In this document: piece after piece, positions 1 through 64,000 of the stretch
Position numbering within the stretch: position 1 is the first letter of the stretch
Layout: every line of letters starts with the position of its first letter
Origin: a virus
Taxonomy: Duplodnaviria; Heunggongvirae; Uroviricota; Caudoviricetes
DNA length: 64,000 nucleotides
IMG/VR virus record: IMGVR_UViG_3300017705_000602
Reading direction: 5' to 3' (one strand)
The notes under the pieces: generated by a model
Told to the model about the DNA's origin: nothing
What the model saw: the letters and a program-made list of their open reading frames with translations, nothing else
Database searches by the model: none
Translations under genes and position numbers: made by a program

Positions 1-7
1 ACCGAAC

Positions 8-457
8 GTGTCGACGAATGGCGAACATATCAGGCAATCAACAACCGCCCGAATCGCAAATCATTTGCAGTATGGATCGAACAAGCAGAAATCAAAAGGA
101 AAGAATATGAGCAGTCAAGGTGAAGTTGCACAAGCATGGGATGCACTGGTAGCGCGTATCGAAACACTGTTACGCAATCACAAAAAACGAAATTACAAAT
201 TGTCAAAAATAACAACCGAGCAAAAGCTTATCATTTTTGTTGATCGTGAAACTCAGCAGGTACTTGCTAAACTTTCCATTGACACTCGATATAAAAAAGT
301 TTTAGAAAAAGATGAGAAAATGGTTGACTTTTTTTCTCAAGATGCTAAAATAGAAGACATAGTTAAGCAGATAGATTGTTTTAAAACACTCGAAACTGCT
401 TTGCTATCTTACCGTAATGCAGAGCGAGGAAATGCTGTGTACAATCGGTTAAATTAA
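8..457 (+). CDS. hypothetical protein (may be 5'-extended beyond window)
   Basis: 149-aa ORF on the dominant + strand; basic N-terminus; no recognisable motif. Confidence 0.45.
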   Translation: MSTNGEHIRQSTTARIANHLQYGSNKQKSKGKNMSSQGEVAQAWDALVARIETLLRNHKKRNYKLSKITTEQKLIIFVDRETQQVLAKLSIDTRYKKVLEKDEKMVDFFSQDAKIEDIVKQIDCFKTLETALLSYRNAERGNAVYNRLN

Positions 458-738
458 AGAAAAATAAAATGATAAAGAAAAGTCAATTTTGTAGTTTAGG
501 ACAATACATTACACGAAATATAAGTATATAAATAGAGAATAGGCTAACACATTCTAGAACGTGAGGCCATGTTAGATTCCTAAAAATCGAAACTAAAAGT
601 GCTACGTACACTACATCACGGAAGATGTGCCACTAAACATTTGTTTATGCTGTACAAGGAAAGTAGCACGGGAGACAAAGGGCCACAAGGCCCTTTTCTT
701 TTGATAAATACACAAAACTATTATGGAATTGTGTATAA

Positions 739-1455
739 ATGACTTATAGAGCAAACGGAGTGTTATTCGACAACTTGTTCGAAGCAGGAACGTCGGGTAC
801 TATCAACTACTCAGAAACCGGGACAAATTTCTCGAATATCTATCGAGGTCTAGAAAAGGACCAGCGCATACCTGATATCGGATATCGTAACAACGGAACT
901 GATCTTGCCCGTTTACTTAAAGGGAATATTTCTCAATATGCAAATACCTTGGAATTAACAACTTCGAGAACCACTGCTTGGAACGGAGGCATATTTTACG
1001 ATGTTGATGTTTCTTTCCCATCAACTACTGCCATTAACAACTTTTTTATATTTGGTGGACGTATTATAATGTCTGCATCAAGAACCGGTGGTTCGTCAAC
1101 TGCAAAAAATGCCGAATGGACCAGCCTGTTAAACGATGCAGGGAACATTGAACTGGCACGATCAGCAACATACAAAAACACCGAAACACAAGTATCGGGC
1201 ATAGGATATCTTGACCTTACAGGTTCCTACCAGTTGTTATACACCGAAACAGGATCGTCACCGTACACAACTGCGTTATACAGAATTTATGCATACATGT
1301 TAACTACAACCACTGTTCGTATACGTGTAAGATTCGACGATGGCGCATCGGGTGTAATTGACGAAAACATCGACGGCACAATCACAAGCTTTATTAACGA
1401 ACGCCGCCATCCGACACAAACTGCCCCGTCGTATAGCAGAGTCGGAGGTCTATAA
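739..1455 (+). CDS. hypothetical protein, Gly/Thr/Ser/Asn-rich beta-type composition (possible fibre/adhesin-like)
   Basis: 238-aa ORF; composition typical of receptor-binding/fibre tips; no catalytic motif seen. Confidence 0.45.
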   Translation: MTYRANGVLFDNLFEAGTSGTINYSETGTNFSNIYRGLEKDQRIPDIGYRNNGTDLARLLKGNISQYANTLELTTSRTTAWNGGIFYDVDVSFPSTTAINNFFIFGGRIIMSASRTGGSSTAKNAEWTSLLNDAGNIELARSATYKNTETQVSGIGYLDLTGSYQLLYTETGSSPYTTALYRIYAYMLTTTTVRIRVRFDDGASGVIDENIDGTITSFINERRHPTQTAPSYSRVGGL

Positions 1456-1459
1456 CAGT

Positions 1460-2296
1460 ATGTACCAGCTCGATCTAGACAAGTACAATCGTATCTTTAC
1501 TTTCGGATGCAGTTATACTAACTTTGCATGGGACACATGGGCAAACCTATTAGCAAGCCAATTTCCTGACAAAGAGTTTTATAACTTTGGTAAATCTGGC
1601 GTTGGCAATTACTATATTGCTAACATGCTGATGCAAGTAGACGAACACTACAACTTTACTTCGTCGGATTTAGTATTGATATGTTGGTCATTTCCAGAAA
1701 GAGAAGACCGCATTATCGATGAGTACAAAGGAAACCGCATTGTGTGGACCAATTCCGGCAGTGTGTACTCGAGCGTTTTCTTAGATGAAAATTTTATAAA
1801 CAAGTATGCTAATCCAGTGCATTACCAAATGCAGTCATTGACTGTCATGAAGTTAGTAGAAAATTTCTTCAAAAGTAAACAGCTAGATTATGCTCCGTTT
1901 ATAACAAACAGCTTACATGATAAAAAACTATCACTAGATCAGCCATACGACCACCCGTACGTGCTATCAAGACATTCGTTCAAAGACATGATACATAAAG
2001 TACAAGCATATCCGAGCATGCACGAAATACTCTGGAACGATGACATCACAGTAAAAGAACGTGCAATGGCAAAACAGTACAAAGATTTTCGTGATACACA
2101 CCCCTCTCCACAAGAGCATGCAGATGTATTAAAAGCAGTGTTTGATTATCAGTGGAACGAGCCAGCATTAACTGAGCGTGTACAACAATCAACTGACGCC
2201 ATGAACGAAGGAATAGCCAGCGGCGATATATACACAAAAAGGTGGAGAAAAGTCACATACGAATCGATGCCCACTATCAAACGTATTATTCGTTGA
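1460..2296 (+). CDS. hypothetical protein (possible SGNH/GDSL-like or sulfotransferase-like fold)
   Basis: ATG at 1460 after GGAGG (1444-1448); motifs FGCSYT and FGKSGVG resemble SGNH block I/II variants. The track ORF 1358.. would overlap the upstream gene by 98 nt. Confidence 0.4.
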   Translation: MYQLDLDKYNRIFTFGCSYTNFAWDTWANLLASQFPDKEFYNFGKSGVGNYYIANMLMQVDEHYNFTSSDLVLICWSFPEREDRIIDEYKGNRIVWTNSGSVYSSVFLDENFINKYANPVHYQMQSLTVMKLVENFFKSKQLDYAPFITNSLHDKKLSLDQPYDHPYVLSRHSFKDMIHKVQAYPSMHEILWNDDITVKERAMAKQYKDFRDTHPSPQEHADVLKAVFDYQWNEPALTERVQQSTDAMNEGIASGDIYTKRWRKVTYESMPTIKRIIR

Positions 2297-2473
2297 CTTT
2301 TCCAGAAAACCATGTATAATAGATTCAAGATAGATAAATAAAACTAAACAAAAGGACTAGTTTATGTTTAACGAACACGATAGAGATGGTCTAGTAGGAC
2401 AAGAACAAGACCACGGATTTATTACCGCCCAAGAAGAACTTTGGGATTAATTTTAAAAAGATTAAAAAAACGG

Positions 2474-2502
2474 TTGACATTCGTATAAAGTTGTCATATA
2501 AT
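2474..2502 (+). promoter_or_regulatory. sigma70-type promoter TTGACA-17-TATAAT
   Basis: TTGACA at 2474-2479, TATAAT at 2497-2502, 17-nt spacer. Confidence 0.5.
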
Positions 2503-2568
2503 AGCACCATAACGTTAGAGTTTAGATAAATAAAACTGTAACAAAAACTAATAACCGAAGAGAGAAAT

Positions 2569-2721
2569 ATGTTTTCAATAATAAATCAATTACCAACTAC
2601 AATGCAACAGTCGATTGAATCGATTGCGGGTACTGTGCTGGCGAACGATTTTAGTCGAGAGCATAATAAGCCGTATACGGCATCCGGTTGTTTTATAAAT
2701 GATGATTGGCCTAGCGTTTAA
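2569..2721 (+). CDS. small hypothetical protein (50 aa)
   Basis: ATG with GAGAG upstream, between the promoter at 2474 and the terminator at 2744. Confidence 0.25.
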   Translation: MFSIINQLPTTMQQSIESIAGTVLANDFSREHNKPYTASGCFINDDWPSV

Positions 2722-2743
2722 CTAGAGTCAGTAGATTTACAAA

Positions 2744-2771
2744 ACAACCGCTTATAACAAGCGGTTTTTTT
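2744..2771 (+). terminator. rho-independent terminator
   Basis: hairpin aaccgc-ttataaca-agcggtt followed by T7. Confidence 0.7.
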
Positions 2772-2912
2772 ATGTCTGTATAACCAGACCTTTGCGACAA
2801 TACTGCAAAGTACGTTCATTAACAATTTGGAATATTACCTTAAAAATTGAAAGTGCCGAAAGCATTTGCCTAGGCACTATCAATTCTTAACTATTCGAAA
2901 GAATACTTAGGT

Positions 2913-2985
2913 GTGACTGTAGCTCAATTGGCAGAGCCCCTGGATGTGACCTAGGAAGACGCGGGATCGTTGCCCGTCAGTCACC
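2913..2985 (+). tRNA. tRNA-His (anticodon GTG)
   Basis: acceptor gtgactg/cagtcac, D-arm gctc..gagc, anticodon loop atGTGac, T-arm gcggg..cccgt; flanked by inverted repeat atacttagg/cctaagtat. Confidence 0.7.
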
Positions 2986-3000
2986 CCTAAGTATTTTTAC

Positions 3001-3076
3001 GTTCCGTTCATCTAGCGGTTTAGGATATTGCCCTTTCAAGGCAAGTACACGGGTTCGAATCCCGTACGGAACACCA
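3001..3076 (+). tRNA. tRNA-Glu (anticodon TTC)
   Basis: acceptor gttccgt/acggaac, anticodon stem ttgcc/ggcaa with loop ctTTCaa, T-loop ttcgaat, encoded CCA. Confidence 0.8.
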
Positions 3077-3086
3077 TTTTTCAATC

Positions 3087-3159
3087 GCGGGGTGGACTGG
3101 AGTTGGTTCCAGCTCAGGCTCATAACCTGAACGACGGGGGTTCGAATCCCTCCTCCGCA
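3087..3159 (+). tRNA. tRNA with CAT anticodon (Met or Ile-lysidine type), copy 1
   Basis: anticodon stem tcagg/cctga, loop ctCATaa, T-loop ttcgaat, acceptor gcggggt/cctccgc with one mismatch. Confidence 0.65.
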
Positions 3160-3214
3160 TCCAAATTTATTGTTTTGTGATAAATACAAATAAATTATTT
3201 ACAAGGCAGTACAA

Positions 3215-3697
3215 ATGAGATTAAGCGAAATATTAACAGAAGCACCCGATCAAGGTTGGTTAACCGGCCCAGATATCGAAGTCGAAGTTATCGACTACAG
3301 TACAAGTGAAGTAAAACTTGTTTTGGGCATAGGCGAAGATGCTGACATTGTTGTTGATGCATATATTGATGTTGATGCAAGAGTCGAAGATCATAGCTTT
3401 GGATACGAATACGGATCGATATCAGGAACACATGAAGATTATTCACACGAAGGCGAAATATCTGTAAAGGACATTGATTTAGATATCGATGATCGCAGTA
3501 CTACTAAAAAAGCCGCACAGCTTTTGCGTGTGCCAGGCAGACAATCGTTAAATCCTGTTGTGTTACAAAAATATTTGTATCATGCATTCAAGGGTGGCGA
3601 GAAGGCTTTTACTAGTTTTATTGAAACGTATATCGATGAAACATTAGGTGAAGATTTAATTAACAGCGAAATCGAAAGTCGCAAAGACGACTATTAA
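3215..3697 (+). CDS. hypothetical acidic protein
   Basis: 160-aa ORF rich in Asp/Glu; no motif recognised. Confidence 0.5.
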   Translation: MRLSEILTEAPDQGWLTGPDIEVEVIDYSTSEVKLVLGIGEDADIVVDAYIDVDARVEDHSFGYEYGSISGTHEDYSHEGEISVKDIDLDIDDRSTTKKAAQLLRVPGRQSLNPVVLQKYLYHAFKGGEKAFTSFIETYIDETLGEDLINSEIESRKDDY

Positions 3698-3698
3698 C

Positions 3699-3989
3699 AT
3701 GAACGTTAATGTAAAAAAGACTCTAACTACACTGATAACCATTCTGCCATTGTTGGCTTTGCTTGGAACAGGCGCTATGTGGGTTGATACACGTTATATG
3801 CATAAGCAAATATCCGATACAAGATATATTGATTTGCAAATAAAAATAGTTCAAGGGCACATTAGAGAGTACGAAAGATTAAAAACTTCGGATGCTCCGT
3901 TGACAATGTCAGACGAAAGCAACTACAACACCGACTTGCGACAACTTGATAATTTGCTAAGTGAACGTAACAAGTTGTTGGGTATATGA
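3699..3989 (+). CDS. hypothetical membrane-anchored protein
   Basis: N-terminal hydrophobic segment LTTLITILPLLALLGTGAMW; start overlaps upstream stop. Confidence 0.5.
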   Translation: MNVNVKKTLTTLITILPLLALLGTGAMWVDTRYMHKQISDTRYIDLQIKIVQGHIREYERLKTSDAPLTMSDESNYNTDLRQLDNLLSERNKLLGI

Positions 3990-4234
3990 AAACATTATTA
4001 ATCGCAGTATTTTTATTTTTTGCATTAACTGCTAGTGCAAACACACCACCTGTTTACCAGGAAAACGCAATCGCAAATAACGGTGTTAGTGTAATACGTC
4101 TAGTGAACACTACACCTTATGCAGTCAGTTGTTGGTTAAGAGACGAATATACATTCACTTCGTTTGTTGTGCCCGGTCAGCGTGTAAGTTTATGGTATCC
4201 AATTTACGGATACTACGAATGGTACTGCGAATAA
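3986..4234 (+). CDS. small secreted protein
   Basis: signal-peptide-like N-terminus MKTLLIAVFLFFALTASA; ATGA overlap with upstream gene. Confidence 0.5.
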   Translation: MKTLLIAVFLFFALTASANTPPVYQENAIANNGVSVIRLVNTTPYAVSCWLRDEYTFTSFVVPGQRVSLWYPIYGYYEWYCE

Positions 4235-4241
4235 CTTCTTT

Positions 4242-4318
4242 AGTGGTATAGCTCAGTTGGTCAGAGCGTTCCCCTGATAAGGGAAAGGTCGCTGGTTCGA
4301 TTCCAGCTATCACTACCA
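4242..4318 (+). tRNA. tRNA-Ile (anticodon GAT)
   Basis: anticodon stem ttccc/gggaa, loop ctGATaa, T-arm gctgg ttcgatt ccagc, CCA encoded. Confidence 0.8.
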
Positions 4319-4434
4319 ATTAATCATTGACATGATAAAATGCATTGTATATACTTACTGTGCAATATATCACTGTAAGTGATATAAAAAAAGAACTGCG
4401 ATGTATAGAAAGCAGTTACAAGAGTAAGAAATTT

Positions 4435-4511
4435 CGGGATTTAGCACAGTCTGGTAGTGCGCACCGTTTGGGACGGTGAGGTCGCAGGTTCGAGCCCTGC
4501 AATCCCGACCA
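4435..4511 (+). tRNA. tRNA-Pro (anticodon TGG)
   Basis: acceptor cgggatt/aatcccg, anticodon stem caccg/cggtg, loop ttTGGga, CCA encoded. Confidence 0.8.
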
Positions 4512-4516
4512 GTTTT

Positions 4517-4592
4517 GTCCCTATAGCTCAGCGTGCAGAGCGTTCGACTCATAATCGATTGGTCCCTGGTTCGAATCCAGGTGGGGGCACCA
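4517..4592 (+). tRNA. tRNA with CAT anticodon, copy 2
   Basis: D-arm gctc agcgtgca gagc, loop ctCATaa, T-arm cctgg ttcgaat ccagg, acceptor with two G-U pairs, CCA encoded. Confidence 0.7.
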
Positions 4593-4608
4593 TTTCAAGG
4601 AATGCACA

Positions 4609-4941
4609 ATGTGGGAACAAGGTAGACAAGGTACCGGGTATCTTAAACGCAAGATATTTCAGTTTGCAAACGGTTGGTTTGCACTAGATTGTTATATACT
4701 TAAATACCCTGAGAAATCTTATATACCACCGCATACTGATCCGATACCGGGTCACAAGCATTTTAGATTGAACATTGTCTTAAAGAAAGCAAAAGTCGGC
4801 GGCAACGTATATTATTTTAACACCCGCTGTTATAGAAGAATTATGTTGTTTAGACCAGATTATATTGAACACGAAGTAAGCCAAGTACAACGAGGCGAAA
4901 GAATTGTGTTATCGATAGGTCTAGCAACTAAAAAAGTTTAA
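4609..4941 (+). CDS. small 2OG-Fe(II) oxygenase-like protein (paralog of 18452..18808)
   Basis: HxD...H-type signature YIPPHTDPIPGHKHFRLNIVL; same pattern in the paralog (FIPKHKDPSKYGKHYRFNITL). Confidence 0.5.
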   Translation: MWEQGRQGTGYLKRKIFQFANGWFALDCYILKYPEKSYIPPHTDPIPGHKHFRLNIVLKKAKVGGNVYYFNTRCYRRIMLFRPDYIEHEVSQVQRGERIVLSIGLATKKV

Positions 4942-5025
4942 GGAGTGGCTGAGCATTGGCGAGCTCACTTGGTTGTAACCCAAACGCCCCTGGCTGTGTC
5001 CGTTCGACTCGGACCTGCTCCACCA
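4942..5025 (+). tRNA. tRNA-Tyr (anticodon GTA), class II long variable arm
   Basis: acceptor ggagtgg/ctgctcc, loop ttGTAac, long variable arm, T-arm gtccg ttcgact cggac, CCA. Confidence 0.7.
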
Positions 5026-5030
5026 TATAA

Positions 5031-5105
5031 GCCTCCAAAGCATTAGTGGCGATGCACCGGTTTTGTAATCCGGGGAATTCAGTTCGATTCTGGATGGAGG
5101 CACCA
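5031..5105 (+). tRNA. tRNA-Thr (anticodon TGT; Gln TTG not excluded)
   Basis: acceptor gcctcca/tggaggc perfect, loop tTTGTAa region, T-loop ttcgatt, CCA; anticodon register ambiguous by hand. Confidence 0.6.
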
Positions 5106-5122
5106 AATACAAAGGTAAGCAC

Positions 5123-5440
5123 ATGTCACTTTATGCAATTGTATACGACGATAACGGATCTAGAAAGTTTTGCCATGCAGACGGTACTGCGTACTTTGGG
5201 CTCGATCGCGCCGAGCTAACAAAAACATGCGCCGAAATAATAAAAAAAATGAAATGGCAGCTTGACTGTTCTCCGGTAACTATCCAAGGATTTTTGTCAT
5301 GTCGTGTTGAACGAACTGGCACCTTAACACCGGAGACACAAGCAAGATATAGCACGATGTTAGAAAGCATCCGTGTTGTAAAAGTTACCGAAATGTCATT
5401 TGACGATGGTGTAGAATTACCAGAGAAAACAAATGAATGA
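5123..5440 (+). CDS. hypothetical protein
   Basis: 105-aa ORF with AAAGG RBS; preferred over the antisense ORF 5131..5562 by strand consistency. Confidence 0.45.
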   Translation: MSLYAIVYDDNGSRKFCHADGTAYFGLDRAELTKTCAEIIKKMKWQLDCSPVTIQGFLSCRVERTGTLTPETQARYSTMLESIRVVKVTEMSFDDGVELPEKTNE

Positions 5441-5597
5441 TAAACTAATAAAGGCGTTGCACGAATACAAGCCAACGCAACAAGACGTTCGTGAATTTGC
5501 AAAAAGTGTTCGAGAGCAAGAAGAGCAGTATTGTAAAACGACACGAAAATTAACTCCGACACAAGCAGATCGCAATCGATACTACAACATGTAAAGG
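5433..5597 (+). CDS. small hypothetical protein (54 aa)
   Basis: ATG overlapping upstream stop, GAGAAAA upstream; below the ORF-track cutoff. Confidence 0.3.
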
Positions 5598-5604
5598 TAA
5601 TGAA

Positions 5605-5793
5605 ATGCGAAAGCAGTCAGTGCGCAATAAAAGAAAGCAGTCGATAGCATTTAAAGAATACCGACTATGGTATAAAAGTTTAGGCATCGACCTTGAAAAT
5701 ACTTCGCTTGTACAAGGCAGAGCGCTTACTAAAACCGAAACTGACGACGGTGAAATAATTCATCCGTTTACATACATTTACGAAAAGAATTAA
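5605..5793 (+). CDS. small hypothetical basic protein
   Basis: 62-aa ORF, AAAGG RBS 7 nt upstream. Confidence 0.35.
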   Translation: MRKQSVRNKRKQSIAFKEYRLWYKSLGIDLENTSLVQGRALTKTETDDGEIIHPFTYIYEKN

Positions 5794-5794
5794 A

Positions 5795-5865
5795 GGGGCG
5801 CGTCATGGATGCGGATGATCGTTTGCAACGATTAGAGCGGGGTTCGATTCCCCGGTGCTCCACCA
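5795..5865 (+). tRNA. tRNA-Ala (anticodon TGC)
   Basis: anticodon stem gatcg/cgatt, loop ttTGCaa, T-arm cgggg ttcgatt ccccg, acceptor ggggcgc/gtgctcc with G-U pairs, CCA; D-arm irregular. Confidence 0.55.
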
Positions 5866-5932
5866 CATAAAGGAATGCTATGTTTTATTTTGAACTAGAT
5901 ATCCGATCATGTATTAACATGAGGATATCAAA

Positions 5933-6142
5933 ATGCACAGAAAAGGTCATAGCAACAGCGGATGGGTTCGCTTACTAAAACAAGTTAGCCAATCCGATTT
6001 TGAATATCGCGAATACTGCGTAAAACGTATTCGCTACAAATCATATTATGATACAGTTTACGATGGTGTACAGTGGGATCACCCTTACCGCACCAAGCCA
6101 CAACGTTCGTGGAAAACGTACCGTAAAGCACAGTTTAAGTAG
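5933..6142 (+). CDS. small hypothetical protein
   Basis: 69-aa ORF; 3' end abuts tRNA-Val. Confidence 0.35.
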   Translation: MHRKGHSNSGWVRLLKQVSQSDFEYREYCVKRIRYKSYYDTVYDGVQWDHPYRTKPQRSWKTYRKAQFK

Positions 6143-6215
6143 TCCGGTAACTCAGAGGCAGAGTGTCGTCTTTACACGGCGAAGGTCGGGATTTCGAAAT
6201 TCCCCCGGACTACCA
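6141..6215 (+). tRNA. tRNA-Val (anticodon TAC)
   Basis: acceptor agtccgg/ccggact, D-arm actc..gagt, loop ttTACac, CCA. Confidence 0.7.
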
Positions 6216-6258
6216 AAGTATTTTGTAGTAACTTTGATAACTTAACTAATGGACTAGA

Positions 6259-6513
6259 ATGAAACTAGAATTAAACAGAGTTACTTCGCATTTAAGAATC
6301 TTTATCGACGACAACAAGTCAACAGACAATAGAGATCCTTACGACACTATAATTACTGTTCAGCACATAAGTGATACAGAAGTACACTTGTCTGGACTTA
6401 AAGGTGTCATGAATAGAGAAATACTTAAAGAGATTGAACAGTTCTTTCGTGAACAAGGTGTTACCACTGTAACATTCGAAAGGCACGGAAAACAGCAATC
6501 TCGTAAAGATTAA
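6259..6513 (+). CDS. small hypothetical protein
   Basis: 84-aa ORF between tRNAs. Confidence 0.4.
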   Translation: MKLELNRVTSHLRIFIDDNKSTDNRDPYDTIITVQHISDTEVHLSGLKGVMNREILKEIEQFFREQGVTTVTFERHGKQQSRKD

Positions 6514-6514
6514 T

Positions 6515-6608
6515 GGAAGGTGACACGCCGAGATGGTCGGTGTCCTGGTCTTGAAAACCAGTGGAACCCTTGACGGGGTTTGGGGATCGTGCCCTCCGCC
6601 TTCCGCCA
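6515..6608 (+). tRNA. tRNA-Ser (anticodon TGA), class II
   Basis: anticodon stem ctggt/accag, loop ctTGAaa, long variable arm, acceptor ggaaggt/gccttcc, CCA; 94 nt. Confidence 0.65.
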
Positions 6609-6625
6609 TATAAAAGGTAGACAAA

Positions 6626-6892
6626 ATGACAATGAATGCGTATTATTGTTTAAGATGCGAACATCCTAACAATTGCAAGTGCGAAGACAAATCGAAAACA
6701 TTTCGGTATTCGCACAAGTTAAGAGTTCCTACATCGACCAAGAACAAAGTTAAGTTTAGAAAGTTCTTGGATGATTGTCCGATATTTGCTAATTGTGTAC
6801 CAGACGAGTTACAAGAAGATTTTCGTAACTTGTTAAGAAAAGTCAAGTACACCGGCCGTGAAATAAACGGTCACAAGTGGACAAAAGTTTAA
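6626..6892 (+). CDS. small Cys-rich (zinc-finger-like) protein
   Basis: 88 aa with CLRCEH..CKCED and C..C pairs. Confidence 0.45.
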   Translation: MTMNAYYCLRCEHPNNCKCEDKSKTFRYSHKLRVPTSTKNKVKFRKFLDDCPIFANCVPDELQEDFRNLLRKVKYTGREINGHKWTKV

Positions 6893-6893
6893 T

Positions 6894-6952
6894 GCCCTGG
6901 TAGCTCAGTTGGATTAGAGCATGCCGCTACGAACGGTAAGGCCGCAGGTTCA
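6894..6952 (+). pseudogene. tRNA-Arg (anticodon ACG) 5' fragment, truncated inside the T-loop at the HNH gene boundary
   Basis: intact acceptor 5' strand, D-arm, anticodon arm tgccg-ctACGaa-cggta and T-stem 5' strand gcagg-ttca; sequence then runs into tgataaatatatgcATG; no matching 3' acceptor found. Confidence 0.55.
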
Positions 6953-6966
6953 TGATAAATATATGC

Positions 6967-7644
6967 ATGGACTATACAAAACATTATGACGCCCTTATCG
7001 AACGTGCAAAACAGCGTGTGTTAACATGCTATACAGAAAACCATCATGTGATACCGAAATGCTTAGGTGGCAACGATACCAAAGAAAACATCGTGATGTT
7101 ACTACCGGAAGAACACTATGTAGCGCATCAGCTATTGGTAAAAATTTATCCTGGTAGTAAACAGCTTTTGTATGCGGCACTAATGATGACAGTTTCATCG
7201 GCAAGTGTTAAGCGTAAAAATAAAGCTTATAAATGGTTAAAAGAAAAATACCACTTGGTGTGCAAAGAAAGAACCGGTGTAAAAAATCCATCGTATGGTA
7301 AACCTTGGTATCACAATCCAGAAAATGGCGAATCGGGTAAATTTGAAGAAGATCAGCAACCCGTTGGATGGGTTAGAGGTCGAGTAAAGAAACCTAAAAG
7401 ATATTGCATTAAATGCAACACAGAAATTAATACATCTGTTGCTAAATGGTGCAACGAATGTAGACCAAAGAAAACTAAGAGTGTAATACGATCGGCTAAA
7501 CAAAAAGAAAAGTATTCTGAAGCTGATAAAATTAAAGCACTTAAAGAAAATAACGGTAATATAAGGCAGGCACTTTATAGCTTAGGTTTAAACGACAGCG
7601 GCTGGCATTATCGTAAAATGAAAGATTTATTAAGTAAGATTTGA
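6967..7644 (+). CDS. HNH homing endonuclease (paralog of 19865..20563)
   Basis: HHVIPKCLGGNDTKENIVML..EEHYVAH HNH motif, C-terminal CxxC..CxxC; start chosen by alignment with the paralog (MDYTKHYD / MDYKKLYY). Confidence 0.8.
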   Translation: MDYTKHYDALIERAKQRVLTCYTENHHVIPKCLGGNDTKENIVMLLPEEHYVAHQLLVKIYPGSKQLLYAALMMTVSSASVKRKNKAYKWLKEKYHLVCKERTGVKNPSYGKPWYHNPENGESGKFEEDQQPVGWVRGRVKKPKRYCIKCNTEINTSVAKWCNECRPKKTKSVIRSAKQKEKYSEADKIKALKENNGNIRQALYSLGLNDSGWHYRKMKDLLSKI

Positions 7645-7724
7645 GCGGTTGTATTCCCTCTGGCTACGAACCAGTTGAAAGGATAATTGGACACATGTAG
7701 GTTCGACTCCTACCTGCCGCGCCA
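7645..7724 (+). other. tRNA-like element immediately after the HNH stop codon (irregular; probable tRNA remnant or atypical tRNA)
   Basis: perfect T-arm gtagg ttcgact cctac, 3' acceptor ctgccgc + g + CCA, and a hairpin ctgg-ctACGaa-ccag carrying the same Arg-ACG anticodon loop as 6894 fragment; no room for a normal D-arm. Confidence 0.35.
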
Positions 7725-7732
7725 CTAACAAT

Positions 7733-7808
7733 GCGTCTGTAACTCAGTTGGTAGAGTGATGGTTTGAAGTACCATTGGTCGCTGGTTCGAACCCAGCCGG
7801 GCGCACCA
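7733..7808 (+). tRNA. tRNA-Phe (anticodon GAA)
   Basis: D-arm actc agttggta gagt, anticodon stem atggt/accat, loop ttGAAgt, T-arm gctgg ttcgaac ccagc, CCA. Confidence 0.8.
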
Positions 7809-7822
7809 TATTTAGGATAGAC

Positions 7823-8038
7823 ATGGATATCGAAGAGAAAACATTACTCAAGCTGTTTGAAATGAGGCACGGAGTATTAGCAAACAATTTTCACACTGAT
7901 ATCGAATATAACGACCCGACCATGATGGACCGTGCAGTAGGCGTAAATGTTTACAAAAACGGTGATTTTGTTTGGTCAGAGTCGGCAGTCAGTTTGTTGC
8001 TTTGGCACACTGGTAAACAATTAGGTATAAAAGAATGA
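7823..8038 (+). CDS. small hypothetical protein
   Basis: start moved to first ATG after tRNA-Phe; stop overlaps downstream start. Confidence 0.4.
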   Translation: MDIEEKTLLKLFEMRHGVLANNFHTDIEYNDPTMMDRAVGVNVYKNGDFVWSESAVSLLLWHTGKQLGIKE

Positions 8039-8481
8039 AACTGAGTTATAAAGATTGCGGCGTTATCGGATTTACTTGTAGTACATTTGATTTATTGCAT
8101 GCAGGTCATGTAGCAATGTTAGAAGAAGCAAAACGACAATGCGACTTCTTGATCGTAGGATTACAAAATGATCCGACTTTAGACAGACCAGTGCAAAAGA
8201 ATCCTCCTGTCCAAAGCTTAGTTGAACGCCAGATACAGTTAAGCGCAGTCAAGTTTGTTGACGATCTAGTGGTCTATAACACCGAAAAGGATCTTGAAGA
8301 TCTGTTGCTAACATTGCCAATTGCGGTTAGAATACTAGGTGTCGAATACGAGGACAAAGAATTCACTGGTAGAAAAATATGCCAGGACAAAGGAATCAAG
8401 TTGTTCTTTAACACACGAGATCACAGCTTTAGTAGCACCAGTTTAAGACAACGTGTAGCAGACTCGCAAAACGCAAAATAA
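8035..8481 (+). CDS. cytidylyltransferase-fold nucleotidyltransferase, RfaE/HldE domain II-like (heptose-1-phosphate adenylyltransferase family)
   Basis: HIGH motif FTCSTFDLLHAGHV; downstream LIVGLQNDPTLDRPVQKNPPVQSLVERQ mirrors HldE-II LIVAVNSD...RPVNPLEQR. Confidence 0.7.
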   Translation: MKLSYKDCGVIGFTCSTFDLLHAGHVAMLEEAKRQCDFLIVGLQNDPTLDRPVQKNPPVQSLVERQIQLSAVKFVDDLVVYNTEKDLEDLLLTLPIAVRILGVEYEDKEFTGRKICQDKGIKLFFNTRDHSFSSTSLRQRVADSQNAK

Positions 8482-8547
8482 GGTTGTAATAACACCATAA
8501 AACGTGTAATATTACAACTCAATAACAGAAACGGTGTAACGACAGCT

Positions 8548-8814
8548 ATGCGAGTATTTACAGCAGTAATAGACGAATATATTGACGTATTTGGCGAATG
8601 CCATGCTGTTAGAAACATGGTCCCGAATCAAGAAAGCACAACTCAAGATTTAGAAACCAGCTATCGTGAAGTTGCACAGCGCATTGCTGATACCAATTCG
8701 CATCGTGAGTTGATCAGTGTTACTATTTCCGCATACCGAGATAACAGCCTGGGTTGCTTTACGTATTGGCAAGGTGCTATGAGAACATACAAAATAGAAG
8801 AATTAAAAGGTTGA
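8548..8814 (+). CDS. hypothetical protein
   Basis: 88-aa ORF. Confidence 0.4.
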   Translation: MRVFTAVIDEYIDVFGECHAVRNMVPNQESTTQDLETSYREVAQRIADTNSHRELISVTISAYRDNSLGCFTYWQGAMRTYKIEELKG

Positions 8815-9001
8815 CAATATAAACACATTCATGTATAGTGTGTTCATATTGTAAAGTTTTAAGACACAAATAGTTCCTATGAAAATTCACTTTTAAGATA
8901 AAATACTATTCGTCTTACCGTATCAAGCGCCAGTGGCACACCAAAGTTGTATACCACCTTTAATAGCAGGTATGTAATGCCACTGGTAGCAATAAAAATT
9001 T

Positions 9002-9078
9002 GGAGTTGAGGTGTACCAGGATTGCATACTCCCCTGTCACGGGAAAGGTAGCGGGTTCGATCCCCGTCAACTCCGCCA
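9002..9078 (+). tRNA. tRNA-Asp (anticodon GTC)
   Basis: acceptor ggagttg/caactcc perfect, loop ctGTCac, T-arm gcggg ttcgatc cccgt, CCA; D-arm irregular. Confidence 0.6.
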
Positions 9079-9108
9079 GTTTTGCAAATGCTCCGAGACG
9101 GGTGTTTG

Positions 9109-9176
9109 AGGAAGATAGCTTAATAGGAAAAGCATCCTTAGGGACGTTATGGACGGTTCGAATCCGGTCCTTCCAC
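9109..9176 (+). other. tRNA-like sequence (possible pseudo-tRNA; anticodon arm not resolvable)
   Basis: D-arm gctt aataggaa aagc and T-loop ggttcgaatcc present, but acceptor pairing and U33 anticodon loop could not be found. Confidence 0.3.
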
Positions 9177-9183
9177 ATTTTTT

Positions 9184-9261
9184 GGAGAGTAAGCATAAGC
9201 GGTATATGCGGTCGCCTGTTAAGCGAATGACAGTCGGGTTCGAATCCCACACTCTCCGCCA
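9184..9261 (+). tRNA. tRNA-Asn (anticodon GTT)
   Basis: acceptor ggagagt/actctcc perfect, D-arm gcat..atgc, loop ctGTTaa, CCA; weak 3-bp T-stem. Confidence 0.6.
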
Positions 9262-9266
9262 CATTT

Positions 9267-9344
9267 GGGTCGCTAGCTCAATTGGTTAGTAGCACCGGCC
9301 TTTTAAGCCGTAGGTTCCGAGTTCGAGTCTCGGGCGACCCACCA
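9267..9344 (+). tRNA. tRNA-Lys (anticodon TTT)
   Basis: acceptor gggtcgc/gcgaccc perfect, anticodon stem ccggc/gccgt, loop ctTTTaa, T-arm ccgag ttcgagt ctcgg, CCA. Confidence 0.8.
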
Positions 9345-9362
9345 CTTTTTAAGGAATGAATA

Positions 9363-9911
9363 ATGGGCTATCGTGTACGTCTTGGTCGCTTTCCGAAAGT
9401 TGATCGTAAACGTTATATGCACCTTAAATCAGAAGCAGAAGCTTACGAATGGTTTGAACAGCACGACACAGAACATGCACATTATCGTCCACGAGAACTG
9501 CAAGAGCTTGTTGAACTTGGCAAGTATGTCGACTATAAAAAGCAAGGTCTCGATGTAGAAAAGTTTTACGAGTTCGATCTTGAGGAAAACGATTTTATTA
9601 TTGTTAACCGAGAGTTTTTATTGCACATCATCGAAGAGTATCGAACAAATACAGTAGTCTGGTATACCGAACTGCTAGACGAAGTTGCAAGCGGCGACGT
9701 TGCACAAGTTAGTTTTCATCTCAAAAACAAAATAAATGAATGGGATAATAAGTATTACAGCAATTTAAAGACAGAAGAACACGACACAGGCAAGCACGAA
9801 GATGGTCGATTAACACGATCGTGGAAGTTTGAATATGCAGTGTTCAATTTACTGTTTATATTACACACATTCGACTGGGACAATGATTATTTAATCTACA
9901 GCGGATGGTAA
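9363..9911 (+). CDS. hypothetical protein
   Basis: 182-aa ORF with AAGGAATGAATAATG RBS context between tRNA-Lys and tRNA-Ser. Confidence 0.5.
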   Translation: MGYRVRLGRFPKVDRKRYMHLKSEAEAYEWFEQHDTEHAHYRPRELQELVELGKYVDYKKQGLDVEKFYEFDLEENDFIIVNREFLLHIIEEYRTNTVVWYTELLDEVASGDVAQVSFHLKNKINEWDNKYYSNLKTEEHDTGKHEDGRLTRSWKFEYAVFNLLFILHTFDWDNDYLIYSGW

Positions 9912-9917
9912 GAACAA

Positions 9918-10008
9918 GGTGAGTTGGCAGAGTTGGTCTATTGCGCTTGACTGCTAATCAAGAGTCCTGTAACCGGGGCACGTGGGTTCGAATCCCACAC
10001 TCACCGCC
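9918..10008 (+). tRNA. tRNA-Ser (anticodon GCT), class II
   Basis: acceptor ggtgagt/actcacc, anticodon stem cttga/tcaag, loop ctGCTaa, long variable arm, T-loop ttcgaat, CCA. Confidence 0.8.
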
Positions 10009-10026
10009 AAACACAAGGATTACAAC

Positions 10027-11160
10027 GTGTCAAAACGAATAGTAGTAAAAGTTGGCTCTACATTGTTAGCAAACGAAGAAACACTTAGAATGCGATTTGC
10101 ATTTATGTGGGGTTTGCTACGTGATATAGCCGATCTACAAAATCAAGGTTACGATGTAGTACTAATGAGTTCTGGTGCAGTTGCACTAGGTAGAGAAATA
10201 CTCAAAACAGATGACAACAGTATTGCAACCAAACAAGCCGCATCGGCTTGTGGGCAACCAGTATTACTGCATGCTTACAGATCGATTGCACAAGAAATGA
10301 GCAAAGATATTGCTCAAGTGTTGGTTACCATGAGCGAAATGGAATCGCAAGATCATTTTGATGATATCAGCAACACAATTGAACGTTTGTTTGATTATCC
10401 TGTTATTCCTATTGTTAACGAAAACGATACCACAGCAACAAAAGATTTGCGCGTTGGCGACAATGACAGGCTAGCGGCAAAAGTTGCCGAAATGATTGGT
10501 GCAGAACACTTGGTTATACTTACCAGTATTGACGGTTTATACGATCGAAATCCAAGTGATCCAGACGCACAGTTTATCGATGTGCTTGATGATGTTAGTC
10601 AGTATATTGACGGCACAGAAGAAACAAACGGCCTGGGCAGCGGTGGCATGAAAACTAAATTGCAAGCCGCAAACATGGCACAGCAATGCAATTGTACCAC
10701 ACATATTGCCGAAGGCATCATAGATGCACCGGTGTCAAGTGTTATTAATAATACACGAGTGCATACTAAATGTTTGCCGATTGACCAGACAGCATCCAGG
10801 CAAGAACTTTGGTTAAGTAACCGATTGCGAGTAGCATGTTCGATTATTGTTCCGAAACAAGTTGCACAATCTCTTGCAGACACAAAGCAAAATATCGTGT
10901 ATAATGATATTGCTTCACGCTTTGGCGCATTCAGCAGAGATGATATTTTACATGTGTTTAGCGAAGATGGTGTTGAATTAGCACGTGGGTATGCAGAATG
11001 TTCAAGTGATGATCTTGAACACTTGCAACACATGCGCAACCAGTTTGATTCAGAATACGGTGCAGACGCATTGATAATCAAACAAGACCGCATGATGCTA
11101 GTGGAGTCCAGTCAGTTAAGCTGGGACGCACCGGACATTGAAACAACACAATCTGTTTAA
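10027..11160 (+). CDS. glutamate 5-kinase (ProB)-like amino-acid-kinase-family protein with C-terminal PUA domain
   Basis: VVKVGSTLL, VLMSSGAVALGRE, PIVNENDTTATKDLRVGDNDRLAA, GSGGMKTKLQAAN match ProB blocks; C-terminal region matches the ProB PUA domain. GTG start at 10027 chosen (AAGGA 8 nt upstream) because the track start at 9982 lies inside tRNA-Ser. Confidence 0.75.
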   Translation: MSKRIVVKVGSTLLANEETLRMRFAFMWGLLRDIADLQNQGYDVVLMSSGAVALGREILKTDDNSIATKQAASACGQPVLLHAYRSIAQEMSKDIAQVLVTMSEMESQDHFDDISNTIERLFDYPVIPIVNENDTTATKDLRVGDNDRLAAKVAEMIGAEHLVILTSIDGLYDRNPSDPDAQFIDVLDDVSQYIDGTEETNGLGSGGMKTKLQAANMAQQCNCTTHIAEGIIDAPVSSVINNTRVHTKCLPIDQTASRQELWLSNRLRVACSIIVPKQVAQSLADTKQNIVYNDIASRFGAFSRDDILHVFSEDGVELARGYAECSSDDLEHLQHMRNQFDSEYGADALIIKQDRMMLVESSQLSWDAPDIETTQSV

Positions 11161-11170
11161 GGAAATAAAC

Positions 11171-11404
11171 ATGTGCGATAAAAAAATTACAATTTCGGTT
11201 TACCTTGACACAGGTGTAGTTAGAGAATACGATGTATCCAATCATGCAAGTGCTAGAGAGCACGTTGCAGAAATCGTAAAGACAGGTTACCGACATATTG
11301 ACGGAGACAAATTAACACACGTACCTCCGCATAAAATTAGTAAAGTTTGTGCTCAAGGCCCGGGTATTGATACTAAATATCCAGACCGTGTAAGAGGCAC
11401 GTAG
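11171..11404 (+). CDS. small hypothetical protein
   Basis: ATG at 11171 with AAGGA RBS; 77 aa. Confidence 0.45.
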   Translation: MCDKKITISVYLDTGVVREYDVSNHASAREHVAEIVKTGYRHIDGDKLTHVPPHKISKVCAQGPGIDTKYPDRVRGT

Positions 11405-11576
11405 ATTGTACTTGTCATTTTTTATTTACTACCTTGGATTAGTAATTGCATTTGCAATACAAGTAGTTCTATTTCCAAGCAGTAGAATAACGTTTACACA
11501 AGCGTTTGTACTATTATTTAAGTCGTTTGGCTCGTGGCTAACCATCGGTTGGTTATGGACAAAACGCAAACAGTTA

Positions 11577-11651
11577 TAGAGGTATAGCCAAGCGGTTACG
11601 GCATCGGACTTTGAATTCGACATCGCTGGTTCGAATCCAGCTACCTCTGCC
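11577..11651 (+). tRNA. tRNA-Gln (anticodon TTG)
   Basis: acceptor agaggta/tacctct perfect, anticodon stem tcgga/ttcga, loop ctTTGaa, T-arm gctgg ttcgaat ccagc, CCA. Confidence 0.7.
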
Positions 11652-11808
11652 ACATTTAAGCTGTAATTGTTAGCCGTCCAGAGAGGATAGGGGCAGGCAT
11701 CTGAACTTGTTTGATTGCGCATACACAAGAAGGAAGGATGTCGACGTTTATAAGCATTGGCCCGCTTTTAAACAACTTTACAGCTTAAACCTATTTTGAG
11801 GAAATGTT

Positions 11809-12291
11809 ATGTTTAGTGCTTTTGGTAGACTGGTTTACAAGTGCGTAAATGCAGCAGTCGGAGTTAATCTCACAGAGCAAGACAAGAAAAACATACAAGC
11901 ATTACAAAACAGAAAAGGTCCTGCAGAAGCAGTACGCGAATATTGGAAAAAAGCCGAGCAAGGCAAACAAAAAGTGCCTGGTGTTGCAAAAAATCTTAAA
12001 CCGGGCGACTTGTCTAACAATCAAGATTGGATGTACATACAAGATATCGGCCAGTATATTTCTCCGCGTGGCAACGATCGCAAACACACAGTGATTGTAC
12101 AAGAAGTGCGTAGGCACACTGCTGGTGTAGAAATTGCAAGGATTGAGTGTACTAACTCAATTTACAGCGAATGGATAGTAGCATGTTCAAACAGCATGTG
12201 GCATACACAAGCAAAGACAGCTCAGGACATTCATGGTAATTTTTACCACTTAGGGCAAATGTGCCAAACTAGATGTACAGTAACTTATTAA
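11809..12291 (+). CDS. hypothetical protein
   Basis: 160-aa ORF ending 1 nt before tRNA-Leu. Confidence 0.5.
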   Translation: MFSAFGRLVYKCVNAAVGVNLTEQDKKNIQALQNRKGPAEAVREYWKKAEQGKQKVPGVAKNLKPGDLSNNQDWMYIQDIGQYISPRGNDRKHTVIVQEVRRHTAGVEIARIECTNSIYSEWIVACSNSMWHTQAKTAQDIHGNFYHLGQMCQTRCTVTY

Positions 12292-12375
12292 GCGGGTATG
12301 GTGGAACGGTATACACAGAGTGCTTAAAACGCTCCGACTTCGGTCATGCAGGTTCGAATCTTGCTACCCGCACCA
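12292..12375 (+). tRNA. tRNA-Leu (anticodon TAA), class II
   Basis: acceptor gcgggta/tacccgc perfect, anticodon stem gagtg/cgctc, loop ctTAAaa, long variable arm, T-loop ttcgaat, CCA. Confidence 0.75.
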
Positions 12376-12382
12376 TTTTTAT

Positions 12383-12457
12383 GCAGTATTAGCTCAGTAG
12401 GTAGAGCGTTGGTCTGCCAGTCCAAAGGTCATCGGTTCGAACCCGATATACTGCTCC
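12383..12457 (+). tRNA. tRNA-Gly (anticodon GCC, tentative)
   Basis: acceptor gcagtat/atactgc perfect, D-arm gctc agtaggta gagc, loop ctGCCag with one stem mismatch, T-arm atcgg ttcgaac ccgat, CCA. Confidence 0.6.
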
Positions 12458-12467
12458 AAGGATACAC

Positions 12468-12773
12468 ATGATTGCATACAACTTTAAAAAAGTAAACAAC
12501 CAAGACCTTACTTATGCAATAGTAGGAAACATTGCAATCGATTTCGGGTACATAACCAGAAAAGAACGTTCTGATTTTAGGCAGTTTTTACAATCGCACA
12601 ACTTTATTAAAAAAGTCGACGGATGCATAAACTTTGAAATTGTATACCCTTTTGTGTATCGCACAGTAAAAAGTAACAAAACAGACGATGCGTTAATGAC
12701 GGTGCATTTATTCAAGCAAGGCGTTTACATCAACTACGATTTTGTTGAAGTTGAATTTCTTGAAGTTGAATAA
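12468..12773 (+). CDS. hypothetical protein
   Basis: 101-aa ORF with GGA RBS context. Confidence 0.45.
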   Translation: MIAYNFKKVNNQDLTYAIVGNIAIDFGYITRKERSDFRQFLQSHNFIKKVDGCINFEIVYPFVYRTVKSNKTDDALMTVHLFKQGVYINYDFVEVEFLEVE

Positions 12774-12800
12774 ATACATATATAACCATGAGGAAAAAAT

Positions 12801-13079
12801 ATGTTTTGTAAGAATTGTGCAACAGAAATAAGCGACCGAGCAAGGTCATGCCCTAAATGCGGACATCCAGTTTGCGAAGAAGGTGCCAAGTCAAAAGTTG
12901 CTTTTGTTATATTGGCGCTACTAGTAGGCGGCTTTGGCATTCACCGTATGTATATCGGTGATTGGTTGCTTGGTATTATATACCTTGTTTTTTGTTGGAC
13001 ATTTATTCCAGCTTTAGTTGCGTTAATAGAAGCTATAGTTATCGGATTTAGAAAAGACGATCCACGCTTCGAATATTAA
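12801..13079 (+). CDS. zinc-ribbon + TM2-domain membrane protein
   Basis: N-terminal CxxC..CxxC ribbon (CKNC..CPKC) followed by two hydrophobic helices with G..G.HRMYIGD pattern typical of TM2 domain. Confidence 0.6.
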   Translation: MFCKNCATEISDRARSCPKCGHPVCEEGAKSKVAFVILALLVGGFGIHRMYIGDWLLGIIYLVFCWTFIPALVALIEAIVIGFRKDDPRFEY

Positions 13080-13084
13080 ATAAT

Positions 13085-13170
13085 GCGGATGTGGTGAAAT
13101 GGGAGACACGCCAGGTTTAGGCCCTGGTGCTAGAAATAGCGTGAGAGTTCGAATCTCTCCATCCGTACCA
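13085..13170 (+). tRNA. tRNA-Leu (anticodon TAG), class II
   Basis: anticodon stem ccagg/cctgg perfect, loop ttTAGgc, long variable arm, T-loop ttcgaat, acceptor gcggatg/catccgt, CCA. Confidence 0.75.
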
Positions 13171-13177
13171 TTTTATA

Positions 13178-13774
13178 CTAGGCCCTTTTTATAATTATTG
13201 CTTGACGACCCATGAACACATTAAGATGTTCATTGTGAATCATGCAAAAGCGGTTTACTGCTTTATAAACACCGGGCCAGTTTTCTTCACTGTAATCATC
13301 GAAATATAAAACTCCTCCTTTCTTTATTTTAGGATACCATTGGTTTATATTTGATTTAGTTTGATCGTAAGTGTGTCCTGCATCGATGTAGATAAAGTCA
13401 ACACTTTCGTCTTCGAACGTCATTTCTTCAACTGCAAGCGGAAGCACAGCTTTTACAAGATGCAGATTTTTTACATCTTGTAAATTTTCTCGTACAGTTT
13501 CCACGCAGTATATTTGATCCGTATCGGCATTATGTAAAAGTGAGTCTTGTTGAAAACTAGCAAGCGTTCTTGGATTACACGGATCACCGAACCAATCGTA
13601 ACAGTACAGATGAACAGAATCTTTTTTATTCATGCCAAGTGCATACGCACTTCTGCCTGCAAACGTACCGAGTTCTACTATGGTGCCATTTTCGGGCACT
13701 TGCTTTGCATATTTTGCTAAGTTTACGAGTGAGCAAGTATTTCCCCAACCGCATATATTTTCATTTATGATCAT
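13178..13774 (-). CDS. class I SAM-dependent methyltransferase (Methyltransf_24 / TylF-MycF-like O-methyltransferase family)
   Basis: minus-strand ORF; SAM-binding motif I IVELGTFAGRSA and motif FIYIDAGHTY...KGGVLYFDDY typical of TylF-type sugar O-methyltransferases. Confidence 0.65.
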   Translation of the reverse strand: MIINENICGWGNTCSLVNLAKYAKQVPENGTIVELGTFAGRSAYALGMNKKDSVHLYCYDWFGDPCNPRTLASFQQDSLLHNADTDQIYCVETVRENLQDVKNLHLVKAVLPLAVEEMTFEDESVDFIYIDAGHTYDQTKSNINQWYPKIKKGGVLYFDDYSEENWPGVYKAVNRFCMIHNEHLNVFMGRQAIIIKRA

Positions 13775-13853
13775 AGCATTATTTATCGGGTACTACACCT
13801 CACTGTGATAAATATACGAAGCATATCGTTTAGGTCGGCAATATAGGAAAACA

Positions 13854-14447
13854 ATGTTAACTACAATTTTGTCAACGCCAAGAACAGGCAGTTCGACTTT
13901 TAGCAACGAAGTAGGTTTAAGTTGGTTTCCTTCTTGCCATCCAAACAAGAATAACCGAGAGTATTTTAATTTTTTACATTGCGACACACCTGAACAAGTG
14001 ACCGAATATTGCGATCGCTATATTGGGTTACTTGAAGAGAAAGTATTAAAAGACGACCAGGATATAGTAATCAAGATACTGATATCCCATCTAGAACATC
14101 AGCCACACATACTGGATCGTGTGTTAGCAATTAGCAGTAAAATTTATCACACTGTTCGTTACAACTACCAAGATCATTTAAAAAGTTATACATCATCAAG
14201 ATTGTCTGGCGAATGGGGAGCTTCTCGCAAGCGTGAGCAGATATCGGTGTGCAACAACACAGTGTCGTTATTCCATACGCACCTTACAGCTCAACTAAAA
14301 ATGCATTCGGATCTTTATCATTTGGTCGGCGGCGACCTTGTTGTACTTGAAGAAAGGACACAAAACAGATATCCGCAAGTACCAGTATTCAATAACAATA
14401 TTATCTGGCCGTCATTCGATACAGAGGCACAGTTTAAAAAACGATAA
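13854..14447 (+). CDS. sulfotransferase-like protein (tentative)
   Basis: N-terminal P-loop-like LSTPRTGSSTF resembling the 5'-PSB PAPS-binding motif; AGGAAAACAATG RBS; divergent from the methyltransferase gene. Confidence 0.4.
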   Translation: MLTTILSTPRTGSSTFSNEVGLSWFPSCHPNKNNREYFNFLHCDTPEQVTEYCDRYIGLLEEKVLKDDQDIVIKILISHLEHQPHILDRVLAISSKIYHTVRYNYQDHLKSYTSSRLSGEWGASRKREQISVCNNTVSLFHTHLTAQLKMHSDLYHLVGGDLVVLEERTQNRYPQVPVFNNNIIWPSFDTEAQFKKR

Positions 14448-14470
14448 ATAATGGTAGTATTCCAAATCAC

Positions 14471-14547
14471 GGTTGTGTAGTTCAGTCTGGTAGAACAGGA
14501 GACTCATATTCTCTATGTCGCAGGTTCAAATCCTGCCTCAACCACCA
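14471..14547 (+). tRNA. tRNA with CAT anticodon, copy 3
   Basis: D-arm gttc agtctggta gaac, anticodon stem ggaga/tctct, loop ctCATat, T-arm gcagg ttcaaat cctgc, CCA. Confidence 0.65.
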
Positions 14548-14566
14548 CTTTATAATAAATACACAC

Positions 14567-14806
14567 ATGACACAAAAATTTGAAATAATAGAAAAATCTT
14601 GGTTCAAGCGCAGAACACCGCGACCAGAACCAAAAGCAGTATCAGTAGACATCCCCGATTACAAACAAGAAAAAAATCACTTCTGTAAAATGCACGTAAC
14701 TTACGACGACGGGTCAACCAAGACCTTGTTGGCTCGCGTGGTACAAAATCATATCAAGAAGCATTGGATCGTTGACGGTATGGAAGTTTCTGTACTGGTA
14801 GTGTAA
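14567..14806 (+). CDS. small hypothetical protein
   Basis: 79-aa ORF. Confidence 0.45.
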   Translation: MTQKFEIIEKSWFKRRTPRPEPKAVSVDIPDYKQEKNHFCKMHVTYDDGSTKTLLARVVQNHIKKHWIVDGMEVSVLVV

Positions 14807-14919
14807 TAAATAATACATCAGAAAAAACATCGATTGACTTTTATAACAATGTATTATACTATATACGTGTCGTTAATCAGTTAACGATAAATTAATTAAT
14901 TTTTACCAAGGATCCACAT

Positions 14920-15654
14920 ATGAAATTTAAAAACATTTTGTTGGGCACAGTAATAGCACTTGGCTTTTCGTCAGTTGCTAATGCGGGCCTAATAACAACA
15001 ATAGATGACTTTTCCGATGACCAAGGTCCGCTAACTGTTATGGCAGGCGGTATGGACTGGAGCTCAGTACTCGGTGACATGATTGGCGGCGAACGTGATT
15101 TAATGATCACAAACATTGTCGATGATAATAACAGAGGGACAACTATCGAAATTACAAACGATAAGTTCTTCTTTAGTGCCGGTTCGGGTGCCGAGTCAAT
15201 GTTTACTATGCAATGGGACGGCATTGATAACTCAATGGACGTTAACACAACTGGGCTAGGCGGAATCAACTTTTTTGAATCTGGCAACTCGGTAGTTTCG
15301 TTTGTTACTGCAATCGTTGAGTCCGACTTAAATGCTTGGTTCGACATCACGTTTTGGTCTGGTGCTAACGGCACTGCTGAAACAGTAGAACTACCAATTC
15401 CAGGTGTTGCATTCCCAGGTCGCGATGCGTTCTTTACCACTAACGAATTTGCAAATACCGATTTTACAAATATCGGCGCAATACAAGTTCGCGGTAACAT
15501 TATATCTCCTGACACTGGGTTAATGGTTCGGTCGTACGACTTGCAACTAGATTCAGTAACAGCAGTACCAGAGCCAGCAATGGCAAGTTTGCTTGGTTTA
15601 GGTCTTGCAGGAATTGCATTAGCAGGTCGCAGAAGAAAAAAACTAGTAGGATAA
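14920..15654 (+). CDS. secreted protein with C-terminal PEP-CTERM sorting signal
   Basis: signal peptide MKFKNILLGTVIALGFSSVANA; C-terminus VPEPAMASLLGLGLAGIALAGRRRKK = VPEP + hydrophobic helix + Arg/Lys cluster; AAGGA RBS. Confidence 0.7.
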   Translation: MKFKNILLGTVIALGFSSVANAGLITTIDDFSDDQGPLTVMAGGMDWSSVLGDMIGGERDLMITNIVDDNNRGTTIEITNDKFFFSAGSGAESMFTMQWDGIDNSMDVNTTGLGGINFFESGNSVVSFVTAIVESDLNAWFDITFWSGANGTAETVELPIPGVAFPGRDAFFTTNEFANTDFTNIGAIQVRGNIISPDTGLMVRSYDLQLDSVTAVPEPAMASLLGLGLAGIALAGRRRKKLVG

Positions 15655-15675
15655 TTATGCGTCACAGCATACAGT

Positions 15676-15702
15676 AAAAAACGGTCGTAAGGCCGTTTTT
15701 TT
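15676..15702 (+). terminator. rho-independent terminator
   Basis: hairpin acggtc-gtaa-ggccgt followed by T7. Confidence 0.65.
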
Positions 15703-15891
15703 ACGATATCAAAAAAGTTGTATAAATACCAGCAGTGTGTATAATTATTATTGTATAGCGCACACCAAGGGTTAAGTGAGCATGCAACAACAGTAACCCC
15801 GAAAGACCCGAAAAACCACGGAAGGTGGCTAGTAAAGCTGGTAACTGTGTGCTATAATGCGCTATACACCCTACAATATATGGAGGTTGAC

Positions 15892-16701
15892 ATGAAAGTT
15901 AAAAAAGAATTACTTAGGGTATTTCTGTTAACGTTCTGTTTGGCCCCGACTTGCACATCCTACAATGATTTTAACACTTCGCTGATCAGATCTGTTTCCA
16001 CTGCGTCTAGTGAAATCGAAGACACCCAGGACCAAGAAAAAGACCGTGATTTGATTTCTGTTGCTCGCCAGGGCAAGCACAACGCAAATGATTCTGAACC
16101 GAACGACATATTAGAACACGATCCTGAGATTGCGGATGATACAGTCGAGGATGAGGATAAAGAAAACATAACACCAACCGTTGTGATACCACAAACAGGA
16201 TCGGACTCAATTAATCCGGATCTTTCGGACAGCACAATTAATCCCGAAAACTTGTTTTTACCTTTCGGGGTCAATCCGCTGTTCGGTGGTGGAACTGCAT
16301 TTGATTTTGATATTATTGGCACACCTGGCAACAGCAGAAGCAACCTAGGCACAAGATACCCAGTATTTAATTTTGGTAATTTCGGAATGTTACCAGGCGG
16401 GTTTTGGAATTTTAATCCCGGAACAGTTGATGTTGACCTAGACGACATGCTAGGCGATGCAGGCAATGATAACGACAACGGTAATGATAATGATAACGAC
16501 AGCGGTAACGACAATGACTTTGACTTCGGCAACCCCGGTGATGATTTTGTTATCGTAATTGAACCTATAGACCCAGGTTCAATTGATGTTGGTATTGGCA
16601 ATGGCAATGATGATATTGTTGACGTACCGGCACCACAAACTGCATTGCTATTATTTTTATCAATTGCTATACTACTTTACAATCGTAAATTTACACCATA
16701 A
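15892..16701 (+). CDS. secreted Asp/Asn/Gly-rich repeat protein with PEP-CTERM-like C-terminus
   Basis: GGAGG RBS then ATG at 15892; signal peptide MKVKKELLRVFLLTFCLAPTCTS; low-complexity GNDNDN repeats; C-terminus VPAPQTALLLFLSIAILLYNRKFTP (VPxP + helix + basic); extended -10 TGTGcTATAAT at 15848-15858. Confidence 0.55.
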   Translation: MKVKKELLRVFLLTFCLAPTCTSYNDFNTSLIRSVSTASSEIEDTQDQEKDRDLISVARQGKHNANDSEPNDILEHDPEIADDTVEDEDKENITPTVVIPQTGSDSINPDLSDSTINPENLFLPFGVNPLFGGGTAFDFDIIGTPGNSRSNLGTRYPVFNFGNFGMLPGGFWNFNPGTVDVDLDDMLGDAGNDNDNGNDNDNDSGNDNDFDFGNPGDDFVIVIEPIDPGSIDVGIGNGNDDIVDVPAPQTALLLFLSIAILLYNRKFTP

Positions 16702-16713
16702 TAAGGAATAATC

Positions 16714-17010
16714 ATGGACACACAAGACATCGCTCTTATGGCCGCTTTACAAAATAAATTCAAAGCAGGACATCTAAACCCTTTTACTAAATTCGTTTTA
16801 TCGGACGATAACACATATATTGTTTGCGGTGAATGCCACGGTGATCCACGATGGGCTGACGGCACTATTATTCGGACTTCAGTAGTGCTTTGTCATCACG
16901 AAGACGATGGTGTCATTGAAACCAGAAACAGTTATTACACTGTGGGCGAAGAAGTTCCGGACGACGACGAAAATAGAATTGAGCGTTTGCGTTTATTGTC
17001 AGTATTGTAA
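16714..17010 (+). CDS. hypothetical protein
   Basis: 98-aa ORF with AGGAATAATCATG context. Confidence 0.5.
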   Translation: MDTQDIALMAALQNKFKAGHLNPFTKFVLSDDNTYIVCGECHGDPRWADGTIIRTSVVLCHHEDDGVIETRNSYYTVGEEVPDDDENRIERLRLLSVL

Positions 17011-17390
17011 TGAAAGTGATTTATCGCCAGCTTGAAAGCATATACTCCACTAAACCGGATTCGCCGTGTTCGTTTGAACTATTGCTCGATGAAGGTTCGG
17101 AGTACTACTGCCAGCTAGTGTTAGCCCAAGGCGAAGATAACGTCACTTATACATTTAAAGGTAATGTGTCAATCGACATGACTGACTCGGTTATCAGTTT
17201 AAGCATACGCTACATGTTTTTTAAACCTATTTTCGAAGCATTGCTTGCAGGCGCACTAATTATCAGATACCACGGATACCAGATTATTCCTGATCTTAAA
17301 AGCATGACCTTGTCCGATCATCGAGACCATGGCAAGGATTATATATTCAATTGCGTTAAATTCAAAGCGGTGTTTGATTTCCAACAATAG
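17010..17390 (+). CDS. hypothetical protein
   Basis: 126-aa ORF, ATGA-overlap with upstream gene. Confidence 0.5.
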   Translation: MKVIYRQLESIYSTKPDSPCSFELLLDEGSEYYCQLVLAQGEDNVTYTFKGNVSIDMTDSVISLSIRYMFFKPIFEALLAGALIIRYHGYQIIPDLKSMTLSDHRDHGKDYIFNCVKFKAVFDFQQ

Positions 17391-17420
17391 ATAAATATGC
17401 TTATCAATCTGGAGATAAGC

Positions 17421-17801
17421 ATGTCTGTTCAAGTCCCTGCTATAAAAGCAATCATAATATTGCCATCGGAGCAAAACGAAAAAACACTTTATTTATTGCT
17501 TGAAGATTTCACTTTTAACGGCATCACTGTGCCAAAGGGCTTTGTGACCGACGGTGCCACAATTCCACGCATTTTTTGGCCGATTTTGCCGCCTGTAGAC
17601 AAGTATATGCCAGCGGCAATAGTACACGATTATATGCTAACACAGACAAGCAGACGCGAAGCAGACACCTTGTTTAACGACACGCTTAAACTGTTACGTA
17701 TCAAGCGATATCGTCGATGGTTAATGTATGGTGCAGTAAGGATTTTCGCACACTGGAAAAAACTTGTAACAAAGGTTAAAGGTCTGTATAGTAGCAAGTA
17801 A
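17421..17801 (+). CDS. DUF1353-family phage protein
   Basis: motif GFVTDGATIPRIFWPI and AAIVHDYM typical of DUF1353; start at ATG 17421 after GGAGATAAGC RBS. Confidence 0.6.
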   Translation: MSVQVPAIKAIIILPSEQNEKTLYLLLEDFTFNGITVPKGFVTDGATIPRIFWPILPPVDKYMPAAIVHDYMLTQTSRREADTLFNDTLKLLRIKRYRRWLMYGAVRIFAHWKKLVTKVKGLYSSK

Positions 17802-17814
17802 ACAACATAAAGGT

Positions 17815-18354
17815 TTGCTTATTATGAATTACAACAAAATCGTTTGCTTGGATTTAGAAATGACATGCTGGGACGATGGGCGTGAACCACGCACCGGCGA
17901 AATTATCGAAATAGGTCTAGCCAAGCTCGATCTTTCCACGCAAGAAATCGAAAAAACAGCTTCGTACATTGTTAAACCGGATCACGACGAAGTCAGTGAA
18001 TTCTGCACACAATTAACAGGGCATACCCAAAGCTCTGTGAATCGCCAAGGCCGCCCTTTTGCCGATGTGTTAGACACTGTAGTCAAGAACTTTGGCGGCG
18101 CCAGTGTAATATACGGCTCGTGGGGCAGAGATGACTTGGTCATGCGCAAAGAATGCGAAGCAAAAGGAATCGTTTATCCTTTTAAAGAATACATCAATCT
18201 AGCAACTGTATTTAGAATGCAACAGCGTGTCAAGAACAAACGTTTCGGGCACAAACGAGCAATGCAGATTGCAGGCTTGGAGTGGGAAGGACGCCAGCAT
18301 TCGGGTGTAGTAGATGCAACCAACCTAGCAAGATTAACAATGACCATGCTGTAA
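17815..18354 (+). CDS. DEDDh 3'-5' exonuclease (DnaQ/KapD-like)
   Basis: Exo I CLDLEMTCWDDG..EIIEIG (D-x-E), Exo III HSGVVDATNLARL (H-x4-D). Confidence 0.7.
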   Translation: MLIMNYNKIVCLDLEMTCWDDGREPRTGEIIEIGLAKLDLSTQEIEKTASYIVKPDHDEVSEFCTQLTGHTQSSVNRQGRPFADVLDTVVKNFGGASVIYGSWGRDDLVMRKECEAKGIVYPFKEYINLATVFRMQQRVKNKRFGHKRAMQIAGLEWEGRQHSGVVDATNLARLTMTML

Positions 18355-18355
18355 A

Positions 18356-18384
18356 GGTTGACAAAAGAAACGCATTCAGTTATA
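18356..18384 (+). promoter_or_regulatory. sigma70-type promoter TTGACA-17-TATAAT
   Basis: TTGACA 18356-18361, TATAAT 18379-18384. Confidence 0.55.
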
Positions 18385-18451
18385 ATGTAGACTACTAAAA
18401 CATAAATTAACAAAGGTACAAATTATGAAATAAACTAAAAATAAAGCAACT

Positions 18452-18808
18452 ATGCGTCTGTGGCGTTGGGGGTATGATCAGTTTAGAACTGGTTATAGAA
18501 TATTCACAATTGCTTATATAAAGGCGCTTAGATGGGATATATATTTGTTTCATTATCCCGAAGGGTCGTTTATACCTAAGCATAAAGATCCTTCAAAGTA
18601 CGGCAAGCATTACCGTTTTAATATAACTCTTAAACGACCTGAACAGGGCGGCGAGTTTATTTGCAACAATGTAGTGTTTAGATGGTGGAGATTTTGTTTG
18701 TTTAGAGCAGATGCAAATTACCACCGCGTAACTCGAATTGAAAAAGGTAGCCGTTGGATACTAAGCTTCGGTTTTACATTTAAGCATGACAAAAGTTCAA
18801 ATCGGTAA
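18452..18808 (+). CDS. small 2OG-Fe(II) oxygenase-like protein (paralog of 4609..4941)
   Basis: FIPKHKDPSKYGKHYRFNITLK HxD...H pattern shared with the 4609 paralog. Confidence 0.5.
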   Translation: MRLWRWGYDQFRTGYRIFTIAYIKALRWDIYLFHYPEGSFIPKHKDPSKYGKHYRFNITLKRPEQGGEFICNNVVFRWWRFCLFRADANYHRVTRIEKGSRWILSFGFTFKHDKSSNR

Positions 18809-19415
18809 TAACAGCATGGAACTTCCGGAAGGCCCAATTGGGCTTTCCTTTTCTACCGGTCTCGATAGTACAATTTTGTTGTACTTGCTTGCACAGCAAG
18901 TAAAGTCGGATTTACATTTGTTTACTATAAGTGTTCATTCTCGAGACCTACATGCAATCAAGTATTCGGCAGATATACTCAATTGGGTAATTGCACAAAC
19001 AGGTAAAACAAACATTTATCTGCATGTGACTGTAAAGCAAGATGCCGACGATGCATTAGGCAATGCAGGATTATACAAGACACCGGCTGAATATTTAGCA
19101 AGAGGCTTAATCAACTGCGTAGTAACTGGACATAACAGTTTACCGCCCGATGAAATCGATCTAGGATGGCCTGCAAAAGATTCGCACGATTACAAAATTC
19201 GAACTCCGCACGAACAGCGCGATATCGAATTTGCAACAAATTGGTTCAGTCCATTGACAAACTGCAACAAGAAACAGATTGCAGAACTTTTTTTAGAAAA
19301 TGGTGCATTAGCACTTGCGAAAAAGACTAATAGCTGTTATACTTCGTATAACGAAGAGCCATGTAAGCAGTGCTTTGCTTGTAAAGAAAAATTCTGGGGC
19401 TTTGGGTTTTACTAA
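18786..19415 (+). CDS. QueC-like PP-loop ATP pyrophosphatase, paralog 1 (degenerate PP-loop)
   Basis: N-terminal LSFSTGLDSTILLY (variant of SGGxDS) and C-terminal Zn-ribbon CYTSYNEEPCKQCFACKEKFWGFGF matching QueC TCY..GCGxCxxCxxRxxGF. Confidence 0.6.
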   Translation: MTKVQIGNNSMELPEGPIGLSFSTGLDSTILLYLLAQQVKSDLHLFTISVHSRDLHAIKYSADILNWVIAQTGKTNIYLHVTVKQDADDALGNAGLYKTPAEYLARGLINCVVTGHNSLPPDEIDLGWPAKDSHDYKIRTPHEQRDIEFATNWFSPLTNCNKKQIAELFLENGALALAKKTNSCYTSYNEEPCKQCFACKEKFWGFGFY

Positions 19416-19470
19416 GATAAATAGGTAGACAAATCTCACTTGATAAGTTACAATATGCACTTATTAGATA

Positions 19471-19668
19471 ATGAGTAAAAAAATGTCAGCACCAACAAAA
19501 GACGAAATGTTCAAGCGTTTATGCAATGCAGTCTTGTACTGGGATAAAATAGACCAGCAATTCTTTGCTGACAATCCGACATATTTTGTAACAGATATTA
19601 AAAACTTCGCTAATCAGATACGAGAGTATCAAACGGAGTACCCGGAATCACTCAACGAAGATAAATAA
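19471..19668 (+). CDS. small hypothetical protein
   Basis: 65-aa ORF. Confidence 0.4.
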   Translation: MSKKMSAPTKDEMFKRLCNAVLYWDKIDQQFFADNPTYFVTDIKNFANQIREYQTEYPESLNEDK

Positions 19669-19677
19669 ACATATAAT

Positions 19678-19808
19678 GCGGGCGTAGCTCAGTTGGATTA
19701 GAGCAACGGTTGTTTAAATGTCCCCTGTGCCGACACCGGTCTTCTAAACCGGAAGCATAAAAAACGTTGGGTTGGAGCTGGGAGGTTCGACTCCTCCAGG
19801 GGATGCCA
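19678..19808 (+). other. composite tRNA-like region upstream of HNH gene
   Basis: 19678-19710 = normal tRNA 5' part (acceptor gcgggcg, ta, D-arm gctc agttggatta gagc). Further on: perfect hairpin ccggt-ctTCTaa-accgg, perfect T-arm ggagg ttcgact cctcc, then aggggat-g-CCA (matches gtcccct at 19718). No canonical cloverleaf. Confidence 0.35.
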
Positions 19809-19864
19809 TTTTTAAAATCTGTGATAAATACTTTTACTTTAATGTTAGAAGTAGAAGAATTATC

Positions 19865-20563
19865 ATGGATTATAAGAAATTATACTATTCGATTATTGAA
19901 AAGCGACAAAGGTGTACACCTACTGGATATACTGAAAAACATCATATTGTCCCAAGGTCGTTAGGTGGTACTAATGACAAAGAAAATTTAGTTAAGTTAA
20001 CTGCTAGAGAGCATTTTCTTTGTCATTACTTGCTTGCAAAAATGTATAGCAAAGAATCAGTTGAATGGTATAAAATGAATCATGCATTTTTAATGATGAA
20101 GTCATCGTCGGCAACACAACAACGGTACTTTAATTCGAAACTGTATGAAAGCTTAAAAGTGAATATGTCGTTTGTGATGTCAGAATCACAAACGGGCAAC
20201 AGGAACTCTCAGTACGGAAAGCGATGGATACACTCTGTGGAGTTACAGAAATCTGTTAAAATTCCTAAGGATGATCCTTTACCTGACAACTGGAAAGAAG
20301 GCAGAAGAGTTAACTGGGATCTTGTTAAAACATGCCCACAATGCGGTACAGAGTTTTTAAAGAGTTTAAAGAAGTACTGTTCGGATGATTGCAAGGATAA
20401 GGCAACTAATCCTTTCCGTGGTAAAGAACAAGAGTTTTTAGAATTGTATGCGGAGTACCAGAGCATGAACAAAGCCTTAAAGGCAATGGGATACCCTGGT
20501 GCAATTAGTCATTATTACCGTTGGGCGAAATCGGTTATAGGTAATAACAATTCAAATGTTTGA
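19865..20563 (+). CDS. HNH homing endonuclease (paralog of 6967..7644)
   Basis: HHIVPRSLGGTNDKENLVKL..REHFLCH motif; C-terminal CPQCGT..C..C zinc finger. Confidence 0.8.
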   Translation: MDYKKLYYSIIEKRQRCTPTGYTEKHHIVPRSLGGTNDKENLVKLTAREHFLCHYLLAKMYSKESVEWYKMNHAFLMMKSSSATQQRYFNSKLYESLKVNMSFVMSESQTGNRNSQYGKRWIHSVELQKSVKIPKDDPLPDNWKEGRRVNWDLVKTCPQCGTEFLKSLKKYCSDDCKDKATNPFRGKEQEFLELYAEYQSMNKALKAMGYPGAISHYYRWAKSVIGNNNSNV

Positions 20564-20659
20564 TAAATAGTTTTAACAAAGAATTCGACCGACAAACGGA
20601 ATTTCGCTACCGAAAGTCAGGTGTCGAACCGCCCGGGGTAGTGCCCGGGCACTTACAAT

Positions 20660-20743
20660 GTGGGTGCGCATCGGCGAGCAAAGCGGTCTCCAAAACCGTG
20701 GCCTTAATCGGCCTTGAGGGTTCGAATCCTTCCACCCGCGCCA
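20660..20743 (+). tRNA. tRNA with CCA anticodon (Trp-type), atypical 84 nt with extra variable hairpin
   Basis: acceptor gtgggtg/cacccgc (G-U at pos 2), anticodon stem gcggt/accgt, loop ctCCAaa, variable hairpin ggcc-ttaatc-ggcc, T-arm gaggg ttcgaat ccttc, CCA; D-arm not canonical. Confidence 0.5.
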
Positions 20744-20749
20744 TTTTAT

Positions 20750-20825
20750 GCGTCTGTAGTTCAGTTGGTAGAACGTTGTCCTTCCAAGTCAAATGTCGCA
20801 GGTTCGAATCCTGTCAGACGCTCCA
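20750..20825 (+). tRNA. tRNA-Gly (anticodon TCC)
   Basis: acceptor gcgtctg/cagacgc perfect, D-arm gttc agttggta gaac, loop ctTCCaa (one internal stem mismatch), T-arm gcagg ttcgaat cctgt, CCA. Confidence 0.65.
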
Positions 20826-20917
20826 CTCTTTTTCCCACAAACCTCTTTACACTGCAATGTCATTCGTGTATTTTATTATTTAGAACTATAATAAATAAAC
20901 ATCTACAAGGATACAGT

Positions 20918-21325
20918 ATGTCTCTAATATCATGGACTGGCAATGTGAAAGTTTCATATCCAGACAAAGACGATGAACAACAAGCATTGCTATTGATGCT
21001 GACACGAGATCACTCAACTATTGAACTCTGGTCCGGTGAAATAAAAACACAAAAAGTTGTCGGTAGTAAACCAGTTAAGAGAGTTAAAGTACGCAAGCAA
21101 ATACACGGATCGAACGTGTTAATTGACATTGGTATCAAAGATTTTCATAACTATGCAACAAATGTATTCCGGCCGCATCCTTCGTCAGACACATTAATTT
21201 CAGTCAGTGCAAACGGCAAAATGAATTTCACGTTTGATCAGATAACTGAACTGAACTTGGTAATAAAAGAAGCGTACGGTGTGTACTTACAACAACTAAA
21301 GCAAGAGCAAGAAAATGATTCATAA
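20918..21325 (+). CDS. hypothetical protein
   Basis: ATG 20918 after AAGGAT; the track ORF start at 20714 lies inside tRNAs. Confidence 0.5.
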   Translation: MSLISWTGNVKVSYPDKDDEQQALLLMLTRDHSTIELWSGEIKTQKVVGSKPVKRVKVRKQIHGSNVLIDIGIKDFHNYATNVFRPHPSSDTLISVSANGKMNFTFDQITELNLVIKEAYGVYLQQLKQEQENDS

Positions 21326-21400
21326 CACAAACAGGCTACTCAAAATAATCTAGCCAGTGTAGAGTAATACTCAACTGCACTGGTATTATCAGGAGTAGTT

Positions 21401-21676
21401 ATGAAAGACAAACACCGTGCCGCTCGCAGAGCGCAACAGAAACGCATTATCAATAAAGCAAAACGCAAATATAAAGAATGGTGGTGGTTACAAGATCTTT
21501 CCAAAGAAGAGAATCATGTTGCATCGTCAAAGCTTGCAAACAATATGAAAAACTGTTCTTGTTGGATGTGTGGCAATCCACGCAAATTTAGTCAAGGACG
21601 AGCTGAGCTAACTCAACAAGAGTTACGATGCGAACGAAACTTAAGAGAAGGTTTAGATGAGTACTTCGAACAATAA
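21401..21676 (+). CDS. small basic Cys-containing protein
   Basis: Lys/Arg-rich N-terminus, CSCWMCGNPRK motif, AGGAG RBS. Confidence 0.5.
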   Translation: MKDKHRAARRAQQKRIINKAKRKYKEWWWLQDLSKEENHVASSKLANNMKNCSCWMCGNPRKFSQGRAELTQQELRCERNLREGLDEYFEQ

Positions 21677-22094
21677 AACACGCGACAACTATACACACGA
21701 ATTGCTCGATCATGTTCTTTACGGAGACAAAACACTATCCGAGATTAACTATCCGAATGTGACCATGCTCGACATTTCACTGGACATAAAGCGGTGCGAA
21801 GAAAGTGTTAGTTCAATGGGCTCGACATTAAAATTCGCATCGCCAGAAAACGTATGCGAAGAATGCGAAGAAGAACACGGTAACTTGATCAGTACCGTTG
21901 AAGATGCTCATTCGGATCTCGATTGTCACTTAGACACTATTATTACAAATTACCAGGCCTTGCTAGAACGCAATCAGCATTTAGAAAACATTATACATGA
22001 TTTAGTTGGCATGGCAGTCAAAGCAGTTGACGATGACGAAGTCGAACAGTTCGAAGAAAAATTAATACTTAGTAAACTAACCGGGGACAAATGA
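21657..22094 (+). CDS. hypothetical acidic protein
   Basis: 145-aa ORF; CEECEEEHG cluster. Confidence 0.5.
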   Translation: MSTSNNKTRDNYTHELLDHVLYGDKTLSEINYPNVTMLDISLDIKRCEESVSSMGSTLKFASPENVCEECEEEHGNLISTVEDAHSDLDCHLDTIITNYQALLERNQHLENIIHDLVGMAVKAVDDDEVEQFEEKLILSKLTGDK

Positions 22095-22342
22095 ATATCG
22101 TAGTAAAAGATAGCAGTTGGTTAGAGTCCGACATTGCAACATTGTACGGCGACCACAGTGGCAATGTTGAGCAAGTTACATTTGTCGACAACATGCCTAT
22201 TCCTAACTTGTTAGTTCAATTAGGTGTTTTTGCGTCAACATCAAAAGCAAGACAAGCAGGTCGCACAGGGGATATTCCTATCGGATGGTCCGAATACAAA
22301 GCAAGCAAAAAAAGGACGCTGTGGATATGGAACCCGAGATGA
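22091..22342 (+). CDS. hypothetical protein
   Basis: 83-aa ORF, ATGA overlap. Confidence 0.45.
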   Translation: MNIVVKDSSWLESDIATLYGDHSGNVEQVTFVDNMPIPNLLVQLGVFASTSKARQAGRTGDIPIGWSEYKASKKRTLWIWNPR

Positions 22343-23172
22343 AAACGATACCTGCAGACGAGCCGGTGCTGGTAGACGATATTGCAGTTATGACATACAA
22401 CGAATCTCGTGTTATGTCGCAGTATTGGCGTGCCGGTGAATCGTTATGGAAAGGTGTTATGCCATGTAACAGTTTCCAGCTTTTGCACGAAAACAGTATA
22501 CGCCAAACAGTATTCGGGTACTTTGTTAATCAGTGTTTTCGATGCTCAGTAGATGAAATTGCAGATGACGATATCACAGTTAACAATTATTGGCTTGAAA
22601 TACTACCTAAGATTTTGTGGTTATGCGAAGAATGGTTAACCAAAAAACAATTTGTTGAACCCCTTATGGCGCACTGGAATCCCCGAATACAAAAGAATGT
22701 GGTACATCCTGGAATGTCACGTGCAAGTGTGATGCATCTGTTTCCGCAAGGACTTACTGAATTCTCAGTGGTGTATTTTAATACCGGCGGTGGATACGAT
22801 CGCAACACAATGAACAAGCTGAGAAAAATTACAATAGACGATTTAATCGACGATGGCTGGAACACAATGACATTTGTCGCCGACCACGAATCTCTTATTC
22901 CGCATTTTTCAAAAAATATTGAAGCAAATGCAAACTACAAAAAAGATTACCATCGTAAGATAATCGAACGGCTATCGTCAATGTCGATAGAAACAAATAC
23001 TAAAGACACTATATTTACAGATCCGCTGTCAGCTTGGATTAAAAGAAACGGTAACGTACAAATTATTTTCACCGATCAAGAACCGGGTCCGTTAGCACAA
23101 GCAAGGGCATTGTTGTGTGCATTGTTAGGAAAAACGTACACAGACCATGAAGTAAAAGTATCATGCAATTAG
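22327..23172 (+). CDS. hypothetical protein
   Basis: 281-aa from ATG 22327 (AAGGACG RBS); immediately upstream of and overlapping the radical SAM gene. Confidence 0.5.
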   Translation: MEPEMKTIPADEPVLVDDIAVMTYNESRVMSQYWRAGESLWKGVMPCNSFQLLHENSIRQTVFGYFVNQCFRCSVDEIADDDITVNNYWLEILPKILWLCEEWLTKKQFVEPLMAHWNPRIQKNVVHPGMSRASVMHLFPQGLTEFSVVYFNTGGGYDRNTMNKLRKITIDDLIDDGWNTMTFVADHESLIPHFSKNIEANANYKKDYHRKIIERLSSMSIETNTKDTIFTDPLSAWIKRNGNVQIIFTDQEPGPLAQARALLCALLGKTYTDHEVKVSCN

Positions 23173-24128
23173 AGCGAGCAGTAATCGAAATTGCAGGAGG
23201 TTGCAATTACACCTGCGGAATGTGTCCTCAGAGCACAGGACGTGGCAAAGACTTTACCAAAAAGATGTCGGTATCTCATTTTGCTCAACTGCTCGACGAG
23301 ATTGTGGACAAGTATGGCAGCCCTCAGATTAATTTAGAAGGCTCAGGTGAGCCCACTATCAATCGAGATTTACCTTTGTATATACGAGAATGCACAAAGC
23401 GCAATCTTAAAAGTTTCATGTATACAAATGGTGCAAGGTTTAAAGGTAAACTGATGACCGATTCCATTGACGCCGGATTGTCTTTTGTTAGATTCAGTTG
23501 CATTGGCTACAATCGTGAGACTTATAAAAAATGGATGAGTCGTAACAACTTCGATTTGCTGATAAAAAATGCTATTGCTACACAGCAATACATACAGCAG
23601 ACTGAATCAAACTGCACAGTGAGCAGTTATCACCTAATACTAGACAACGCTAACATCGAGTACGAGATCGAGCAGTATCGGCGTAACTTTATTGAGCAAG
23701 TCGAATCAGTTGCGTATATCTGGAAAATGCACAACTGGAGCGGAAACATACAGCCAATATATCTGAGAGATACTTCCGATCGCAGAACATGCGGACGTCC
23801 ATTTGCACCCGAAATAACCATACGAGCCGGTGGCCTAGATGGTAAATACGGAGCAGTAACACCTTGTTGTCAAACTATGGGTCCACCGCACGAAGCCGAA
23901 AGCGTGCTAGGGCATACTTCTGTAAACACAATTGAAGAAATATTTACAGGAGAAAAATATGAGCAATTACGAAAAGCTCATAGACAACAAGACTTTGATA
24001 GTGTATCATATTGCAAAGATTGTGATTTCTTGTATGAAGACCCTGAGGTTCTAGTATGGAGTAACGATACTAGTGCAACAACAAATCACATGCTTGGAAC
24101 AAATTTTAATTTAGAAGATTACAAATAA
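23163..24128 (+). CDS. radical SAM enzyme with C-terminal SPASM/twitch-like Cys cluster
   Basis: N-terminal CNYTCGMC (Cx3Cx2C) in GGCNYTCGMCPQS; C-terminal Cys-rich region TCGRP...TPCCQTMG...SYCKDCDF. Confidence 0.7.
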   Translation: MQLERAVIEIAGGCNYTCGMCPQSTGRGKDFTKKMSVSHFAQLLDEIVDKYGSPQINLEGSGEPTINRDLPLYIRECTKRNLKSFMYTNGARFKGKLMTDSIDAGLSFVRFSCIGYNRETYKKWMSRNNFDLLIKNAIATQQYIQQTESNCTVSSYHLILDNANIEYEIEQYRRNFIEQVESVAYIWKMHNWSGNIQPIYLRDTSDRRTCGRPFAPEITIRAGGLDGKYGAVTPCCQTMGPPHEAESVLGHTSVNTIEEIFTGEKYEQLRKAHRQQDFDSVSYCKDCDFLYEDPEVLVWSNDTSATTNHMLGTNFNLEDYK

Positions 24129-24130
24129 AC

Positions 24131-24206
24131 GCACGGTTGTCTGAACGGTCTAGGTGCAGGATTGCAAATCCTTGTTATGCGAGTTCGAATCTCGCACCGT
24201 GCTCCA
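24131..24206 (+). tRNA. tRNA-Cys (anticodon GCA)
   Basis: acceptor gcacggt/accgtgc perfect, loop ttGCAaa, T-arm gcgag ttcgaat ctcgc, CCA. Confidence 0.65.
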
Positions 24207-24328
24207 AATCCCACTAATGGTAGTTATTTCTACCCAGTCCACTAGAGCTGATTGTAATGCTAGGAGGCCTAAACAGCCGAGGCGCCCAGTTTTACTGTTT
24301 GGTGCCTTTTTTTTGACTAAATATTCAC

Positions 24329-24994
24329 ATGCGAATTGAACTGCTCGGAAATGATTATATTGACATACCCAACGATACCAGTGTAGGTGTCGGATTTAGC
24401 GGTGGTGTTGATTCTACTTTGTTATTGTACATAATGTTGCTATACTCGCCGCATACTGTATTTCCGCTTACTATAACAGTTAACAATCGTTATCATCGCC
24501 ATAAGCAAGTGGCATCGGAAGTTCTTGAACTGTGCTGTAATGAAACAGGCAACCACGAAGTTATACATTCGGCAATACATTGCAACGATATTGATTTAGA
24601 AAATGGCACTAACCCTACTGCATTAAAACAAAACTGGTTTTTAAAGTCTGGCATGATCAGCACTTTGTTTCTTGGTACTAACCAGTTACCACCAGCTGGT
24701 CATATACACACTGAAGACTTTCGACACAATCACACTGACGAGTACTATCGGCGAGAACCCGGTGTGTTAAAAGCTACTAGTACCCACGGTGGTGCATTTC
24801 AGTTGCCACTCATTAATTATGACAAACGACAAATCTGCGAGCTGTACAGAAAGTTTGGTATATCAGATGAAATATACAAGCGCACATGGTCTTGCTCGAC
24901 TATACTCAGTGACAAGGATTGGAATGTAAATAGACATTGTGGGAAATGCGGCCCTTGTCACGAACGTATTTTTGGGTTTGGAAAAATAGAATAG
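24329..24994 (+). CDS. QueC-like 7-cyano-7-deazaguanine synthase family PP-loop ATPase, paralog 2
   Basis: canonical PP-loop VGFSGGVDSTLLLY; C-terminus WSCSTILSD..HCGKCGPCHERIFGFG matches QueC zinc motif. Confidence 0.7.
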   Translation: MRIELLGNDYIDIPNDTSVGVGFSGGVDSTLLLYIMLLYSPHTVFPLTITVNNRYHRHKQVASEVLELCCNETGNHEVIHSAIHCNDIDLENGTNPTALKQNWFLKSGMISTLFLGTNQLPPAGHIHTEDFRHNHTDEYYRREPGVLKATSTHGGAFQLPLINYDKRQICELYRKFGISDEIYKRTWSCSTILSDKDWNVNRHCGKCGPCHERIFGFGKIE

Positions 24995-25015
24995 CGGCCG
25001 AAGCCGCTATTTTTA
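24991..25015. terminator. bidirectional rho-independent terminator
   Basis: palindromic hairpin atagcggc-cgaa-gccgctat flanked by A-run upstream and T-run downstream. Confidence 0.65.
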
Positions 25016-25174
25016 TTTGATTTGAGTAGGTGGCTTAGGACCGCCAGGTCTTCCACCGCCGCCACCAGTTCCACCGTTGCCCGATGAACCCGAGTCTTTG
25101 TTTTTGATTTTGCGCCATATAAAATAGCCAAAACCGCCAACTACTACAACTAAAATTCCAATTTCTAATCCAGA
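25004..25174 (-). CDS. small Gly-rich membrane protein (56 aa), minus strand
   Basis: GGAGG 4 nt upstream of ATG on minus strand; one TM helix then Gly/Pro-rich tail; convergent on the bidirectional terminator. Confidence 0.3.
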
Positions 25175-25272
25175 CATAAAGCCTCCTTGTTATATACAAC
25201 TATTTATCCGGTTAATAATATGTATTGTAAACTACCATGGTTTTTCATGTAAATATAAGCAAGGAGGGAACC

Positions 25273-25659
25273 ATGGTAAAACGAGCAAAATTACTGTTTT
25301 CGGTGCTGTTAGCTGTACTAGTTGCACTGGTTTTTACGTTTGCATTTTCTTTGTCTTTATTGCTCACCGAAACCAAGTTGATTGGCGAACTCGATATAGT
25401 CAACAAATATCAACCTGCTCGAAATAACTTTTCGCTAGAGGTAAAGATATACGATTCCGAGAAAGCACTAACACGGGCCATCAATCGGTATTTGTCACAA
25501 GATGACATGCGTTTGAGATCTGGATTCTCAGTGTGGAAATTTGACGGATCGGAATGTACTATATTTGTAACTGAGCCAATGGTAGAAAAAGACTTTGACA
25601 GTTGGGGACACGAATTGGGTCATTGCGTGTACGGCAATTGGCACCCGCAGAAAAATTGA
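25273..25659 (+). CDS. membrane-anchored HExxH zinc-metallopeptidase-like protein
   Basis: AAGGAGGG RBS, N-terminal TM, C-terminal SWGHELGHCVYGNWH (HExxH). Confidence 0.55.
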   Translation: MVKRAKLLFSVLLAVLVALVFTFAFSLSLLLTETKLIGELDIVNKYQPARNNFSLEVKIYDSEKALTRAINRYLSQDDMRLRSGFSVWKFDGSECTIFVTEPMVEKDFDSWGHELGHCVYGNWHPQKN

Positions 25660-25684
25660 CATAAAACGCACCATGTGTTATATT
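25656..25684 (+). promoter_or_regulatory. sigma70-type promoter TTGACA-17-TATATT
   Basis: TTGACA 25656-25661, TATATT 25679-25684. Confidence 0.5.
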
Positions 25685-25714
25685 ACTAGTTGTTAAACGG
25701 CTAAGGGATATAGC

Positions 25715-25993
25715 ATGTCAGAAATACTAGGTGTTCTAGGCGCAATCTGTGTTGTGCTTGCATATACACTACTTCAATTGGGTAAAACCAACCCAAGAAC
25801 ATACACATACAATTTAATAAACCTAGCAGGGGCCGTTCTACTTCTTTGGTCCCTGCTAATTAACTTCAACCTTGGCAGTTTCATAATCGAAATTGTATGG
25901 ATTGCGATTTCGTTATACGGTTTGTATCAGACACACAAAGGTAAACATGAGAAAAAGAATACAAGTGGATTTGCAAATAGCGCAAGCAAATAA
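25715..25993 (+). CDS. small three-helix membrane protein (possible holin-like)
   Basis: three hydrophobic segments, charged C-terminal tail. Confidence 0.45.
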   Translation: MSEILGVLGAICVVLAYTLLQLGKTNPRTYTYNLINLAGAVLLLWSLLINFNLGSFIIEIVWIAISLYGLYQTHKGKHEKKNTSGFANSASK

Positions 25994-26186
25994 CTATATA
26001 ACTGTACAGGACGCGCTCACCGATCTAACACATCGACTAGACGCAAATAAAGAAAAAGAAACAGTTGACGTATGCGAAGATCTTCTGTTATACTACAAGT
26101 CACAAATAGAAAAAGGCAAATGTGCTACAACAAGTTTAACATATTCGTTAAAGCACAATGTAATTGTACGATATTTAAAGGAATAG
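25947..26186 (+). CDS. hypothetical protein
   Basis: ATG 25947 with AAAGG RBS, overlapping 3' end of upstream gene. Confidence 0.3.
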   Translation: MRKRIQVDLQIAQANNYITVQDALTDLTHRLDANKEKETVDVCEDLLLYYKSQIEKGKCATTSLTYSLKHNVIVRYLKE

Positions 26187-26312
26187 ATATTGGAAAATTT
26201 TTTAATCAACGGATTGATGTTTGTGACATTTTACGTGCTGTGGTATATAGCTAGCGTAAAAATCACAAAAGCAATACAACTTAAAACACATGGATTTTGG
26301 ATAGACTAACAC

Positions 26313-26543
26313 ATGGATAAAACAGCCACTTTTACCAGGTGGCTTTGTTTTTCGGTAACCAAGGATGGTTTTAGAACAGGCAGCGGATTTACAAAAGATC
26401 CTAACCGTGCTAAAGTCTACTTGCGTAAACCGAGCGCAAAGTCTTATTCTCGCTCATTAGCAGTAGTACCAGTTAAAATTGAATGTACTATTGATCTAGA
26501 AGCATTAACATACACAAAAATTTCAGGGACCGAATATGAGTAA
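26313..26543 (+). CDS. hypothetical protein
   Basis: 76-aa ORF. Confidence 0.4.
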   Translation: MDKTATFTRWLCFSVTKDGFRTGSGFTKDPNRAKVYLRKPSAKSYSRSLAVVPVKIECTIDLEALTYTKISGTEYE

Positions 26544-26850
26544 GAAAAAATACATTATTGCCGCTGTAACCAGTCCACAGCAAAGATTAGATCGGCATGG
26601 CAAAACCTACAGCATGCCAGACACTTACCTGGTTACTGTTTCTCCTACCCTTGCCGAAGCCAAAGACTACATCGACGAAGGCAAAGTACGCGATGCAAGT
26701 GCATTTGAATATCTTGTCATTGAAGAAAGCACTGAGCTTGCCACAAAAACACAGATACTGCGATGGTACATTTCTAAAGACAAAGAAATAACTCAGCTGG
26801 CCTGCGCACCCGACGAATATAAAAATTATAAGAGTATGATATCAATGTAA
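26536..26850 (+). CDS. hypothetical protein
   Basis: 104-aa ORF overlapping upstream stop. Confidence 0.45.
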   Translation: MSKKKYIIAAVTSPQQRLDRHGKTYSMPDTYLVTVSPTLAEAKDYIDEGKVRDASAFEYLVIEESTELATKTQILRWYISKDKEITQLACAPDEYKNYKSMISM

Positions 26851-26893
26851 ATGATAAATACTCGAAACAAATCAAGTATTGTAAAGGTGTAGT

Positions 26894-27136
26894 ATGTTGT
26901 TATCTCAGTTATTAGTCGAAAAAGAAGTTGACTCTTCGTGGATTATCGATATTTCATATAATCGACAAAAGAAAATTGCAAGGCTAGTAACTTCATACAA
27001 AGGTAATCAAACCACGTACTACATATTAGGTATGTCGAGACGAGAGTTCGACAAGTGGCATACTGCACCTTCGCAAGGTAAATTCTTTCACAAGTTTGTC
27101 AAGGGATTTTATGACATAAAAAGAGAAGAACAATGA
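26894..27136 (+). CDS. hypothetical protein
   Basis: 80-aa ORF. Confidence 0.45.
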   Translation: MLLSQLLVEKEVDSSWIIDISYNRQKKIARLVTSYKGNQTTYYILGMSRREFDKWHTAPSQGKFFHKFVKGFYDIKREEQ

Positions 27137-27459
27137 GTCCGAAAACTTTATGCATTATTGATAAGCTTCTCTTTATATGCTATGTATTTGTAATATTGTA
27201 TTGTTTGAATCCGATTATGTTAGGGCTGTGTGCATTACTTGTACTCGGTGCAGTACTTTCAGCACTGTCTTCGCAAATTCTTACCGCGGTAGTAGTTGTG
27301 TTAATAGCATTGGCGTACCATTTTCTTATATGGATACCATTTAGAAGAATTTTTATGAGATACGAATGCATGTATTTTAATATTTTTGCTCCGCACTTGC
27401 CCGACCGTAGGATAAACAACGTCCCAGTTAAGAACGACAAACGCAAACCTATAAAGTAA
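27133..27459 (+). CDS. membrane protein
   Basis: three hydrophobic helices; ATGA overlap. Confidence 0.45.
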
Positions 27460-27466
27460 CCTTTCG

Positions 27467-27634
27467 ATGAAAACCAAACGATACAAATGTATTATATGCG
27501 AATATATCTACGACGAATCAATCGGTATACCCGATGAGGGCATTCCGCCCGGCACAAGATTTGAAGATATTCCTGATGATTGGTCATGCCCGCTGTGCGG
27601 AATTGATAAAACTTACTTCGAGGAAATAACATGA
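27467..27634 (+). CDS. rubredoxin (55 aa)
   Basis: CxxC...CPxCG pairs in [40 protein letters not shown] with conserved Tyr/Asp/Trp aromatic core; ATGA-coupled to DHFR. Confidence 0.75.
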
Positions 27635-28143
27635 TCACGCTTATAGCCGCTATAGGTACCAATGGCGAAATCGGTAAAGATAACAGTTTACTTTGGGACA
27701 TACCCGAAGAAATGAAAGTGTTTATCAAGCACACTAAAGGTAAAACTGTGTTAATGGGCCGCAAGACATTCGAATCAATTGGTAGTAAGCCTTTGCCAAA
27801 TCGAACAAACATTGTGATTTCAAGAACTATGCCCGAAACCAACGGTGTACATGTTTATAGCAATATTGCAGATGCAATTAAAGATCACCCGGATGTAGTG
27901 GTCATGGGCGGAGAACAAATATACCGCGAGTGCTTACCGATAGCCGATCAAATGATCATATCGCATGTGTGCATGAGCTTTCCTGATGCCGATTCTCATT
28001 TTCCTGTATGTAATCAGTTGCTTGAAAAATCAGGTGAATTGTTGCACGATGGATCACCTTTTTTCTCAACGTATAAATATACGAAAGGAAAAGGAGAAAA
28101 CTCATGGGATTCAGATTCAGCAGACGAAGCGAAGAAAGACTAG
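27631..28143 (+). CDS. frd: dihydrofolate reductase
   Basis: [51 protein letters not shown] matches DHFR N-terminal blocks. Confidence 0.85.
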
Positions 28144-28502
28144 AAGGTGTTCACCCCGATCTAGTTGATGTTGCACATCGCGCAATCGAACTAACACCGT
28201 ATGACTTTGGTATTACCCAAGGCGTAAGAACAATAGAAGAACAAAGACGTTTTGTCGAAGAAGGCAAGTCTACTACAATGAACAGCAGGCACCTGATACA
28301 AGACGACGGATACAGCCATGCAATTGATATTGCAGTATATGTAGACGGTTCGATAACGTGGGAAGTGCCTTACTACAGAAAAGTTGTACAAGCATTTTTT
28401 ACTGCCGCTATTGAAAAGAATGTACAAATCAATTCGGGTGTGCTGTGGCGTACATTTGTCGACGGTCCGCACATTGAACTAAACTACAGGTACTATGAAT
28501 AA
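28104..28502 (+). CDS. peptidase M15-family L-alanyl-D-glutamate peptidase-type endolysin
   Basis: NSRHLIQDDGYSHAIDIAV (SxHxxGxAxD) and DGPHIEL second His motif. Confidence 0.65.
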   Translation: MGFRFSRRSEERLEGVHPDLVDVAHRAIELTPYDFGITQGVRTIEEQRRFVEEGKSTTMNSRHLIQDDGYSHAIDIAVYVDGSITWEVPYYRKVVQAFFTAAIEKNVQINSGVLWRTFVDGPHIELNYRYYE

Positions 28503-29103
28503 TATATACACCTGTAAGCTATTCGAGCCGCACGAAGCACAACGACTGTTAGACGATATTACATCGGAGTTTTACGGCAAATTTGTAAGATCAAGACTGT
28601 ACGACACATCTTCAGGCAACATGCATTTTAAAGAGATTGCCGATGCCCGAAGATCGTGGGAGCAAGTGTATCATAACCATACTCGGTTTGCTTGGATAAA
28701 AGCTAGACTAAACAATCATGTAAGAACTGCGCTTGATCAGTTCGGTCTTACTATGCCTGCTATACACTATCCGCAAGGTCTTCGATTTTTAAAATACGAC
28801 TCGGCAGAAACGGGCTTTCAGAATTGGCACACGGACAAGTCTAAACAATCGCGTATTCTTACTTGTGTTGTACAATTAACAGACCCTGACGAATATCAAG
28901 GTGCAAGACTCGAATTTCAATCTCCGATACTGTCGAGGCAGGTGCCAGTTCAGCAAGGCAGTTTAATTATATTTCCATCGGAGCAGATTCATCGTGTGTC
29001 TGAATGCATATCGGGAATTAGATACTCGTTGATTGTTTGGGCCGAGACAGAAGATACAGCATTACCTCCAGGGTACACAGATGACACTACTGAAAAGAAC
29101 TGA
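28495..29103 (+). CDS. 2OG-Fe(II) oxygenase, prolyl-4-hydroxylase-like
   Basis: HxD in FQNWHTDKS, distal His IHRVSE and 2OG-binding RYSL. Confidence 0.65.
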   Translation: MNNIYTCKLFEPHEAQRLLDDITSEFYGKFVRSRLYDTSSGNMHFKEIADARRSWEQVYHNHTRFAWIKARLNNHVRTALDQFGLTMPAIHYPQGLRFLKYDSAETGFQNWHTDKSKQSRILTCVVQLTDPDEYQGARLEFQSPILSRQVPVQQGSLIIFPSEQIHRVSECISGIRYSLIVWAETEDTALPPGYTDDTTEKN

Positions 29104-29611
29104 TTGGGAATTTCTAGCACCGCTTGCATTAAAAGAAGCAATGTCTATTATCAACAAGCACGGTGCGTTTAACGGGCAGATTGGACTTACACATCGTCCT
29201 GGAACACCCGAAGGCGATAAACTGATTGATGCAACAGGCTCGTTGTATGATTACGACTCGGGTCAGTTTGTTGCAAAGGAATCAGACTTTACTGAATTCA
29301 ATAGTGCTTTTGTAGGTACTTACTTGCACGAAATTTACAGCACTATCGGAAACATCGGTCGTATGAGAATCATGATCATGGATGGCCCTACTGCATACAC
29401 CATTCATCGCGATGTGACTACTCGTTACCACTTAGCTCTCAAAACCAATCCGTTTTGTTTTTTTGTGTTCCCTAACCAAAACGAACAAATACACATTCCG
29501 CAGGACAATAACATATACGAAGTTGACACACGAGAATATCACACGTTCTTGAATGGCACTAGAGCAACACGTATTCATTTAGTAATGGATAATTTGTTGT
29601 CGTATGAGTAA
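29081..29611 (+). CDS. cupin-type aspartyl/asparaginyl beta-hydroxylase-like protein
   Basis: TAYTIHRDVTTRYHLALKTNP resembles the AspH-family His-x-Asp...His core; start uncertain (29033 or 29081). Confidence 0.45.
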   Translation: MTLLKRTDWEFLAPLALKEAMSIINKHGAFNGQIGLTHRPGTPEGDKLIDATGSLYDYDSGQFVAKESDFTEFNSAFVGTYLHEIYSTIGNIGRMRIMIMDGPTAYTIHRDVTTRYHLALKTNPFCFFVFPNQNEQIHIPQDNNIYEVDTREYHTFLNGTRATRIHLVMDNLLSYE

Positions 29612-30107
29612 TATTATAATCACAGGACACACTTGCGGACTAGGAAAAGAGCTTGCATGTATATACCCTGACTACACTGGGTTTTCAAGAAGCAACGGAT
29701 ACGACATAAACAATCATGGTATTCGAACTAAGATAGTACAGGCAAGTGCCAACGCAGACATAATTTTTAACAATGCCCACGCAGGATTTAGTCAAATTGA
29801 ATTATTGTATCTTTTGTTTGATGCGTACAAACACACTAACAAAACGATAGTGAACATCTCGTCGATATCCCCGGAAACTTCAATACATCGTCCTCACAAG
29901 TATGCAGTTGAAAAGCTAGCACTTGATGCAGCCTCCAAGCAATTGGATATAAATTCAGACTGCCGCATAGTGCTAGTCAAACCAGGTTTGTTTATCAGTA
30001 ACAGAAGCAAAAACATTCCCGGAACTAAAATGCCCGCCAAGTACATTGCACAAGAAATCAAAGTTGCACTGTTACAGTCTGAGTCGAACATAATTAATAT
30101 ACAGTGA
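29604..30107 (+). CDS. short-chain dehydrogenase/reductase (SDR)-like protein
   Basis: IIITGHTCGLGKELA (TGxxxGxG) and YAVEK (YxxxK). Confidence 0.55.
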   Translation: MSNIIITGHTCGLGKELACIYPDYTGFSRSNGYDINNHGIRTKIVQASANADIIFNNAHAGFSQIELLYLLFDAYKHTNKTIVNISSISPETSIHRPHKYAVEKLALDAASKQLDINSDCRIVLVKPGLFISNRSKNIPGTKMPAKYIAQEIKVALLQSESNIINIQ

Positions 30108-30138
30108 TAATGATAAATATCTCTACTAGGAGATATTA

Positions 30139-30417
30139 ATGAATAACGAAAGACAAACAGAGAATAATGCGGAAGTTCCTGTGAGCACTGATAATCCTGA
30201 CCAAGGCAAAAGGTGGCAGTTTCGTAGAACAGTCATTGTGATGTCTTTGGTGTTTTGTGCAACTATAATAACGTTCATGACATTGTACGGCGAAGATACC
30301 CGACTGAATGAAACAATTGCAATGGGCACATTTGGGTTAGCAATATCAATAATTGGGTCCGCAGTATTTGGAGCAGTATGGGATGATAAGAACTCTAATA
30401 AACAGCGCAACCGGTAA
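30139..30417 (+). CDS. small membrane protein
   Basis: two hydrophobic helices. Confidence 0.45.
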   Translation: MNNERQTENNAEVPVSTDNPDQGKRWQFRRTVIVMSLVFCATIITFMTLYGEDTRLNETIAMGTFGLAISIIGSAVFGAVWDDKNSNKQRNR

Positions 30418-30859
30418 TATCGGTGTTTACATTGTGGGAGCCGCCGTTATCGCTATCGGTGTTTACATATACTTGCAAGATGCGCAGATCAAGGCATTGT
30501 CTAAAAATCTTAAAACTGCAAATCAGCAAGTGGCTGTACTTGGTACACAAGTCGAACAACAAAAAGCAACAATAGGAACTATTCAAAGACAGTACAACGA
30601 AACCGTTGCTGGCACACAAAAGTTAAATTCCGAAGTTGCTCAACTACGAGAAGAACAAAATGAAATTGAAGCACAATACAATGAATATCGTGGAAGGCTC
30701 GCAAAGCTTTCTGCAAAAAAGCCTGGGCTTGTTGAGCGTCTTGCTAATAACGCTTTCAGTGACATCATGCAGTCTTTTACCGAAGCCACCGATCGAAGTG
30801 AAAACAACTCAAGTGAACAGTCCGATACTGATACAGGAAAGACCAGCCAAGCTAACTAA
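30353..30859 (+). CDS. i-spanin candidate (N-terminal TM + periplasmic coiled coil)
   Basis: TM VYIVGAAVIAIGVYIYL followed by heptad-rich sequence; embeds start of the lipoprotein ORF in another frame. Confidence 0.5.
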   Translation: MGPQYLEQYGMIRTLINSATGNIGVYIVGAAVIAIGVYIYLQDAQIKALSKNLKTANQQVAVLGTQVEQQKATIGTIQRQYNETVAGTQKLNSEVAQLREEQNEIEAQYNEYRGRLAKLSAKKPGLVERLANNAFSDIMQSFTEATDRSENNSSEQSDTDTGKTSQAN

Positions 30860-31220
30860 TCCCAAGATCGAAAAAGCAATCAACATTCTGACGTTTGAGA
30901 CTATATATAACGAATTTTACCGAAGTGTGTTGCTTGATCAAATTGAACATATTCTAAGACTAGAGGGTGTGTCAGTTGAACAAGCCAGCGCACGAGCGCA
31001 AGTGTTTGTTAAAGAAATGGACGCCTACGTCAAAAACAACCAAGGTGTATTTGTGTACTTTGCGTTCGAAGAAGATAACTACTTGACATTTGCACAATGG
31101 CTCGAACAGAATCTTAGCTATATCAAAGAGCAAAACGCAATTATACGCTATTACGAAACTGTCGCAAAACAGCGAAACGAACAAAACGAAAAAAACAAGG
31201 ACAAAGAAAACAATGATTGA
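30660..31220 (+). CDS. lipoprotein, o-spanin candidate (overlapped architecture)
   Basis: signal sequence ending in lipobox-like LSVTSC, then Pro-rich LLPKPPIEV; starts inside the i-spanin candidate in a different frame; longer than typical o-spanins. Confidence 0.4.
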   Translation: MKLKHNTMNIVEGSQSFLQKSLGLLSVLLITLSVTSCSLLPKPPIEVKTTQVNSPILIQERPAKLTNPKIEKAINILTFETIYNEFYRSVLLDQIEHILRLEGVSVEQASARAQVFVKEMDAYVKNNQGVFVYFAFEEDNYLTFAQWLEQNLSYIKEQNAIIRYYETVAKQRNEQNEKNKDKENND

Positions 31221-31449
31221 AATTTACGGAGCAACATGGTGTGGTTATTGTCGCAAAGCCAAGAGCTTGTGCGAATCTAACGAAGTTGAATTTGAATACT
31301 ACGATGTCGATCAAGCAAATCATAAGCAAGAACTTTTTGATCGCATGGACGAAAAGCCCGAGACCATTCCGCAAATATTCGTAGACAACAAACTTCTACC
31401 GGGCGGGTTTACTGCACTGAAAGAACACTTAACACAAAAAGCTGCCTAA
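31213..31449 (+). CDS. glutaredoxin (NrdC-like)
   Basis: MIEIYGATWCGYCRKAK (CGYC active site) and glutaredoxin C-terminal FVDNKLLPGGF. Confidence 0.8.
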   Translation: MIEIYGATWCGYCRKAKSLCESNEVEFEYYDVDQANHKQELFDRMDEKPETIPQIFVDNKLLPGGFTALKEHLTQKAA

Positions 31450-31462
31450 AGGCAGCTTTTTA
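31437..31462 (+). terminator. rho-independent terminator
   Basis: hairpin agctgcc-taaa-ggcagct + T5. Confidence 0.65.
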
Positions 31463-31489
31463 TTGACACGCGAATGATATCTGTATAAT
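31463..31489 (+). promoter_or_regulatory. sigma70-like promoter TTGACA-15-TATAAT
   Basis: TTGACA 31463-31468, TATAAT 31484-31489; short spacer. Confidence 0.35.
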
Positions 31490-31525
31490 ATGCAATGGCA
31501 ATTATGCATAACAAAGGAAAATCGC

Positions 31526-32527
31526 ATGTCATCGAAAGAAATTACTCCAGGTCGCATTATAAAATGGATCGTGTGGGCAATACTAGCTATTATTGCTTTT
31601 AGTGCTCTAATGGGATCGTTTTATATTAACTCAGAATACGAGCGCACAGTTGAAACACGCTTAGGCGAAATCAACGGTGATGTAACCGGTCCTGGGTTAC
31701 AGTTTAAAGCACCGTTTATCGATTCTGCTCACACAGCAGACATTCGCATAGACGAAATCAACTACCCGGGCGAAGTAACTGCATCGTACGATGGTCAGAC
31801 AATCAACATTGATATTACTATTAACCACCAGATACTTGAAGCGTCTGTGCAAAAGTTATATTCGGACTTTGGTTCAAACTATAACTACAGCGATCGTATC
31901 TTGCGCAAGATGGCAATTGATCGTATTAAAGGACTGATCGGTACATACAAAATTGAAGAGTTCATGCCTAATCGTGAACAGATTAGACAAGAAGCACTAA
32001 CAGTTGTTAAAGCAGAAGCCAACAAGTACGGTGTTAACATACTGGACATTCAGTTATCGAACTTTGAATTTGACCCACGCTTTAAAACACGTTTACAAGA
32101 AGTTGCTGATGCAAGAGCGCGAGCGTCAAAAGAAGAACAGCGAGCACGTGAAGCCGGCTTTGCTGCCGAGAAGCGTATCGAAGTCGAACGTGGTGAAGCA
32201 GAATCTAAAAAGCTTGCTGCCGATGCAAACGCTCACAAAATTCGTGTAGAGTCGGAACAAAAAGCGGCAGCTATACAGCGCGAAGGTGAAGCACAAGCGG
32301 CATCTGAACTTGCTAAAGGTACTGCAAAAGCCGAAGCAATTAAAGCACAGCTTGAAGCACTTGAACGAGGCGGGCAGAATTTGGTTGAGTTAACCAAAGC
32401 CGAAGCAATGAAAAATTGGGACGGTGTATACAGCCCGGACACAGTTATCAGTTCAGGCGGTACAGGCCAGCCAGGTTTTATACCTTTCATGAACTACAAT
32501 GAACTGTTGAAGCCAAAGAAAAACTAA
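31526..32527 (+). CDS. SPFH/band-7 (prohibitin/HflKC-like) membrane protein
   Basis: N-terminal TM then band-7 core (GLQFKAPFIDS...) and long Ala/Glu/Lys-rich coiled coil; AAAGGAAAATCGCATG RBS. Confidence 0.7.
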   Translation: MSSKEITPGRIIKWIVWAILAIIAFSALMGSFYINSEYERTVETRLGEINGDVTGPGLQFKAPFIDSAHTADIRIDEINYPGEVTASYDGQTINIDITINHQILEASVQKLYSDFGSNYNYSDRILRKMAIDRIKGLIGTYKIEEFMPNREQIRQEALTVVKAEANKYGVNILDIQLSNFEFDPRFKTRLQEVADARARASKEEQRAREAGFAAEKRIEVERGEAESKKLAADANAHKIRVESEQKAAAIQREGEAQAASELAKGTAKAEAIKAQLEALERGGQNLVELTKAEAMKNWDGVYSPDTVISSGGTGQPGFIPFMNYNELLKPKKN

Positions 32528-32553
32528 CACAGCCTGCAAGCGTGTAACTGAAT

Positions 32554-32580
32554 AAAAGCCCGCCTTGTGCGGGCTTTTTA
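32554..32580 (+). terminator. rho-independent terminator
   Basis: hairpin aaaagcccgc-cttgt-gcgggctttt. Confidence 0.7.
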
Positions 32581-32595
32581 TTAAAGGAATAAAAT

Positions 32596-32775
32596 ATGAA
32601 TGCACTGATTGATCTCAAGAACCTGTTTGAAAAACACAATATCAAAGTAACGTACTTTGATGGATATCAACTGCTAACTAAAAAGCACGGCAAATGGGGC
32701 CTGTCACTCGGCGAGTATCGTTGCAATGGCGAGATAGTTTCTCGCAAGGAAATTAACGATTTGGTCAAGAAATGA
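32596..32775 (+). CDS. small hypothetical protein (59 aa)
   Basis: AAAGGAATAAAATATG RBS; ATGA overlap with downstream gene. Confidence 0.4.
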   Translation: MNALIDLKNLFEKHNIKVTYFDGYQLLTKKHGKWGLSLGEYRCNGEIVSRKEINDLVKK

Positions 32776-33155
32776 AAAAAGAAATAATATTCGTGTCCAA
32801 GATATATTCGCAGGAATTGTATAAAAGTCCTAAAGCGCACATTGACAATAACCCACTTATCATAACCAGATTCAATCCGCGTTCTGGCAAGCGCATTGCT
32901 ACTGCCACAGGCAACAATTTAAGTAAGGTAGTATCAGCAGAGCATGCAGACTATTACTACATTATAGATCTCAGCGTACACGAGCATACACAGCTTGACC
33001 CTGCAGACATAACTGCATTTGTACTAGCTAACTCGCACAAGTGCCTAAATCGAATAATCGAAGACCACAACTGGAATATCGGATACATCCTGTTTGACTT
33101 TATCATGGATGGTGTATCGGACAACCAAGATAAAAAAATTAAAAGTTTTTTTTAA
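32772..33155 (+). CDS. hypothetical protein
   Basis: 127-aa ORF. Confidence 0.5.
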   Translation: MKKEIIFVSKIYSQELYKSPKAHIDNNPLIITRFNPRSGKRIATATGNNLSKVVSAEHADYYYIIDLSVHEHTQLDPADITAFVLANSHKCLNRIIEDHNWNIGYILFDFIMDGVSDNQDKKIKSFF

Positions 33156-33161
33156 AATAGG

Positions 33162-33189
33162 TTGACGTATTCAAAAACTAGTGTATAAT
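33162..33189 (+). promoter_or_regulatory. sigma70-type promoter TTGACG-16-TATAAT
   Basis: TTGACG 33162-33167, TATAAT 33184-33189. Confidence 0.55.
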
Positions 33190-33245
33190 GTGTAACATAC
33201 TTTAGCAAAGCAGAAACATGTTTTGCAAAATAAATTAAAAAAGAT

Positions 33246-33274
33246 GTTGACAAACACACATAACAGTGTATAAT
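33246..33274 (+). promoter_or_regulatory. sigma70-type promoter TTGACA-17-TATAAT
   Basis: TTGACA 33246-33251, TATAAT 33269-33274. Confidence 0.6.
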
Positions 33275-33372
33275 GTACAGCAACTTAGTTAGACAACTTG
33301 TTTGTTTAACAGCTCTTTAACAGAATTAGATTTATGATTTGGGCATGATAGAGTCATCGTAAGGTGGCCTAA

Positions 33373-33597
33373 ATGGCAAAGTCCATCACTTTGTCTACTG
33401 CAATTTCGATTGCAGTCAACCCAAGAAAGCCGAGGCCTCGTAAAGACTTCATTCCGGTGGAGTTCGTGCAGGACGTTAAGGTAACGAAAAGACAAATGCT
33501 GGCCAACGGTGACCATTTGTCGAGAGACCGCAAATCTCTAGTTGCAACGCAAAACTTAACTAATGTGCAAGGTCAAAGGGTATATTGTTTGGTGTGA
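33373..33597 (+). CDS. small basic hypothetical protein
   Basis: strong RBS AAGGTGG 6 nt upstream; 74 aa; lies in otherwise ORF-poor region. Confidence 0.35.
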   Translation: MAKSITLSTAISIAVNPRKPRPRKDFIPVEFVQDVKVTKRQMLANGDHLSRDRKSLVATQNLTNVQGQRVYCLV

Positions 33598-33762
33598 GTC
33601 TTAGCGGGCAAATGCTGTACAGTTGTTTAAAAGGTTGTGGTTAAACACATTCTTGAAAGACGGTCGAAAAGTAGTCTTAGCAGACGAAACGGCAGGTAGC
33701 GTAGTGCATTTGGTACCTCAAAAGGGTATCGACCATTTCTAGGGCGCACGTTACAGATGGTT

Positions 33763-33836
33763 ATTCAAGTTAGCTCAGTTTGGTAGAGCAAATGACTCTT
33801 AATCATTCGGTCGCAGGTTCAATTCCTGTATTTGAA
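33763..33836 (+). tRNA. tRNA-Lys (anticodon CTT), isolated from main array
   Basis: acceptor ttcaagt/atttgaa (U1-A72), D-arm gctc agtttggta gagc, anticodon stem aatga/tcatt, loop ctCTTaa, T-arm gcagg ttcaatt cctgt; no encoded CCA. Confidence 0.55.
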
Positions 33837-33839
33837 ATC

Positions 33840-34318
33840 AAAAAAGCAAAGACGCCCTGGGATAGTAAGAAAGAGTAAATGGCTTAATTGTCCTAACCCG
33901 CAAGGGAATTAGGAATGTACGAAGCTCGCAAGGCAGAATACATTTTGTTGGAAGTTGCACGTTGTAGTCGAATACTTAACAGCTCGCAAGGCTGGCGGTA
34001 AACCAATAGCAGAAACGCTTACTATCAAGAACTTCGGTTCGACATGAAACGCCACATGTAAAAAGGCAGCCATGCTTGGAGACGATTGCGTGTCGAAAGA
34101 CAGCAAAAGTGGATGAGAAGTAAATCCGTAGGGTCGCACCGAAGGAGTAACACTTCAAACGTCCGAGTGTATTAGCTGTAATTCTCAAGCTAATAAACCT
34201 TGCTTATATCAATACAGAATATATCGGATATAAGTAATGTACTGGGTATCATACGAAACTACCACTAATATATAGAATACATATACGTAGAAAAGTCGCT
34301 GATATCGCGAGTACCAAA
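33840..34318 (+). ncRNA. candidate structured non-coding RNA region (uncharacterised)
   Basis: ~480 nt without credible ORF downstream of two strong promoters and a tRNA; duplicated 12-mer agctcgcaaggc (33925, 33978); ends at terminator 34319-34347. Confidence 0.3.
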
Positions 34319-34347
34319 CAGCACCTAAAAAGGTGCTTTTTTTATGG
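34319..34347 (+). terminator. rho-independent terminator
   Basis: hairpin agcacc-taaaaa-ggtgct + T7. Confidence 0.7.
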
Positions 34348-34359
34348 CCGCAAAACCGG

Positions 34360-34388
34360 TAGACAATGATACTTCTGTGTCGTACAAT
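34360..34388 (+). promoter_or_regulatory. sigma70-like promoter TAGACA-17-TACAAT
   Basis: TAGACA 34360-34365, TACAAT 34383-34388. Confidence 0.4.
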
Positions 34389-34420
34389 TAGTTTATCAAC
34401 AACAACATGTAGAGATTATT

Positions 34421-35506
34421 GTGGAATTTATACTTGCTTTAATTGGGCCTGCCGCAGTTGCCGTATTTGCAAAACTGTACTTCAAACAGGAAATCAGCAA
34501 ACGTGAAACGCTAGCACAGATTGCAATCGGTATAGGATTCGGGTTTATGGTGTCTGTATTGATTGCAATGGGTCAGCTACATGATAACGAATATGTTACA
34601 GGCCAAGTGATCAACAAGCATCGCGACAACGACAGCTACGAAGAAAGCTACGATTGCAATTGTCGCACAGTAACATCGGGTTCCGGAGATAGCAAAACCA
34701 CTTCAACGGTGTGCGACACTTGTTGGAAAACAATCTACACAGTGGACTGGTATTTAAGTTCTACAGTTGGGCGCATCGCAATCAACAGCCGTGAATCTGA
34801 AAGCCAACAAGTGTGGATTGCACCCAATCCACAAGCCTGGATCGACGCTAAAATCGGCGAAGCATGTACTACAGCTCGATCGTACCAAAACTATATTTTA
34901 GCGTCACCGGACAGTTTGTTTAATTCGTCGGAGTATGGCAATAACGAATTTGCTGTGCCAGGGTATCCGCGCATGCATTCCATATACAAAATGAAACATG
35001 CACTCACAGTAGACGGAGCAATACCTAACTCGGCTGAATGGACAGAACAAATTCGAGAACATTTAAAAATTCGCAATGCTAATAGCAGTCCAAATGTGTT
35101 GTTTGTGTTTACTAAATCAACCGACAGAACTTTTAAATATGCGCTAGAGCGTAATTGGACAGGCGGCAAAAAGAATGACTTGATTGTTGTTATCGGCACA
35201 GCCAACTATCCAAACGCAAACTGGACAGAAGTTATAACACTTGGTAAGACTTCCGGCAACGAACTAACGGCAGTAAAAATAAGAGACATAGTCGAAGATC
35301 ATCATCTAGATCCACAAGTAACAGTTAAAAATGTGTTTAGCATGATTGACAAGCACTTTGATATGAAACCGATAAGCGACTTTGAATATCTCAAAGACGA
35401 ACAACAAATGACATTATGGCAAGCATTAGCAGTTGTATTTGCTTCGATAATTGTTAGTATTATAGTAAGTTATATATTTTCACGCAACGCTTTAAGGAGC
35501 AAATAA
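34421..35506 (+). CDS. membrane protein with N- and C-terminal TM helices (DUF2207-like partner of LemA, tentative)
   Basis: GTG start; two N-terminal TM helices, large soluble domain, C-terminal TM; directly upstream of LemA-like gene as in bacterial LemA/DUF2207 pairs. Confidence 0.5.
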   Translation: MEFILALIGPAAVAVFAKLYFKQEISKRETLAQIAIGIGFGFMVSVLIAMGQLHDNEYVTGQVINKHRDNDSYEESYDCNCRTVTSGSGDSKTTSTVCDTCWKTIYTVDWYLSSTVGRIAINSRESESQQVWIAPNPQAWIDAKIGEACTTARSYQNYILASPDSLFNSSEYGNNEFAVPGYPRMHSIYKMKHALTVDGAIPNSAEWTEQIREHLKIRNANSSPNVLFVFTKSTDRTFKYALERNWTGGKKNDLIVVIGTANYPNANWTEVITLGKTSGNELTAVKIRDIVEDHHLDPQVTVKNVFSMIDKHFDMKPISDFEYLKDEQQMTLWQALAVVFASIIVSIIVSYIFSRNALRSK

Positions 35507-35507
35507 C

Positions 35508-36050
35508 ATGAAACCATGGCACATCGTTTTACTGGTAATCGGGCTAATTGTAGTCGGGTTAGTAGGTTCTTTTATTAGTACATACAATTACGGAGTACGA
35601 GCAGAACAAGGCATCAAGTCCGCCTGGGAAAACAACGAAAACATTTTGGGTCAGTATTCACTCAAGGTAAAAGAAACTGCAAAAGTTTCTGACAAGTACA
35701 GTGGTGCAATTTCTCAATATGTAAGAGACACCATGACAGGTCGTTATGGCGAAAGTGGCTCGCAAGCACAAATGCAATGGATACAAGAAAACATTCCGGA
35801 TTTTGATGCAAGCATGTACAAACAAATACAGCAAATTATCGAAGCCGGACGTACCAAGTTCGAAAATGCTCAAACAGAACTAGTCGATCGCAAGCGTGCT
35901 TACGAAATTGAACTGAACAGTTTGTGGAGCGGTGCAATGCTTGGGTTAGCAGGTTATCCGAAAATCAACTTAGACGATTATAAAATTATAACATCCGAGC
36001 ATGCTAAAGAAACATTCGAATCCGGTGTTGACAAAGGTGTAGAATTTTAA
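35508..36050 (+). CDS. LemA-family protein
   Basis: N-terminal TM MKPWHIVLLVIGLIVVGLVGSF then helical domain of LemA-like size; AAGGAGC RBS. Confidence 0.5.
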   Translation: MKPWHIVLLVIGLIVVGLVGSFISTYNYGVRAEQGIKSAWENNENILGQYSLKVKETAKVSDKYSGAISQYVRDTMTGRYGESGSQAQMQWIQENIPDFDASMYKQIQQIIEAGRTKFENAQTELVDRKRAYEIELNSLWSGAMLGLAGYPKINLDDYKIITSEHAKETFESGVDKGVEF

Positions 36051-36062
36051 TTTAACAGTTTC

Positions 36063-36090
36063 AAAAAGCCCGCAGTGTGCGGGCTTTTTT
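36063..36090 (+). terminator. rho-independent terminator
   Basis: hairpin aaaaagcccgc-agtgt-gcgggctttttt. Confidence 0.75.
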
Positions 36091-36140
36091 GTGAGCATAT
36101 ACCCACGAATAAATAGTAAAATACATAATCGGAAGGGTAT

Positions 36141-36764
36141 ATGAAAGTTTTACACAAGCAAGACATTTTTGATAGTAATCCATATTTAACTGAATCGGTA
36201 GCTGACGATTTTTACAACAACACGTTTGAATACTTTGATAAAGACGGGTTTGACCTAAACCATTTTGAAGCAGGTTTATACAAGCACAACAATGTATTAG
36301 TTCAGCCTTTGCTGAATCGTAATGCAAATCACTATAAATGGTTTGAGCATAAATTTACCGGAAAAGGCATACATTTAGACCATTCTTTGCTGATGTGTCG
36401 TAGAGCTTACTCAGATACATTAGCTGAGCAAATCCGCCATAAATCGCAGGAAAATCCACTGTTAAACAAGCTTTTAATGCTACGACCAAAGTGGGGCATA
36501 GACGTAAACATTGAGTTTGTGTTTGATGACGACACCATAATCGAAGTATTTCATCACGAGTCAGATTACTTTGAGTACGAAGAATACCTCAACAATAAGC
36601 ATAAACTTGAACAGTTTGTTGCGGACACAGATTTTGCAGATGCCGCCCACAATTTACTTCGAGACTCACACTTGTGGAGAAACATGTGCGGCGACGATCA
36701 GACCGACTACAAGGCTAGATACTTTGGGTTCAACCGTGCATATACTACACAAAAAGTTATTTGA
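36141..36764 (+). CDS. hypothetical protein
   Basis: 207-aa ORF with GGAAGGGTATATG RBS. Confidence 0.5.
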   Translation: MKVLHKQDIFDSNPYLTESVADDFYNNTFEYFDKDGFDLNHFEAGLYKHNNVLVQPLLNRNANHYKWFEHKFTGKGIHLDHSLLMCRRAYSDTLAEQIRHKSQENPLLNKLLMLRPKWGIDVNIEFVFDDDTIIEVFHHESDYFEYEEYLNNKHKLEQFVADTDFADAAHNLLRDSHLWRNMCGDDQTDYKARYFGFNRAYTTQKVI

Positions 36765-36820
36765 TAAAGCTGTTATCTGTGCTACAATAACATGTGATCA
36801 ACTATTATAAGGCGCACACT

Positions 36821-37834
36821 ATGTACCGTATCGGCTTTGCATGCAAATTTACGCATCACGACCAGAGTTTAAAAAAGAAGAAACTCGAAGAAATCGAACG
36901 TCCGTATCGTCCTCGCATAACCACAGCACGCTGGCTCGATCAGCAAGATCAGCATGTGGCTGAACAGCGACTTAAAGATTTGATTACTCACAACGTCGAA
37001 GCAACTGCGCGACTGGTTGCATGGGTCGGTCAGTACGAACGCGAGCTTCGTATGTTGCGTATTGGTAGCGACTTATTGCCCATGTACACACATCCAAAGT
37101 GGAAGAATTTCTACACCGACAACCCATCTTTTATGGCCGGCATACAAGAACAGTTTAGACGCATCGGCATTGTTGCTCGCGAAAAAGATGTGCGCCTTTC
37201 GTTTCATCCGGGTCAGTTTACTGTGCTTGCTAGCGACAGACCAGAAGTTGTTGAGAACTCAATTGAAGAATTCGAGTACCATGCAGACATGCTACGCTGG
37301 ATGGGGTACGGTCGTACATTCCAAGATGCCAAGTGCAACGTACACATCAGCGGCAAGCTAGGTCCACAAGGCATTATCGATATACTGCCGCGTCTCAGCG
37401 AAGTTGCTCGCAATGTGATCACAATCGAGAATGACGAAATGTCATACGGTCTTGATGCATCGCTTGAGCTAGCTGATCATCTAGCTCTTGTCATAGATTG
37501 CCATCATCACTGGGTACGCACAGGCGAATACTTACAGCCCGACGACGAGCGTGTTAAGGCAGTTATTGCGTCATGGCGCGGCAAGCGACCGACTATGCAC
37601 TATTCATTATCACGCGAGGACTTGCTGGTCGATCATTGCCGTGATACTAAACCCGACATGGATAAATTACTCGAGCAAGGTTACAAAAAACAAAAGTTGC
37701 GTGCTCACTCCGACTACATGTGGAATCGAGAATGCAACAAGTGGGCAGCCGGCTTCTTAGGTAACTTCGATATCATGGTCGAGTCCAAGGCTAAGAATTT
37801 GGCATCGTTTAAGTTGTACAACGAGATTAAATGA
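36821..37834 (+). CDS. UV DNA damage endonuclease (UvdE/UVDE family)
   Basis: MYRIGFACKF, RMLRIGSDLLP, ITIENDE, IDCHHH match UVDE conserved blocks. Confidence 0.75.
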   Translation: MYRIGFACKFTHHDQSLKKKKLEEIERPYRPRITTARWLDQQDQHVAEQRLKDLITHNVEATARLVAWVGQYERELRMLRIGSDLLPMYTHPKWKNFYTDNPSFMAGIQEQFRRIGIVAREKDVRLSFHPGQFTVLASDRPEVVENSIEEFEYHADMLRWMGYGRTFQDAKCNVHISGKLGPQGIIDILPRLSEVARNVITIENDEMSYGLDASLELADHLALVIDCHHHWVRTGEYLQPDDERVKAVIASWRGKRPTMHYSLSREDLLVDHCRDTKPDMDKLLEQGYKKQKLRAHSDYMWNRECNKWAAGFLGNFDIMVESKAKNLASFKLYNEIK

Positions 37835-38688
37835 TTACAGAAAAACACTTTTGGGTCTCCGACTTTAACCGTGCGTCGAATTATGCAAAGCAATATCCTG
37901 ACATTAGCAAGATATTCGATTACCCAAGCGCAACATGGTTAACCGGTAGATCCAAATACAAAAAAATTATCGATAGATCTATTAAGCGTACTTTACGTAG
38001 AGCCGCTCCTTATTTGCCTACGTTTGTGCTTTATGCAATACCAAATAGAGATCTGGGGCATCATTCTGCAGGCGGTCTTGCATCTGACGAAGAATACTTT
38101 CAGTTTGTTAAACGTATTGCACAAGGCATCGGGAATAAAAGTCCTGTGGTGATCGTTGAACCGGATGCATTACCACATTCAACATTGCTTGACAACAAGC
38201 AACAAAAGCACAGAATTTCGCTTATTAAAAAAGCTGTAAAAATTCTAGCTAACAATTGTGATGCAATTGTTTACATTGACATTGGTCATTCCAATTGGTT
38301 ATCACCATCGGATTCGTACGACTTGTTAATGCAAGCAGGAATTGCACAAGCAAGAGGATTTTCAGTTAACGTGTCCAATTATCAATCAACGCACGATTCG
38401 TTGTTGTGGGGCACCAGAATTGCAAGCGGGTTCGAAGACGAAAAATACTTTATTGTTGACACCAGCCGAAACGGACAAGGTCCGCTTGACGACTGCTGGT
38501 GCAATCCGCCAGGCAGAGGCTTAGGTGAAACACCAACGCATGAAACACCTAGTCGCTTTTGTGATGCGTACATGTGGATTAAAGTTCCGGGTGAGTCAGA
38601 CGGCAAATGCAACGGTGGACCTCATGCAGGGAAATTTTGGCCTGAGCAAGCAGTTGAACTTGTGCAGAACTCTCCGTTTATTCGATAA
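37831..38688 (+). CDS. glycoside hydrolase family 6-like protein (cellulase/cellobiohydrolase fold), no signal peptide
   Basis: GH6 blocks VLYAIPNRDLGHHSAGG, VIVEPDAL, IDIGHSNWL, NVSNY, VDTSRNG, CDAYMWIKVPGESDG; ATGA-coupled to uvdE. Confidence 0.7.
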   Translation: MITEKHFWVSDFNRASNYAKQYPDISKIFDYPSATWLTGRSKYKKIIDRSIKRTLRRAAPYLPTFVLYAIPNRDLGHHSAGGLASDEEYFQFVKRIAQGIGNKSPVVIVEPDALPHSTLLDNKQQKHRISLIKKAVKILANNCDAIVYIDIGHSNWLSPSDSYDLLMQAGIAQARGFSVNVSNYQSTHDSLLWGTRIASGFEDEKYFIVDTSRNGQGPLDDCWCNPPGRGLGETPTHETPSRFCDAYMWIKVPGESDGKCNGGPHAGKFWPEQAVELVQNSPFIR

Positions 38689-38722
38689 ACACAGCACTTG
38701 AATTAAAAAAGGAAGATTCGTT

Positions 38723-38884
38723 ATGCAATGCCCTGAGTGCAATAGCAACCTAGAAGAAGATGACGAAATCGATACTTCGGTCATTGACGCTGATAGCTGC
38801 CAGATAAACTTTAAGTGTATCAACGAAGATTGTGCAAAACATTTTTGTGTTGAATTCTCTCCTATTGATATAACCGAAATTTAA
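38723..38884 (+). CDS. small zinc-ribbon protein (53 aa)
   Basis: AAGGAAG RBS; CPEC...C..C..C pattern. Confidence 0.4.
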   Translation: MQCPECNSNLEEDDEIDTSVIDADSCQINFKCINEDCAKHFCVEFSPIDITEI

Positions 38885-38955
38885 TCTGCTAGACTAGACA
38901 AAATATTTCTTTTGTTGTATACTGTGTACATGTTAAACGTGTAAGGCAGTAAAAC

Positions 38956-39141
38956 ATGAGCGAAACATGTAAAGTGTGTAAATTTCATCACACGCACACC
39001 ACTGAGCAAATATCAGGGCATTGTACTAAATGGCAAGAGTGGAAAGAATACCACCCGTGCTCACAGTATTGGCCTCGCCCTGTTGAAGACACTGCTGAAG
39101 AAAATTTATTAGACAATCAGACTCATCGGTTTCGGTGTTAG
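38956..39141 (+). CDS. small Cys/His-rich protein
   Basis: 61-aa ORF CKVCKFHHTH...C..C. Confidence 0.4.
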   Translation: MSETCKVCKFHHTHTTEQISGHCTKWQEWKEYHPCSQYWPRPVEDTAEENLLDNQTHRFRC

Positions 39142-39150
39142 GAGTTTATT

Positions 39151-39531
39151 ATGTCCTTTATACAAGGTGACAACAAATATCGTCCGCGATCTAAAAAAGA
39201 GAAACTGCGCCTGCAAGAACAGCGCAAACGAGAACTGGCTGCCAAACGAGAGCGGCAACAACATTCGCAACAAGCAGGTTCAAGTTTTACACCGAACTAC
39301 GATTATCCTCGGCGTAATCAGCATGTGACCATTTCAAGTCGCAGTACACAGTCGACACCTGCACCACAAGCGCAACCACAGCCAGAGTATTCCGAAGAAA
39401 TGCTCGAGCGTGAGCGTTTAGCACAAGCAGAAGCCAATCGTCGCAAAAACTGTATTGCACCGGCATTCAACAAGGGTCCGTACCAGTATGTCGGTTCCGT
39501 CGAAGAGGCAAAGTTAATTGGACGCAGTTAA
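39151..39531 (+). CDS. hypothetical basic Gln-rich protein
   Basis: 126-aa ORF, GGAG RBS. Confidence 0.5.
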   Translation: MSFIQGDNKYRPRSKKEKLRLQEQRKRELAAKRERQQHSQQAGSSFTPNYDYPRRNQHVTISSRSTQSTPAPQAQPQPEYSEEMLERERLAQAEANRRKNCIAPAFNKGPYQYVGSVEEAKLIGRS

Positions 39532-39647
39532 ATCGCAAAGCTTGTATGTTAAAACTCTCAAGTGGCTAAGTAATGTTGAGCTACACGAAATTATACAGTC
39601 GGGCAAGTATTGCTCGGCTACCAAAAAGCGTGCAAGCAGTATTTTGC

Positions 39648-39917
39648 ATGAACGAGGAGTTTATGGGTAGAGCGAAACGTGGAAAGAACATTGGGTTTGT
39701 TAAAGAAGTTGCAAAAAAGAAACCTGCGTTACAACATGTTCTTGACAACCTTGATTTGCTTTCGTTAGAAGAAATTCGAGCAAGTAAGATTCCCGGATGG
39801 ACCAAACAAGTTCTTGAACAAGAAAAAGACTTGCTAGAAAAAAGAAGAGGATGCATTTCTGTAGAAGAAATTGCAAAGCGAATGAACGAATATTCGCAAA
39901 ATAAAACAAAGGAATGA
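39648..39917 (+). CDS. hypothetical protein
   Basis: ORF in frame with 39573; start at ATG 39648 (GAGGAG upstream) preferred; antisense 39581..40090 judged spurious. Confidence 0.4.
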   Translation: MNEEFMGRAKRGKNIGFVKEVAKKKPALQHVLDNLDLLSLEEIRASKIPGWTKQVLEQEKDLLEKRRGCISVEEIAKRMNEYSQNKTKE

Positions 39918-39920
39918 ATT

Positions 39921-40304
39921 ATGTCAGGATTATTTTCTGTACCTATCGACTTGCGCGTTAGCATGTCAAATATCGAAACCTTGCAAATATTAACCGACAT
40001 GTACTTTAAAGGTGTGCTTGAAGGAAAAGCAACAATTGCAATCACTGCTAGTGGTGCATGTCTGTTGTTTACTGACCCTAAAGACGTCACTTATGTCGAG
40101 CTCGATAATGCTATAATTAATGAATATTGTCAGTCTGTAACTGCATTGCAACGCCAGCTATCCGCTGTAAGTTTTACATCGCAAGACCACACTCATACAT
40201 TAAACGGTTATTTTCACAACGGCACCAGCATTGCAACAAACTCGATAAGCAATGCCACTATAGCACCAGGTTCTTGGTCAAACAATTCGTCGGGTACTGC
40301 TTAG
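39921..40304 (+). CDS. hypothetical protein
   Basis: 127-aa ORF, AAGGAATGAATTATG context. Confidence 0.5.
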   Translation: MSGLFSVPIDLRVSMSNIETLQILTDMYFKGVLEGKATIAITASGACLLFTDPKDVTYVELDNAIINEYCQSVTALQRQLSAVSFTSQDHTHTLNGYFHNGTSIATNSISNATIAPGSWSNNSSGTA

Positions 40305-40313
40305 GAGCATAAC

Positions 40314-41036
40314 ATGCAAGTCGGCGATACTAGGTCGTTGATTTTTGACCTTGACGGTACTTTGTGCGAAAGCACAAAATGTTTGCTCCCCGAAATGCAA
40401 CACATGCTAAAGTTGTTATCTCAGGATTATGATATCTGGGTAACAACCGGAACATCGCATCAAAAGCTGTTAACGCAAATTCCAGCTGATGTATTGTCCT
40501 GTTTAACTGGTGTGTATTGCAGTTTAGGAACCGAGTACTACAACAACGGACAGCTGGTGTCAAGATTGGATGCTGAGTTTTCACAAAGTCTCCTACTTGA
40601 ACTCCAAGCTGTGTTTGAAGCATGCGAGTTTGCACACAAACACGAGTGCGCAATAACGTATAGGAATGCCATGATAAACTTCTCGGTGTTAACTCCGGGT
40701 TCATCGGACACATTGAGAAAACAGTTTGCAACGTGGGACCACGAAACCAACTTTAGGAATCGTATTGTGATGCATTTAAAAAACATGTATCCGCAGTACA
40801 ACTTTGCGGCAGGCGGCATGGTCAGCATTGATATTACACAGACCGGAGTTGACAAATCTGTTATTGTTGATAACGAAAAGTTAAAAACGGACGTGATATT
40901 CTTTGGTGATAAAGCCGAACCGTTGGGTAATGATTATCCGGTTGCTCAAGCAATAGTTGAGCGCAAGATAGGCAAGTACTACTGTGTTGAATCTCCTGAG
41001 CATACATTAAGTTTACTCAAAAAAATACGCGCCTAG
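40314..41036 (+). CDS. eukaryotic-type phosphomannomutase (HAD superfamily, PMM family)
   Basis: DxDGT motif LIFDLDGTL; YRNAMINFSVLTPGSS, VSIDITQTGVDKS and IFFGDKAEPLGNDYP align with PMM blocks FRNGMLNVSPIGRS / ISFDVFPEGWDK / IHFFGNETSPGGNDF. Confidence 0.75.
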   Translation: MQVGDTRSLIFDLDGTLCESTKCLLPEMQHMLKLLSQDYDIWVTTGTSHQKLLTQIPADVLSCLTGVYCSLGTEYYNNGQLVSRLDAEFSQSLLLELQAVFEACEFAHKHECAITYRNAMINFSVLTPGSSDTLRKQFATWDHETNFRNRIVMHLKNMYPQYNFAAGGMVSIDITQTGVDKSVIVDNEKLKTDVIFFGDKAEPLGNDYPVAQAIVERKIGKYYCVESPEHTLSLLKKIRA

Positions 41037-41047
41037 TGCGCGTATTT
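41027..41047. terminator. bidirectional terminator between convergent genes
   Basis: palindrome tacgcgc-ctagt-gcgcgta flanked by A- and T-runs. Confidence 0.55.
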
Positions 41048-41071
41048 TTGTTTGTGCAAAACCTAAAAGGT

Positions 41072-41701
41072 TTAAGCGTTTGCGTCTTCTGGAGACTCAA
41101 TTGTAACAGTTGGTGCAGTAGTGTAACCTGTACCGCCTGTGTCAACAGTGATTGCAGTTACGGCACCGCCACTAACTGTAGCAGTAGCAGTTGCACCGGT
41201 TCCGTTGCCATCAATAGTAACAGTTGGTACGCCAATATAACCTTCACCAGCCACATCTACTGTGATTGCATCGACTGCGCCAGTATCAATTGTGGCTGTA
41301 GCGGTAGCAGTTACAAACGATACGTTAGCATCGTCGATTACATCGGCTTGCCCGGCTTCACTAGCCGCGTCAGCACTCCATGAATACGATGAATACTCTG
41401 TTGCAGAATCAAACACTGAAACTCGATACTGAGTAAGCTTGTAAACAGGTTGTGCAGAACCATTGAATGGTGTTGCTAGTATAAATGCTTCACCTTCTGC
41501 TAGGTCTCCCGCAGTATCTTTGTTTACTAAGAAAACATCGCCGATTGTGCCGTTAATGTTTACTTTGTATTTGCGAGTACCTGTTTGTTCAGTTATAAAG
41601 CCTTCGGCCACTGCTTCGCCAGGTAATTTTGCTGTAATTTTTAATTGTGAACCTACGCTAAGTGGATCCCCGAAAAACTTTTGCTTGATCGGTCTTCCCA
41701 T
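41072..41701 (-). CDS. repeat-containing putative structural protein (minus strand)
   Basis: 209 aa; tandem repeats G-A-V-x-A-I-T-V-D...G-Y-x-x-x-P-T-V-T-I; Gly/Thr/Ala/Val-rich. Confidence 0.55.
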
Positions 41702-41821
41702 TTTTATTCTCCTTAATAATGGCTAGTGGTCGCCCTTGCAGGCTTACTAGGCAAGTCTTTTGCTTGCAGAAGTATTTATCATATGTTACTATGTATACAG
41801 TATCATTTGTAGGAGTCAGTT

Positions 41822-42088
41822 ATGGAACAGCACGAAATAATTTCTGAGATTACCAAGTCCGTTACCGAGGGCATAGAGAGACGCCGCCGCAATGCAGGTT
41901 TTTCAGGCATGCATGGCGACAACGGTGCGTCACAATCCGAACGTGAACTAAATTGCTGGCTAGACGGCATACAATTTGCAAAAACTGGTAAAACTGAAAC
42001 TTACAAAGATCTGTTGCAAAAATTAGAAAACGAACGCGACCCTGATTATCAAGAGTATCAACGTCTCAAACAAAAATTTGAAAAATAG
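41822..42088 (+). CDS. hypothetical protein
   Basis: 88-aa ORF, GGAG RBS. Confidence 0.5.
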   Translation: MEQHEIISEITKSVTEGIERRRRNAGFSGMHGDNGASQSERELNCWLDGIQFAKTGKTETYKDLLQKLENERDPDYQEYQRLKQKFEK

Positions 42089-42147
42089 TTTGACATTTGT
42101 GCCATTCAGTCATAAGCTGAGTACATCGTTAAAAACAAGGAACAGCA

Positions 42148-44577
42148 ATGAAGCTAAAGCATACCACTGCCGCAGTTGAAACAAACAACGTAACCGAAGG
42201 CAACACGTTCGGCATTAAAAGCTCACCAAAAACATTTGCAATATTGTCAAGCGGTTTGTACTCAGACAAGATTCTTGCAGTGGTACGTGAACTGTCATGT
42301 AATGCATACGATTCCCACACTGAACGCAACAATGCAATAGACGCCGGCAAAGCATCTAAATTTACAGCACCGCGTGACAAAAACATAGTTGTACATTTTC
42401 CAACTGCGTTTGACCCGTTTTTTAGTGTTCGTGATTTTGGCATTGGCTTAACGCCCGAAGAAGTTGAAAATGTTTACACTGTTTACTTTGAGTCAACCAA
42501 ACAAGATTCAAACGATTATGTTGGCGCACTAGGGCTTGGCTCTAAGTCTCCATTTTCGTATGCAAAATCATTTAACGTGATTGCAACCAAGCACGGGCAT
42601 CGTGTAATTTACACCATGTTCATAAACTCAAACGGCATTCCACAACCTGCTATTCTTGACCAAGGTCCAGTTGAAAGTTTTTACATGGACGACGAAGAAA
42701 TTCCCGAAGAAGAGTTTTATGATGGTGTTGAAGTTAAAGTGCCAGCCGAAGCAAATGACGCTTATTCTTTTTGCGATGCAGCCGAAAGCATTTACCGATA
42801 CTTTGCGCAGTGTCCCGAGTTAAAAAATTACACAGGCAACACAATCAAGTATTACAAAGACAATGTTGAAGAATTTGTTAGCGGAATATACATTGCTGAT
42901 CGAGGGTATAACAGAAATCAATATGCTGTTCAGGGCAATGTTGCTTATCCAATTGCACTCAAGGAAAATGACTTTAAACGTGCAGTCAAAGATATCGAAA
43001 AGTTCGATGATCAAGACCGTCCGAGCGAAACACTGTCCGAAGAGACCATCGACGAACTGTGGAATTTTTATCGTAATGTGTTTGTCAACTACATGTTTTA
43101 TGTGCATTTTGAAATAGGCGAGCTTGATGTTGCCGCTAGCCGCGAAGAACTGAGCTATGATGCTAGTACCATCATGGCAATAATTGTACAAATAAAGCGA
43201 ATATACGATTGCATCGAAAGCAAGTTTGACGAACACATGGAAAAGCTCGAAAGCAAATGGGACAAGGCACACGAGCTGTATCGCATTGGCAGTTATCATC
43301 ACACATACGATATGTCAGCAACCGACAAGCTGTTTCGAAACACGAAGTCGTATAAACCATACATAAAAGGTAATCATATACCGCAAATACAGTTGTCAGC
43401 CAACGACAGTCATGTACAATATAATCGCGATTATGTTACATTCGAGATACCAAAAGATGCCGATTTTAACATACGTGTGTGCGGAAGGTCTTCGTTCAAG
43501 CGATTCTCGCGTGTGTGGCACAACGAAACCAACCCTATGAAGATTTCAGGGCTGGTACAAGACAATCGTGTAGAAGCAATGAGCAACTTAGTACAGATCA
43601 TAGTAAATGATACTGCGCGAGGCGGTGCAACATTTGCTAAAGCGTACTTTAGTGATATATCTACAAAAAATCAGTGCGTGTTCATTGAGCCTGACAAGTT
43701 AGGCAATACTGCTGAGATATCAGCATTTGTTGACAAAATAAATGCTAAGATGGACAACCCAGGTCTTAGCATTGTGTACTTGTCCAAAGTAAAAGAAGAA
43801 CACCCTGATCTTACCAAGCGCACAGTAAGACCGAAATCCAATATCGGGTACTATGAAATTGGCGATGGATTTTCTGCAGTGTATGCAATTCGTAATTCGA
43901 TACCGGAGCGGTTCGAAACCGACACAATTGTATATATTCCGTTTAAGCAACAAAAGCCAACTTCGGATAACAACGACTTTTCAAATTTAAGTTCGTTAGG
44001 AGACCGCCCAGATTCGTTCGCAAACATACATCAGGTTACGCTGGCATTGCAGAAAATTGCCCATTACACAGGCGAAAAAATGCCAACTGTAGTCGGGCTC
44101 AATCAAAACATGCTTAGACAAGTCGGCGATTACGATAATTGGATACCGGCTAACGAATATATCGAACAGCAATTTCACAAGCAGTTTGGTAAGCAGTCAC
44201 AGCGAGACAAGATTGTCAAGCAGTTAACTGGCAAGCTGAGAACAAACGCAATTGTCGATAATGTTGAATGGCCTTTTTGTACTGACACTACAAGAAAAAT
44301 AGCCGAGCAGTTATCACAAACACCCGAGCTTGCTGAAGTTTGTGACATAATTAACTTACTAATCAGCGGCAACGTAACTACTACACATCTCGAAGACTTA
44401 TACTCTATGTTTTACGAAGTCCCTGGTGTTGATTATGATGCCGAATGGTTTAATAGTAAATTTTCAATACTGTCACTGGTCGAAAATGAACGATCGTGGT
44501 GCAAAATTGATAACGAAGACGTGACCAAGGTAGTAAACTACATTAAAACATGCACACTAAACGGAGAAAGCAAATGA
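42148..44577 (+). CDS. rIIA: rIIA protector-from-prophage-exclusion protein (GHKL ATPase-like N-terminus)
   Basis: N-terminal AILSSGLYSDKILAVVRELSCNAYDS matches T4 rIIA FQILSENLYKDKHGSIVREVVANAVDAS; 809 aa; followed by rIIB. Confidence 0.8.
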   Translation: MKLKHTTAAVETNNVTEGNTFGIKSSPKTFAILSSGLYSDKILAVVRELSCNAYDSHTERNNAIDAGKASKFTAPRDKNIVVHFPTAFDPFFSVRDFGIGLTPEEVENVYTVYFESTKQDSNDYVGALGLGSKSPFSYAKSFNVIATKHGHRVIYTMFINSNGIPQPAILDQGPVESFYMDDEEIPEEEFYDGVEVKVPAEANDAYSFCDAAESIYRYFAQCPELKNYTGNTIKYYKDNVEEFVSGIYIADRGYNRNQYAVQGNVAYPIALKENDFKRAVKDIEKFDDQDRPSETLSEETIDELWNFYRNVFVNYMFYVHFEIGELDVAASREELSYDASTIMAIIVQIKRIYDCIESKFDEHMEKLESKWDKAHELYRIGSYHHTYDMSATDKLFRNTKSYKPYIKGNHIPQIQLSANDSHVQYNRDYVTFEIPKDADFNIRVCGRSSFKRFSRVWHNETNPMKISGLVQDNRVEAMSNLVQIIVNDTARGGATFAKAYFSDISTKNQCVFIEPDKLGNTAEISAFVDKINAKMDNPGLSIVYLSKVKEEHPDLTKRTVRPKSNIGYYEIGDGFSAVYAIRNSIPERFETDTIVYIPFKQQKPTSDNNDFSNLSSLGDRPDSFANIHQVTLALQKIAHYTGEKMPTVVGLNQNMLRQVGDYDNWIPANEYIEQQFHKQFGKQSQRDKIVKQLTGKLRTNAIVDNVEWPFCTDTTRKIAEQLSQTPELAEVCDIINLLISGNVTTTHLEDLYSMFYEVPGVDYDAEWFNSKFSILSLVENERSWCKIDNEDVTKVVNYIKTCTLNGESK

Positions 44578-45629
44578 GCTTACCATACATAGTTCAAGAT
44601 GATGGAATAACAGTCTTTGTTGACAAAAAGCCACATCATGTAAAATCAAGCAGTAAGAATTACACCAAGCTAAAACAAGCTTTAAAAAACAAAGAATGGG
44701 ACAAAGTCGAAAGTCTAGTGTCGTACGGTACTGCAATCAAGACATTCTCTCAAGGCAAAATGAAACTTGATCGCGGCGTAGTCACATACAACAACAAAGA
44801 GTTGCCGACTGAGCTTGCCAAGCGCATTATCAAAATGATCGACGAAGAAATGGACCTTGAGCCTTTGATCAAGTTTATTGAGCGATTGCACATGAACCCG
44901 AGTTTTAATTCGGTTCAGCAAACATACGCTTTTCTTGAAACTAACATGCTGCCTATCACTGACGAAGGGTACATACTAGCTTACAAAGTGGTAAAATTTG
45001 CCAACCAAAACAGCGACGAGCACGGATTCAAGCGCGGTGATTTGGTAGATTGTTACACAGGAACCGTTCGCAACAACATCGGCGACGTTGTTGAAATGGA
45101 TCGAAATCAAGTCGACGATGATCCTAATCGTTTGTGTTCGTTTGGTCTACATGGTGGCAGCGAAGGCTATTACAACTCGTTAAGACAAAGCCCTAACAAT
45201 GTCATGTTAGTGATCAAGATCGATCCAGTCGATATGGTAGCAGTACCCAAGTATCACCACGAAAGCAAGTTCCGATGCTGTAAGTACGAAGTTATTTCGT
45301 ACTTTGGTAACGATGGCGACAAAAAGCTCGAAGATGAGATTGTAGTAAACGAAAAGCAAGGTGCAAAGTCTTTTGATTCGAAAGTTGATACTCGTGCTCA
45401 AGTGCAACAAGCACTTGACATTGCAAAGGGCATGATCGACTCGTACAAACGACAGCGTCTAAGCAAGCAATCTGGTCACTGGGCATCTGTTGCAGGTCTA
45501 GTAGGATACTTGCAAGGTGCAGAACTTGGATCAGTTGACATCAACGATATTGCAAGAAAAATCACAGACGAGCTAGGCTTTATGTCAGCAGAAGTCAAAG
45601 ACAACAACTTGTATATAACTCGTGCATGA
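44574..45629 (+). CDS. rIIB: rIIB protein
   Basis: DEGYILAYKVVK, RNQVDDDPNRLCSFGLH, FRCCKYEVI match T4 rIIB blocks; ATGA overlap with rIIA. Confidence 0.8.
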   Translation: MSLPYIVQDDGITVFVDKKPHHVKSSSKNYTKLKQALKNKEWDKVESLVSYGTAIKTFSQGKMKLDRGVVTYNNKELPTELAKRIIKMIDEEMDLEPLIKFIERLHMNPSFNSVQQTYAFLETNMLPITDEGYILAYKVVKFANQNSDEHGFKRGDLVDCYTGTVRNNIGDVVEMDRNQVDDDPNRLCSFGLHGGSEGYYNSLRQSPNNVMLVIKIDPVDMVAVPKYHHESKFRCCKYEVISYFGNDGDKKLEDEIVVNEKQGAKSFDSKVDTRAQVQQALDIAKGMIDSYKRQRLSKQSGHWASVAGLVGYLQGAELGSVDINDIARKITDELGFMSAEVKDNNLYITRA

Positions 45630-45862
45630 TCATTTGTGTTTGCAATGCAATTAACGAGCGTACAATTGCAAAATGTGTAGTGGAGCATTCGTGCTCCACT
45701 GTTCGCGACTTACAACAGCATTTAAAACTTTGCGATCAATGCTGTTTGTGCAATCCTGAGATTAAAAGGATAATAAAAGAAAATGGCACACTACATACCG
45801 TACGAAAAGGCCAAGAACTTTGCAAATCATCGATGTCACAGTGCGACCATCACAGTCACTAA
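45626..45862 (+). CDS. BFD-like [2Fe-2S]-binding domain protein (bacterioferritin-associated ferredoxin-like)
   Basis: MIICVCNAINERTI...CSTVRDLQQHLKLCDQCCLC matches Bfd CxC..C..C spacing; ATGA overlap with rIIB. Confidence 0.6.
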   Translation: MIICVCNAINERTIAKCVVEHSCSTVRDLQQHLKLCDQCCLCNPEIKRIIKENGTLHTVRKGQELCKSSMSQCDHHSH

Positions 45863-46004
45863 CTTAGACCATAGCGCAATCGACGATCACATGTCTCACA
45901 GCAACGGTGGATGGACATATAGTTGGAACAATCACAAATCAGAACTAACTGTTTTTTCAACGGACCAGGAAGCATTGACTTACGTTTCGATGCTAGCGGA
46001 ATAA
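45783..46004 (+). CDS. small hypothetical protein (start uncertain)
   Basis: overlaps Bfd-like ORF by 80 nt in another frame; may start at a later ATG. Confidence 0.3.
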   Translation: MAHYIPYEKAKNFANHRCHSATITVTNLDHSAIDDHMSHSNGGWTYSWNNHKSELTVFSTDQEALTYVSMLAE

Positions 46005-46008
46005 AAAT

Positions 46009-46797
46009 ATGAAAGTAGGAATCATAGGACACGGATATGTTGGCAAATCAATCAGTTTGCTATATTGCATACACGAACAAATCATAGTAGACGTCGATAC
46101 AGCGCACACAGTTAACGACATTGACACTTGTGATGTAGTGTTTGTCTGCTTACCCACTCCCACTAAAAACAGCGTGTGCGACTATACAGTGCTTTTAAAC
46201 GAGGTATCTAAGCTGGTACATCTAGATGTACCTGTTGTTATCAAGTCAACTGTTACACCTGACTTCTTTGAACATGAGTCAGTAAAGCAAATAAAGCACC
46301 TGGTGTACTATCCAGAGTTTTTGCGCGAAGCACATTACGAATACGATGCACAGAATCCAACATACATGATACTTGCAGGCAGCAAACAAGATTGTCTTGC
46401 CATGAAGCACATAATCAGCACGGCAGTTTTGCATACAGTGCCGGTGTGTTATCAAACAGAAAGTTACCGAGCCGCATCATTGGCAAAATATGCTATTAAT
46501 TCGTTTCTTGCAACTAAAGTAGTGTTCATGAATGAACTAGAAAGTCTAGCAGGAGCAGATTTTGAACAAGTTGCGCACATGATGTCACTGGACTGTAGAA
46601 TCGGAAACACTCACTTGGATGTGCCAGGCCCAGATGGCCAGTATGGGTTCGGTGGTTCGTGTTTTCCAAAAGACACAAAAGCGTTGACATCATACGCCGA
46701 AGAAAGTAACATAGCGTTATCAGTACTAAAACAGGCATGCGAAACAAATGACAGCTATCGGCACAAAAATCGAATTCGACCTAACCACAAAAACTGA
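46009..46797 (+). CDS. UDP-glucose/GDP-mannose 6-dehydrogenase-family protein lacking the C-terminal UDP-binding domain
   Basis: GxGxxG in MKVGIIGHGYVG; catalytic-Cys block FGGSCFPKDTKAL; 262 aa covers NAD-binding and central domains only. Confidence 0.65.
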   Translation: MKVGIIGHGYVGKSISLLYCIHEQIIVDVDTAHTVNDIDTCDVVFVCLPTPTKNSVCDYTVLLNEVSKLVHLDVPVVIKSTVTPDFFEHESVKQIKHLVYYPEFLREAHYEYDAQNPTYMILAGSKQDCLAMKHIISTAVLHTVPVCYQTESYRAASLAKYAINSFLATKVVFMNELESLAGADFEQVAHMMSLDCRIGNTHLDVPGPDGQYGFGGSCFPKDTKALTSYAEESNIALSVLKQACETNDSYRHKNRIRPNHKN

Positions 46798-47269
46798 TCT
46801 CGAACGACTGCGTCGTCTCCAAGAAGATCATCGATGCACTAAATCTGACTCCGTTGAATATATGTGTCAGCAACTTGAAATTGATAATCTTGTTAAAACT
46901 TTGGATATTGATAATCGACGGTCCCGAAACTTACAGGCGTTTAATGCAGAGCTGTACAGTCACGGAGTAAGACAGTGGGCCTATCGTAAAAGCTTTATGG
47001 TTTCGATGCCAGCAGTACACAAGAAACGCGAAAAAGAATTCGGCATATATGTTCCGATGTGGGCAGTGTCTAGTCATTTCAGAATGCCATGTGCATGCGG
47101 AAACACTGACCAGCGTCAACTTGGGTGTAATATCGAATTATTTTTTCCGCCGGCACACGAAGGCAAAGTGATCGAAATCAATCATGAAAATGGCGCATAC
47201 AGTGCATATCTGTTTCATGAAGCACCATTTACGCCATCGAGCAACATGAAATACTGGTTATCAAAATGA
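46748..47269 (+). CDS. hypothetical protein
   Basis: 173-aa ORF overlapping upstream gene by 50 nt; no UDPGDH C-domain motifs. Confidence 0.45.
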   Translation: MTAIGTKIEFDLTTKTDLERLRRLQEDHRCTKSDSVEYMCQQLEIDNLVKTLDIDNRRSRNLQAFNAELYSHGVRQWAYRKSFMVSMPAVHKKREKEFGIYVPMWAVSSHFRMPCACGNTDQRQLGCNIELFFPPAHEGKVIEINHENGAYSAYLFHEAPFTPSSNMKYWLSK

Positions 47270-47592
47270 TAAAACTTTACATCGACGACCTGAGACAACC
47301 GCCCGACAACACCTGGGTGGTTACTCGGTCATATCAAGAGACTGTTGACTATATCGAAACAAATGGACTGCCTGCAACAATATCGTTTGATCACGATTTA
47401 GGTCTTGAAGAATCTGGTTATGATATTGCTAAATGGATAGTGGAGCAAATGCTTGATAAAAAACTTGACTTTCCCGAAGGCTTTAGTTATCATGTACACA
47501 GTGCAAATCCAGTTGGCAAGCAAAATATCGAATGTTTGCTAGACAACTTTGCTAAATACCATACAGAAAACAAAGGAGATAGTCATGTCTAA
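47266..47592 (+). CDS. hypothetical protein (CheY-like/receiver-like fold suspected)
   Basis: MIKLYIDDLRQPP...ISFDHDLG pattern; ATGA overlap. Confidence 0.35.
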   Translation: MIKLYIDDLRQPPDNTWVVTRSYQETVDYIETNGLPATISFDHDLGLEESGYDIAKWIVEQMLDKKLDFPEGFSYHVHSANPVGKQNIECLLDNFAKYHTENKGDSHV

Positions 47593-47761
47593 GAAAAAGG
47601 GCGTGAAGCAACAAAACTTTGTTGCCAAGTACGCCAGACAGTTCAACAAAGCCGCAGTACACCAAGATCAAACAAAATACAACAGAAAAAGAAAGCATCG
47701 TAATCATACAGACTACGATGCTTTTTTTATGCTTGACAAATCGGTAATGTTCAGTTTATAA
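47585..47761 (+). CDS. small basic protein with ArfA-like (alternative ribosome-rescue factor) sequence pattern
   Basis: AAGGAG RBS; KGVKQQNFVAKYARQFNKAAVHQDQTKYNRKRKHR resembles ArfA core; terminator hairpin overlaps 3' end. Confidence 0.4.
   Translation: MSKKKGVKQQNFVAKYARQFNKAAVHQDQTKYNRKRKHRNHTDYDAFFMLDKSVMFSL
47694..47727 (+). terminator. rho-independent terminator
   Basis: hairpin gcatcgta-...-tacgatgc followed by T7. Confidence 0.6.
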
Positions 47762-47827
47762 TCGATTCTACTGTGGTTTAGAGTTCGCTTTGATAAATTA
47801 ACAGTGAACAAATTGTAAGGAAGCACA

Positions 47828-48958
47828 ATGGCAAAGAAAGGATCAATCTCGACATCTTCGGGATTAACAAGACCAGATTATAAGAATATCAATCGTGAGA
47901 AAAAAACATTCACGAATGACTTTAGACGAGCGATGTATTATGTTCACTACGAAATCGCTGTCAAGAAACTAAAAGCCGAATCAATCAAGTATGCTAAAAA
48001 GCATCACCCTGAGCTAACTGAGTTAGACTCACTTGAAAATTATTACTATAGCGTTGTCGGTAAGCCTTGCTTGATCATAAACGCAGGTGGTCATATACCA
48101 GAGCGTTGGCAAGAGTACATAGACACTGAGCTTGTCGAATTGCATAAAAAAGCAATTGAAGTAAAAGCTGCCAAAGAAAAAGAAAAGCAAGAAACGCAAC
48201 CGGACAAAAAACCCGCACAGCAATACACTATACAAGATCGCCTGCGTGACCAAGCCGCAGAGGTTGCATCAATATTCGACGGATGGGTTGATGATTTCAT
48301 TATAGATCCGCGCAAGTTCAAAGCAGACAACTACGATCCGTATAAAGAAATGCAATTAGCCGATCTTAAAGCACAACATGTTAGGCACATTATAAACTTT
48401 TACGACACCGACGTAAAAGAGCTTGAATTAGTGCTTAAAAGCACAGATGCCGACCTTAACGAGGCCTACGATACATATACTAAGCCTCAGGTCAAAAAAC
48501 TGCTAAAATTGTACGAAAAAATTAACGATGCCGCTAATGTAATCATCGAGTCGAGCATGTCAAAACGCAAGCCTCGCAAAAAAGCAGTAAGCGCCGAGAA
48601 AAAAGTGTCCAAGTTAAAATACTTAGAGTCGTTTCCGAAACTTGCACTGGTTAGTAAAAACCCTATTGATATTGTCGGTGCAAAAGAAGTTTGGATTTAT
48701 AATACCAAAACCCGCAAGATCGGAAAGTATGTTGCTTTAGATGAAGCAGGGCTCGATGTAAAAGGTACTTCGATATTAAACTTTATAGAAAAGGATAGTA
48801 TCGAAAAGACACTGAGAAAGCCAGAAGTACAACTTAAAGAATTCAAGTCTGCAGGCAAAGTGGCACTTCGTAAGTTCTTGGATGGCATTAATGCAGTTGA
48901 TGTTAAGCTCAAGGGCAGAATGAACGACAACATTATCATATTAAAGATACAGGCATAA
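47828..48958 (+). CDS. hypothetical Lys-rich protein
   Basis: 376-aa ORF, AAGGAAGCACAATG RBS. Confidence 0.55.
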   Translation: MAKKGSISTSSGLTRPDYKNINREKKTFTNDFRRAMYYVHYEIAVKKLKAESIKYAKKHHPELTELDSLENYYYSVVGKPCLIINAGGHIPERWQEYIDTELVELHKKAIEVKAAKEKEKQETQPDKKPAQQYTIQDRLRDQAAEVASIFDGWVDDFIIDPRKFKADNYDPYKEMQLADLKAQHVRHIINFYDTDVKELELVLKSTDADLNEAYDTYTKPQVKKLLKLYEKINDAANVIIESSMSKRKPRKKAVSAEKKVSKLKYLESFPKLALVSKNPIDIVGAKEVWIYNTKTRKIGKYVALDEAGLDVKGTSILNFIEKDSIEKTLRKPEVQLKEFKSAGKVALRKFLDGINAVDVKLKGRMNDNIIILKIQA

Positions 48959-48959
48959 C

Positions 48960-49295
48960 ATGCATTACCCAAGTGGCAATATACATTCGTGTGTCAGCGA
49001 ACAGGATATAAAAAGTATATCGTGGCAACCTCACTTTTGCTTTCTGCCCAGGCGTCTTGAGAACGGTCGCCTGGCATGGCTTGAAACAGTTTATAAACGA
49101 AAGTCTAAAATGCACCTGTCTCGCTATCCCGACCATTCGCCGGGTGTGTTTCGTAGTATAGTAAAATTTAAAAAGTACGTGTTTATCGATCGGTACGAAT
49201 TCATGATTGAGAAATTAAAAGGTGACGACGAACCGTTTGCGAAAGTACAACATCTTTTTAGAAAACACAGAACAGGACATTTTAGAATATGGTAG
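48960..49295 (+). CDS. hypothetical protein
   Basis: 111-aa ORF. Confidence 0.45.
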   Translation: MHYPSGNIHSCVSEQDIKSISWQPHFCFLPRRLENGRLAWLETVYKRKSKMHLSRYPDHSPGVFRSIVKFKKYVFIDRYEFMIEKLKGDDEPFAKVQHLFRKHRTGHFRIW

Positions 49296-49744
49296 CCGGT
49301 CTCATGAATTATCTTAGACGTTATTCAAAAACATCAAGGGCAGAGTATCGTCGCACTATGCAAGCTCATGGTGCTAGCGGTACAACATCGTTTGAAATAA
49401 AAATTGATGTAATCGATGGCATCCAGTATGTTAACTGGCAGTCATGGTTTGCATGGAGACCTGTAAAAACAGTTGCGGGAGATTGGGTATGGTTAGACAA
49501 AATTTATCGCAGAAAGAATCACTTGGTGTTCAGTGAAATTGTTTCACGAAGTGCTCCTGTGAAATTTAAAACAGAACTGTGTAACTTTGTATATGCAGAC
49601 CAAGAATTGGTCACCATGGACTGCATTTGTGAGCCGGACAAGACCAGACAAATACCTGTTTTGCTAGCAAGCCCTAGCATGAATCGAGTTCAAATTAAAG
49701 TAAAACCCAACCGATCCTACAGTAACATACAACTCATAGAATAA
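49289..49744 (+). CDS. hypothetical protein
   Basis: 151-aa ORF overlapping upstream stop. Confidence 0.5.
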   Translation: MVAGLMNYLRRYSKTSRAEYRRTMQAHGASGTTSFEIKIDVIDGIQYVNWQSWFAWRPVKTVAGDWVWLDKIYRRKNHLVFSEIVSRSAPVKFKTELCNFVYADQELVTMDCICEPDKTRQIPVLLASPSMNRVQIKVKPNRSYSNIQLIE

Positions 49745-49794
49745 CACAACTTCTCTTTTACGATAAATAAAGTAAAAGATTAAAGGAGTTGTTC

Positions 49795-50547
49795 GTGTCA
49801 GAACAAATAAGTTATCGCAATCGGTTAGTAAACGAACTACGTTTGTTACTGGGCGATCAAATGATCGATGTCGAACTCGATCCTGAGCATTACGATCTTG
49901 CAATTACCATGTCGCTTGATCGTATTCGACAACGCAGTGACGGTGCGCTTGAAGAAGAAGACATATTCTTAACAGTGCAACCGTCAGAACAAGAGTACAC
50001 TTTACCCGAAGAAGTACAAGAAGTACGTAGACTTTATAGACGCGGCGTCGGCGCATACACATCAGGCGGTATCAACTTTGATCCTGTGGACGGTGCATTC
50101 TTCAATATTTATTTGTTGCAACCACAACGATCTGGCGGCCTTGCTAGCTGGGATTTTTATAACCAGTATCTTGAAACCACAGAACGTTTGTTTGCGTCAC
50201 AATACAACTTTGTGTGGTACAACAGTACTAAAACACTAAGACTTATTAGAAAGCCAACTGCAACCGAAGATGTCATGGTTCGAGTGTGGACTCGCAAGAG
50301 CGAAGATACACTATTTGTCGATCCTTACACAGGTCCGTGGATACGTTCGTACAGTATTGCACAATGTAAAGGCATGTTAGGACAAGCACGAAGCAAGTAT
50401 GCAAACGGCATACCGGGACCTCAAGGAAATGTAACACTTAACGGTGAAGCACTTATTCAGCAAGCCCAGCAAGAAATCGAACGTCTTGACATTGAGCTAG
50501 ACAATATATATACCGGTGGCGATGGCTACTCATTTATTATAGGATAA
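49795..50547 (+). CDS. hypothetical protein (possible tail/neck structural component)
   Basis: GTG start after AAGGAG; position just upstream of dNMP kinase and sheath genes. Confidence 0.45.
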   Translation: MSEQISYRNRLVNELRLLLGDQMIDVELDPEHYDLAITMSLDRIRQRSDGALEEEDIFLTVQPSEQEYTLPEEVQEVRRLYRRGVGAYTSGGINFDPVDGAFFNIYLLQPQRSGGLASWDFYNQYLETTERLFASQYNFVWYNSTKTLRLIRKPTATEDVMVRVWTRKSEDTLFVDPYTGPWIRSYSIAQCKGMLGQARSKYANGIPGPQGNVTLNGEALIQQAQQEIERLDIELDNIYTGGDGYSFIIG

Positions 50548-50550
50548 TGT

Positions 50551-50946
50551 ATGAGACTGAACGACTTATTTGAAAATCAGGCACCAAAATTAACAACTGC
50601 CGATCTCGACAAGCTCGAAAAGTACCTTGATGCACTGTATGCACAAGACAACATCGACTTCGAGTTTACCAGACACTTTCTTGATCGTGTTAACGATGCT
50701 CGCAATCGCAGACAAATAACATTTAACGAACTGCTAAAAATGTTCGGTAAAGCTGAACAAAAATACGGCAAGCAAATAGCCGGACTCGGAAATCGAGCAC
50801 AAGCAGTGATTACAGATGTAAATACACACATTAACAGTCCGTTTGTGTTAGAGTGGAATCCACGTAAGAAAATGTTTGATCTAATTGCAAAAACAGTAAT
50901 GCGCAAGCCAAACTTTAAAACCTCTAACCAAGTGCTAAAAGTCTAA
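50551..50946 (+). CDS. hypothetical protein
   Basis: 131-aa ORF. Confidence 0.5.
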   Translation: MRLNDLFENQAPKLTTADLDKLEKYLDALYAQDNIDFEFTRHFLDRVNDARNRRQITFNELLKMFGKAEQKYGKQIAGLGNRAQAVITDVNTHINSPFVLEWNPRKKMFDLIAKTVMRKPNFKTSNQVLKV

Positions 50947-50965
50947 TCACTAAAAAGAGAGTAAG

Positions 50966-51589
50966 TTGAAAAATATTGCAATAACTGGCCTTAAGGGTTC
51001 TGGCAAAGGAACCCTTGCTACCTACCTTGTTAAAACACATCGATACCAAGAATTAAGTTTTGCTTATGCACTCAAAGACACGTTGTCAGTTGTGTTTGGG
51101 TGGCCCCGTGATATGTTAGAAGGTAATACACCCGAATCAAGAAAGTTTAGAGAAACTGTCGATCCTTGGTGGAGCCGCGAACTCGGCATTGAAAATTTCA
51201 CGCCGAGATTTGCAATGGAGCATGTCGGTACTGAATTATTCCGAGATCGTTTTCATCCTCGTATCTGGGCACTAACAGTAAAAAACAAAATACAATCCAC
51301 TCACACTGTTATATCTGATTTAAGGTTTGTAAACGAATTTAAAACCATTAACGACAGCGTCGACTTAATAGTAAAAGTGTTGCCGAAGAAAACACCAGTG
51401 TGGTATTATATTGCCAAGCAAGCATTGCAAGGCGATGAAGATGCATATCGAGACATGCTCGAATCATTCCCGGAAGTACACAAAAGTGAATGGGAAACAA
51501 CTATTATACCTGCTGATATCGAAATAAGAAACGATTCGACAATCGAACACCTTGTACATAAATTCAACACTGCCATCAATATAGACTAA
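50966..51589 (+). CDS. deoxynucleoside monophosphate kinase (T4 gp1-like)
   Basis: TTG start; Walker A GLKGSGKGT; IAITGLKGSGKGTLATYLV...FAYALKDTL aligns with T4 gp1 IFLSGVKRSGKDTTADFIM...LAGPIKDAL. Confidence 0.7.
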   Translation: MKNIAITGLKGSGKGTLATYLVKTHRYQELSFAYALKDTLSVVFGWPRDMLEGNTPESRKFRETVDPWWSRELGIENFTPRFAMEHVGTELFRDRFHPRIWALTVKNKIQSTHTVISDLRFVNEFKTINDSVDLIVKVLPKKTPVWYYIAKQALQGDEDAYRDMLESFPEVHKSEWETTIIPADIEIRNDSTIEHLVHKFNTAINID

Positions 51590-51669
51590 TAAATAACCCG
51601 CCTATAAACACCTATTTTTTATTGAATGCGATAAATATTAGCAAAGATATAATCAAATAGGAGATTAGA

Positions 51670-54273
51670 ATGGCAACATTGACCAGTCCAGGCGTAAGCG
51701 TAAGCGTTATAGACGAGAGCGCATACGCAGGCAGCGGCGAAGGTACAGTACCTTTCATTTTAATTGCGACAGCAGAAGACAAAACGACACCTGACGGTGC
51801 AAGTGTTGCTGAAGGTACAACCGCTCAAAATGCCGGTGTGCTGTACAGAATAACCAGTCAGCGAGAGCTTATACAAACTTTCGGTGATCCAATTTTCCAA
51901 AGTGTTGGCGGCACAGTTTTAAACGGTAGTCCAATTAATGAATATGGTCTATTAGCGGCTCAGTCGTTTTTAGGCATTTCAAACAGTGCGTATGTGATGC
52001 GTGCTGATATCAACATGGGTCAACTAGAAGCATCGACACTGGTACCAACCAGTCCTGCTACAACTGGCACATATTGGATTGATACAGATGAGTCAGAGTT
52101 CGGGCTACATACATTAATACAAGATCCAGCTGACCCATCCGGTGTTATTTGGAATTCAGTTGACATTGACTATGTGTTTGTTGGTACAGCTGATAATGCA
52201 ATTGGTCTAGCAGGCGACTTCGCAGTAACAATCGACGAAACATCCGGCGAAATGATTTACCAGACAAATACCGGTGGCGCTTGGACAGGACTTGAAGTTA
52301 TTGATAACCCGAATAACTCAAACGAACCTGCAAAATTAATAGCAGGCGATATTTACCCTGTTAATGATGCAACTGGTAGTCCATTAGCGACTAGTGATAT
52401 CGATTACGCATTCTGGATAAAAACATCTGCCAATAACGGTGGCATTGACATTTCAGTAAAATTAAAATCGTCAATACAGTTCGAAACAATAAATGCACCA
52501 GCAGTTGCATTCGACACTGATTCAACTGTAACTGAAACAGCGGCAGTTGCGAAACTTGGCGGTTCAGTTACTGACGGCGATCATTATGTACGTGTTACAG
52601 CAACTACATCATCAACTGGTACAGACGACGGATTCATGAAAGCGGAAGTGTATACTTACGGTAACTTTACATGGTCACTACTATCTGGCTTTGAGGCACA
52701 AGCCGATGCGCCAAACGGACCGATTCCAGAAAATGCTTATTGGTACAATGCTGATGTCGGTTTAGATGCAGACGGTGAGTCTACAGTAGATTTACTAATC
52801 AACAACGGCACTGGTTCGTGGGAAAACGTAAAATTACCTGGAATTGACACCGCTGAACAAAACGGTGATTCAAGTACAGTTGAGCTTTATGCACAAACAC
52901 TTGATCCACTTGACGACTCAGGTGCAAATCCAGTTGCAGGTGATTTATGGCTTGATACAGCTGACATCGATAACTACCCGGCTCTTTACCGTTTAGTTGC
53001 AGGACGTTGGAATCGTGTTGATACTACGGATCAAACTACACCAAACGGCATTGTGTTTGCTGATGCTCGTCCATTTCCACGCGCTGATATTAACGGCGAT
53101 GGAACAGCAGGCTCAGGTATTAACAACGGCGCTGGCACTGCACCGAATCTTGATATTGATGTACCTGATCCGGATTTATACCCTGCAGGTGTATTGCTGT
53201 GGAACACAAGATATTCAACTCTTAACGTTAAACAACGTGAATACAACCGTTTAATTTATGTCGACGGTGGACAAGAGTTCTTCGGAGATCGTTGGGTATC
53301 AGTATCAGGAACTAATGCAGACGGTTCGTTGCGTGCAGGAGCAGACGCTCAGCGTGCAGTAGTAACACAAAAGTTTGCCGAGATACTTGTATCAAATGAA
53401 GAAATTCGCTCAGATGCAATTTCGTTTAACTTGATTGCTACACCTGGTTATCCAGAAGTAATCGACGAAATGGTTACACTTAATGTAGATCGTAAAGAAA
53501 CTGCATTTATTGTTGGTGACACACCGTTTGATTTACGCAACAACGGCACAGTTTTACAAAACTGGGCAACAAACGCAAATGGCGCGGCATCAAACGGACA
53601 AGACGGTCTTATTACAGCTGATCCGTACTTAGGTGTTTACTACCCATCGGGTCTTGCAACAAACACTGACGGAACAGAAGTTGTTGTACCGGCATCGCAC
53701 ATGGTGTTAAGAACAATGGCATTTAACGATCAGGTTGGTTACCCTTGGTTTGCGCCAGCAGGACTAAACAGAGGCCGCGTAACAAACGCAGTTTCAGTTG
53801 GTTATGTTGACGGCGAAGGCGAATATGTTCCAGTTACGTTAAACGAAGGTATTCGTGATACACTGTACCAAAACAATGTTAACCCGATTACATTTATTCC
53901 GGGCACAGGTATTGTAGTTTACGGACAGAAAACAAGAAACCCGTTTGCTAGTGCATTAGATCGTGTAAACGTTGCACGCCTAATTAACTACATACGAGAT
54001 CGTTCAGACGAAATTGCTCGTCCGTACTTGTTTGAGCCAAACGACAAGCAAACTAGAGATAGTATTCTTGACTCGTTTAACAGATTCTTTGCAGAGCTTG
54101 TAACACTACGCGGTGTTCAAGACTTCTTGGTAGTTTGTGATAGTTCAAACAACACACCAGCAAGAATCGATCGTAACGAACTTTGGGTAGATATTGCTAT
54201 ACAGCCTACTAAAGCTGTTGAGTTTATTTACATTCCGATCCGTATACGTAACACAGGCGAAAGCTTAGCCTAA
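51670..54273 (+). CDS. contractile tail sheath protein (gp18-like)
   Basis: N-terminal MATLTSPGVSVSVIDESAYA matches the sheath signature (xSPGVYxxEID.S); 867 aa; followed by tail tube gene. Confidence 0.75.
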   Translation: MATLTSPGVSVSVIDESAYAGSGEGTVPFILIATAEDKTTPDGASVAEGTTAQNAGVLYRITSQRELIQTFGDPIFQSVGGTVLNGSPINEYGLLAAQSFLGISNSAYVMRADINMGQLEASTLVPTSPATTGTYWIDTDESEFGLHTLIQDPADPSGVIWNSVDIDYVFVGTADNAIGLAGDFAVTIDETSGEMIYQTNTGGAWTGLEVIDNPNNSNEPAKLIAGDIYPVNDATGSPLATSDIDYAFWIKTSANNGGIDISVKLKSSIQFETINAPAVAFDTDSTVTETAAVAKLGGSVTDGDHYVRVTATTSSTGTDDGFMKAEVYTYGNFTWSLLSGFEAQADAPNGPIPENAYWYNADVGLDADGESTVDLLINNGTGSWENVKLPGIDTAEQNGDSSTVELYAQTLDPLDDSGANPVAGDLWLDTADIDNYPALYRLVAGRWNRVDTTDQTTPNGIVFADARPFPRADINGDGTAGSGINNGAGTAPNLDIDVPDPDLYPAGVLLWNTRYSTLNVKQREYNRLIYVDGGQEFFGDRWVSVSGTNADGSLRAGADAQRAVVTQKFAEILVSNEEIRSDAISFNLIATPGYPEVIDEMVTLNVDRKETAFIVGDTPFDLRNNGTVLQNWATNANGAASNGQDGLITADPYLGVYYPSGLATNTDGTEVVVPASHMVLRTMAFNDQVGYPWFAPAGLNRGRVTNAVSVGYVDGEGEYVPVTLNEGIRDTLYQNNVNPITFIPGTGIVVYGQKTRNPFASALDRVNVARLINYIRDRSDEIARPYLFEPNDKQTRDSILDSFNRFFAELVTLRGVQDFLVVCDSSNNTPARIDRNELWVDIAIQPTKAVEFIYIPIRIRNTGESLA

Positions 54274-54290
54274 TACGATAACTTAAAATT

Positions 54291-54319
54291 AAAAAGCAGG
54301 CGTTTGCCTGCTTTTTTTA
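54291..54319 (+). terminator. rho-independent terminator after sheath gene
   Basis: hairpin aaaaagcaggc-gttt-gcctgcttttttt. Confidence 0.75.
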
Positions 54320-55000
54320 TGGCCAGAAAATCAGTCAAGATGCTTGCGGTCTCACTAAATATCTTAGTAAAAATATGCAATCATTAGCACGAAGGTTGTA
54401 TATCCTGATATAAATCCCAAAGGAAGAACAGTCATTTATGACACCTGACGGTCGTAGTTAGGAGCATTCGTGCAGGCTTAAAACCGAAACCCTCGCTTCA
54501 GAGTTGTCACAAATCAGACAACATAATTCTGGCCGCAACACACTGTACCAGAATTCGGCGTCATGCTTAATAGCAGAGAACACTAACCGGGTCAATGCTG
54601 ACCGCCCGGAGGGGTTGTAAAATATACTAGTGGTGTGTTTTTATTTTCTCGTTGCGACAGCGAGATTCTGAAGATAATTTCATATATAAAAGAATACAAG
54701 AAGTGTATGAGTGAGTGAGTTTACGAACGAATACACTGAATTGTTTTGGAGTCGTGTTAACGACGACAACATGCAATCACTTGCGCTTAACATAGCTCTG
54801 AGTACATCAGTTGGTATTGCTTGCGCAACACCAATGAAATTTTAGTTCACTTCGTGTTCTCTAAAGAGAAACTCAGTAATCTAAAATTCGTTTTTCTTCT
54901 TTTATTCGTGTTTTCTTCATTTTGTCTTTGCTTTTGTCAGTGTAACTAGCCGGGAAAAATTTTCGAGACAGTTTTGATAAATATATGCAAATACAAGGAA
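54320..55000 (+). other. ~680-bp ORF-free, structure-rich intergenic region between sheath and tube genes
   Basis: no ORF >=60 aa on either strand; nested palindrome ccggGTCAatgcTGACcgcccgg, inverted repeat agtgtat...atacact, gagtgagtgagt repeat. Confidence 0.4.
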
Positions 55001-55008
55001 TATAAATC
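55001..55008 (+). promoter_or_regulatory. T4-type late promoter-like element TATAAATC
   Basis: TATAAAT 14 nt upstream of tail-tube ATG, preceded by tgataaatatatgca motif also found at 6953. Confidence 0.4.
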
Positions 55009-55021
55009 CTAGGAGAAAAAT

Positions 55022-55636
55022 ATGGCAGATTTATCAAAATTCGGTGTTCCGCTAGATGGGCAAAAGCTTGGTATTTTGCACCCGAAGCAACAATATCGAT
55101 TCCGTGTTAGATTTAACAACTTTGGTCTTAATACCCAAATGCGTGAATTAACACAAAACGTTGTAAGTGTAACTAGACCATCAGTTAGTTACGAACCAGT
55201 TGAATTGCATTCGTACAATTCGCGTGGTTATATTGCAGGCAAGCACGAATGGGAAACTGTTGAAATTACTTTGCGTGATGACATCAATAACTCAGTTATT
55301 GCTGAAGTTGGCGCTCAAGTACAAAAGCAAGTTAACCATTACGAACAAACCTCAGCAGTTGCAGGTATCAACTACAAGTTTACTTGTTTTATCGACTCGC
55401 TTGACGGTACTAACAACGAAGAGCTTGAAGCTTGGGAATTAAATGGATGTTTCTTATCTAACGTAGCATACCCAGAAGGTAACTACGAAAACTCTGAAGC
55501 AAACATTGTAACACTTACTGTTCGTTATGACGTTGCAACTAACATTGCCGGTCCTAACACTAACGGTGGCGCTACTACAGGTGATGATCCAATGATCAAT
55601 CTACCTAGCTTAACTGGCGGAAGTTTGTTCGGTTAA
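55022..55636 (+). CDS. tail tube protein (gp19-like)
   Basis: 204 aa immediately after sheath; KQQYRFRVRFNNFG and C-terminal beta-rich pattern typical of myovirus tube proteins. Confidence 0.6.
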   Translation: MADLSKFGVPLDGQKLGILHPKQQYRFRVRFNNFGLNTQMRELTQNVVSVTRPSVSYEPVELHSYNSRGYIAGKHEWETVEITLRDDINNSVIAEVGAQVQKQVNHYEQTSAVAGINYKFTCFIDSLDGTNNEELEAWELNGCFLSNVAYPEGNYENSEANIVTLTVRYDVATNIAGPNTNGGATTGDDPMINLPSLTGGSLFG

Positions 55637-55639
55637 TAG

Positions 55640-56863
55640 ATGCCTCAAGTTAAATCGGACGGAGCACAACAGAATCCTACTGGCGATCAAGCTGGTGGGT
55701 TTCTGGCTGGTACACGAGAAGTATTCGAGGGCGTAACAGGCGGCATTCGCGACACACAAGAAGAGATTAACGAAGCTCTTGGCGTAGGTAGCGGTCGTGT
55801 TGACCCTTCGAGTACACCTATACTCCGCACTAGTGATTTAGCGCGACGAACATTTGGTGTTGACAAGGATTTGTATAACAAGTCCACTCCTTTATTAGGG
55901 TTTCAATACTTTGTGCGTGTTAACTATAACGGTGCATTAAAGGAGTTCGTTGAAGCATACTTTAAAGAGCAAGGCGGTTTCGAAAGCAATAACACATTAG
56001 TTAAATCTGTTACTATGCCTTCGATTGGTGTCGAGTCTGAAATCTTTAACGAATATAACCGTAAAAGAATTAGCCAAACAAAACTAAAGTTTGATCCAAT
56101 TGACATGGTGTTTCATGATGTTTCGAATGGTAACACTTTAAAACTTTGGCAGATGTACTATCAGTATTATTTTGCTGATGGTAGATACAGTACAAAAAGT
56201 CAGGCAGTCAAAGACGCACCTGTTAATCCAGTTGATTTTGAACATCGTAACTATGGTTACGATATCGGTACTGAGGCCGGTAGAGTCAACGATGTAAGAT
56301 ACTTGTATAAATCCATCGAGATATTTCAAGTTTCTGCAGGATCGTTTAACAAAGTTACATTGTACAATCCGCGCATAGTCGATTTTAAGCATGACACTTT
56401 AGACTATTCTAAAAACGATTTAGTTGAAGTTAGCTATACAATTGATTACGAATGGGCTGAGTACGAGTTTAAGTCTCGCAACAGTACTAATACCCCACAA
56501 GAAATAAGCGAAGAAGCCGATATTGAATCATATTTTGCAAACAGCAATGTGTTTGAATATCAGTCTTTTGATCCAGCACCAGCACCTAACGAACCGTATC
56601 CAGATGGCTTGTTAGGCGATATAGCTGAGATAGTCGACACTGTACAAACAGGAATCGAGACAGTCGAAGCCGCTAAAGGCTTTGCAAGAAACATAGCCGG
56701 CAAAGTACAAAGTGTCAGCGCACTAGGAAATCAAATTCAAAAAGAAGTACTTGGCGTTGACGAACCACCATTTCCGTTACCTAGCGTTAGAGGGTTCACG
56801 TCACGCATAGACGACATACCTACTAACTATCCAGATGTTAGAAGGGTTAGGAAAGGTGGATAA
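55640..56863 (+). CDS. hypothetical structural protein (possible tube-like paralog)
   Basis: 407 aa after tube gene; C-terminal YTIDYEWAEYEF resembles tube-fold terminal strand. Confidence 0.4.
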   Translation: MPQVKSDGAQQNPTGDQAGGFLAGTREVFEGVTGGIRDTQEEINEALGVGSGRVDPSSTPILRTSDLARRTFGVDKDLYNKSTPLLGFQYFVRVNYNGALKEFVEAYFKEQGGFESNNTLVKSVTMPSIGVESEIFNEYNRKRISQTKLKFDPIDMVFHDVSNGNTLKLWQMYYQYYFADGRYSTKSQAVKDAPVNPVDFEHRNYGYDIGTEAGRVNDVRYLYKSIEIFQVSAGSFNKVTLYNPRIVDFKHDTLDYSKNDLVEVSYTIDYEWAEYEFKSRNSTNTPQEISEEADIESYFANSNVFEYQSFDPAPAPNEPYPDGLLGDIAEIVDTVQTGIETVEAAKGFARNIAGKVQSVSALGNQIQKEVLGVDEPPFPLPSVRGFTSRIDDIPTNYPDVRRVRKGG

Positions 56864-57339
56864 TGGCAAGCAGACAAACAATTAAAAACTCCCAGCTCGG
56901 GAGATTCAGTACTCAAATACTTGAACAAAAAGGCGCAGAAAGAACTGTTCGGAATGTTAACGGTGCTCGTGCCAATGTATACTCAGGTGCAACAGGCGGC
57001 GAAACATTCTTATCACCTGACGCAATACGACTTGCTTTTACTAACACTACAGGCGGCAGCGTTAACGACGACTTGTTTAATGTAGTGTTCTGTTACTTTG
57101 AGAAAATAAGTAAGTCGAAACAAACTGCGTCAACGCTTGCGGTTATTTTAATCGATGCCGCCAAAATACAAGGCGTCTCACCTCTTAATTTAATACAAGC
57201 AGCCAATCAAGGTAAAGTTAATTTAGTAGAATCAATCTATCCTTATATAAACTTACTTCGCGGTGCAGGCGATCAACACGAAAGAGTTCGTAGCATTAAC
57301 AACAATGCAAGTCCTAAAAGCAGAGGTGTTCAACCTTGA
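56863..57339 (+). CDS. hypothetical protein
   Basis: 158-aa ORF, ATGG overlap. Confidence 0.5.
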   Translation: MASRQTIKNSQLGRFSTQILEQKGAERTVRNVNGARANVYSGATGGETFLSPDAIRLAFTNTTGGSVNDDLFNVVFCYFEKISKSKQTASTLAVILIDAAKIQGVSPLNLIQAANQGKVNLVESIYPYINLLRGAGDQHERVRSINNNASPKSRGVQP

Positions 57340-57767
57340 GCAATTTTCATCAGAACTATTATAAAGTAAAAAACCCGGACAAGTATTCGGGTAAAACTGC
57401 ACCTTACTATAGATCGTCTTGGGAACTAGCAGTCTGCAGAATGTGCGATAATCACCCTAACATTTTAGAATGGTCTTCGGAATCTATAAAAATTCCGTAT
57501 AAGCATCCGCTCAAAGGGACAATGACTGTGTATGTACCCGACTTTGTTGTGTTATTCGAAGACAAAGATGGTAATCGTAGACTTGAAGTATGGGAAATAA
57601 AACCATCATCGCAAACATTTGTAGAACAAGCCAAGAAAGAAAAGGATAAATTAGCATTAGCAGTAAATGCGGCAAAGTGGCAAGCGGCACAACAATGGTG
57701 CTCAAGGCGCGGTGCAGTATTTAAAGTAATTAATGAAGATAGTATCTTTTCAAAGAAAAGGAAATAA
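57336..57767 (+). CDS. PD-(D/E)xK nuclease-like protein
   Basis: VYVPDFVVLFEDKDGNRRLEVWEIK gives PD...E.K catalytic triad spacing. Confidence 0.4.
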   Translation: MSNFHQNYYKVKNPDKYSGKTAPYYRSSWELAVCRMCDNHPNILEWSSESIKIPYKHPLKGTMTVYVPDFVVLFEDKDGNRRLEVWEIKPSSQTFVEQAKKEKDKLALAVNAAKWQAAQQWCSRRGAVFKVINEDSIFSKKRK

Positions 57768-57770
57768 CAC

Positions 57771-58256
57771 ATGACAAGACAGCTCGAAGAAGAACTTGGA
57801 TTACCACCGTACGAAGAAGATAACACTGCCGACATCGAAGAGCACGAAGAGCAGTCTGCTACCATGTTAGAATCTTTGTCAACTGCTGAAAAGCTTGACA
57901 ATGCATTGGCCGCAGTTACAGGTGTTGATAAACACGATAAAGAAATGGAAGAAATATCCGGACACGCATTATCGTCATACAAGGACTTAGTTGAACTCGG
58001 CAAGAATTCGCCACTAGGACAGTCGGGTAGAATTTACGAAGTTGCTGGACAAATGCTCAAACATGCACTTGATGCCCGCAATTCTAAAGCAGATAGAAAA
58101 ATAAAACTGCTAGAACTGCAAATGAAAAAATTAAAGATTGAACAGGACAGCGGCGAAGGCGAAGGCGCACGCAAAGGCGAAGAACTTGATCGTAATGAGC
58201 TATTAAGTCTCATACGTTCGAATGCGCAGCCAAGCGAGCAGTCCGACGATAAATAG
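57771..58256 (+). CDS. acidic coiled-coil protein (small terminase candidate by size/composition only)
   Basis: 161 aa, acidic N-terminus, heptad region RKIKLLELQMKKLKIEQ; two genes upstream of large terminase. Confidence 0.3.
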   Translation: MTRQLEEELGLPPYEEDNTADIEEHEEQSATMLESLSTAEKLDNALAAVTGVDKHDKEMEEISGHALSSYKDLVELGKNSPLGQSGRIYEVAGQMLKHALDARNSKADRKIKLLELQMKKLKIEQDSGEGEGARKGEELDRNELLSLIRSNAQPSEQSDDK

Positions 58257-58284
58257 TGGTAATAAAAGAATTCCGGAGATAAAG

Positions 58285-58899
58285 ATGCACATGGGTTTAA
58301 AAGATTATTTAAGTAGTTCGTACCCAGAGTACAAATATACTATTAAATTGGCAGTTGATGCCGTAACAGATGACATGCTTGATTGCATGGAAAACTGTTT
58401 TGCTAAGTACGACTTGAAAACAGCAAGTAAATTCCGTGAAACTCCAATACAGGAAAGTCCGTTAGATTTCCCGCAAGTGAAAAATACACCAGTGTTTATT
58501 TCCGAGATTGTATTGCAGTATCCGGCAAGTAGAGATTATCTAAATACAAAACTTGCCGACATGCTTGGTGTTTCAAAACAACGAATAGTTGTTTACAGTG
58601 AAAACGATCCGCGATTTGCCGAAACAGATTTGTACATTTCAAGAATGATAAATCATGATAACAAAGGCGAAGCTAAGTTAGGTAAAGATGATTACAAAGG
58701 CGAAGAAGCCGAAGATCCAAAAGGCACTGAAGATCAACGCCTGGATTTACTTAAAGACTTAGAAAAAGCGCGTAAAGAAAGAGAAACCAACGAAGCGCAT
58801 GCTGAATCGGACAATGTTCTACCAGCTGATTACGATTCGTTTGACAAAACTAAAGAAGAAAGTTCACCGGGTTTATTCGGCAGAATGAAAGAAAAATAA
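58285..58899 (+). CDS. hypothetical protein
   Basis: ATG 58285 after GGAGATAAAG; Lys/Glu-rich C-terminus. Confidence 0.5.
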   Translation: MHMGLKDYLSSSYPEYKYTIKLAVDAVTDDMLDCMENCFAKYDLKTASKFRETPIQESPLDFPQVKNTPVFISEIVLQYPASRDYLNTKLADMLGVSKQRIVVYSENDPRFAETDLYISRMINHDNKGEAKLGKDDYKGEEAEDPKGTEDQRLDLLKDLEKARKERETNEAHAESDNVLPADYDSFDKTKEESSPGLFGRMKEK

Positions 58900-58909
58900 A
58901 GGACTAGTT

Positions 58910-60097
58910 ATGAGTAATGAAATAAACAGACTACGAGAACTAGCCGGTATTAAGCAAGAACCGGTGAAAAGTAAAAGTAAAAAATTAGACGAAGGCGTTA
59001 TTGGCGGAATGCAAGAAGTCCGACACGTAAGCGAACGACAGGATATTGACTGGAACGATTATTTCGACAACGATCGCGAAGCCGGCCAAGAAGCAAGTTT
59101 ACCGGATTACGAAGAAGAAGATCCGATGGATATCTTTACCAAAGGCGCACGAGTCGATTACGAAGACGACGAAGTCGGAGACGAACATGATTCAGTTGAA
59201 ATGGTCGACCGTGCAAGATTCGACGACGAGCATTATAACGATTCACAACCTTCGACGTTAGACGATTATGAGCGCAAGTTAAGATATCGTGAGCTTACTG
59301 GCGAATCAATGAACGAAAGCCGCGAAGGCGTTTGTATGACCAAAGCAGGCCAAGGCAAATCTTGCACCACGCAAGATGTTTTAGCAGATCTTAAAAACGG
59401 TGACAGCACCGCACTGTACTTTGCCGATGAAACGCAAATACAACAGTTGATTGACAAGGGTCAAATCGACGAAGATTATTTTGCACAGTGGTTGGATGCC
59501 CAGGAAGAAATGGCGCATTTAAGACACGAAGCTAACCAAGAATTCGGCGGAATGCAAGAGTCAGATATTGATTCGTTAGCAAATGACATGGAAGAAGATG
59601 TTCTTGTTAACAAAGAAGATCGCATTGTCGACGATGCCCGAGAAATGATGAACCGTGGCATGGACCTTGATTCTGTTGTAATGGCACTTGCTGATGAATA
59701 CGGCTTAGGCACTGAAGAACAGTTTGGGCTATACAATGCTGTAATGAATCCAGTTGAAGAAGCAACCGACGATGACGTAAAGCCTGACTATATTGATTTA
59801 GATAACGATGGCGACACCGAAGAGCCAATGGCACAAGCGGCTGACGACAAGCGTTATGTCCAAAAAGACAACGATGAAAAAGTCGACGAAGATTACGACA
59901 ACGGTTACGACAAGCAAATTGAAGTTGATGTCGACGGTTATTTCCCTAATGGCGCGCATCACTCGGTTGCAAAAGACGCAGGGCCGAGTTCAGCCAAGCA
60001 AGGCGATAACCCGTTGCAAAAGAAAATGGATGTAACAGAAAGTAAATCTATACACAGAGACTTGGCGTCCAATTATAGGTTATTTAAAAAGTCATAA
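58910..60097 (+). CDS. highly acidic protein (scaffold/internal-protein-like composition)
   Basis: 395 aa, ~30% Asp+Glu; AAGGACTAGTTATG RBS. Confidence 0.5.
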   Translation: MSNEINRLRELAGIKQEPVKSKSKKLDEGVIGGMQEVRHVSERQDIDWNDYFDNDREAGQEASLPDYEEEDPMDIFTKGARVDYEDDEVGDEHDSVEMVDRARFDDEHYNDSQPSTLDDYERKLRYRELTGESMNESREGVCMTKAGQGKSCTTQDVLADLKNGDSTALYFADETQIQQLIDKGQIDEDYFAQWLDAQEEMAHLRHEANQEFGGMQESDIDSLANDMEEDVLVNKEDRIVDDAREMMNRGMDLDSVVMALADEYGLGTEEQFGLYNAVMNPVEEATDDDVKPDYIDLDNDGDTEEPMAQAADDKRYVQKDNDEKVDEDYDNGYDKQIEVDVDGYFPNGAHHSVAKDAGPSSAKQGDNPLQKKMDVTESKSIHRDLASNYRLFKKS

Positions 60098-60100
60098 TTT

Positions 60101-61663
60101 ATGATAGATGATAAGTTAGTTAAAAAGGCCTATTCTAGGGTACATTACACTGCGGAGCAAATTGAAGAGCTTCGCAAATGCATGCACCCTGAGACTGGCC
60201 CAATGTACTTTCTTGAAAACTTTATGTATATACAGCATCCTACACAAGGTAGGATGCTTTTTCAGCCTTATGAGTTTCAGAGAGGACTAGTTGATTCTTA
60301 CCATAATTATCGAAAATCAATAAACATGGTTTCGCGACAAATGGGTAAGTCAACTGTGGCAGCAGGATATCTGTTGTGGTATGCAATGTTCATATCAGAT
60401 TCTACTGTTCTTGTTGCATCTAACAAACATGACGGTGCATTGGAAATTATGCAACGTATTCGATATGCATACGAAAGTATACCAGATCATATTCGTGCAG
60501 GTGTTGTTGCATACAACAAAAAATCATTAGAATTTGATAACGGCTCACGTATTATTGCACAAACTACAACAGCAAACACTGGACGTGGTTTATCATTGTC
60601 ATTAATATACATGGATGAGCTCGCGTTCGTAGATCACGGCATCGCCAAAGAACTATGGACGTCACTGTCACCTACACTATCAACGGGTGGTAAATGTATT
60701 ATTACAAGTACGCCTAACATTGAAGATGATCAGTTTGCCGAAATATGGTTTAATGCTAACAAGCTAACTGACGAATACGGTAACGAAACTGAAATTGGTC
60801 CTAACGGATTTAAGCCATTCTTTGCTGACTGGAAATCGCATCCAGATCGAGATGACGACTGGGCTACTGCTGAACGTAATGCTGTGGGCGATGATAAATT
60901 CAAGCGTGAGCACGAATGTCAGTTTATAGCGTTTGAAGAAACATTAATAGCATCTGCTAAACTTGCACAGCTTGAAGGTGCCACACCTAAGCGTACTGAG
61001 CATCAAGTTAGATGGTACAAAGATATTGACCCGAATTGCACTTATGTAATCGGGCTAGATCCTTCGATGGGAACCGGCGGCGACAATGCCGCAATACAAG
61101 TGTGGGAATTACCAACACTGCGACAAGTTGCAGAATGGCAACACAACAAAACCCGCATAGAAGATCAAGTGGCGTTATTAAGAGACATAGGACGTCATAT
61201 ACAATCTAAAGGTGACCCAGAAGTTTATTGGTCAGTGGAAAATAATACACTAGGCGAAGCCGCTTTAGTTGTAATACGTGATACAGGCGAAGACCACTTT
61301 GCAGGTTCTATGTTGCACGATCCAGATACACGTGGTGCTCGTAAACGTAAAGGGTATACAACTACCCCGCGTTCGAAACAAGAAGCATGTGCTACATTAA
61401 AACGTCTAGTTGAAAACGGTCAGTTAGACATTAATTCGAAAGCGTTAATAAGTGAACTTAAAACATTCATATATCGTGGTGGTACTTATGCTGCCAGGAA
61501 TGGAACTACAGATGACTTGGTAATGGCATTGATACTTGTACTAAGAATGGCTGACTTTATTGCTAAGTGGGAAGACACTACCAGCGCGGCATTATCAAGT
61601 AACTTAGCATTCGGCGAAGATGAAGACGATGACGAATCACCAATGCCACTAGCATTTATATAA
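60101..61663 (+). CDS. terminase large subunit (T4 gp17-like)
   Basis: Walker A VSRQMGKST, Walker B LIYMDELAF, C-terminal nuclease region; 520 aa. Confidence 0.85.
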   Translation: MIDDKLVKKAYSRVHYTAEQIEELRKCMHPETGPMYFLENFMYIQHPTQGRMLFQPYEFQRGLVDSYHNYRKSINMVSRQMGKSTVAAGYLLWYAMFISDSTVLVASNKHDGALEIMQRIRYAYESIPDHIRAGVVAYNKKSLEFDNGSRIIAQTTTANTGRGLSLSLIYMDELAFVDHGIAKELWTSLSPTLSTGGKCIITSTPNIEDDQFAEIWFNANKLTDEYGNETEIGPNGFKPFFADWKSHPDRDDDWATAERNAVGDDKFKREHECQFIAFEETLIASAKLAQLEGATPKRTEHQVRWYKDIDPNCTYVIGLDPSMGTGGDNAAIQVWELPTLRQVAEWQHNKTRIEDQVALLRDIGRHIQSKGDPEVYWSVENNTLGEAALVVIRDTGEDHFAGSMLHDPDTRGARKRKGYTTTPRSKQEACATLKRLVENGQLDINSKALISELKTFIYRGGTYAARNGTTDDLVMALILVLRMADFIAKWEDTTSAALSSNLAFGEDEDDDESPMPLAFI

Positions 61664-61673
61664 AGGATAACTA

Positions 61674-62966
61674 ATGGTCAAGTTTGAGAGATTAGCAGAA
61701 AAGATTTTTGGTGTACTACGAAGCGCAAGCGACGAAGTGAAAATTTATACACCGGACGGTGATATCACAGTTGACCCTCAGTTAGGCACTCGGTTTTATG
61801 TACCTGAGCCAAGCATGATGGTTACTATTGATACAGACAACAACGAAATCGAGCTAAGTATAAACAAAGAAGAGTCTTTTGAAGCAACTGAAAAGATGCA
61901 ACGCAGACTAAAAAACTTAGCAAACGAGTTTCTAATTAATTATACAGTTAAGAACTATGGGAAGAGTATTCAACCGCGAGACTTCTCCTATAAAGCAAAA
62001 ATAAATAGGATGAGAAAAATGGCTGATCAACAAGTATCTGAATCGATGTCACGTATGTACGGTTCAAAAAAGACCAGTTACCAACAGGTCGAAAGCGTAA
62101 AGCTCTTGGTTAAACACAAAACCGCAGTAGACGAAGATGTTCGCGGTTCAAGAGCAAGAAACATCAAAGACATTTTTATTGAAATGGCTGGCGAACGTTT
62201 TAGGTTCCCGCACAAACACCTCGGTGGTGCTCGTGCTATGGCTCGTCACATGTCTTACGGTGGCGTAATGGAAGATGCTGTAGGCAACTACATTATCGAA
62301 AACACTGGCAGAATGCTAAAGCTCAAAGAGTTTGTTCAGTATGCTAAAACAAACAACTTGATCAACGAAAGCACTCAGCAAATATTAGAAACTGTTAACG
62401 AAAATCTAGCATCAATCAAGCATGATATTGCCAGACTGTCTGGTACTAACACTTATCATGTTATTGCCGAGCGTATCAAAGAAACAGAACCACTTGAACT
62501 GAGCGAAGATCAATACGGGTACACAGAAGACGATCTTAAAGATATGTTCACTGTTAAATCGTTTAGCGAAAAGTTCGAGTCTTTGTTACCAACTGTAAAC
62601 AAGATGGTAGCAGAAAAAGATCATTACTTGCGTAAAGTAGAAGAAAGCTCAAGTTCTACAATTTGGGTAAATGGAAATCTTGACTTAACTGAAGAAAAGA
62701 TGCTACAATTCGAATCTGAACAAGCAAGACTAGGATATCGCTTAGGCGCTATTGCTTCGCTTATTTCGGAAAACGAAACATTGTCTACATATATAAGTAA
62801 AGTATCTAAGCGCATGCAACAAGGTCAAGATATTAATGCCTTTGAACACAGCGTGATAAATAATGTACTTGAAAATCTTACTGTAAAAACAGAAGAAACT
62901 GTATCGGAAGATTTAAAAGAAAGCAAAGAATTCGAATTGTCACTGGAGAAATACACTAGAGTATAA
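61674..62966 (+). CDS. hypothetical protein
   Basis: 430-aa ORF, AAGGATAACTAATG RBS. Confidence 0.55.
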   Translation: MVKFERLAEKIFGVLRSASDEVKIYTPDGDITVDPQLGTRFYVPEPSMMVTIDTDNNEIELSINKEESFEATEKMQRRLKNLANEFLINYTVKNYGKSIQPRDFSYKAKINRMRKMADQQVSESMSRMYGSKKTSYQQVESVKLLVKHKTAVDEDVRGSRARNIKDIFIEMAGERFRFPHKHLGGARAMARHMSYGGVMEDAVGNYIIENTGRMLKLKEFVQYAKTNNLINESTQQILETVNENLASIKHDIARLSGTNTYHVIAERIKETEPLELSEDQYGYTEDDLKDMFTVKSFSEKFESLLPTVNKMVAEKDHYLRKVEESSSSTIWVNGNLDLTEEKMLQFESEQARLGYRLGAIASLISENETLSTYISKVSKRMQQGQDINAFEHSVINNVLENLTVKTEETVSEDLKESKEFELSLEKYTRV

Positions 62967-62971
62967 ACTGG

Positions 62972-63000
62972 TTGACAACCAGAATATGATTAAGTATAAT
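62972..63000 (+). promoter_or_regulatory. sigma70-type promoter TTGACA-17-TATAAT upstream of SSB gene
   Basis: TTGACA 62972-62977, TATAAT 62995-63000. Confidence 0.6.
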
Positions 63001-63129
63001 ACTTGAACATTAAGAGGGCTAGGCGACTAGCCCCTACACTACACATAATAGTTGGAACAGCATAACGCGACTCAGTACGGCTAACATAACAAATGGACAG
63101 CGTTTAGGATTATTAAAAGGAATTTAAAA

Positions 63130-64000
63130 ATGACATCTAAACTTGACGAAATTCGCAAGAAACTACAAGCCGCGGATTCCCGCAAACAGCCATCAACCTC
63201 TTCAGGTGAAACCTTTCCGTTTTGGAACTTAGACAATGATACATCAGCAAAAATTCGATTCTTACCTGACGGTAACGAAGACAATACATTTTTCTGGGTA
63301 GAGAAACAAGTTATTAAACTTCGTTTCCCTGGTATCAAAGGCGACGATGAGAACAAAGAAGTAATCATCCAAGTGCCGTGTATGGAAATGTATGGCGAGT
63401 CTTGCCCTGTTTTAGCAGAAGTACGCCCATGGTGGAATGATGACTCGTTAAAATCAACTGCATCGCAGTATTGGAAAAAGCGCAGTTACATTTTTCAGGG
63501 TTTTGTGCAAGATAGCGACTTTGCAGAAAAAGATTTGCCAGAAAATCCAATTCGCAAATTTGTTATTGGTCCACAAATTTTTACACTTATTAAAAGTTCA
63601 TTGCTTGACCCGGACTTAGAAGCATTGCCAACAGACTATTACAATGGTCTTGATTTTACAATCACAAAGACACAAAAAGGGCAATACGCTGATTATAGCA
63701 CTTCTAAATGGGCACGCCGTGAAACAGCATTAACTGATGAGCAAATCGGTGCAGTAAAAGAGCACGGGTTAAAGAACTTAAATGACTGGTTGCCAGAGAA
63801 GCCATCGGCTGAACAACTTGGCGCTATTTACGAAATGTTCGAAGCATCTGTTAATGGTGAGTTATACGATCCAGAGCGATTTGCAAAATTTTATCGCCCT
63901 TGGGGTTTTGAGTACTCAGGCCCTACTGCATCAAGTAACTCGGCTCCTCCAAAGACTGAGTCAGAACCAAAGACTGAGTCGGCACCTGCTCCTTCAGAAA
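63130..64000 (+). CDS. gp32-like single-stranded DNA-binding protein (3' partial at window end)
   Basis: IRFLPDGNEDNTFFWVEKQV resembles T4 gp32 IRFLPSKNDEQAPF; Zn-site-like VPCMEMYGESCPV; acidic Ser/Pro/Glu-rich C-terminal tail; AAAGGA RBS. Confidence 0.7.
   Translation, partial: MTSKLDEIRKKLQAADSRKQPSTSSGETFPFWNLDNDTSAKIRFLPDGNEDNTFFWVEKQVIKLRFPGIKGDDENKEVIIQVPCMEMYGESCPVLAEVRPWWNDDSLKSTASQYWKKRSYIFQGFVQDSDFAEKDLPENPIRKFVIGPQIFTLIKSSLLDPDLEALPTDYYNGLDFTITKTQKGQYADYSTSKWARRETALTDEQIGAVKEHGLKNLNDWLPEKPSAEQLGAIYEMFEASVNGELYDPERFAKFYRPWGFEYSGPTASSNSAPPKTESEPKTESAPAPSE

Follow-up and report, generated by a model that had tools for sequence, protein, structure and literature searches.

Gene, coordinates and local features

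Why does the tRNA array of a phage contain a gene for a proline-biosynthesis kinase, and does its product act in metabolism or on RNA? In this study, we analysed a stretch of phage DNA of 64,000 nucleotides (the window), in which the original prediction had noticed a ProB-like protein among tRNA genes. The open reading frame is real and its coordinates are exact. Positions 10027-11160 of the plus strand encode a 377-aa glutamate 5-kinase (G5K), the JGI gene call contains the same 377-aa product, and the identical protein (P0001) is encoded on a 319,623-bp JGI contig. The features of the locus, all on the plus strand, are as follows.

8811..8839, +, near-consensus candidate sigma-70-like promoter TTGACA-17-TATAGT, upstream of tRNA-Asp (promoter scan)
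9363..9911, +, 182-aa ORF upstream of tRNA-Ser, syntenic in all related phage loci
9918..10009, +, tRNA-Ser(GCT), ending 18 nt before the proB start (ARAGORN)
10015..10019, +, Shine-Dalgarno-like AAGGA, 7 nt ahead of the GTG (read from the sequence)
10027..11160, +, proB-like gene, 377-aa glutamate 5-kinase, GTG start at 10027 and TAA stop at 11158-11160
10033..10710, +, amino-acid-kinase catalytic domain, residues 3-228 (PF00696, residue table, dN/dS)
10336..10374, +, helix EMESQDHFDDISN, residues 104-116, E. coli 107-119 (alignments)
10420..10464, +, regulatory loop, residues 132-146, E. coli E135-N149, with E143 changed to D (alignments, AF2 model)
10843..11031, +, PUA domain, residues 273-335, folded, acidic and evolving faster than the kinase domain (PF01472, AF2 model)
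11044..11157, +, C-terminal segment and tail with a 3-residue deletion and the motif LSWDAP (alignments)
11171..11404, +, 77-aa ORF, phrog_14177, starting 10 nt past the proB stop (ORF list, PHROG)
11578..11652, +, tRNA-Gln(TTG), conserved downstream edge of the proB block (ARAGORN)

The 182-aa ORF gave no match in Pfam and PHROG searches. The promoter at 8811 might drive a transcript that spans the tRNAs and proB, and it is only a lead, because the promoter and terminator scan of the window gave site counts that were not above those of shuffled sequence.

Identity of the enzyme

By profile, fold and active-site residues, the gene product is a ProB-type glutamate 5-kinase (EC 2.7.2.11). The protein passed the equivalog test of the NCBIfam model TIGR01027 (proB) with 284.5 bits against a cutoff of 186. 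The next-best NCBIfam family, P5CS, was far under its own cutoff, as were the other amino-acid-kinase profiles (ArgB, PyrH, carbamate kinase and IPK). Pfam AA_kinase (PF00696) matched residues 3-228 with E = 1.1e-37. The PUA profile (PF01472) matched residues 273-335 with 27.1 bits against a gathering score of 24.8; this score is marginal, and it is backed by a pLDDT of about 90 and by the superposition of both domains on E. coli G5K (PDB 2j5t). The protein matched 2j5t over residues 2-345 with E = 1.2e-46, and the AF2 model (pLDDT 84, pTM 0.85) superposed on it over both domains with TM 0.80/0.85, the confidence of the model being low at residues 140-144 inside the regulatory loop. The full-length ProB-like kinase that had been proposed, with amino-acid-kinase blocks and a C-terminal PUA domain, was thus borne out by the ProB profile, the 2j5t match, the AF2 superposition and two Pfam hits above their gathering scores.

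The catalytic Lys/Lys/Asp residues are present as K8, K211 and D147, corresponding to E. coli K10, K217 and D150. The equivalents of E. coli K10, G12, S50-G51-A52, N134, N136, D137, G147, D148, N149, D150, G212-G213 and K217 are all kept, and the glutamate/proline pocket (S50-G51-A52, N134, D137, D148, N149) is identical in the window protein and in two other phage lineages. Among the 149 diverse ProBs used as the reference set of the residue table, K10, K217, D150, S50-A52, N134, D137, D148 and N149 were 98-100% conserved. The change of D170 to S was considered as the loss of a catalytic residue and rejected, because the cellular clade as a whole has LTSIDGLY as its consensus. The profile check suggested with the original prediction therefore gave ProB as the best subfamily, with the PUA domain present and the catalytic Lys/Asp residues kept; neither a better match to a PUA-less subfamily nor a loss of these residues was found. 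Compared with E. coli G5K (PDB 2j5t/8zpj), the phage protein agrees in its two-domain layout, in all catalytic and substrate-binding residues and in its fold (TM 0.80), but it is only about 30% identical, is encoded by a phage without a proA or obg neighbour, and has fixed substitutions and deletions that affect the 107-118 helix, E143 and L350-G351.

The phage and its tRNA array

The carrier is a marine jumbo myophage of about 320 kb, rich in tRNAs and related to PA5oct. Candidate hosts are Halieaceae and other marine Gammaproteobacteria. Tail sheath and T4-type large terminase genes are found in the window, a T4 gp15 homologue lies just upstream, and phage structural genes flank proB on both sides. 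The large terminase (TerL) is 64% identical to that of the PA5oct group, in which no ProB match was found. ARAGORN identified 23 tRNAs in the window, and proB lies between tRNA-Ser(GCT) and tRNA-Gln(TTG) within this accessory region, so the embedding among tRNAs described in the original prediction is correct. The window is also rich in unusual accessory enzymes, for example QueC-like ATPases, a radical SAM enzyme and 2OG oxygenases.

The ORFs around proB showed no tie to proline metabolism in Pfam and PHROG searches, and the window offers no hint why proline in particular would limit the phage. With Maricaulis protein queries, ProA and ProC were absent from the 64-kb window, from its flanks (about 8.7 kb ahead of it and 2 kb after it) and also from 81 kb of partly overlapping phage-derived loci, whereas the same search recovered the bacterial positive controls beside proB. 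The statement that proB stands alone covers roughly 75 kb out of the 319 kb of the contig. If the phage had its own proA or proC in another part of the genome, the view that the kinase feeds host enzymes would change, but not the view that it makes proline.

Conservation and selection in phage relatives

The order tRNA-Ser, ProB, small ORF, tRNA-Gln is identical in six related loci (L002-L004 and L023-L025) and recurs in three diverged phage lineages. The position of tRNA-Ser ahead of proB is kept in all related phage loci, and the phrog_14177 ORF downstream is kept in related phages. Among the three lineages, the dN/dS of the kinase domain was 0.04-0.07 at a dS of 1.0-1.8, the omega of the faster-evolving PUA domain was 0.13-0.28, and values of 0.04-0.14 were noted for purifying selection on the phage gene. 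The GC content of the gene is 41.6%, and that of the window is 40.6%. The gene is intact, is under strong purifying selection and has long been kept by the phage lineage.

These results bear on the reading of proB as a passenger without a role for the phage, whether as recently acquired host DNA, as a chimera made in assembly or as a decaying moron. Other ProB records labelled as phage are indeed host chromosome in prophage or mislabelled contigs, which speaks for such a reading. Nevertheless, we regard it as very improbable here, because independent assemblies of JGI, TARA, ENA and Logan data show the same gene and tRNA context in three lineages, purifying selection is strong, phage structural genes stand on either side, and the GC content is fully ameliorated compared with 51-58% in the bacterial sister contig (Luminiphilus lineage). 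Recent transfer and chimera were rejected on the independent assemblies, the GC amelioration and the dN/dS. What is expected of an auxiliary metabolic gene was found in this case: a true phage genome, derivation from a host, conservation in related phages and purifying selection.

Origin of phage ProB

In the distance tree, the phage ProB clade was monophyletic in all 200 bootstraps, and its sister was P0005/P0006 in 195 of the 200, where P0006 is a Luminiphilus ProB at 99% identity. The tree points to an origin of the gene in marine Proteobacteria, with Luminiphilus ProB as the sister. The ProBs of marine Proteobacteria (Luminiphilus, Kordiimonas, Maricaulis, Hyphomonas and Glycocaulis) are the closest sequences at 49-55% identity, and they share with the phage protein the motif LTSIDGLYDR and a C-terminal L(S/P)W(D/E)xP tail. 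In Luminiphilus, Kordiimonas, Glycocaulis and Maricaulis, proB adjoins proC and/or proA, and it is proC that lies beside proB in Luminiphilus. The marine proteobacterial genes thus stand in proB/proC(/proA)/SSF clusters, whereas the phage has proB alone at 41.6% GC. None of the 117 cellular clade members and none of the 149 diverse representatives had the phage-only signature residues.

Other ProB genes assigned to phages

The original prediction held that such a kinase is not a usual phage gene, and the databases agree with it. At the nucleotide level, the region had no match among 50,697 phage records, and a protein search of the same records gave 20 matches, all below 60% identity. Two of these, Streptococcus phiZJ20091101-1 and 'Acinetobacter phage MD-2021a', were inspected as possible precedents and rejected, because they represent host chromosome with proBAC or obg-proB. 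The BFVD fold search returned nothing at E <= 1e-3. Two scans of IMG/VR, one with the single protein and one with the alignment, found no relative, their reach being limited by automatically chosen motifs.

The window protein matches phrog_15591 at 9e-47, and putative G5K auxiliary genes have been reported in the temperate Pseudomonas syringae phages Aurca01 and Cruim01 (PMC11256456). The enzyme annotation and the proposed role in proline synthesis and osmoprotection are the same for those genes, PHROG 15591 and the gene studied here. In contrast, Aurca01 and Cruim01 are temperate and their genes are near host copies, whereas the gene in this study belongs to a PA5oct-related myophage of about 320 kb, is deeply diverged from any host copy and is conserved across phage lineages. 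This is no new kind of system, as the enzyme family, the architecture and the auxiliary-gene concept are already established.

Proposed role in proline synthesis

We believe it probable that a functional G5K was captured from a marine proteobacterium by an ancestor of the phage lineage and has been kept as an auxiliary metabolic gene. Metabolic reprogramming, one of the roles named in the original prediction, is the best-supported reading. The proB gene would be transcribed together with the surrounding tRNA array, and tRNA processing would release an mRNA still bearing the AAGGA ribosome-binding site. Judging from its active site, the enzyme would use ATP to phosphorylate the gamma-carboxyl group of free L-glutamate, giving gamma-glutamyl phosphate. 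Because the phage copied only proB without the neighbouring proC/proA, this product would diffuse to the host ProA and ProC, which would convert it to proline. G5K is the committed, feedback-controlled step, and an extra phage kinase would therefore lift the flux where the host throttles it. The likely gain is proline as a protein building block and/or as a compatible solute during the long infection of a phage of about 320 kb in seawater. Heterologous ProBs of 35-43% identity can substitute for E. coli proB, and ProB-ProA channelling is not needed (PMC11573504). In one pelagiphage infection, host proB and proA were up-regulated (PMC12753301). Proline synthesis would thus be one more host pathway that large marine phages seem to adjust through genes of their own, and proB would show cleanly how a phage can copy the rate-controlling step of a pathway and nothing else of it.

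An active kinase could also serve an end other than proline. Glutamate-5-semialdehyde could be directed to ornithine, arginine and polyamines that help to package a very large genome, or gamma-glutamyl phosphate could be handed to a phage enzyme. This explanation is favoured by the solitary proB in the roughly 75 kb seen and by the wealth of accessory enzymes in the window (the ATPases, radical SAM enzyme and oxygenases named above). We consider it improbable, since no candidate partner enzyme lies beside proB, the conserved neighbours being small ORFs without annotated function, and the nearest cellular relatives belong to proline gene clusters that also contain proC, proA and an SSF-family transporter. 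Moreover, the lifetime of gamma-glutamyl phosphate is as short as about 0.3 s (PMC11573504), and this makes ProA, which is plentiful in the host, the more likely sink.

The PUA domain and a possible role on RNA

The original prediction also raised RNA-associated phosphorylation, in which the PUA domain would recruit the kinase to RNA, so that it acts on tRNA or aminoacyl-tRNA (e.g., Glu-tRNA) or otherwise serves the tRNA array. The PUA fold is present, and the placement of proB 18 nt past tRNA-Ser and upstream of tRNA-Gln, which is conserved in relatives, would suit such a role. The domain itself does not support it. Most bacterial ProBs, though not all, have a PUA domain by default; that of the phage is acidic (pI 4.7, net charge -6; whole protein pI 4.6) and is the less constrained part of the protein. 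The role shown so far for PUA in G5K is filament formation and support of proline feedback (bioRxiv 10.1101/2024.09.19.614007; PMC11573504). The residues that grip glutamate at its free alpha-amino and alpha-carboxyl groups are intact, and this pocket fits free glutamate rather than an esterified one. The tRNAs are also interspersed with unrelated genes, the array being interrupted by homing endonuclease, cytidylyltransferase, TM2 protein and methyltransferase genes as well. RNA-binding PUA proteins such as TruB/Cbf5 and ArcTGT combine a basic PUA surface with an RNA-modifying domain, whereas the phage protein combines an acidic PUA with a small-molecule kinase that has a free-glutamate pocket. 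For these reasons, an action on RNA seems to us scarcely credible, and this part of the original prediction was set aside.

Sites tied to proline feedback in E. coli

For the kinase as a probable supplier of proline, we speculated that its control by proline has changed. Alignments showed the helix substitutions D107E, R111Q, R113H, N116D and R118S. D107E is common to the phage clade and Luminiphilus ProB, whereas R111Q, R113H, N116D and R118S were found in the phage clade alone, as were the loss of two residues from the 60-68 loop and that of three residues at L350-G351. E143D was also counted as specific to the phage clade; across the 149 diverse ProBs, E stands at this position in 137 and D in 5. 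All three phage lineages share identical replacement residues, except at N116 (D or E). With the 3-residue deletion, the conserved L350-G351 is lost ahead of the equivalent of Y352, a position that itself varies among the phages (Y/Q/H), and the clade-specific LSWDAP motif is retained in the tail.

These elements have been studied in E. coli G5K. R111, F114, N116, R118 and D119 touch W268 and the PUA domain, E143 steadies the closed, proline-bound loop, and Y352 and Y354 contact K145 of the partner chain; in Y352A/Y354A, inhibition takes 15-fold more proline (bioRxiv 10.1101/2024.09.19.614007). The changes D107N (proB74) and E143A abolish proline feedback (PMC5418603). Because phage-specific changes are fixed on elements that control the proline response in E. 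coli, altered proline regulation of the phage enzyme is plausible from the alignments. The changes were enriched in feedback and interdomain elements with Fisher p ~0.01-0.02 in a post hoc test that was picked after the data had been seen. With new residues fixed in the proline-sensitivity elements and all catalytic residues unchanged, the phage enzyme may have an altered, probably weakened, proline feedback and/or oligomerisation, which we hold with lower confidence than the kinase activity. Several points count against such a change. The substitutions at both classical feedback positions are conservative (D to E and E to D), D107E also occurs in the bacterial sister lineage, and the proline-binding residues D137, N134, G51 and A52 are retained. 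Moreover, surfaces and loops diverge more quickly than catalytic cores in any case.

The strongest form of this idea is a naturally deregulated G5K, catalytically intact, insensitive to proline and perhaps non-filamentous, so that a single gene would force the host to overproduce proline; we consider this possible but rather doubtful. If it were true, a virus would have evolved a feedback-resistant biosynthesis allele at the positions that bioengineers mutate. Even a weakened feedback would make the protein a natural template for proline-overproducing strains and would mean that phage metabolic genes can evolve an escape from host allosteric control. Like the known feedback-resistant alleles (E. 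coli proB74 D107N and E143A, and the C. glutamicum G149 variants), the phage protein departs from near-invariant residues at D107 and E143, but its changes are natural and conservative, and D107E is shared with the bacterial sister (PMC5418603).

Identification of the phage ProB

The start of the phage proB at 10027 is the public gene call; an AAGGA motif lies 7 nt 5' of the GTG, and the proBs of both sister phages open at the equivalent GTG. A longer mechanical ORF from 9982 was rejected as proB, as it runs into the tRNA-Ser.

The phage proB and its flanking tRNAs (tRNAs predicted by ARAGORN)
9918-10009, tRNA-Ser(GCT), ending 18 nt 5' of the proB start codon
10027-11160 (+), proB, 1,134 nt, 377 aa, GTG start, TAA stop
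ProB residues 3-228, AA_kinase domain, Pfam E = 1.1e-37
ProB residues 273-335, PUA domain, Pfam 27.1 bits (gathering score 24.8)
11578-11652, tRNA-Gln(TTG)

The product scored 284.5 bits with the NCBIfam model TIGR01027 proB (cutoff 186) and far under the respective cutoffs of all other amino-acid-kinase subfamily models. Residues 2-345 matched E. coli glutamate 5-kinase (G5K, PDB 2j5t; E = 1.2e-46), and PHROG 15591, whose function is unassigned, matched at 9e-47. The AlphaFold2 model, for which the input was 33 sequences, had a pLDDT of 84 (approximately 90 in the PUA region) and a pTM of 0.85, and Foldseek superposed it onto 2j5t with both domains covered (TM 0.80/0.85). By all sequence and structure criteria, the predicted protein is a member of the ProB family, which confirmed the original prediction of a ProB-type kinase with AA_kinase and PUA domains.

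Conservation was evaluated against 149 diverse ProB representatives with pairwise identity of at most 50%. In E. coli numbering, used hereafter, the phage ProB retained K10, G12, S50, G51, A52, N134, N136, D137, G147, D148, N149, D150, G212, G213 and K217, including the catalytic Lys/Asp residues (K10, K217 and D150) expected from the original prediction, and each of these catalytic or substrate-binding residues was 98-100% conserved among the representatives. Among 118 close cellular homologues, 122 columns reached 97% conservation or more, and the phage ProB matched 109 of them. The alignment shows a predicted active site that is intact. Loss of D170 was rejected as a defect; 'LTSIDGLYDR' is the consensus throughout the cellular clade.

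Retention in the phage lineage

The window is phage DNA, with a tail sheath gene at 51670-54273, a T4-type large terminase at 60101-61663 and a T4 gp15 homologue immediately upstream. An identical ProB was found on a 319,623-bp JGI contig. The terminase shared 64% identity with its counterpart in the PA5oct group of Pseudomonas jumbo phages; a protein search found no ProB match in PA5oct-group phages, and no nucleotide match to the window region was found among 50,697 phage records.

Three diverged phage lineages carried proB, namely the window type and those of P0002 (83% identical) and P0003 (78% identical), from separate assemblies of JGI, TARA, ENA or Logan data. The order tRNA-Ser(GCT), ProB, small ORF, tRNA-Gln(TTG) was complete in five of six related loci; in the sixth, the short contig L025, which stops within proB, only the tRNA-Ser/ProB junction is visible. 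Between lineages, dS was 1.0-1.8 and overall dN/dS was 0.09-0.14 (0.04-0.07 in the kinase domain, 0.13-0.28 in the PUA and tail). The GC content was 41.6% for proB, 40.6% for the window and 51-58% for the bacterial sister contig. The three lineages, shared tRNA order, low dN/dS and phage-like GC led us to reject the reading of proB as a passenger; it is a long-standing resident of the phage lineage under selection.

An auxiliary role for phage G5K has been suggested for temperate phages of Pseudomonas syringae (PMC11256456). Of the ProBs labelled 'phage' in databases, those we inspected were host DNA and were rejected as precedents, and neither a BFVD fold search nor motif-limited IMG/VR scans gave a phage counterpart, which supports the expectation that ProB is rare for phages. 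A lineage-conserved, deeply diverged ProB in a jumbo lytic-type phage is uncommon, while the kind of enzyme is already known.

Cellular origin

The nearest cellular ProBs (49-55% identity) were from the marine Proteobacteria Maricaulis, Kordiimonas, Hyphomonas and Woodsholea. Neighbour joining recovered the phage ProBs as monophyletic (200/200 bootstraps), with the cellular P0005/P0006 as sister (195/200). P0006 was 99% identical to the ProB of Luminiphilus MAGs (Gammaproteobacteria). Members of this cellular ProB clade share a conserved 'HLxWDxP' tail at the C-terminus, absent from E. coli ProB.

In Maricaulis, Luminiphilus, Kordiimonas and Glycocaulis (L006/L007, L010-L012, L016), proB is divergent from an adjoining proC, with or without proA, and an SSF-family sodium:solute symporter was recorded at the locus in Maricaulis and Luminiphilus. 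These genes could form a proline cluster of marine bacteria, with a possible role in osmoadaptation. Whereas bacterial relatives have proB with proC, and often with proA and the transporter, the phage has proB only within the searched DNA: no ProA/ProC signal was found in the 64-kb window, in approximately 8.7 kb upstream and 2 kb downstream (approximately 245 kb of the genome lies outside), or in 81 kb of partly overlapping phage-derived loci, and bacterial positive controls were recovered. These results show that proB originated in marine Proteobacteria and has no nearby phage partner genes. Luminiphilus, a gammaproteobacterium, bears this otherwise alphaproteobacterial ProB type.

The tRNA neighbourhood

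ARAGORN predicted 23 tRNAs in the window, and the position of proB within the tRNA array was confirmed. In the accessory region (the first ~47 kb), tRNAs are mixed with many host-like genes, including a methyltransferase which, like the cytidylyltransferase, lies among the tRNAs.

Other genes of the accessory region
6952-7644 (+), homing/HNH endonuclease
8035-8481 (+), cytidylyltransferase-like protein, matching a heptose-1-phosphate adenylyltransferase PHROG
12801-13079 (+), small zinc-ribbon and TM2-domain membrane-associated protein, within the tRNA array
14920-15654 (+), 244-aa ORF, C-terminal PEP-CTERM sorting motif (E = 2.7e-5)
18786-19415 (+), QueC-like PP-loop ATPase
19772-20563 (+), homing/HNH endonuclease
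20660-20743 (+), predicted tRNA-Trp(CCA), 84 nt, anticodon at position 31
23163-24128 (+), radical SAM/SPASM enzyme
24329-24994 (+), QueC-like PP-loop ATPase paralogue
27631-28143 (+), DHFR
28495-29103 (+), 2OG-Fe(II) oxygenase (PF13640)
29033-29611 (+), overlapping Asp/Arg-hydroxylase-like ORF
31490-32527 (+), SPFH/Band 7 membrane-associated protein (E = 4e-31)
36794-37834, UvdE UV-damage endonuclease
37831-38688 (+), 285-aa ORF, glycosyl hydrolase family 6 (GH6; E = 4.8e-57)
40314-41036 (+), eukaryotic-type phosphomannomutase
46009-46797 (+), short UDP-glucose/GDP-mannose dehydrogenase-like protein (262 aa)

Because so many host-like genes are interspersed with the tRNAs, proB is one accessory gene of many and no special companion of the tRNAs. 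The PUA domain and tRNA adjacency had suggested RNA-associated phosphorylation, and nothing we found supports this role. Bacterial ProBs carry a PUA at the C-terminus by default, and in G5K it has so far been shown to act in oligomerisation and in supporting feedback; the phage PUA is acidic (pI 4.7, net -6; whole protein pI 4.6) and the less constrained portion by dN/dS. In the kinase, the pocket residues for the alpha-amino and alpha-carboxyl groups of free glutamate are retained, and unrelated genes share the tRNA-rich region. Vertical inheritance of one block explains why proB keeps its place between two tRNAs.

Proline feedback and proposed role

Proline synthesis is committed at the G5K step, which proline inhibits by feedback. 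Columns with a cellular consensus of 90% or more from which all three phage lineages depart were distributed non-randomly. The phage-specific states were for the most part fixed among the phages and were found in 0 of 117 cellular clade members; of the diverse representatives, none had even two together, except the phage-like fragment P0122. Among these states are E143D, at a site with E in 137 of 149 diverse ProBs, and R111Q, R113H, N116D/E and R118S, together with two deletions: one of 2 residues within the 60-68 loop, and one of 3 residues that takes out L350-G351 directly before the Y352 equivalent, itself Y, Q or H among phages. The phage ProBs also have D107E, in common with the Luminiphilus sister lineage.

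In E. coli G5K, D107N or E143A abolished proline feedback (PMC5418603). Proline bound in the glutamate pocket shuts the E135-N149 loop, and E135, E143 and D148 stabilise this closed state; K145 touches Y352 and Y354 in the PUA of the partner chain, and Y352A/Y354A raised the proline required for inhibition 15-fold (bioRxiv 10.1101/2024.09.19.614007). The filament form, which requires the PUA, places R111, F114, N116, R118 and D119 against W268 and the PUA domain (same study). Regulatory elements were enriched in phage-specific changes (Fisher p ~0.01-0.02, in a test chosen post hoc). It is possible, if rather doubtful, that the phage ProB has altered, probably weaker, feedback and/or oligomerisation; we kept this reading tentative because of the post hoc test, the conservative changes at the two classical feedback sites and the retention of the proline-binding residues.

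P0122 (279 aa), a representative-library match, was 68% identical to the phage ProB at residues 2-195, followed by unrelated low-complexity sequence; it had the phage-type 107-118 helix and retained E143. P0122 probably represents a fourth phage-like lineage whose sequence has a frameshift or was misassembled.

E. coli proB can be replaced by ProBs only 35-43% identical, one without a PUA; ProB-ProA channelling is unnecessary, and gamma-glutamyl phosphate (half-life ~320 ms) gets to ProA by diffusion (Newton et al., PMC11573504). Therefore, a lone phage ProB can plug into host ProA/ProC. SAR11 host proB and proA were up-regulated in one pelagiphage infection (PMC12753301), which makes greater proline-pathway flux plausible in marine phage infection. 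Most likely, proB would be expressed together with the tRNA array, its product would be consumed by host ProA and ProC, and the phage would benefit from the proline as a protein building block and/or an osmolyte.

Other genes in the window

The homing/HNH endonuclease genes around the tRNA array, and a GIY-YIG endonuclease gene near it just upstream of the window (5744-6256 of locus L020), are consistent with high gene turnover there. The tRNA-Trp(CCA) has an unusual form for a tRNA-Trp; its ends may be wrongly placed, or it may bear an insertion. The QueC-like paralogues on either side of the radical SAM/SPASM enzyme, amid tRNA-Trp, tRNA-Gly and tRNA-Cys, may form a 7-deazaguanine-type or other nucleobase/peptide modification module. 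A tie of the 2OG oxygenases to proline, e.g. by hydroxylation, would be pure speculation. The phosphomannomutase, the dehydrogenase-like protein and the cytidylyltransferase-like protein make up a set of sugar-nucleotide genes. GH6 is a cellulase/cellobiohydrolase family and such an enzyme is unusual in a phage; here it directly follows the UvdE gene. The PEP-CTERM signal is normally recognised by a host exosortase of Gram-negative bacteria, so the ORF bearing it may hint at the host.

What the first reader, a model, noticed from the sequence alone, without database searches (positions are those of the whole stretch)
14920..16701. Two tandem PEP-CTERM-type secreted proteins encoded by a phage
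Both proteins have a signal peptide and end with VPxP + hydrophobic helix + basic cluster. The first is a textbook VPEP...RRRKK. PEP-CTERM is the exosortase sorting signal of EPS-producing Gram-negative bacteria. Such proteins in a phage imply a host with an exosortase system, and phage proteins that hijack it for cell-surface display or superinfection exclusion. The second is a low-complexity Asp/Asn/Gly repeat protein.
Basis: partly seen in the sequence, partly recalled or inferred. Interest (0 to 1): 0.65.

Follow-up and report, generated by a model that had tools for sequence, protein, structure and literature searches.

The report
Marine jumbo phage carries PEP-CTERM protein
A clade of uncultured giant ocean phages keeps a gene for a secreted, sugar-binding-like protein that ends in the bacterial PEP-CTERM (exosortase) sorting signal, so the phage probably uses its host's sorting machinery to place its own protein on the infected cell; the second gene next to it only nearly matches that signal.

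Summary
The window is a jumbo myovirus: rIIA, tail sheath, large terminase, 23 tRNAs.

**ORF1 (14920-15654, 244 aa)** is a genuine PEP-CTERM protein.
- It passes both curated models: TIGR02595 19.8 bits against a cut-off of 16, and PF07589 24.5 against 20.7.
- It has a signal peptide ending in ANA.
- It sits in the same syntenic slot in independent marine assemblies of 175-335 kb, always with a TTGAC/-10 promoter, an AAGGA ribosome-binding site and a terminator.
- It is under purifying selection (dN/dS 0.14-0.29).
- Bacterial relatives lie within 10 kb of XrtA/PEP-CTERM system genes (PrsK, TIGR03013).

**ORF2 (true start 15892, 269 aa)** is a real gene (dN/dS 0.15) but an orphan, absent from sister phages.
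- Its tail, VPAP + helix + NRK, scores 15.6 bits, just under the cut-off of 16.
- A single A-to-E change would make it pass.
- It is therefore a borderline or degenerate PEP-CTERM tail.

**Not established.** The host is unknown, and no exosortase-like ORF lies in the window. Surface display is inferred, and superinfection exclusion is speculation.

**Verdict.** A new, unusually placed member of a known kind, of moderate interest.

The parts
14834..14862 (+). Sigma-70-type promoter-like site upstream of ORF1 (TTGACT, 17 nt spacer, TACTAT)
   Evidence: Found by the consensus scan. The -35 TTGAC and a TAnnnT -10 are kept in all six syntenic phage loci aligned. They match the promoter motifs reported for PA5oct, the closest cultured relative, which uses the host RNA polymerase (PMC7318152).
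14908..14912 (+). Ribosome-binding site AAGGA, 7 nt before the ORF1 ATG
   Evidence: Read from the sequence. It is invariant in all seven aligned loci.
14920..15654 (+). ORF1, a 244-aa PEP-CTERM protein. It has a signal peptide (aa 1-22), a beta-sandwich passenger (about aa 23-215) and a sorting tail.
15565..15651 (+). PEP-CTERM sorting tail of ORF1: VPEP, helix AMASLLGLGLAGIALAG, then RRRKK
   Evidence: TIGR02595 aligns to aa 216-240 and PF07589 to aa 215-239. P219 is invariant and P217/E218 are at least 90% conserved in 59 homologues. Replacing VPEP by GSGS in silico drops the score from 25.6 to 15.6 bits.
15674..15704 (+). Intrinsic-terminator-like hairpin (A-run, GC stem, U7) just after the ORF1 stop
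   Evidence: RNA fold of 15655-15712: -19.2 kcal/mol, z -5.3, and 0 of 200 shuffles fold as well. An equivalent hairpin with a T-run follows the orthologue in every locus checked.
15655..15891 (+). Intergenic region upstream of ORF2. It contains an extended -10 (TGCTATAAT, 15850-15858) and GGAGG (15882-15886).
   Evidence: Promoter and ribosome-binding site were read by inspection. The region is 99.6% identical to the sister variant, against 95.6% for flanking coding DNA and 90-96% within ORF2. It has no Rfam match and no stable fold (z -0.08).
15892..16701 (+). ORF2, a 269-aa acidic Asp/Asn/Gly-rich orphan protein. It has a signal-peptide-like N-terminus and a borderline PEP-CTERM-like tail (VPAP...NRK, nt 16624-16698). 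The GNDNDN repeats lie at about 16455-16545.
   Evidence: The only relative found, among 5.8e9 sequences and 1.84e9 cluster representatives, is its own variant P0082. dN/dS is 0.15 with in-frame indels. The tail alone scores 15.6 bits against a cut-off of 16, and each of its three elements is needed for that score. The gene is absent from the same slot in sister phages.
13854..14447 (+). Possibly associated 197-aa gene with an N-terminal STPRTGSS loop; tentatively sulfotransferase-like (Stf0-like)
13178..13774 (-). Possibly associated TylF/Methyltransf_24-type methyltransferase, a lineage-specific neighbour
   Evidence: PF13578 E 2e-15 and PF05711 E 2e-6. It is present with the 197-aa gene in this phage but absent from the P0003-type phages. 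The association is only positional.

Best explanation
ORF1 is a phage-borne member of a bacterial family of PEP-CTERM (exosortase-sorted) proteins. It was acquired long ago and has since been inherited vertically in a clade of uncultured marine jumbo myoviruses.

Proposed mechanism, step by step:
1. The gene is a self-contained unit (sigma-70-type promoter, ribosome-binding site, ORF, terminator) read by the host RNA polymerase. The features are shown; their use is inferred.
2. The product is exported by Sec through a cleavable signal peptide. The sequence features are shown; export is inferred.
3. It is held in the inner membrane by the C-terminal helix and basic cluster (inferred).
4. The host's exosortase recognises it at VPEP, removes the anchor, and passes the beta-sandwich domain on to the cell surface or exopolysaccharide layer. 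This step is inferred from established knowledge of the PEP-CTERM/EpsH system.
5. The carbohydrate-binding-module-like passenger then probably binds a surface glycan and changes the infected cell's envelope. Candidate effects are masking a polysaccharide receptor, which would limit superinfection or loss of progeny on debris, or altering aggregation. This last step is speculative.

ORF2 is a separate, recently gained, fast-changing orphan gene for an acidic protein. Its tail is a weakened PEP-CTERM variant (PAP instead of PEP, with only two basic residues). It may use the same route, but this is not established.
For: **Identity.** Both curated HMMs are passed. The tripartite tail is intact, and each element contributes to the score.

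**Phage context.** Hallmark phage genes and 23 tRNAs lie in the window. The same slot (101-aa gene, PEP-CTERM gene, 98-aa gene, 126-129-aa gene, DUF1353, RNase T) recurs in many independent assemblies of 175-335 kb from Tara and other marine samples. A further relative lies on a 262-kb IMG/VR contig in a different context.

**Maintenance.**
- dN/dS is 0.14-0.29.
- 23 of 24 phage-clade homologues keep a [PSA][EA]P motif with a helix and basic cluster.
- The tail can stay 97% identical while the passenger falls to 44% (P0022).

**Expression signals.** They are conserved and match the host-RNAP promoters of PA5oct.

**Link of the passenger family to exosortase systems.**
- 78 of 81 homologues end in a PEP-type tail.
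- Bacterial members lie within 10 kb of PrsK (TIGR02916, 911 and 797 bits) or the TIGR03013 XrtA/PEP-CTERM glycosyltransferase (516 bits).

**Fold.** A CBM-like beta-jelly-roll at high model confidence.

**Background.** PEP-CTERM proteins co-occur with EpsH exosortase, are mostly single-gene units, and associate with EPS (PMC1569441). Loss of an exosortase alters the PEP-CTERM exoproteome and adhesion to polysaccharide (PMC12188702).
Against: - The host is unknown. No exosortase-like ORF lies in the window, where no ORF has more than three predicted TM segments. The remaining 250 kb or so of the genome was not visible.
- No experiment or tool here shows export, cleavage or surface location.
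- The CBM similarity is fold-level only (about 10% identity, no CBM Pfam hit), so glycan binding is unproven.
- There is no sigma-54/PrsR-type upstream element as in proteobacterial PEP-CTERM genes, so regulation differs.
- ORF2 fails the curated threshold and has no homologues that could show conservation of its tail.
- No cultured phage carries a relative, so no phenotype is available.
Confidence: 0.55

Rival explanations
1. Exosortase-independent membrane anchor. The C-terminal helix and basic cluster simply tether the beta-sandwich domain to the periplasmic face of the inner membrane. There it would act on peptidoglycan, periplasmic glucans or incoming phage DNA, as some small phage immunity proteins do. 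The PEP motif would be a relic of the bacterial ancestor.
For: No exosortase-like ORF lies in the window and the host is unknown. The Gly/Leu-rich helix plus RRRKK alone still gives 15.6 bits without the PEP motif. The tail is therefore first of all a good stop-transfer anchor.
Against: - The motif proline P219 is invariant, and P217/E218 are at least 90% conserved over 59 homologues.
- A [PSA][EA]P motif persists in 23 of 24 phage-clade sequences although the helix sequence changes freely. A relic would have decayed at dS above 1.
- Bacterial relatives sit in XrtA loci.
Confidence: 0.2
2. Decoy or competitor. The phage over-expresses a PEP-CTERM substrate to saturate or redirect the host exosortase. 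This would shut down sorting of host PEP-CTERM proteins and loosen the EPS/floc matrix, for example to free infected cells or ease progeny escape. The passenger domain itself would matter little.
For: The gene has a strong stand-alone promoter and terminator. Tail classes are exchanged or maintained independently of the passenger, as expected if the tail is the active part.
Against: The passenger is itself under purifying selection (dN/dS 0.12-0.23). It also keeps family-wide invariant residues: D29, F31, G56, R59, D100, G112, L113. This argues that the folded domain has its own function.
Confidence: 0.1
3. On ORF2 only: it is not an exosortase substrate. It would be an unrelated, rapidly evolving acidic membrane-anchored or secreted protein, perhaps cation-binding, whose C-terminal VPAP + helix resembles PEP-CTERM by chance or by decay.
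For: - The full-length protein hits no PEP-CTERM model, and the tail alone is under the cut-off.
- It has only two basic residues.
- There are no homologues outside its own lineage.
- It is absent from sister phages.
Against: - The best and nearly only match of the tail in 18,950 NCBIfam models is TIGR02595, aligned end to end over positions 1-22 of 24.
- Removing the motif, shuffling the helix or removing the basic residues each abolishes the hit, and one A-to-E change gives 20.3 bits.
- PAP/SAP variants occur in clear family members: P0069, P0048, P0010, P0012.
- It lies directly beside a true PEP-CTERM gene, and only 2 of 296 ORFs in the window have such a tail.
Confidence: 0.4
4. The genes are bacterial, not viral. 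The region would be a mis-assembly, a chimera, or host DNA flanking a prophage.
For: PEP-CTERM proteins are otherwise a bacterial feature. No cultured phage in INPHARED has a relative.
Against: - The same gene sits in the same slot between the same phage genes in many independent assemblies from different samples.
- GC is uniform at about 0.40 and nearly all genes lie on one strand.
- No GTDB genome carries the phage-clade version.
- Identity to any bacterial homologue is at most 38%.
Confidence: 0.02

Closest known systems
Bacterial PEP-CTERM / exosortase (XrtA-EpsH) substrates, e.g. the floc-forming PepA of Zoogloea resiniphila (NF033554)
   Same: - Signal peptide, diverse passenger, C-terminal PEP motif + TM helix + Arg/Lys cluster.
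- Single-gene transcription unit preceded by an intergenic region.
- The tail matches floc_PepA, EDSAP-1, THxN and FxDxF tails at 28-35 bits.
   Different: - It is encoded by a lytic-type jumbo phage rather than a bacterium.
- It has a sigma-70-like promoter instead of the sigma-54/PrsR element.
- It is not a PepA equivalog: 37.8 bits against a cut-off of 80, with nearly all of the score (35 bits) coming from the tail.
Uncharacterised bacterial PEP-CTERM family with the IDDFS / GGERD / WDG.D / TGLGG motifs (Thiobacillus, Chromatiaceae, Sedimenticola, Pseudomaricurvus, Alteromonadaceae, Paraglaciecola, Planctomycetes)
   Same: It is homologous over the whole length (E down to 1e-21, 24-38% identity), with the same invariant residues and the same tail. 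Bacterial copies lie near PrsK or the TIGR03013 glycosyltransferase, and can be clustered paralogues.
   Different: The phage copies form their own group at 38-82% passenger identity to ORF1, against at most 38% full-length identity for bacterial homologues. They sit among phage genes. Neither Pfam nor NCBIfam has a model for the passenger.
Carbohydrate-binding modules of the beta-jelly-roll type (CBM11, CBM30, CBM29, CBM4, CBM61; N-terminal domain of GH50 agarases)
   Different: Only about 10% identity, no sequence-family membership, no catalytic partner domain, and the ligand is unknown.
Phage proteins that ride a host envelope-sorting pathway to alter the infected cell surface, e.g. T5 Llp lipoprotein blocking FhuA, or prophage-encoded LPXTG surface proteins (recalled from general knowledge, not checked here)
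   Same: The logic is the same: a small phage gene with its own expression signals, a host-type sorting signal and an exported product that changes the cell surface.
   Different: The sorting system differs (exosortase rather than the lipoprotein pathway or sortase). The passenger is unrelated, and no phenotype is known.
PEP-CTERM domain protein HOG10 of the IME1 virus-like elements of Dehalococcoides (bioRxiv 10.64898/2026.09.15.751708)
   Same: It is the only mention found in the searched library of a PEP-CTERM domain in a virus-like mobile element.
   Different: - It is an integrative element resembling filamentous or budding viruses, not a tailed jumbo phage.
- The host phylum is different.
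- No sequence comparison was made here.

Membership tests
PEP-CTERM sorting domain (TIGR02595 / PF07589): ORF1 | Score at or above the curated cut-off of the domain models | tested here: met
   TIGR02595 scores 19.8 bits against 16, and 25.6 bits for the tail alone. PF07589 scores 24.5 bits against 20.7.
PEP-CTERM sorting domain: ORF1 | Pro-Glu-Pro motif at the extreme C-terminus, followed by a transmembrane helix and a basic cluster | tested here: met
   The tail reads VPEP + AMASLLGLGLAGIALAG + RRRKK. AF2 models a helix at residues 221-243. Removing the motif costs 10 bits.
PEP-CTERM sorting domain: ORF1 | N-terminal signal peptide | tested here: met
   By inspection and alignment only. The N-terminus reads MKFKNILLGTVIALGFSSVANA|GL. 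A20 and A22 are at least 90% conserved, and the mature N-terminus IDDFS is conserved in 59 homologues. No signal-peptide predictor was available.
PEP-CTERM sorting domain: ORF1 | An exosortase (EpsH/Xrt) encoded in the same cell | not testable with these tools
   The host is unknown, and no ORF in the window has more than three predicted TM segments. Indirect support: bacterial relatives lie within 10 kb of PrsK or TIGR03013 XrtA-system genes.
PEP-CTERM sorting domain: ORF1 | Exosortase-dependent C-terminal processing and export | not testable with these tools
   Requires experiment.
PEP-CTERM sorting domain: ORF2 | Score at or above the curated cut-off | tested here: not met
   The full length gives no hit. 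The isolated tail gives 15.6 bits against 16. An in-silico A-to-E change gives 20.3 bits.
PEP-CTERM sorting domain: ORF2 | Tripartite tail: motif, helix, basic cluster | tested here: inconclusive
   The tail reads VPAP + TALLLFLSIAILLY + NRK. Each element is needed for the HMM hit, and PAP variants occur in true members. However, there are only two basic residues, and no homologues exist to show conservation.
Flocculation-associated PepA (NF033554, equivalog): ORF1 | Full-length score at or above 80 bits | tested here: not met
   The score is 37.8 bits, of which 35 come from the tail alone.
Carbohydrate-binding module (beta-jelly-roll CBMs): ORF1 passenger | Fold similarity, plus sequence membership of a CBM family or a demonstrated ligand | tested here: inconclusive
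   [not shown]
Unimolecular spanin (considered for ORF2: N-terminal lipoprotein signal + C-terminal TM) | Lipobox [LVI][ASTVI][GAS]C, and a location in a lysis cassette | tested here: not met
   LTFC and APTC both violate position -1 (by inspection). The neighbours are not lysis genes. The gene is missing from sister phages.
Stf0-type sulfotransferase (considered for the neighbouring 197-aa protein) | Sulfotransferase fold with PAPS-binding loops | tested here: inconclusive
   [not shown]

The most novel reading that the evidence does not exclude
A cosmopolitan clade of uncultured marine jumbo phages has domesticated a substrate of the bacterial exosortase pathway. During infection the host's XrtA-type machinery would decorate the cell surface or EPS with a phage-made glycan-binding protein. 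In some lineages this would come with an extra acidic PEP-CTERM-like protein and sulfo-/methyl-transferase-like enzymes. The result would be altered phage adsorption or cell aggregation. This would be the first viral client of exosortase sorting. It would also give a genomic marker that restricts the unknown hosts of these phages to exosortase-bearing, EPS-producing bacteria.
Probability: 0.3. Interest if true: 0.7.

Novelty: new member of a known kind. Interest (0 to 1): 0.45.

Why it matters
**Host prediction.** Hosts of most marine jumbo phages could not be predicted in a dedicated survey (PMC9123017). A conserved phage gene that only makes sense in a cell with an exosortase narrows the search to EPS-producing Gram-negatives with that system.

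**Biology.** It suggests that these abundant phages remodel the polysaccharide and surface layer of infected cells. In the ocean that layer bears on aggregation, particle formation and phage adsorption.

**Exosortase field.** Few substrates there have any assigned role. This is a compact, well-folding, evolutionarily maintained substrate with swappable tail classes, which makes it a convenient probe of signal recognition.

**Limit.** None of the functional consequences is shown yet.

Tried and rejected
1. **Cultured phages.** Megablast of 13000-19000 and tblastn of ORF1 against 50,697 phage records gave no match. No cultured relative or annotation could be borrowed.
2. **ORF2 homologues.** The word-indexed search of 5.8e9 proteins and a full phmmer of 1.84e9 representatives found only its own variant, P0082.
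3. **Host identification.**
   - The phage-clade alignment found nothing in 185,579 GTDB species genomes.
   - Alignments A1 and A3 were too diverse for the locus finder.
   - The second scan found only distant bacterial family members.
   - The literature offered no host for such phages.
4. **Exosortase in the window.** No ORF has more than three predicted TM segments. The rest of the roughly 320-kb genome could not be read.
5. **Sigma-54 promoter.** No -24/-12 site lies upstream of ORF1 or ORF2, and window-wide counts are at chance level.
6. **PepA and FxDxF membership.** Rejected, because those hits are driven by the tail.
7. **u-spanin reading of ORF2.** Rejected: no lipobox, no lysis context, not conserved.
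8. **Structured RNA in the hyper-conserved ORF2 leader.** No Rfam hit and z -0.08.
9. **Structure tools.** The afdb50 fold library was unavailable.
10. **L010.** This short IMG/VR contig carries a frame-disrupted relative next to bacterial housekeeping genes, so it was not counted as phage cargo.
11. **Literature.** No paper in the library describes PEP-CTERM proteins in tailed phages.
Full report
**What the window is**

The 64-kb window is part of a jumbo myovirus.
- GC is about 0.40 throughout, and almost all ORFs of at least 100 aa lie on the + strand.
- There are 23 tRNA genes between 2.9 and 33.8 kb.
- Phage hallmark genes are clear: rIIA (42148-44577, phrog_612, E 1.5e-105), tail sheath (51670-54273, E 6e-237), large terminase (60101-61663, E 9e-131) and a tail tube protein.
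- The sheath is about 50% identical to that of Pseudomonas phage PA5oct. It is 45-47% identical to Agrobacterium/Sinorhizobium jumbo phages and about 40% to RaK2-like phages.
- No cultured phage matches the DNA.
- The exact ORF1 protein occurs on a 319,623-bp contig. So the finding does concern a phage.

**Checking the observation: ORF1**

ORF1 (14920-15654, 244 aa) begins MKFKNILLGTVIALGFSSVANA|GL and ends VPEPAMASLLGLGLAGIALAGRRRKKLVG.
- It passes the curated cut-offs of both PEP-CTERM models: TIGR02595 19.8 bits against 16, and PF07589 24.5 against 20.7. The tail alone gives 25.6 bits.
- Replacing VPEP by GSGS in silico lowers this to 15.6 bits. So the motif, the helix and the basic cluster all contribute.

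**Checking the observation: ORF2**

ORF2 is listed from TTG 15751, but the convincing start is ATG 15892, five bases after GGAGG. That gives 269 aa. One gene caller and the sister variant use this start.
- It is acidic and rich in D/N/G, with 47 acidic against 8 basic residues in the mature part.
- It ends VDVPAPQTALLLFLSIAILLYNRKFTP.
- The full-length protein hits no PEP-CTERM model.
- The isolated tail aligns end to end with TIGR02595 at 15.6 bits, 0.4 below the cut-off.

In-silico controls on the ORF2 tail:

| Change | TIGR02595 result |
|---|---|
| Native tail | 15.6 bits |
| VPAP to VPEP (A to E) | 20.3 bits |
| VPAP to GSGS | no hit |
| Helix shuffled | no hit |
| NRK to NSQ | no hit |

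PAP/SAP variants exist in undoubted family members (P0069, P0048, P0010, P0012). ORF2's tail is therefore a borderline or degenerate PEP-CTERM signal, not a textbook one.

A loose tail pattern applied to all 296 six-frame ORFs of at least 50 aa hits only these two adjacent genes.

**ORF1 is a conserved phage gene**

The protein search found a graded series of relatives, at 80 down to 35% identity, on marine metagenome contigs. Several of these are 220-335 kb, from Tara Oceans and other samples. IMG/VR holds it on contigs of 306, 311 and 262 kb.
- In the P0003-, P0013- and P0023-type phages and the window's own phage, the gene occupies one syntenic slot. A 101-aa gene lies upstream. Downstream lie a 98-aa gene, a 126-129-aa gene, DUF1353 and RNase T.
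- The P0006-type phages have different downstream neighbours.
- All six syntenic loci aligned keep a -35 TTGAC, a TAnnnT -10 at a 17-nt spacing, and an AAGGA ribosome-binding site.
- Every locus has an A-run/GC-hairpin/T-run terminator directly after the stop. In the window its fold has z -5.3.
- PA5oct, the nearest cultured relative, depends on the host RNA polymerase. Its promoters carry -35 TTGAC and -10 TATAATA (PMC7318152).
- ORF1 is thus a self-contained, host-RNAP-type transcription unit.
- It evolves under purifying selection: dN/dS 0.14-0.29 for the whole gene, 0.12-0.23 for the passenger, with dS above 1.

**The tail is maintained, and partly independently of the passenger**

- Of 24 phage-clade homologues, 23 keep a [PSA][EA]P motif, a hydrophobic helix and at least three basic residues. 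The 25th sequence, P0017, is an adapter chimera.
- Tail similarity does not follow passenger similarity. P0022 is 44% identical to ORF1 in the passenger but 97% in the tail. P0003 is 79% identical in the passenger but 59% in the tail.
- Recurrent tail classes (AMASLLGLGLAG..., SMAGLLGLGLAGMAFAG..., AP[IV]ALLGA...) are therefore either exchanged between genes or held by a constraint separate from the passenger. That is what one expects of a signal read by a host enzyme.

**What the passenger is**

- An AlphaFold2 model built on 59 homologues is confident (pLDDT 90.5, pTM 0.82). It shows an all-beta sandwich between the signal helix and the C-terminal helix.
- There is no sequence-level CBM membership, so glycan binding is a reasonable inference only.
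- The apparent NCBIfam similarity to the floc protein PepA (37.8 bits against a cut-off of 80) comes almost entirely from the tail, which scores 35 bits alone. ORF1 is not a PepA equivalog.

**Bacterial relatives and the link to exosortase**

- The homologous family has invariant D29, F31, G56, R59, D100, G112, L113 and P219. It occurs in Planctomycetes MAGs and Paraglaciecola aquimarina. In GTDB genomes it occurs in Thiobacillus, Chromatiaceae, Sedimenticola, Pseudomaricurvus alcaniphilus, an Alteromonadaceae isolate, Planctomycetes and a Chloroflexi MAG.
- 78 of 81 homologues end in a PEP-type tail.
- Within 10 kb of the gene lie PrsK, the XrtA/PEP-CTERM system histidine kinase, in Thiobacillus (911 bits) and Sedimenticola (797 bits). 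In Pseudomaricurvus the TIGR03013 XrtA/PEP-CTERM system glycosyltransferase lies there (516 bits).
- The Alteromonadaceae locus has three clustered paralogues.
- The phage copies are at most 38% identical to any bacterial one, and none occurs in a GTDB genome. This indicates an old capture followed by vertical descent in the phage clade.

**Established background**

- The PEP-CTERM domain is a PEP motif, a TM helix and a basic cluster. It comes with an N-terminal signal peptide, is found only in bacteria with an outer membrane and EPS genes, and co-occurs with the EpsH exosortase. Its genes are mostly single-gene operons, with a sigma-54 element in Proteobacteria (PMC1569441).
- Deleting an exosortase changes the PEP-CTERM exoproteome and adhesion to polysaccharide (PMC12188702).
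- PEP-CTERM proteins and EPS are jointly needed for floc formation (Gao et al. 2018, as cited in PMC12642866).
- The phage gene has no sigma-54 site. Its control has been replaced by a phage/host sigma-70-type promoter.

**ORF2**

ORF2 is a real gene.
- Against its only relative (P0082, on two short contigs with the same flanks), dN/dS is 0.15 at dS 0.24, with in-frame indels in the GNDNDN repeats.
- It is nevertheless an orphan: nothing else was found among 5.8e9 sequences or 1.84e9 cluster representatives.
- It is missing from the same slot in the P0003- and P0013-type phages, and a different gene sits there in the P0023-type phages.
- It follows ORF1's terminator and has its own extended -10 and ribosome-binding site.
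- The two genes are therefore neighbours, not an operon, and ORF2 is a recent lineage-specific addition.
- A unimolecular-spanin reading was considered and rejected. There is no valid lipobox, no lysis context, and the gene is not conserved.

**Neighbourhood**

In the window's lineage, a TylF/Methyltransf_24 methyltransferase (13178-13774, minus strand) and a 197-aa protein (13854-14447) lie just upstream of ORF1.
- The 197-aa protein has only three relatives, all from this phage group.
- In the P0023-type phages its 41-44% homologue lies immediately downstream of the PEP-CTERM gene. This is recurrent linkage in two arrangements.
- Together with ORF1 and ORF2 this looks like a small cell-envelope-modification islet, but that is inference.

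**Most likely mechanism, and its limits**

The proposed sequence is expression from the host-type promoter, Sec export, anchoring by the tail, recognition and cleavage at VPEP by the host's exosortase, and delivery of a glycan-binding-like domain to the surface or EPS layer.
- The sequence features and their conservation are shown. Every biochemical step is inferred from the family.
- What the phage gains is speculative. Candidates are receptor masking or superinfection exclusion, protection of progeny from adsorption to debris, and changed aggregation.
- The main rival is that the tail is only a membrane anchor. That is disfavoured by the persistence of the PEP motif at saturated synonymous divergence.
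- A decoy role is possible but does not explain selection on the passenger.

**What could not be determined**

The host could not be determined. No exosortase-like ORF lies in the window, and about 250 kb of the genome was out of reach. A published survey of marine jumbo phages also could not assign hosts confidently (PMC9123017).

**Novelty and verdict**

- The protein is an ordinary member of a known signal class and of an existing, uncharacterised bacterial passenger family. The unusual point is where it lives: a conserved, independently expressed gene in a widespread clade of uncultured marine jumbo phages.
- In the searchable literature, the only mention of a PEP-CTERM domain in a virus-like element is an unrelated Dehalococcoides element.
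- I rate it a new member of a known kind, of moderate interest.
- Its value is as a host-range marker and as a lead to phage manipulation of the EPS/surface layer.
The functional interpretation is plausible but untested.

Noticed in passing
window 37831-38688 (+): A 285-aa glycoside hydrolase family 6 (cellulase/cellobiohydrolase family) protein, PF01341 E 4.8e-57, with no evident signal peptide. A beta-glucan hydrolase in a marine jumbo phage is unusual. Together with the CBM-like PEP-CTERM protein, it may point to a host with a glucan-type exopolysaccharide.
   Followed up: partly
[not shown]
   Followed up: partly
window 15655-15891: The 237-nt leader/intergenic region before ORF2 is 99.6% identical to the sister variant. 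Flanking coding DNA is 95.6% identical and ORF2 itself 90-96%. The region contains an inverted repeat (GTATAGCGCACAC ... GTGTGC-TATAAT-GCGCTATAC) around the -10 element. It has no Rfam match and no stable fold. The reason for the conservation is unexplained.
   Followed up: partly
homologues P0001-P0025 (phage clade of ORF1): Sorting tails fall into a few recurrent classes whose distribution does not follow passenger phylogeny. For example, P0022 is 44% identical in the passenger but 97% in the tail. This suggests tail swapping or separate constraint, possibly tracking host exosortase specificity.
   Followed up: partly
window 2913-33837: 23 tRNA genes on the + strand are interspersed with small ORFs. 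They include three tRNA-Met and one tRNA-Met (14471-14547) lying 373 bases upstream of ORF1.
   Followed up: no
window 9982-11160; 18786-19415; 23163-24128; 24329-24994; 31490-32527; 36794-37834: Accessory genes: an AA_kinase+PUA (ProB-like glutamate 5-kinase), two QueC-like PP-loop proteins, a radical SAM/SPASM enzyme, an SPFH/Band-7 protein and a UvdE UV endonuclease.
   Followed up: no
L018 8967-12907 (Alteromonadaceae bacterium XY-R5): Three clustered paralogues (236-238 aa) of the same PEP-CTERM family sit in one bacterial locus. Tandem arrangement is thus native to the bacterial family too.
   Followed up: no
protein P0017 (235 aa, 1,009-bp contig): Its C-terminus...VPCLLYTSPSPRDRTRSRMPSSA, replaces the sorting tail. 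It looks like read-through into sequencing-adapter sequence (my recollection of the adapter, not checked). It was treated as an assembly artefact, not a natural tail-less variant.
   Followed up: no
window 14567-14806 (+): A 79-aa ORF between tRNA-Met and ORF1 has a weak, sub-threshold Rib-domain match (E 0.005, 18 bits against 27). It is present in the same phage's other assemblies.
   Followed up: no

Follow-up and report, generated by a model that had tools for sequence, protein, structure and literature searches.

What do two QueC-like enzymes and a radical SAM enzyme do together among the tRNA genes of a jumbo phage? The locus lies within a 64-kb stretch of DNA (the window) from the ~320-kb genome of a PA5oct-related marine jumbo phage and was initially annotated as a nucleic-acid hypermodification module, made up of two QueC-like PP-loop enzymes, a radical SAM/SPASM enzyme, a 2OG oxygenase, a DEDDh exonuclease and a DUF1353 protein. 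A check of the open reading frames recovered all of these genes on the + strand, each where it had been placed, with profile or motif support for the PP-loop, radical SAM, exonuclease and DUF1353 proteins. The features are as follows.

17397-17801, + strand: DUF1353 protein (PF07087, E 3.7e-24); position 17421 is an internal ATG of this ORF, which starts at 17397
17815-18354, + strand: DEDDh exonuclease (RNase_T E 1.3e-12, KapD-like E 4.5e-16)
18358-18386, + strand: promoter-like site with a perfect sigma-70 consensus (TTGACA-17-TATAAT)
18452-18808, + strand: 118-aa ORF, candidate minimal 2OG-Fe(II) oxygenase (H44-x-D46...H91)
18786-19415, + strand: PP-loop A, 209 aa (STGLDS, CyxxCxxC; family HMM E 1.4e-64)
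19862-20563: HNH homing endonuclease
20660-20825: tRNA-Trp and tRNA-Gly, within the module span
22327-23172, + strand: u295, 281 aa from the ATG at 22327 (295 aa from an alternative ATG at 22285)
23163-24128, + strand: radical SAM enzyme, 321 aa (C14x3C18x2C21; Radical_SAM E 5e-12, SPASM E 1.5e-8)
24131-24206, + strand: tRNA-Cys(GCA), between the radical SAM gene and PP-loop B
24329-24994, + strand: PP-loop B, 221 aa (SGGVDS, CxxCxxC)
24988-25013, + strand: intrinsic-terminator-like hairpin, an 11-bp stem followed by a T run

The initial annotation did not include u295, the HNH homing endonuclease or the ~3.7 kb of intervening sequence, occupied by unrelated small ORFs and tRNAs, between PP-loop A and the radical SAM gene.

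The two PP-loop proteins are paralogs, as had been proposed (27% identity, E 8e-20), and PP-loop A is an anciently diverged paralog of PP-loop B. The latter has the canonical SGGVDS loop and the former the variant STGLDS (S-[TA]-G-x-D-S also occurs in L082 and P0052), and both retain the C-terminal zinc motif (C184...C193xxC196xxC199 in A, C189...C204xxC207xxC210 in B). The assignment to the QueC family could be maintained only in part. QueC (7-cyano-7-deazaguanine synthase; PF06508 cluster 1, TIGR00364) has the fold, PP-loop and zinc motif in common with the phage family, and the nearest solved folds are those of QueC and Cap9, but the proteins score 40.3 and 29.7 bits with TIGR00364 against a cut-off of 150.3. 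The Pfam QueC model covers only the last 50-65 residues, and PADLOC returned a weak generic QueC match only (E 1.8e-4). The substrate signature of QueC consists of YxQxHxxE, VPxRN and YPDC (PMC13329287). These motifs are absent in PP-loop A, in PP-loop B and in all 34 of the 34 family members, which instead carry G-x-T-x-N-P-P, R-[DN]-P and T-R-S-C-E. To judge from these sequences, the family members are ATP pyrophosphatases with the QueC fold, PP-loop and zinc motif, in which the substrate-binding motifs of QueC have been replaced. Considering the missing motifs and the scores far below the TIGR00364 cut-off, synthesis of preQ0 by the PP-loop proteins appears unlikely.

The same absence deprives the proposed 7-deazapurine-related product of positive support, and given the lack of the substrate-binding residues of QueC the product is probably a modified molecule other than the known 7-deazaguanine bases. 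As the initial annotation had noted, the classical partner genes are not visible either: the FolE, QueD and TGT/DpdA motifs were found in no ORF of the 64-kb window of this ~320-kb genome, the sole ORF above 150 aa with a CX3CX2C radical SAM motif is not QueE-like, and no preQ1 riboswitch was found. Cap9 keeps the catalytic core of QueC (PMC13329287), whereas the phage PP-loop family lacks it. Cap9 and QatC are QueC-family protein deazaguanylation ligases of type IV CBASS and QatABCD, respectively; their partners CD-NTase, QatA, QatB and QatD are not present here, and unlike them the phage family is phage-encoded and does not occur in defence islands. The N-acetyl sugar amidotransferases PseA, LfnA and WbuX and the asparagine-synthetase-like sugar amidotransferases show a much weaker structural likeness to the phage family than QueC does, are larger (388 aa) and have no relationship to it at the sequence level.

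A search with the family profile (E<=1e-10) among 1.84 billion representatives recovered at least 688 clusters at 50% identity, nearly all of 200-240 aa. The family, with a typical length of ~210 aa, is almost entirely viral. In viral contigs 40 of the 73 distinct PP-loop genes (55%) have a radical-SAM-like gene as their immediate neighbour and 50 have one within three genes, while two to three PP-loop paralogs were present in 22 of 80 loci. PP-loop and radical SAM genes overlap in L070 and L012, and in L128 (12303-14795) a radical SAM domain with CX3CX2C is fused to a full PP-loop domain within one ORF of 830 aa. Neighbouring genes in many independent viral lineages, together with a natural fusion, thus bear out the association of PP-loop and radical SAM proteins. 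Two further proteins (P0081 and L096) are fusions of a MobA-like nucleotidyltransferase with the PP-loop protein. In a 710-kb Bdellovibrionia MAG contig, the PP-loop gene occurs with radical SAM and B12-radical-SAM genes, adjoining an APS kinase and a PAPS-reductase-family gene.

The radical SAM enzyme is, as had been claimed, not QueE-like and matches the Radical_SAM and SPASM profiles, but its conserved C-terminal cysteines number only five (C210, C235, C236, C284 and C287), which fits one auxiliary cluster of a twitch or abridged SPASM domain; the enzyme is of the twitch type. Among solved structures BtrN is the best match (E 1.8e-6), in a weak and partial alignment that spans the CX3CX2C core and the C-terminal Cys region, followed by BlsE (E 7e-4); these best matches act on sugars or nucleoside sugars. 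The NCBIfam matches (among them BlsE, DesII, WgkB, StsB and PqqE) all fall far below their cut-offs. There are 115 viral relatives, with 56-68% identity among the 80 that were kept. It may be added that SPASM/twitch radical SAM enzymes and QueC-like ligases such as Cap9 and QatC also act on proteins.

The start of the radical SAM gene overlaps the stop of u295 by 10 nt, and the two constitute a translationally coupled pair. The u295 ORF is conserved (281-295 aa) with the invariant motifs H-P-G-x-x-R, F-N-T and P-H, and its best, weak, fold matches are ParB/Srx proteins, a likeness that extends to nucleotide-using proteins of the ParB/sulfiredoxin fold such as sulfiredoxin, the SerK/SbnI serine kinases, ParB-N and DpdB/DndB. 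A u295-family gene flanks 11 of 31 distinct orthologous radical SAM genes, either upstream or downstream, and u295 is the most consistent partner of the enzyme; the pathways of BtrN-type twitch dehydrogenases, BlsE and DesII have no counterpart of u295. Only 2 of the 31 distinct lineages have a PP-loop gene within 5 kb of the orthologous radical SAM gene. The adjacency to PP-loop B is clade-specific, and this radical SAM subfamily rarely neighbours a PP-loop gene elsewhere.

The orthologs of the radical SAM enzyme reside in multi-radical-SAM clusters of T4-like marine phages, and the clusters on marine viral contigs hold homologs of the radical SAM enzyme and u295 as well as PP-loop family members. 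Radical SAM cassettes have been described in the host recognition cluster of pelagimyophages, together with glycosyltransferases and LPS genes (PMC7029224), and a T4-like genome with 12 radical SAM genes has been reported (PMC5332604). We infer, though not from placement between the VrlC and gp14 genes, that the marine clusters are these published pelagimyophage/cyanomyophage cassettes, the descriptions of which mention neither the PP-loop family nor u295 (PMC7029224, PMC5332604). The window genes very probably belong to this radical-SAM/PP-loop cassette system, which is common in uncultivated marine phages. The published cassettes occupy the host recognition cluster, whereas the set described here lies in the tRNA region of a jumbo phage and not in the tail-fibre region. 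It is also cut down in comparison with the large clusters, leaving a single radical SAM gene and a single u295 along with two PP-loop genes. The conserved cassette proteins c3, c4, c5 and c7, which have no match in Pfam, NCBIfam or PHROGs (nor, for c3 and c4, among PDB profiles), are all absent from the window, and the role of the reduced set may differ from that of the large clusters.

As a whole, the genes are best explained, with close to an even chance of being right, as a reduced radical-SAM/PP-loop cassette for the tailoring of a small molecule or sugar; as the substrate class, a nucleotide-activated sugar or some other small molecule is a tentative assignment, to be held below even odds. 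The nucleotidyltransferase fusions and the BtrN, BlsE and DesII matches hint in this direction, as do the neighbours of the u295-radical SAM pair, which in several contigs also occurs outside the multi-radical-SAM clusters: a carbamoyltransferase is found near the pair in both L169 and phage C48C1, joined in L169 by NAD-dependent sugar epimerases/dehydratases and in C48C1 by an annotated glycosyltransferase. Further hints are the glycosyltransferase and LPS genes alongside the published cassettes (PMC7029224) and the gene neighbourhood on the Bdellovibrionia contig. In such a pathway the radical SAM enzyme would abstract a hydrogen atom, by which the substrate is oxidised or rearranged, and the enzyme-like u295 may use a nucleotide to bind or phosphorylate the substrate or an intermediate. 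The PP-loop enzymes would then adenylate a carboxyl or carbonyl group that is replaced by nitrogen to give an amide, amidine or nitrile, in line with the general chemistry of QueC, Cap9 and the asparagine-synthetase-type clades. The product might decorate the virion or the surface of the infected cell, rather than being preQ0 in DNA or tRNA.

The initial reading, a novel modified base in the DNA or tRNAs of the phage for which the radical SAM enzyme replaces QueE and a QueC-like step follows, now seems improbable. The synthesis of preQ0 likewise involves a radical SAM enzyme and then QueC, and the ParB-like DpdB works in deazaguanine DNA modification, so that u295 could take the role of this ATPase and aid base insertion. 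The fold matches of u295 and PP-loop B agree with such a scheme, and so does the position of the genes among tRNAs, beside a DEDDh exonuclease and a 2OG-like ORF. The family-wide absence of the QueC motifs and the lack of partner genes within the 64-kb window speak against it, and the accompanying genes never occur with these families beyond close jumbo relatives. Three tRNAs (Trp, Gly and Cys) do lie within the span, but the setting looks incidental: homologous cassettes elsewhere occur without tRNAs. No feature links the genes to tRNA or DNA, and the tRNA-free cassettes, the two nucleotidyltransferase fusions and the glycosyltransferase and LPS surroundings (PMC7029224) lend such a target no support.

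Equally doubtful is a protein or peptide modification, with the radical SAM enzyme as the maturase of a phage or host protein and the QueC-fold enzymes joining a carboxylate to a protein amine or amidating a side chain, as Cap9/QatC do in protein deazaguanylation. In its favour, QatC and Cap9 are examples of a QueC scaffold that works on protein N-termini (PMC13329287), the maturases WgkB, StsB and PqqE are among the weak NCBIfam matches, and the variable region with the radical SAM cassettes also holds tail-fibre genes (PMC7029224). However, neither a precursor peptide nor a candidate gene for the substrate was found, the five auxiliary cysteines resemble the BtrN twitch rather than the seven-cysteine SPASM motif usual in peptide maturases, the substrate motifs of QueC/Cap9 are missing, and the fusions and sugar-enzyme neighbours suit a small-molecule pathway better. 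That the genes form no functional module but piled up as unrelated accessory genes in a hyperplastic tRNA/homing-endonuclease region is very unlikely, since, for all the mosaic of HNH gene, tRNAs and many small ORFs, the patchy PP-loop A and the mere clade synteny of DUF1353 and exonuclease, the u295 and radical SAM genes overlap and recur together in distant phages, more than half of the viral PP-loop genes adjoin radical SAM genes (with one fusion besides), and the order from u295 to PP-loop B is kept in relatives and ends at one terminator.

This order (u295, radical SAM gene, tRNA-Cys, PP-loop B), including the position of the tRNA-Cys, is conserved across jumbo relatives with a PP-loop B of 66-69% identity. 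The hairpin begins within the final bases of PP-loop B and ends the transcription unit; between 22285 and 24988 on the + strand the sole other terminator-like call is a weak 5-bp stem (24780-24795) inside PP-loop B.

DUF1353, the exonuclease and the 118-aa ORF co-occur with the module genes only in five loci from close jumbo-phage relatives and are absent from the 160 other radical SAM or PP-loop loci, so that they could not be upheld as module members; for DUF1353 and the exonuclease the association is one of clade synteny only. The case of the 118-aa ORF is uncertain. It has no Pfam or NCBIfam match, and the PADLOC '2OG' match (E 4.8e-6) weakly suggests a putative 2OG oxygenase, next to a match with phrog_13746 of unknown function (E 3e-38). 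The ORF overlaps the start of PP-loop A by 23 nt, and none of the five loci from jumbo relatives lacks it, not even those without PP-loop A. The promoter-like site upstream of these two genes matches the consensus at 12 of 12 positions, a call based on the consensus match only in a region where the total of such sites does not exceed the shuffled expectation. In the relatives L084-L086, PP-loop A and the HNH gene are both missing, and this lineage carries a second u295 paralog 3' of the radical SAM gene.

The genes of the window lie nearly throughout on the + strand, accompanied by 23 tRNA genes, and include RIIA/RIIB, a long tail sheath and a large terminase, the latter with 64% identity to its counterpart in the Pseudomonas jumbo phage PA5oct (287 kb). 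Exact or close matches to the encoded proteins were recovered from marine metagenome contigs of 320-335 kb. A megablast of 17000-25200 against the GenBank phages matched nothing. ORF calls, tRNA calls and family models across 17397-24994 confirmed the genes that had been listed in the initial annotation, which had overlooked two others, namely u295 (a protein weakly resembling the ParB/sulfiredoxin fold) and an HNH homing endonuclease. The order of the features within this span is as follows:

DUF1353 protein (PF07087, E 3.7e-24), at the start of 17397-24994
DEDDh exonuclease (RNase_T, E 1.3e-12; KapD-like)
18452-18808, + strand: 118-aa ORF with an HxD...H pattern (PADLOC '2OG', E 4.8e-6)
18786-19415, + strand: PP-loop A, 209 aa, with the loop STGLDS
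65-aa ORF
19862-20563, + strand: HNH homing endonuclease (phrog_655, E 2.7e-42), just 3' of PP-loop A
tRNA-Trp, then tRNA-Gly
four small ORFs
22285/22327-23172, + strand: u295, 281-295 aa
23163-24128, + strand: radical SAM enzyme, 321 aa
tRNA-Cys
24329-24994, + strand: PP-loop B, 221 aa, with the loop SGGVDS

PP-loop B is the next protein-coding gene 3' of the radical SAM gene and is followed by a strong terminator-like hairpin (24988-25013). A perfect sigma-70 consensus (18358-18386) lies 5' of the 118-aa ORF, whose 3' end shares 23 nt with the start of PP-loop A. The HxD...H pattern of the 118-aa ORF corresponds to H44-x-D46...H91, as in the iron-binding triad of 2OG-Fe(II) oxygenases, for which the ORF is a weak candidate; the PADLOC match is its sole model match, as searches of Pfam and NCBIfam returned nothing.

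PP-loop A and PP-loop B are paralogs (27% identity, E 8e-20) that possess the Rossmann-like fold and N-terminal phosphate-binding loop of the PP-loop ATP pyrophosphatases. As had been noted before, the loop is canonical in one of them (SGGVDS at residue 24 of B) and deviates in the other (STGLDS at residue 23 of A), and both carry the C-terminal zinc ribbon (C184...C193xxC196xxC199 in A and C189...C204xxC207xxC210 in B). Within the aligned family these elements are common, SGGxDS being found in 28 and CxxCxxCxE[RK] in 33 of the 34 members. The canonical QueC signature consists of LxSGGxDS, YxQxHxxE, VPxRN, YPDC and a Cys4 zinc motif (Libby et al., PMC13329287), of which A and B share no more than the PP-loop and the zinc motif. 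YxQxHxxE, VPxRN and YPDC are all absent from A, B and each of the 34 aligned members, and QueC residues from about 54 to 155 do not align to the family profile. Instead of the QueC substrate motifs, the family conserves G-x-T-x-N-P-P, R-[DN]-P, P-F-x-N-x-D-K and T-R-S-C-E, together with a C-terminal H-C-G-x-C-W-W-C-x-E-R-x-W-G-F-G. The TIGR00364 (QueC) scores of 40.3 bits (B) and 29.7 bits (A) miss the curated whole-protein cut-off of 150.3, the alignment being confined to the C-terminal 48-64 residues, and the Pfam QueC model covers just the final 50-65 residues. The designation 'QueC-like' thus holds for the fold, but a QueC function is not supported by the sequences.

Searched exhaustively with HMMER, 1.84 billion representative proteins yielded 1503 matches to the PP-loop family at E<=1e-3, of which 688 passed E<=1e-10. 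This puts the family at no fewer than 688 clusters at 50% identity; the 150 matches listed are, with few exceptions, 200-240 aa long. The family is confined almost wholly to viral sequences. At least 186 stretches in IMG/VR matched it, and these loci were recovered by a family-alignment query only, PP-loop B as a single sequence finding nothing. It is essentially absent from cultured phages and sequenced cellular genomes: a tblastn of PP-loop A, PP-loop B and two typical members gave no match in 50,697 GenBank phage records, and a scan of 185,579 species genomes with the single pattern HCGxCWWC returned five loci, all in MAGs, at least one of them on a 710-kb Bdellovibrionia contig. On that contig (L174, 6450-14131) the rare cellular family member occurs with radical SAM and B12-binding radical SAM genes, adjoining an APS kinase and a PAPS-reductase-family gene, which is suggestive of a sulfation-linked tailoring cluster.

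To specify the genomic associations of the family, the ORFs of the 80 best IMG/VR loci were labelled with HMMs built for this analysis. After dereplication at 70% identity 73 distinct PP-loop genes remained, of which 40 (55%) had a radical-SAM-like gene as direct neighbour and 50 (68%) had one within three genes. In 22 of the 80 loci, two or three paralogous PP-loop genes were interspersed among the radical SAM genes. The association extends to a natural fusion of 830 aa (L128, 12303-14795), which combines CX3CX2C at residue 115 with a complete PP-loop domain at residues 591-825 (E 4e-36). In two other proteins, L096 5962-7332 (456 aa) and P0081 (437 aa), the PP-loop domain is fused to a MobA-like nucleotidyltransferase. 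Considering these multi-paralog loci and fusions, two diverged paralogs near a radical SAM enzyme are the usual state of the family. Tandem duplication occurs as well, in a 498-aa double PP-loop protein (P0073).

The radical SAM enzyme of the window has the cluster motif C14-N-Y-T-C18-G-M-C21 and a core that matches PF04055 (E 5e-12, 46.8 bits versus a cut-off of 29.5). The earlier reading of a SPASM-like cysteine cluster in an enzyme other than QueE was borne out: the C-terminal auxiliary domain matches PF13186 (SPASM; E 1.5e-8, 35.2 bits versus 21.5), and no QueE model appeared among the best 25 of 35 NCBIfam matches, the top ones being W_rSAM_matur, spiro-SPASM, MoaA and TrsS, all of which score far below their cut-offs. 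Five auxiliary cysteines (C210, C235, C236, C284 and C287) are each kept in at least 95% of 41 ortholog sequences; since the SPASM motif has seven, this number would fit a twitch or abridged SPASM domain with one cluster. Among solved structures BtrN is the best match (E 1.8e-6, with alignment over both domains), and a tetraether synthase and BlsE rank next.

The 115 relatives of this enzyme found in IMG/VR (56-68% identity among the 80 kept) mostly sit in long clusters of paralogous radical SAM genes, a number of them matching the N-terminal-twitch family NF033640 (N_Twi_rSAM). A representative is L016 4814-16560, which resembles L004, L007, L038 and others in that some 12 kb, on marine viral contigs of T4-type appearance, hold at least five radical SAM paralogs, some of them NF033640. 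Such clusters also contain four conserved proteins (c3, c4, c5 and c7) with no counterpart in Pfam, NCBIfam or PHROGs, and PDB profile searches with c3 and c4 gave no significant match. In pelagimyophages, radical SAM cassettes have been described from the hypervariable 'host recognition cluster', where glycosyltransferases and LPS genes also lie (PMC7029224), and a T4-like genome was reported to carry 12 radical SAM genes (PMC5332604). We infer that these multi-radical-SAM clusters, in which homologs of the window enzyme lie, are the published marine-phage cassettes. Two window homologs of other neighbour proteins, c9 (57336-57767, just 3' of the tail-tube gene) and c22 (36141-36764), were set aside as module parts in view of their distance from the module.

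The overlooked u295 has no match in Pfam, NCBIfam or PHROGs. Members of its family, the remote c12 and c44 included, lie upstream or downstream of the orthologous radical SAM gene in 11 of 31 distinct cases. These two clusters (hhalign probabilities of 87% and 72%, respectively) were the only remote relatives found, c3, c4, c5, c7, c8, c9, c11 and c22 being unrelated to u295 by hhalign. In phage C48C1, the genes next to the radical SAM homolog showed no detectable relatedness to u295 or PP-loop B. The two-gene pair of u295 and radical SAM enzyme was also encountered outside the multi-radical-SAM clusters in several contigs, in one case near NAD-dependent sugar epimerases/dehydratases and a carbamoyltransferase.

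The local arrangement is shared by jumbo relatives of two lineages, with 66-69% identity in PP-loop B: DUF1353, exonuclease and 118-aa ORF are followed further on by u295, the radical SAM gene, tRNA-Cys and PP-loop B. Both PP-loop A and the HNH gene are present in L082 and L083 and missing in L084-L086, and the lineage without PP-loop A has a second u295 paralog 3' of the radical SAM gene. Outside the jumbo clade, none of 160 loci with radical SAM or PP-loop genes contained DUF1353, the exonuclease or the 118-aa ORF, and their proposed membership of the module is accordingly not supported.

With respect to function, the radical SAM enzyme would carry out the oxidation or rearrangement of a substrate, u295 may use a nucleotide on that same substrate, and the PP-loop enzymes would adenylate a carboxyl or carbonyl group and subsequently install nitrogen. 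Our tentative preference for the substrate is a nucleotide-activated sugar or another small molecule, on the basis of the nucleotidyltransferase fusions, the action of the closest radical SAM relatives on sugars, the neighbourhoods of sugar enzymes and LPS genes and the Bdellovibrionia locus adjoining PAPS-pathway genes.

A nucleic acid is a rather unlikely target. A dense tRNA island (2913-14547) holds 19 tRNA genes, including three tRNA-Met(CAT) and the Asp, Asn and His tRNAs, which are queuosine-target anticodon families. The tRNA surroundings of the module appear incidental, as the same families elsewhere are not near tRNAs. The earlier remark that FolE, QueD, QueE and DpdA are not visible was corroborated within the 64-kb window (of a genome of about 320 kb) by a motif scan. 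CEHH, CxxxHGH and DSGG[FYW], which we take to be diagnostic of FolE, QueD and TGT, respectively, occur in no ORF of the window, leaving these components of a Dpd cluster without a candidate there, and CX3CX2C occurs in a single ORF of more than 150 aa, which is not QueE-like. Similarly, the Pfam-annotated genes of the syntenic relatives include no Dpd/preQ0-pathway families, and Rfam detected tRNAs alone and no riboswitch. Neither a lysidine synthase nor a TGT was identified within the window.

A protein as target is about equally improbable. More doubtful still is a previously unrecognised, virus-specific pathway in which a radical-SAM-made carboxylated base or sugar would be turned into an amide or nitrile by a non-QueC PP-loop enzyme and put into phage DNA, tRNA or virion protein, aided by a ParB-like nucleotide-using partner; this would parallel the QueE-QueC-DpdB logic with another product. 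A TilS-like lysidine synthase, which weak matches to the TilS N-domain and the presence of three tRNA-Met(CAT) genes had brought into consideration, was rejected on account of scores far below cut-off, the QueC-type C-terminus and the tRNA-free contexts of the family elsewhere.

The QueC scaffold has been repurposed several times, as in QatC, Cap9 and LarE (PMC13329287); the same survey does not describe the phage PP-loop family and nowhere mentions radical SAM enzymes. The fold and the general chemistry are already known. As far as we found, there is no earlier description of the subfamily, of its partnership with radical SAM enzymes and u295 or of its occurrence almost exclusively in uncultivated marine phages. 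The diversity of the scaffold thereby gains a large, almost solely viral branch, which is linked to the radical SAM cassettes responsible for the hypervariability of marine T4-like phage genomes. The minimal four-gene version in the window is more tractable for finding the chemistry than clusters of up to 12 radical SAM genes. Should the product be a surface glycan or a decoration of the virion, it would be relevant to how abundant ocean phages recognise their hosts and exclude superinfection; a nucleic-acid base as product would mean a new hypermodification pathway.

Several further features of the window were observed. ARAGORN called the tRNA-Trp(CCA) at 20660-20743 (+) with 84 nt and the anticodon at position 31. 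At gathering score it was missed by the Rfam tRNA model, yet the same call is kept in L082 and L085; the tRNA may be atypical or interrupted. Downstream of the module, at 27467-30107 (+), lies a run of redox/oxygenase genes that includes rubredoxin, DHFR, a 2OG-FeII_Oxy_3 protein (28495-29103, E 1.9e-11), an Asp/Arg-hydroxylase-like protein (29033-29611) and a faint short-chain-dehydrogenase-like ORF; syntenic relatives have a glutaredoxin and a Band_7 protein farther downstream. Finally, 14920-15654 (+) encodes a 244-aa secreted protein that ends in a PEP-CTERM sorting motif, VPEPAMASLLGLGLAGIALAGRRRKK (PF07589, 24.5 bits versus a cut-off of 20.7), and the next ORF, 15751/15889-16701 (+), has a comparable end, in which VPAP is followed by a hydrophobic stretch and basic residues. 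These tails suggest that the two phage proteins are exosortase substrates, which hints at an exosortase system in the host.
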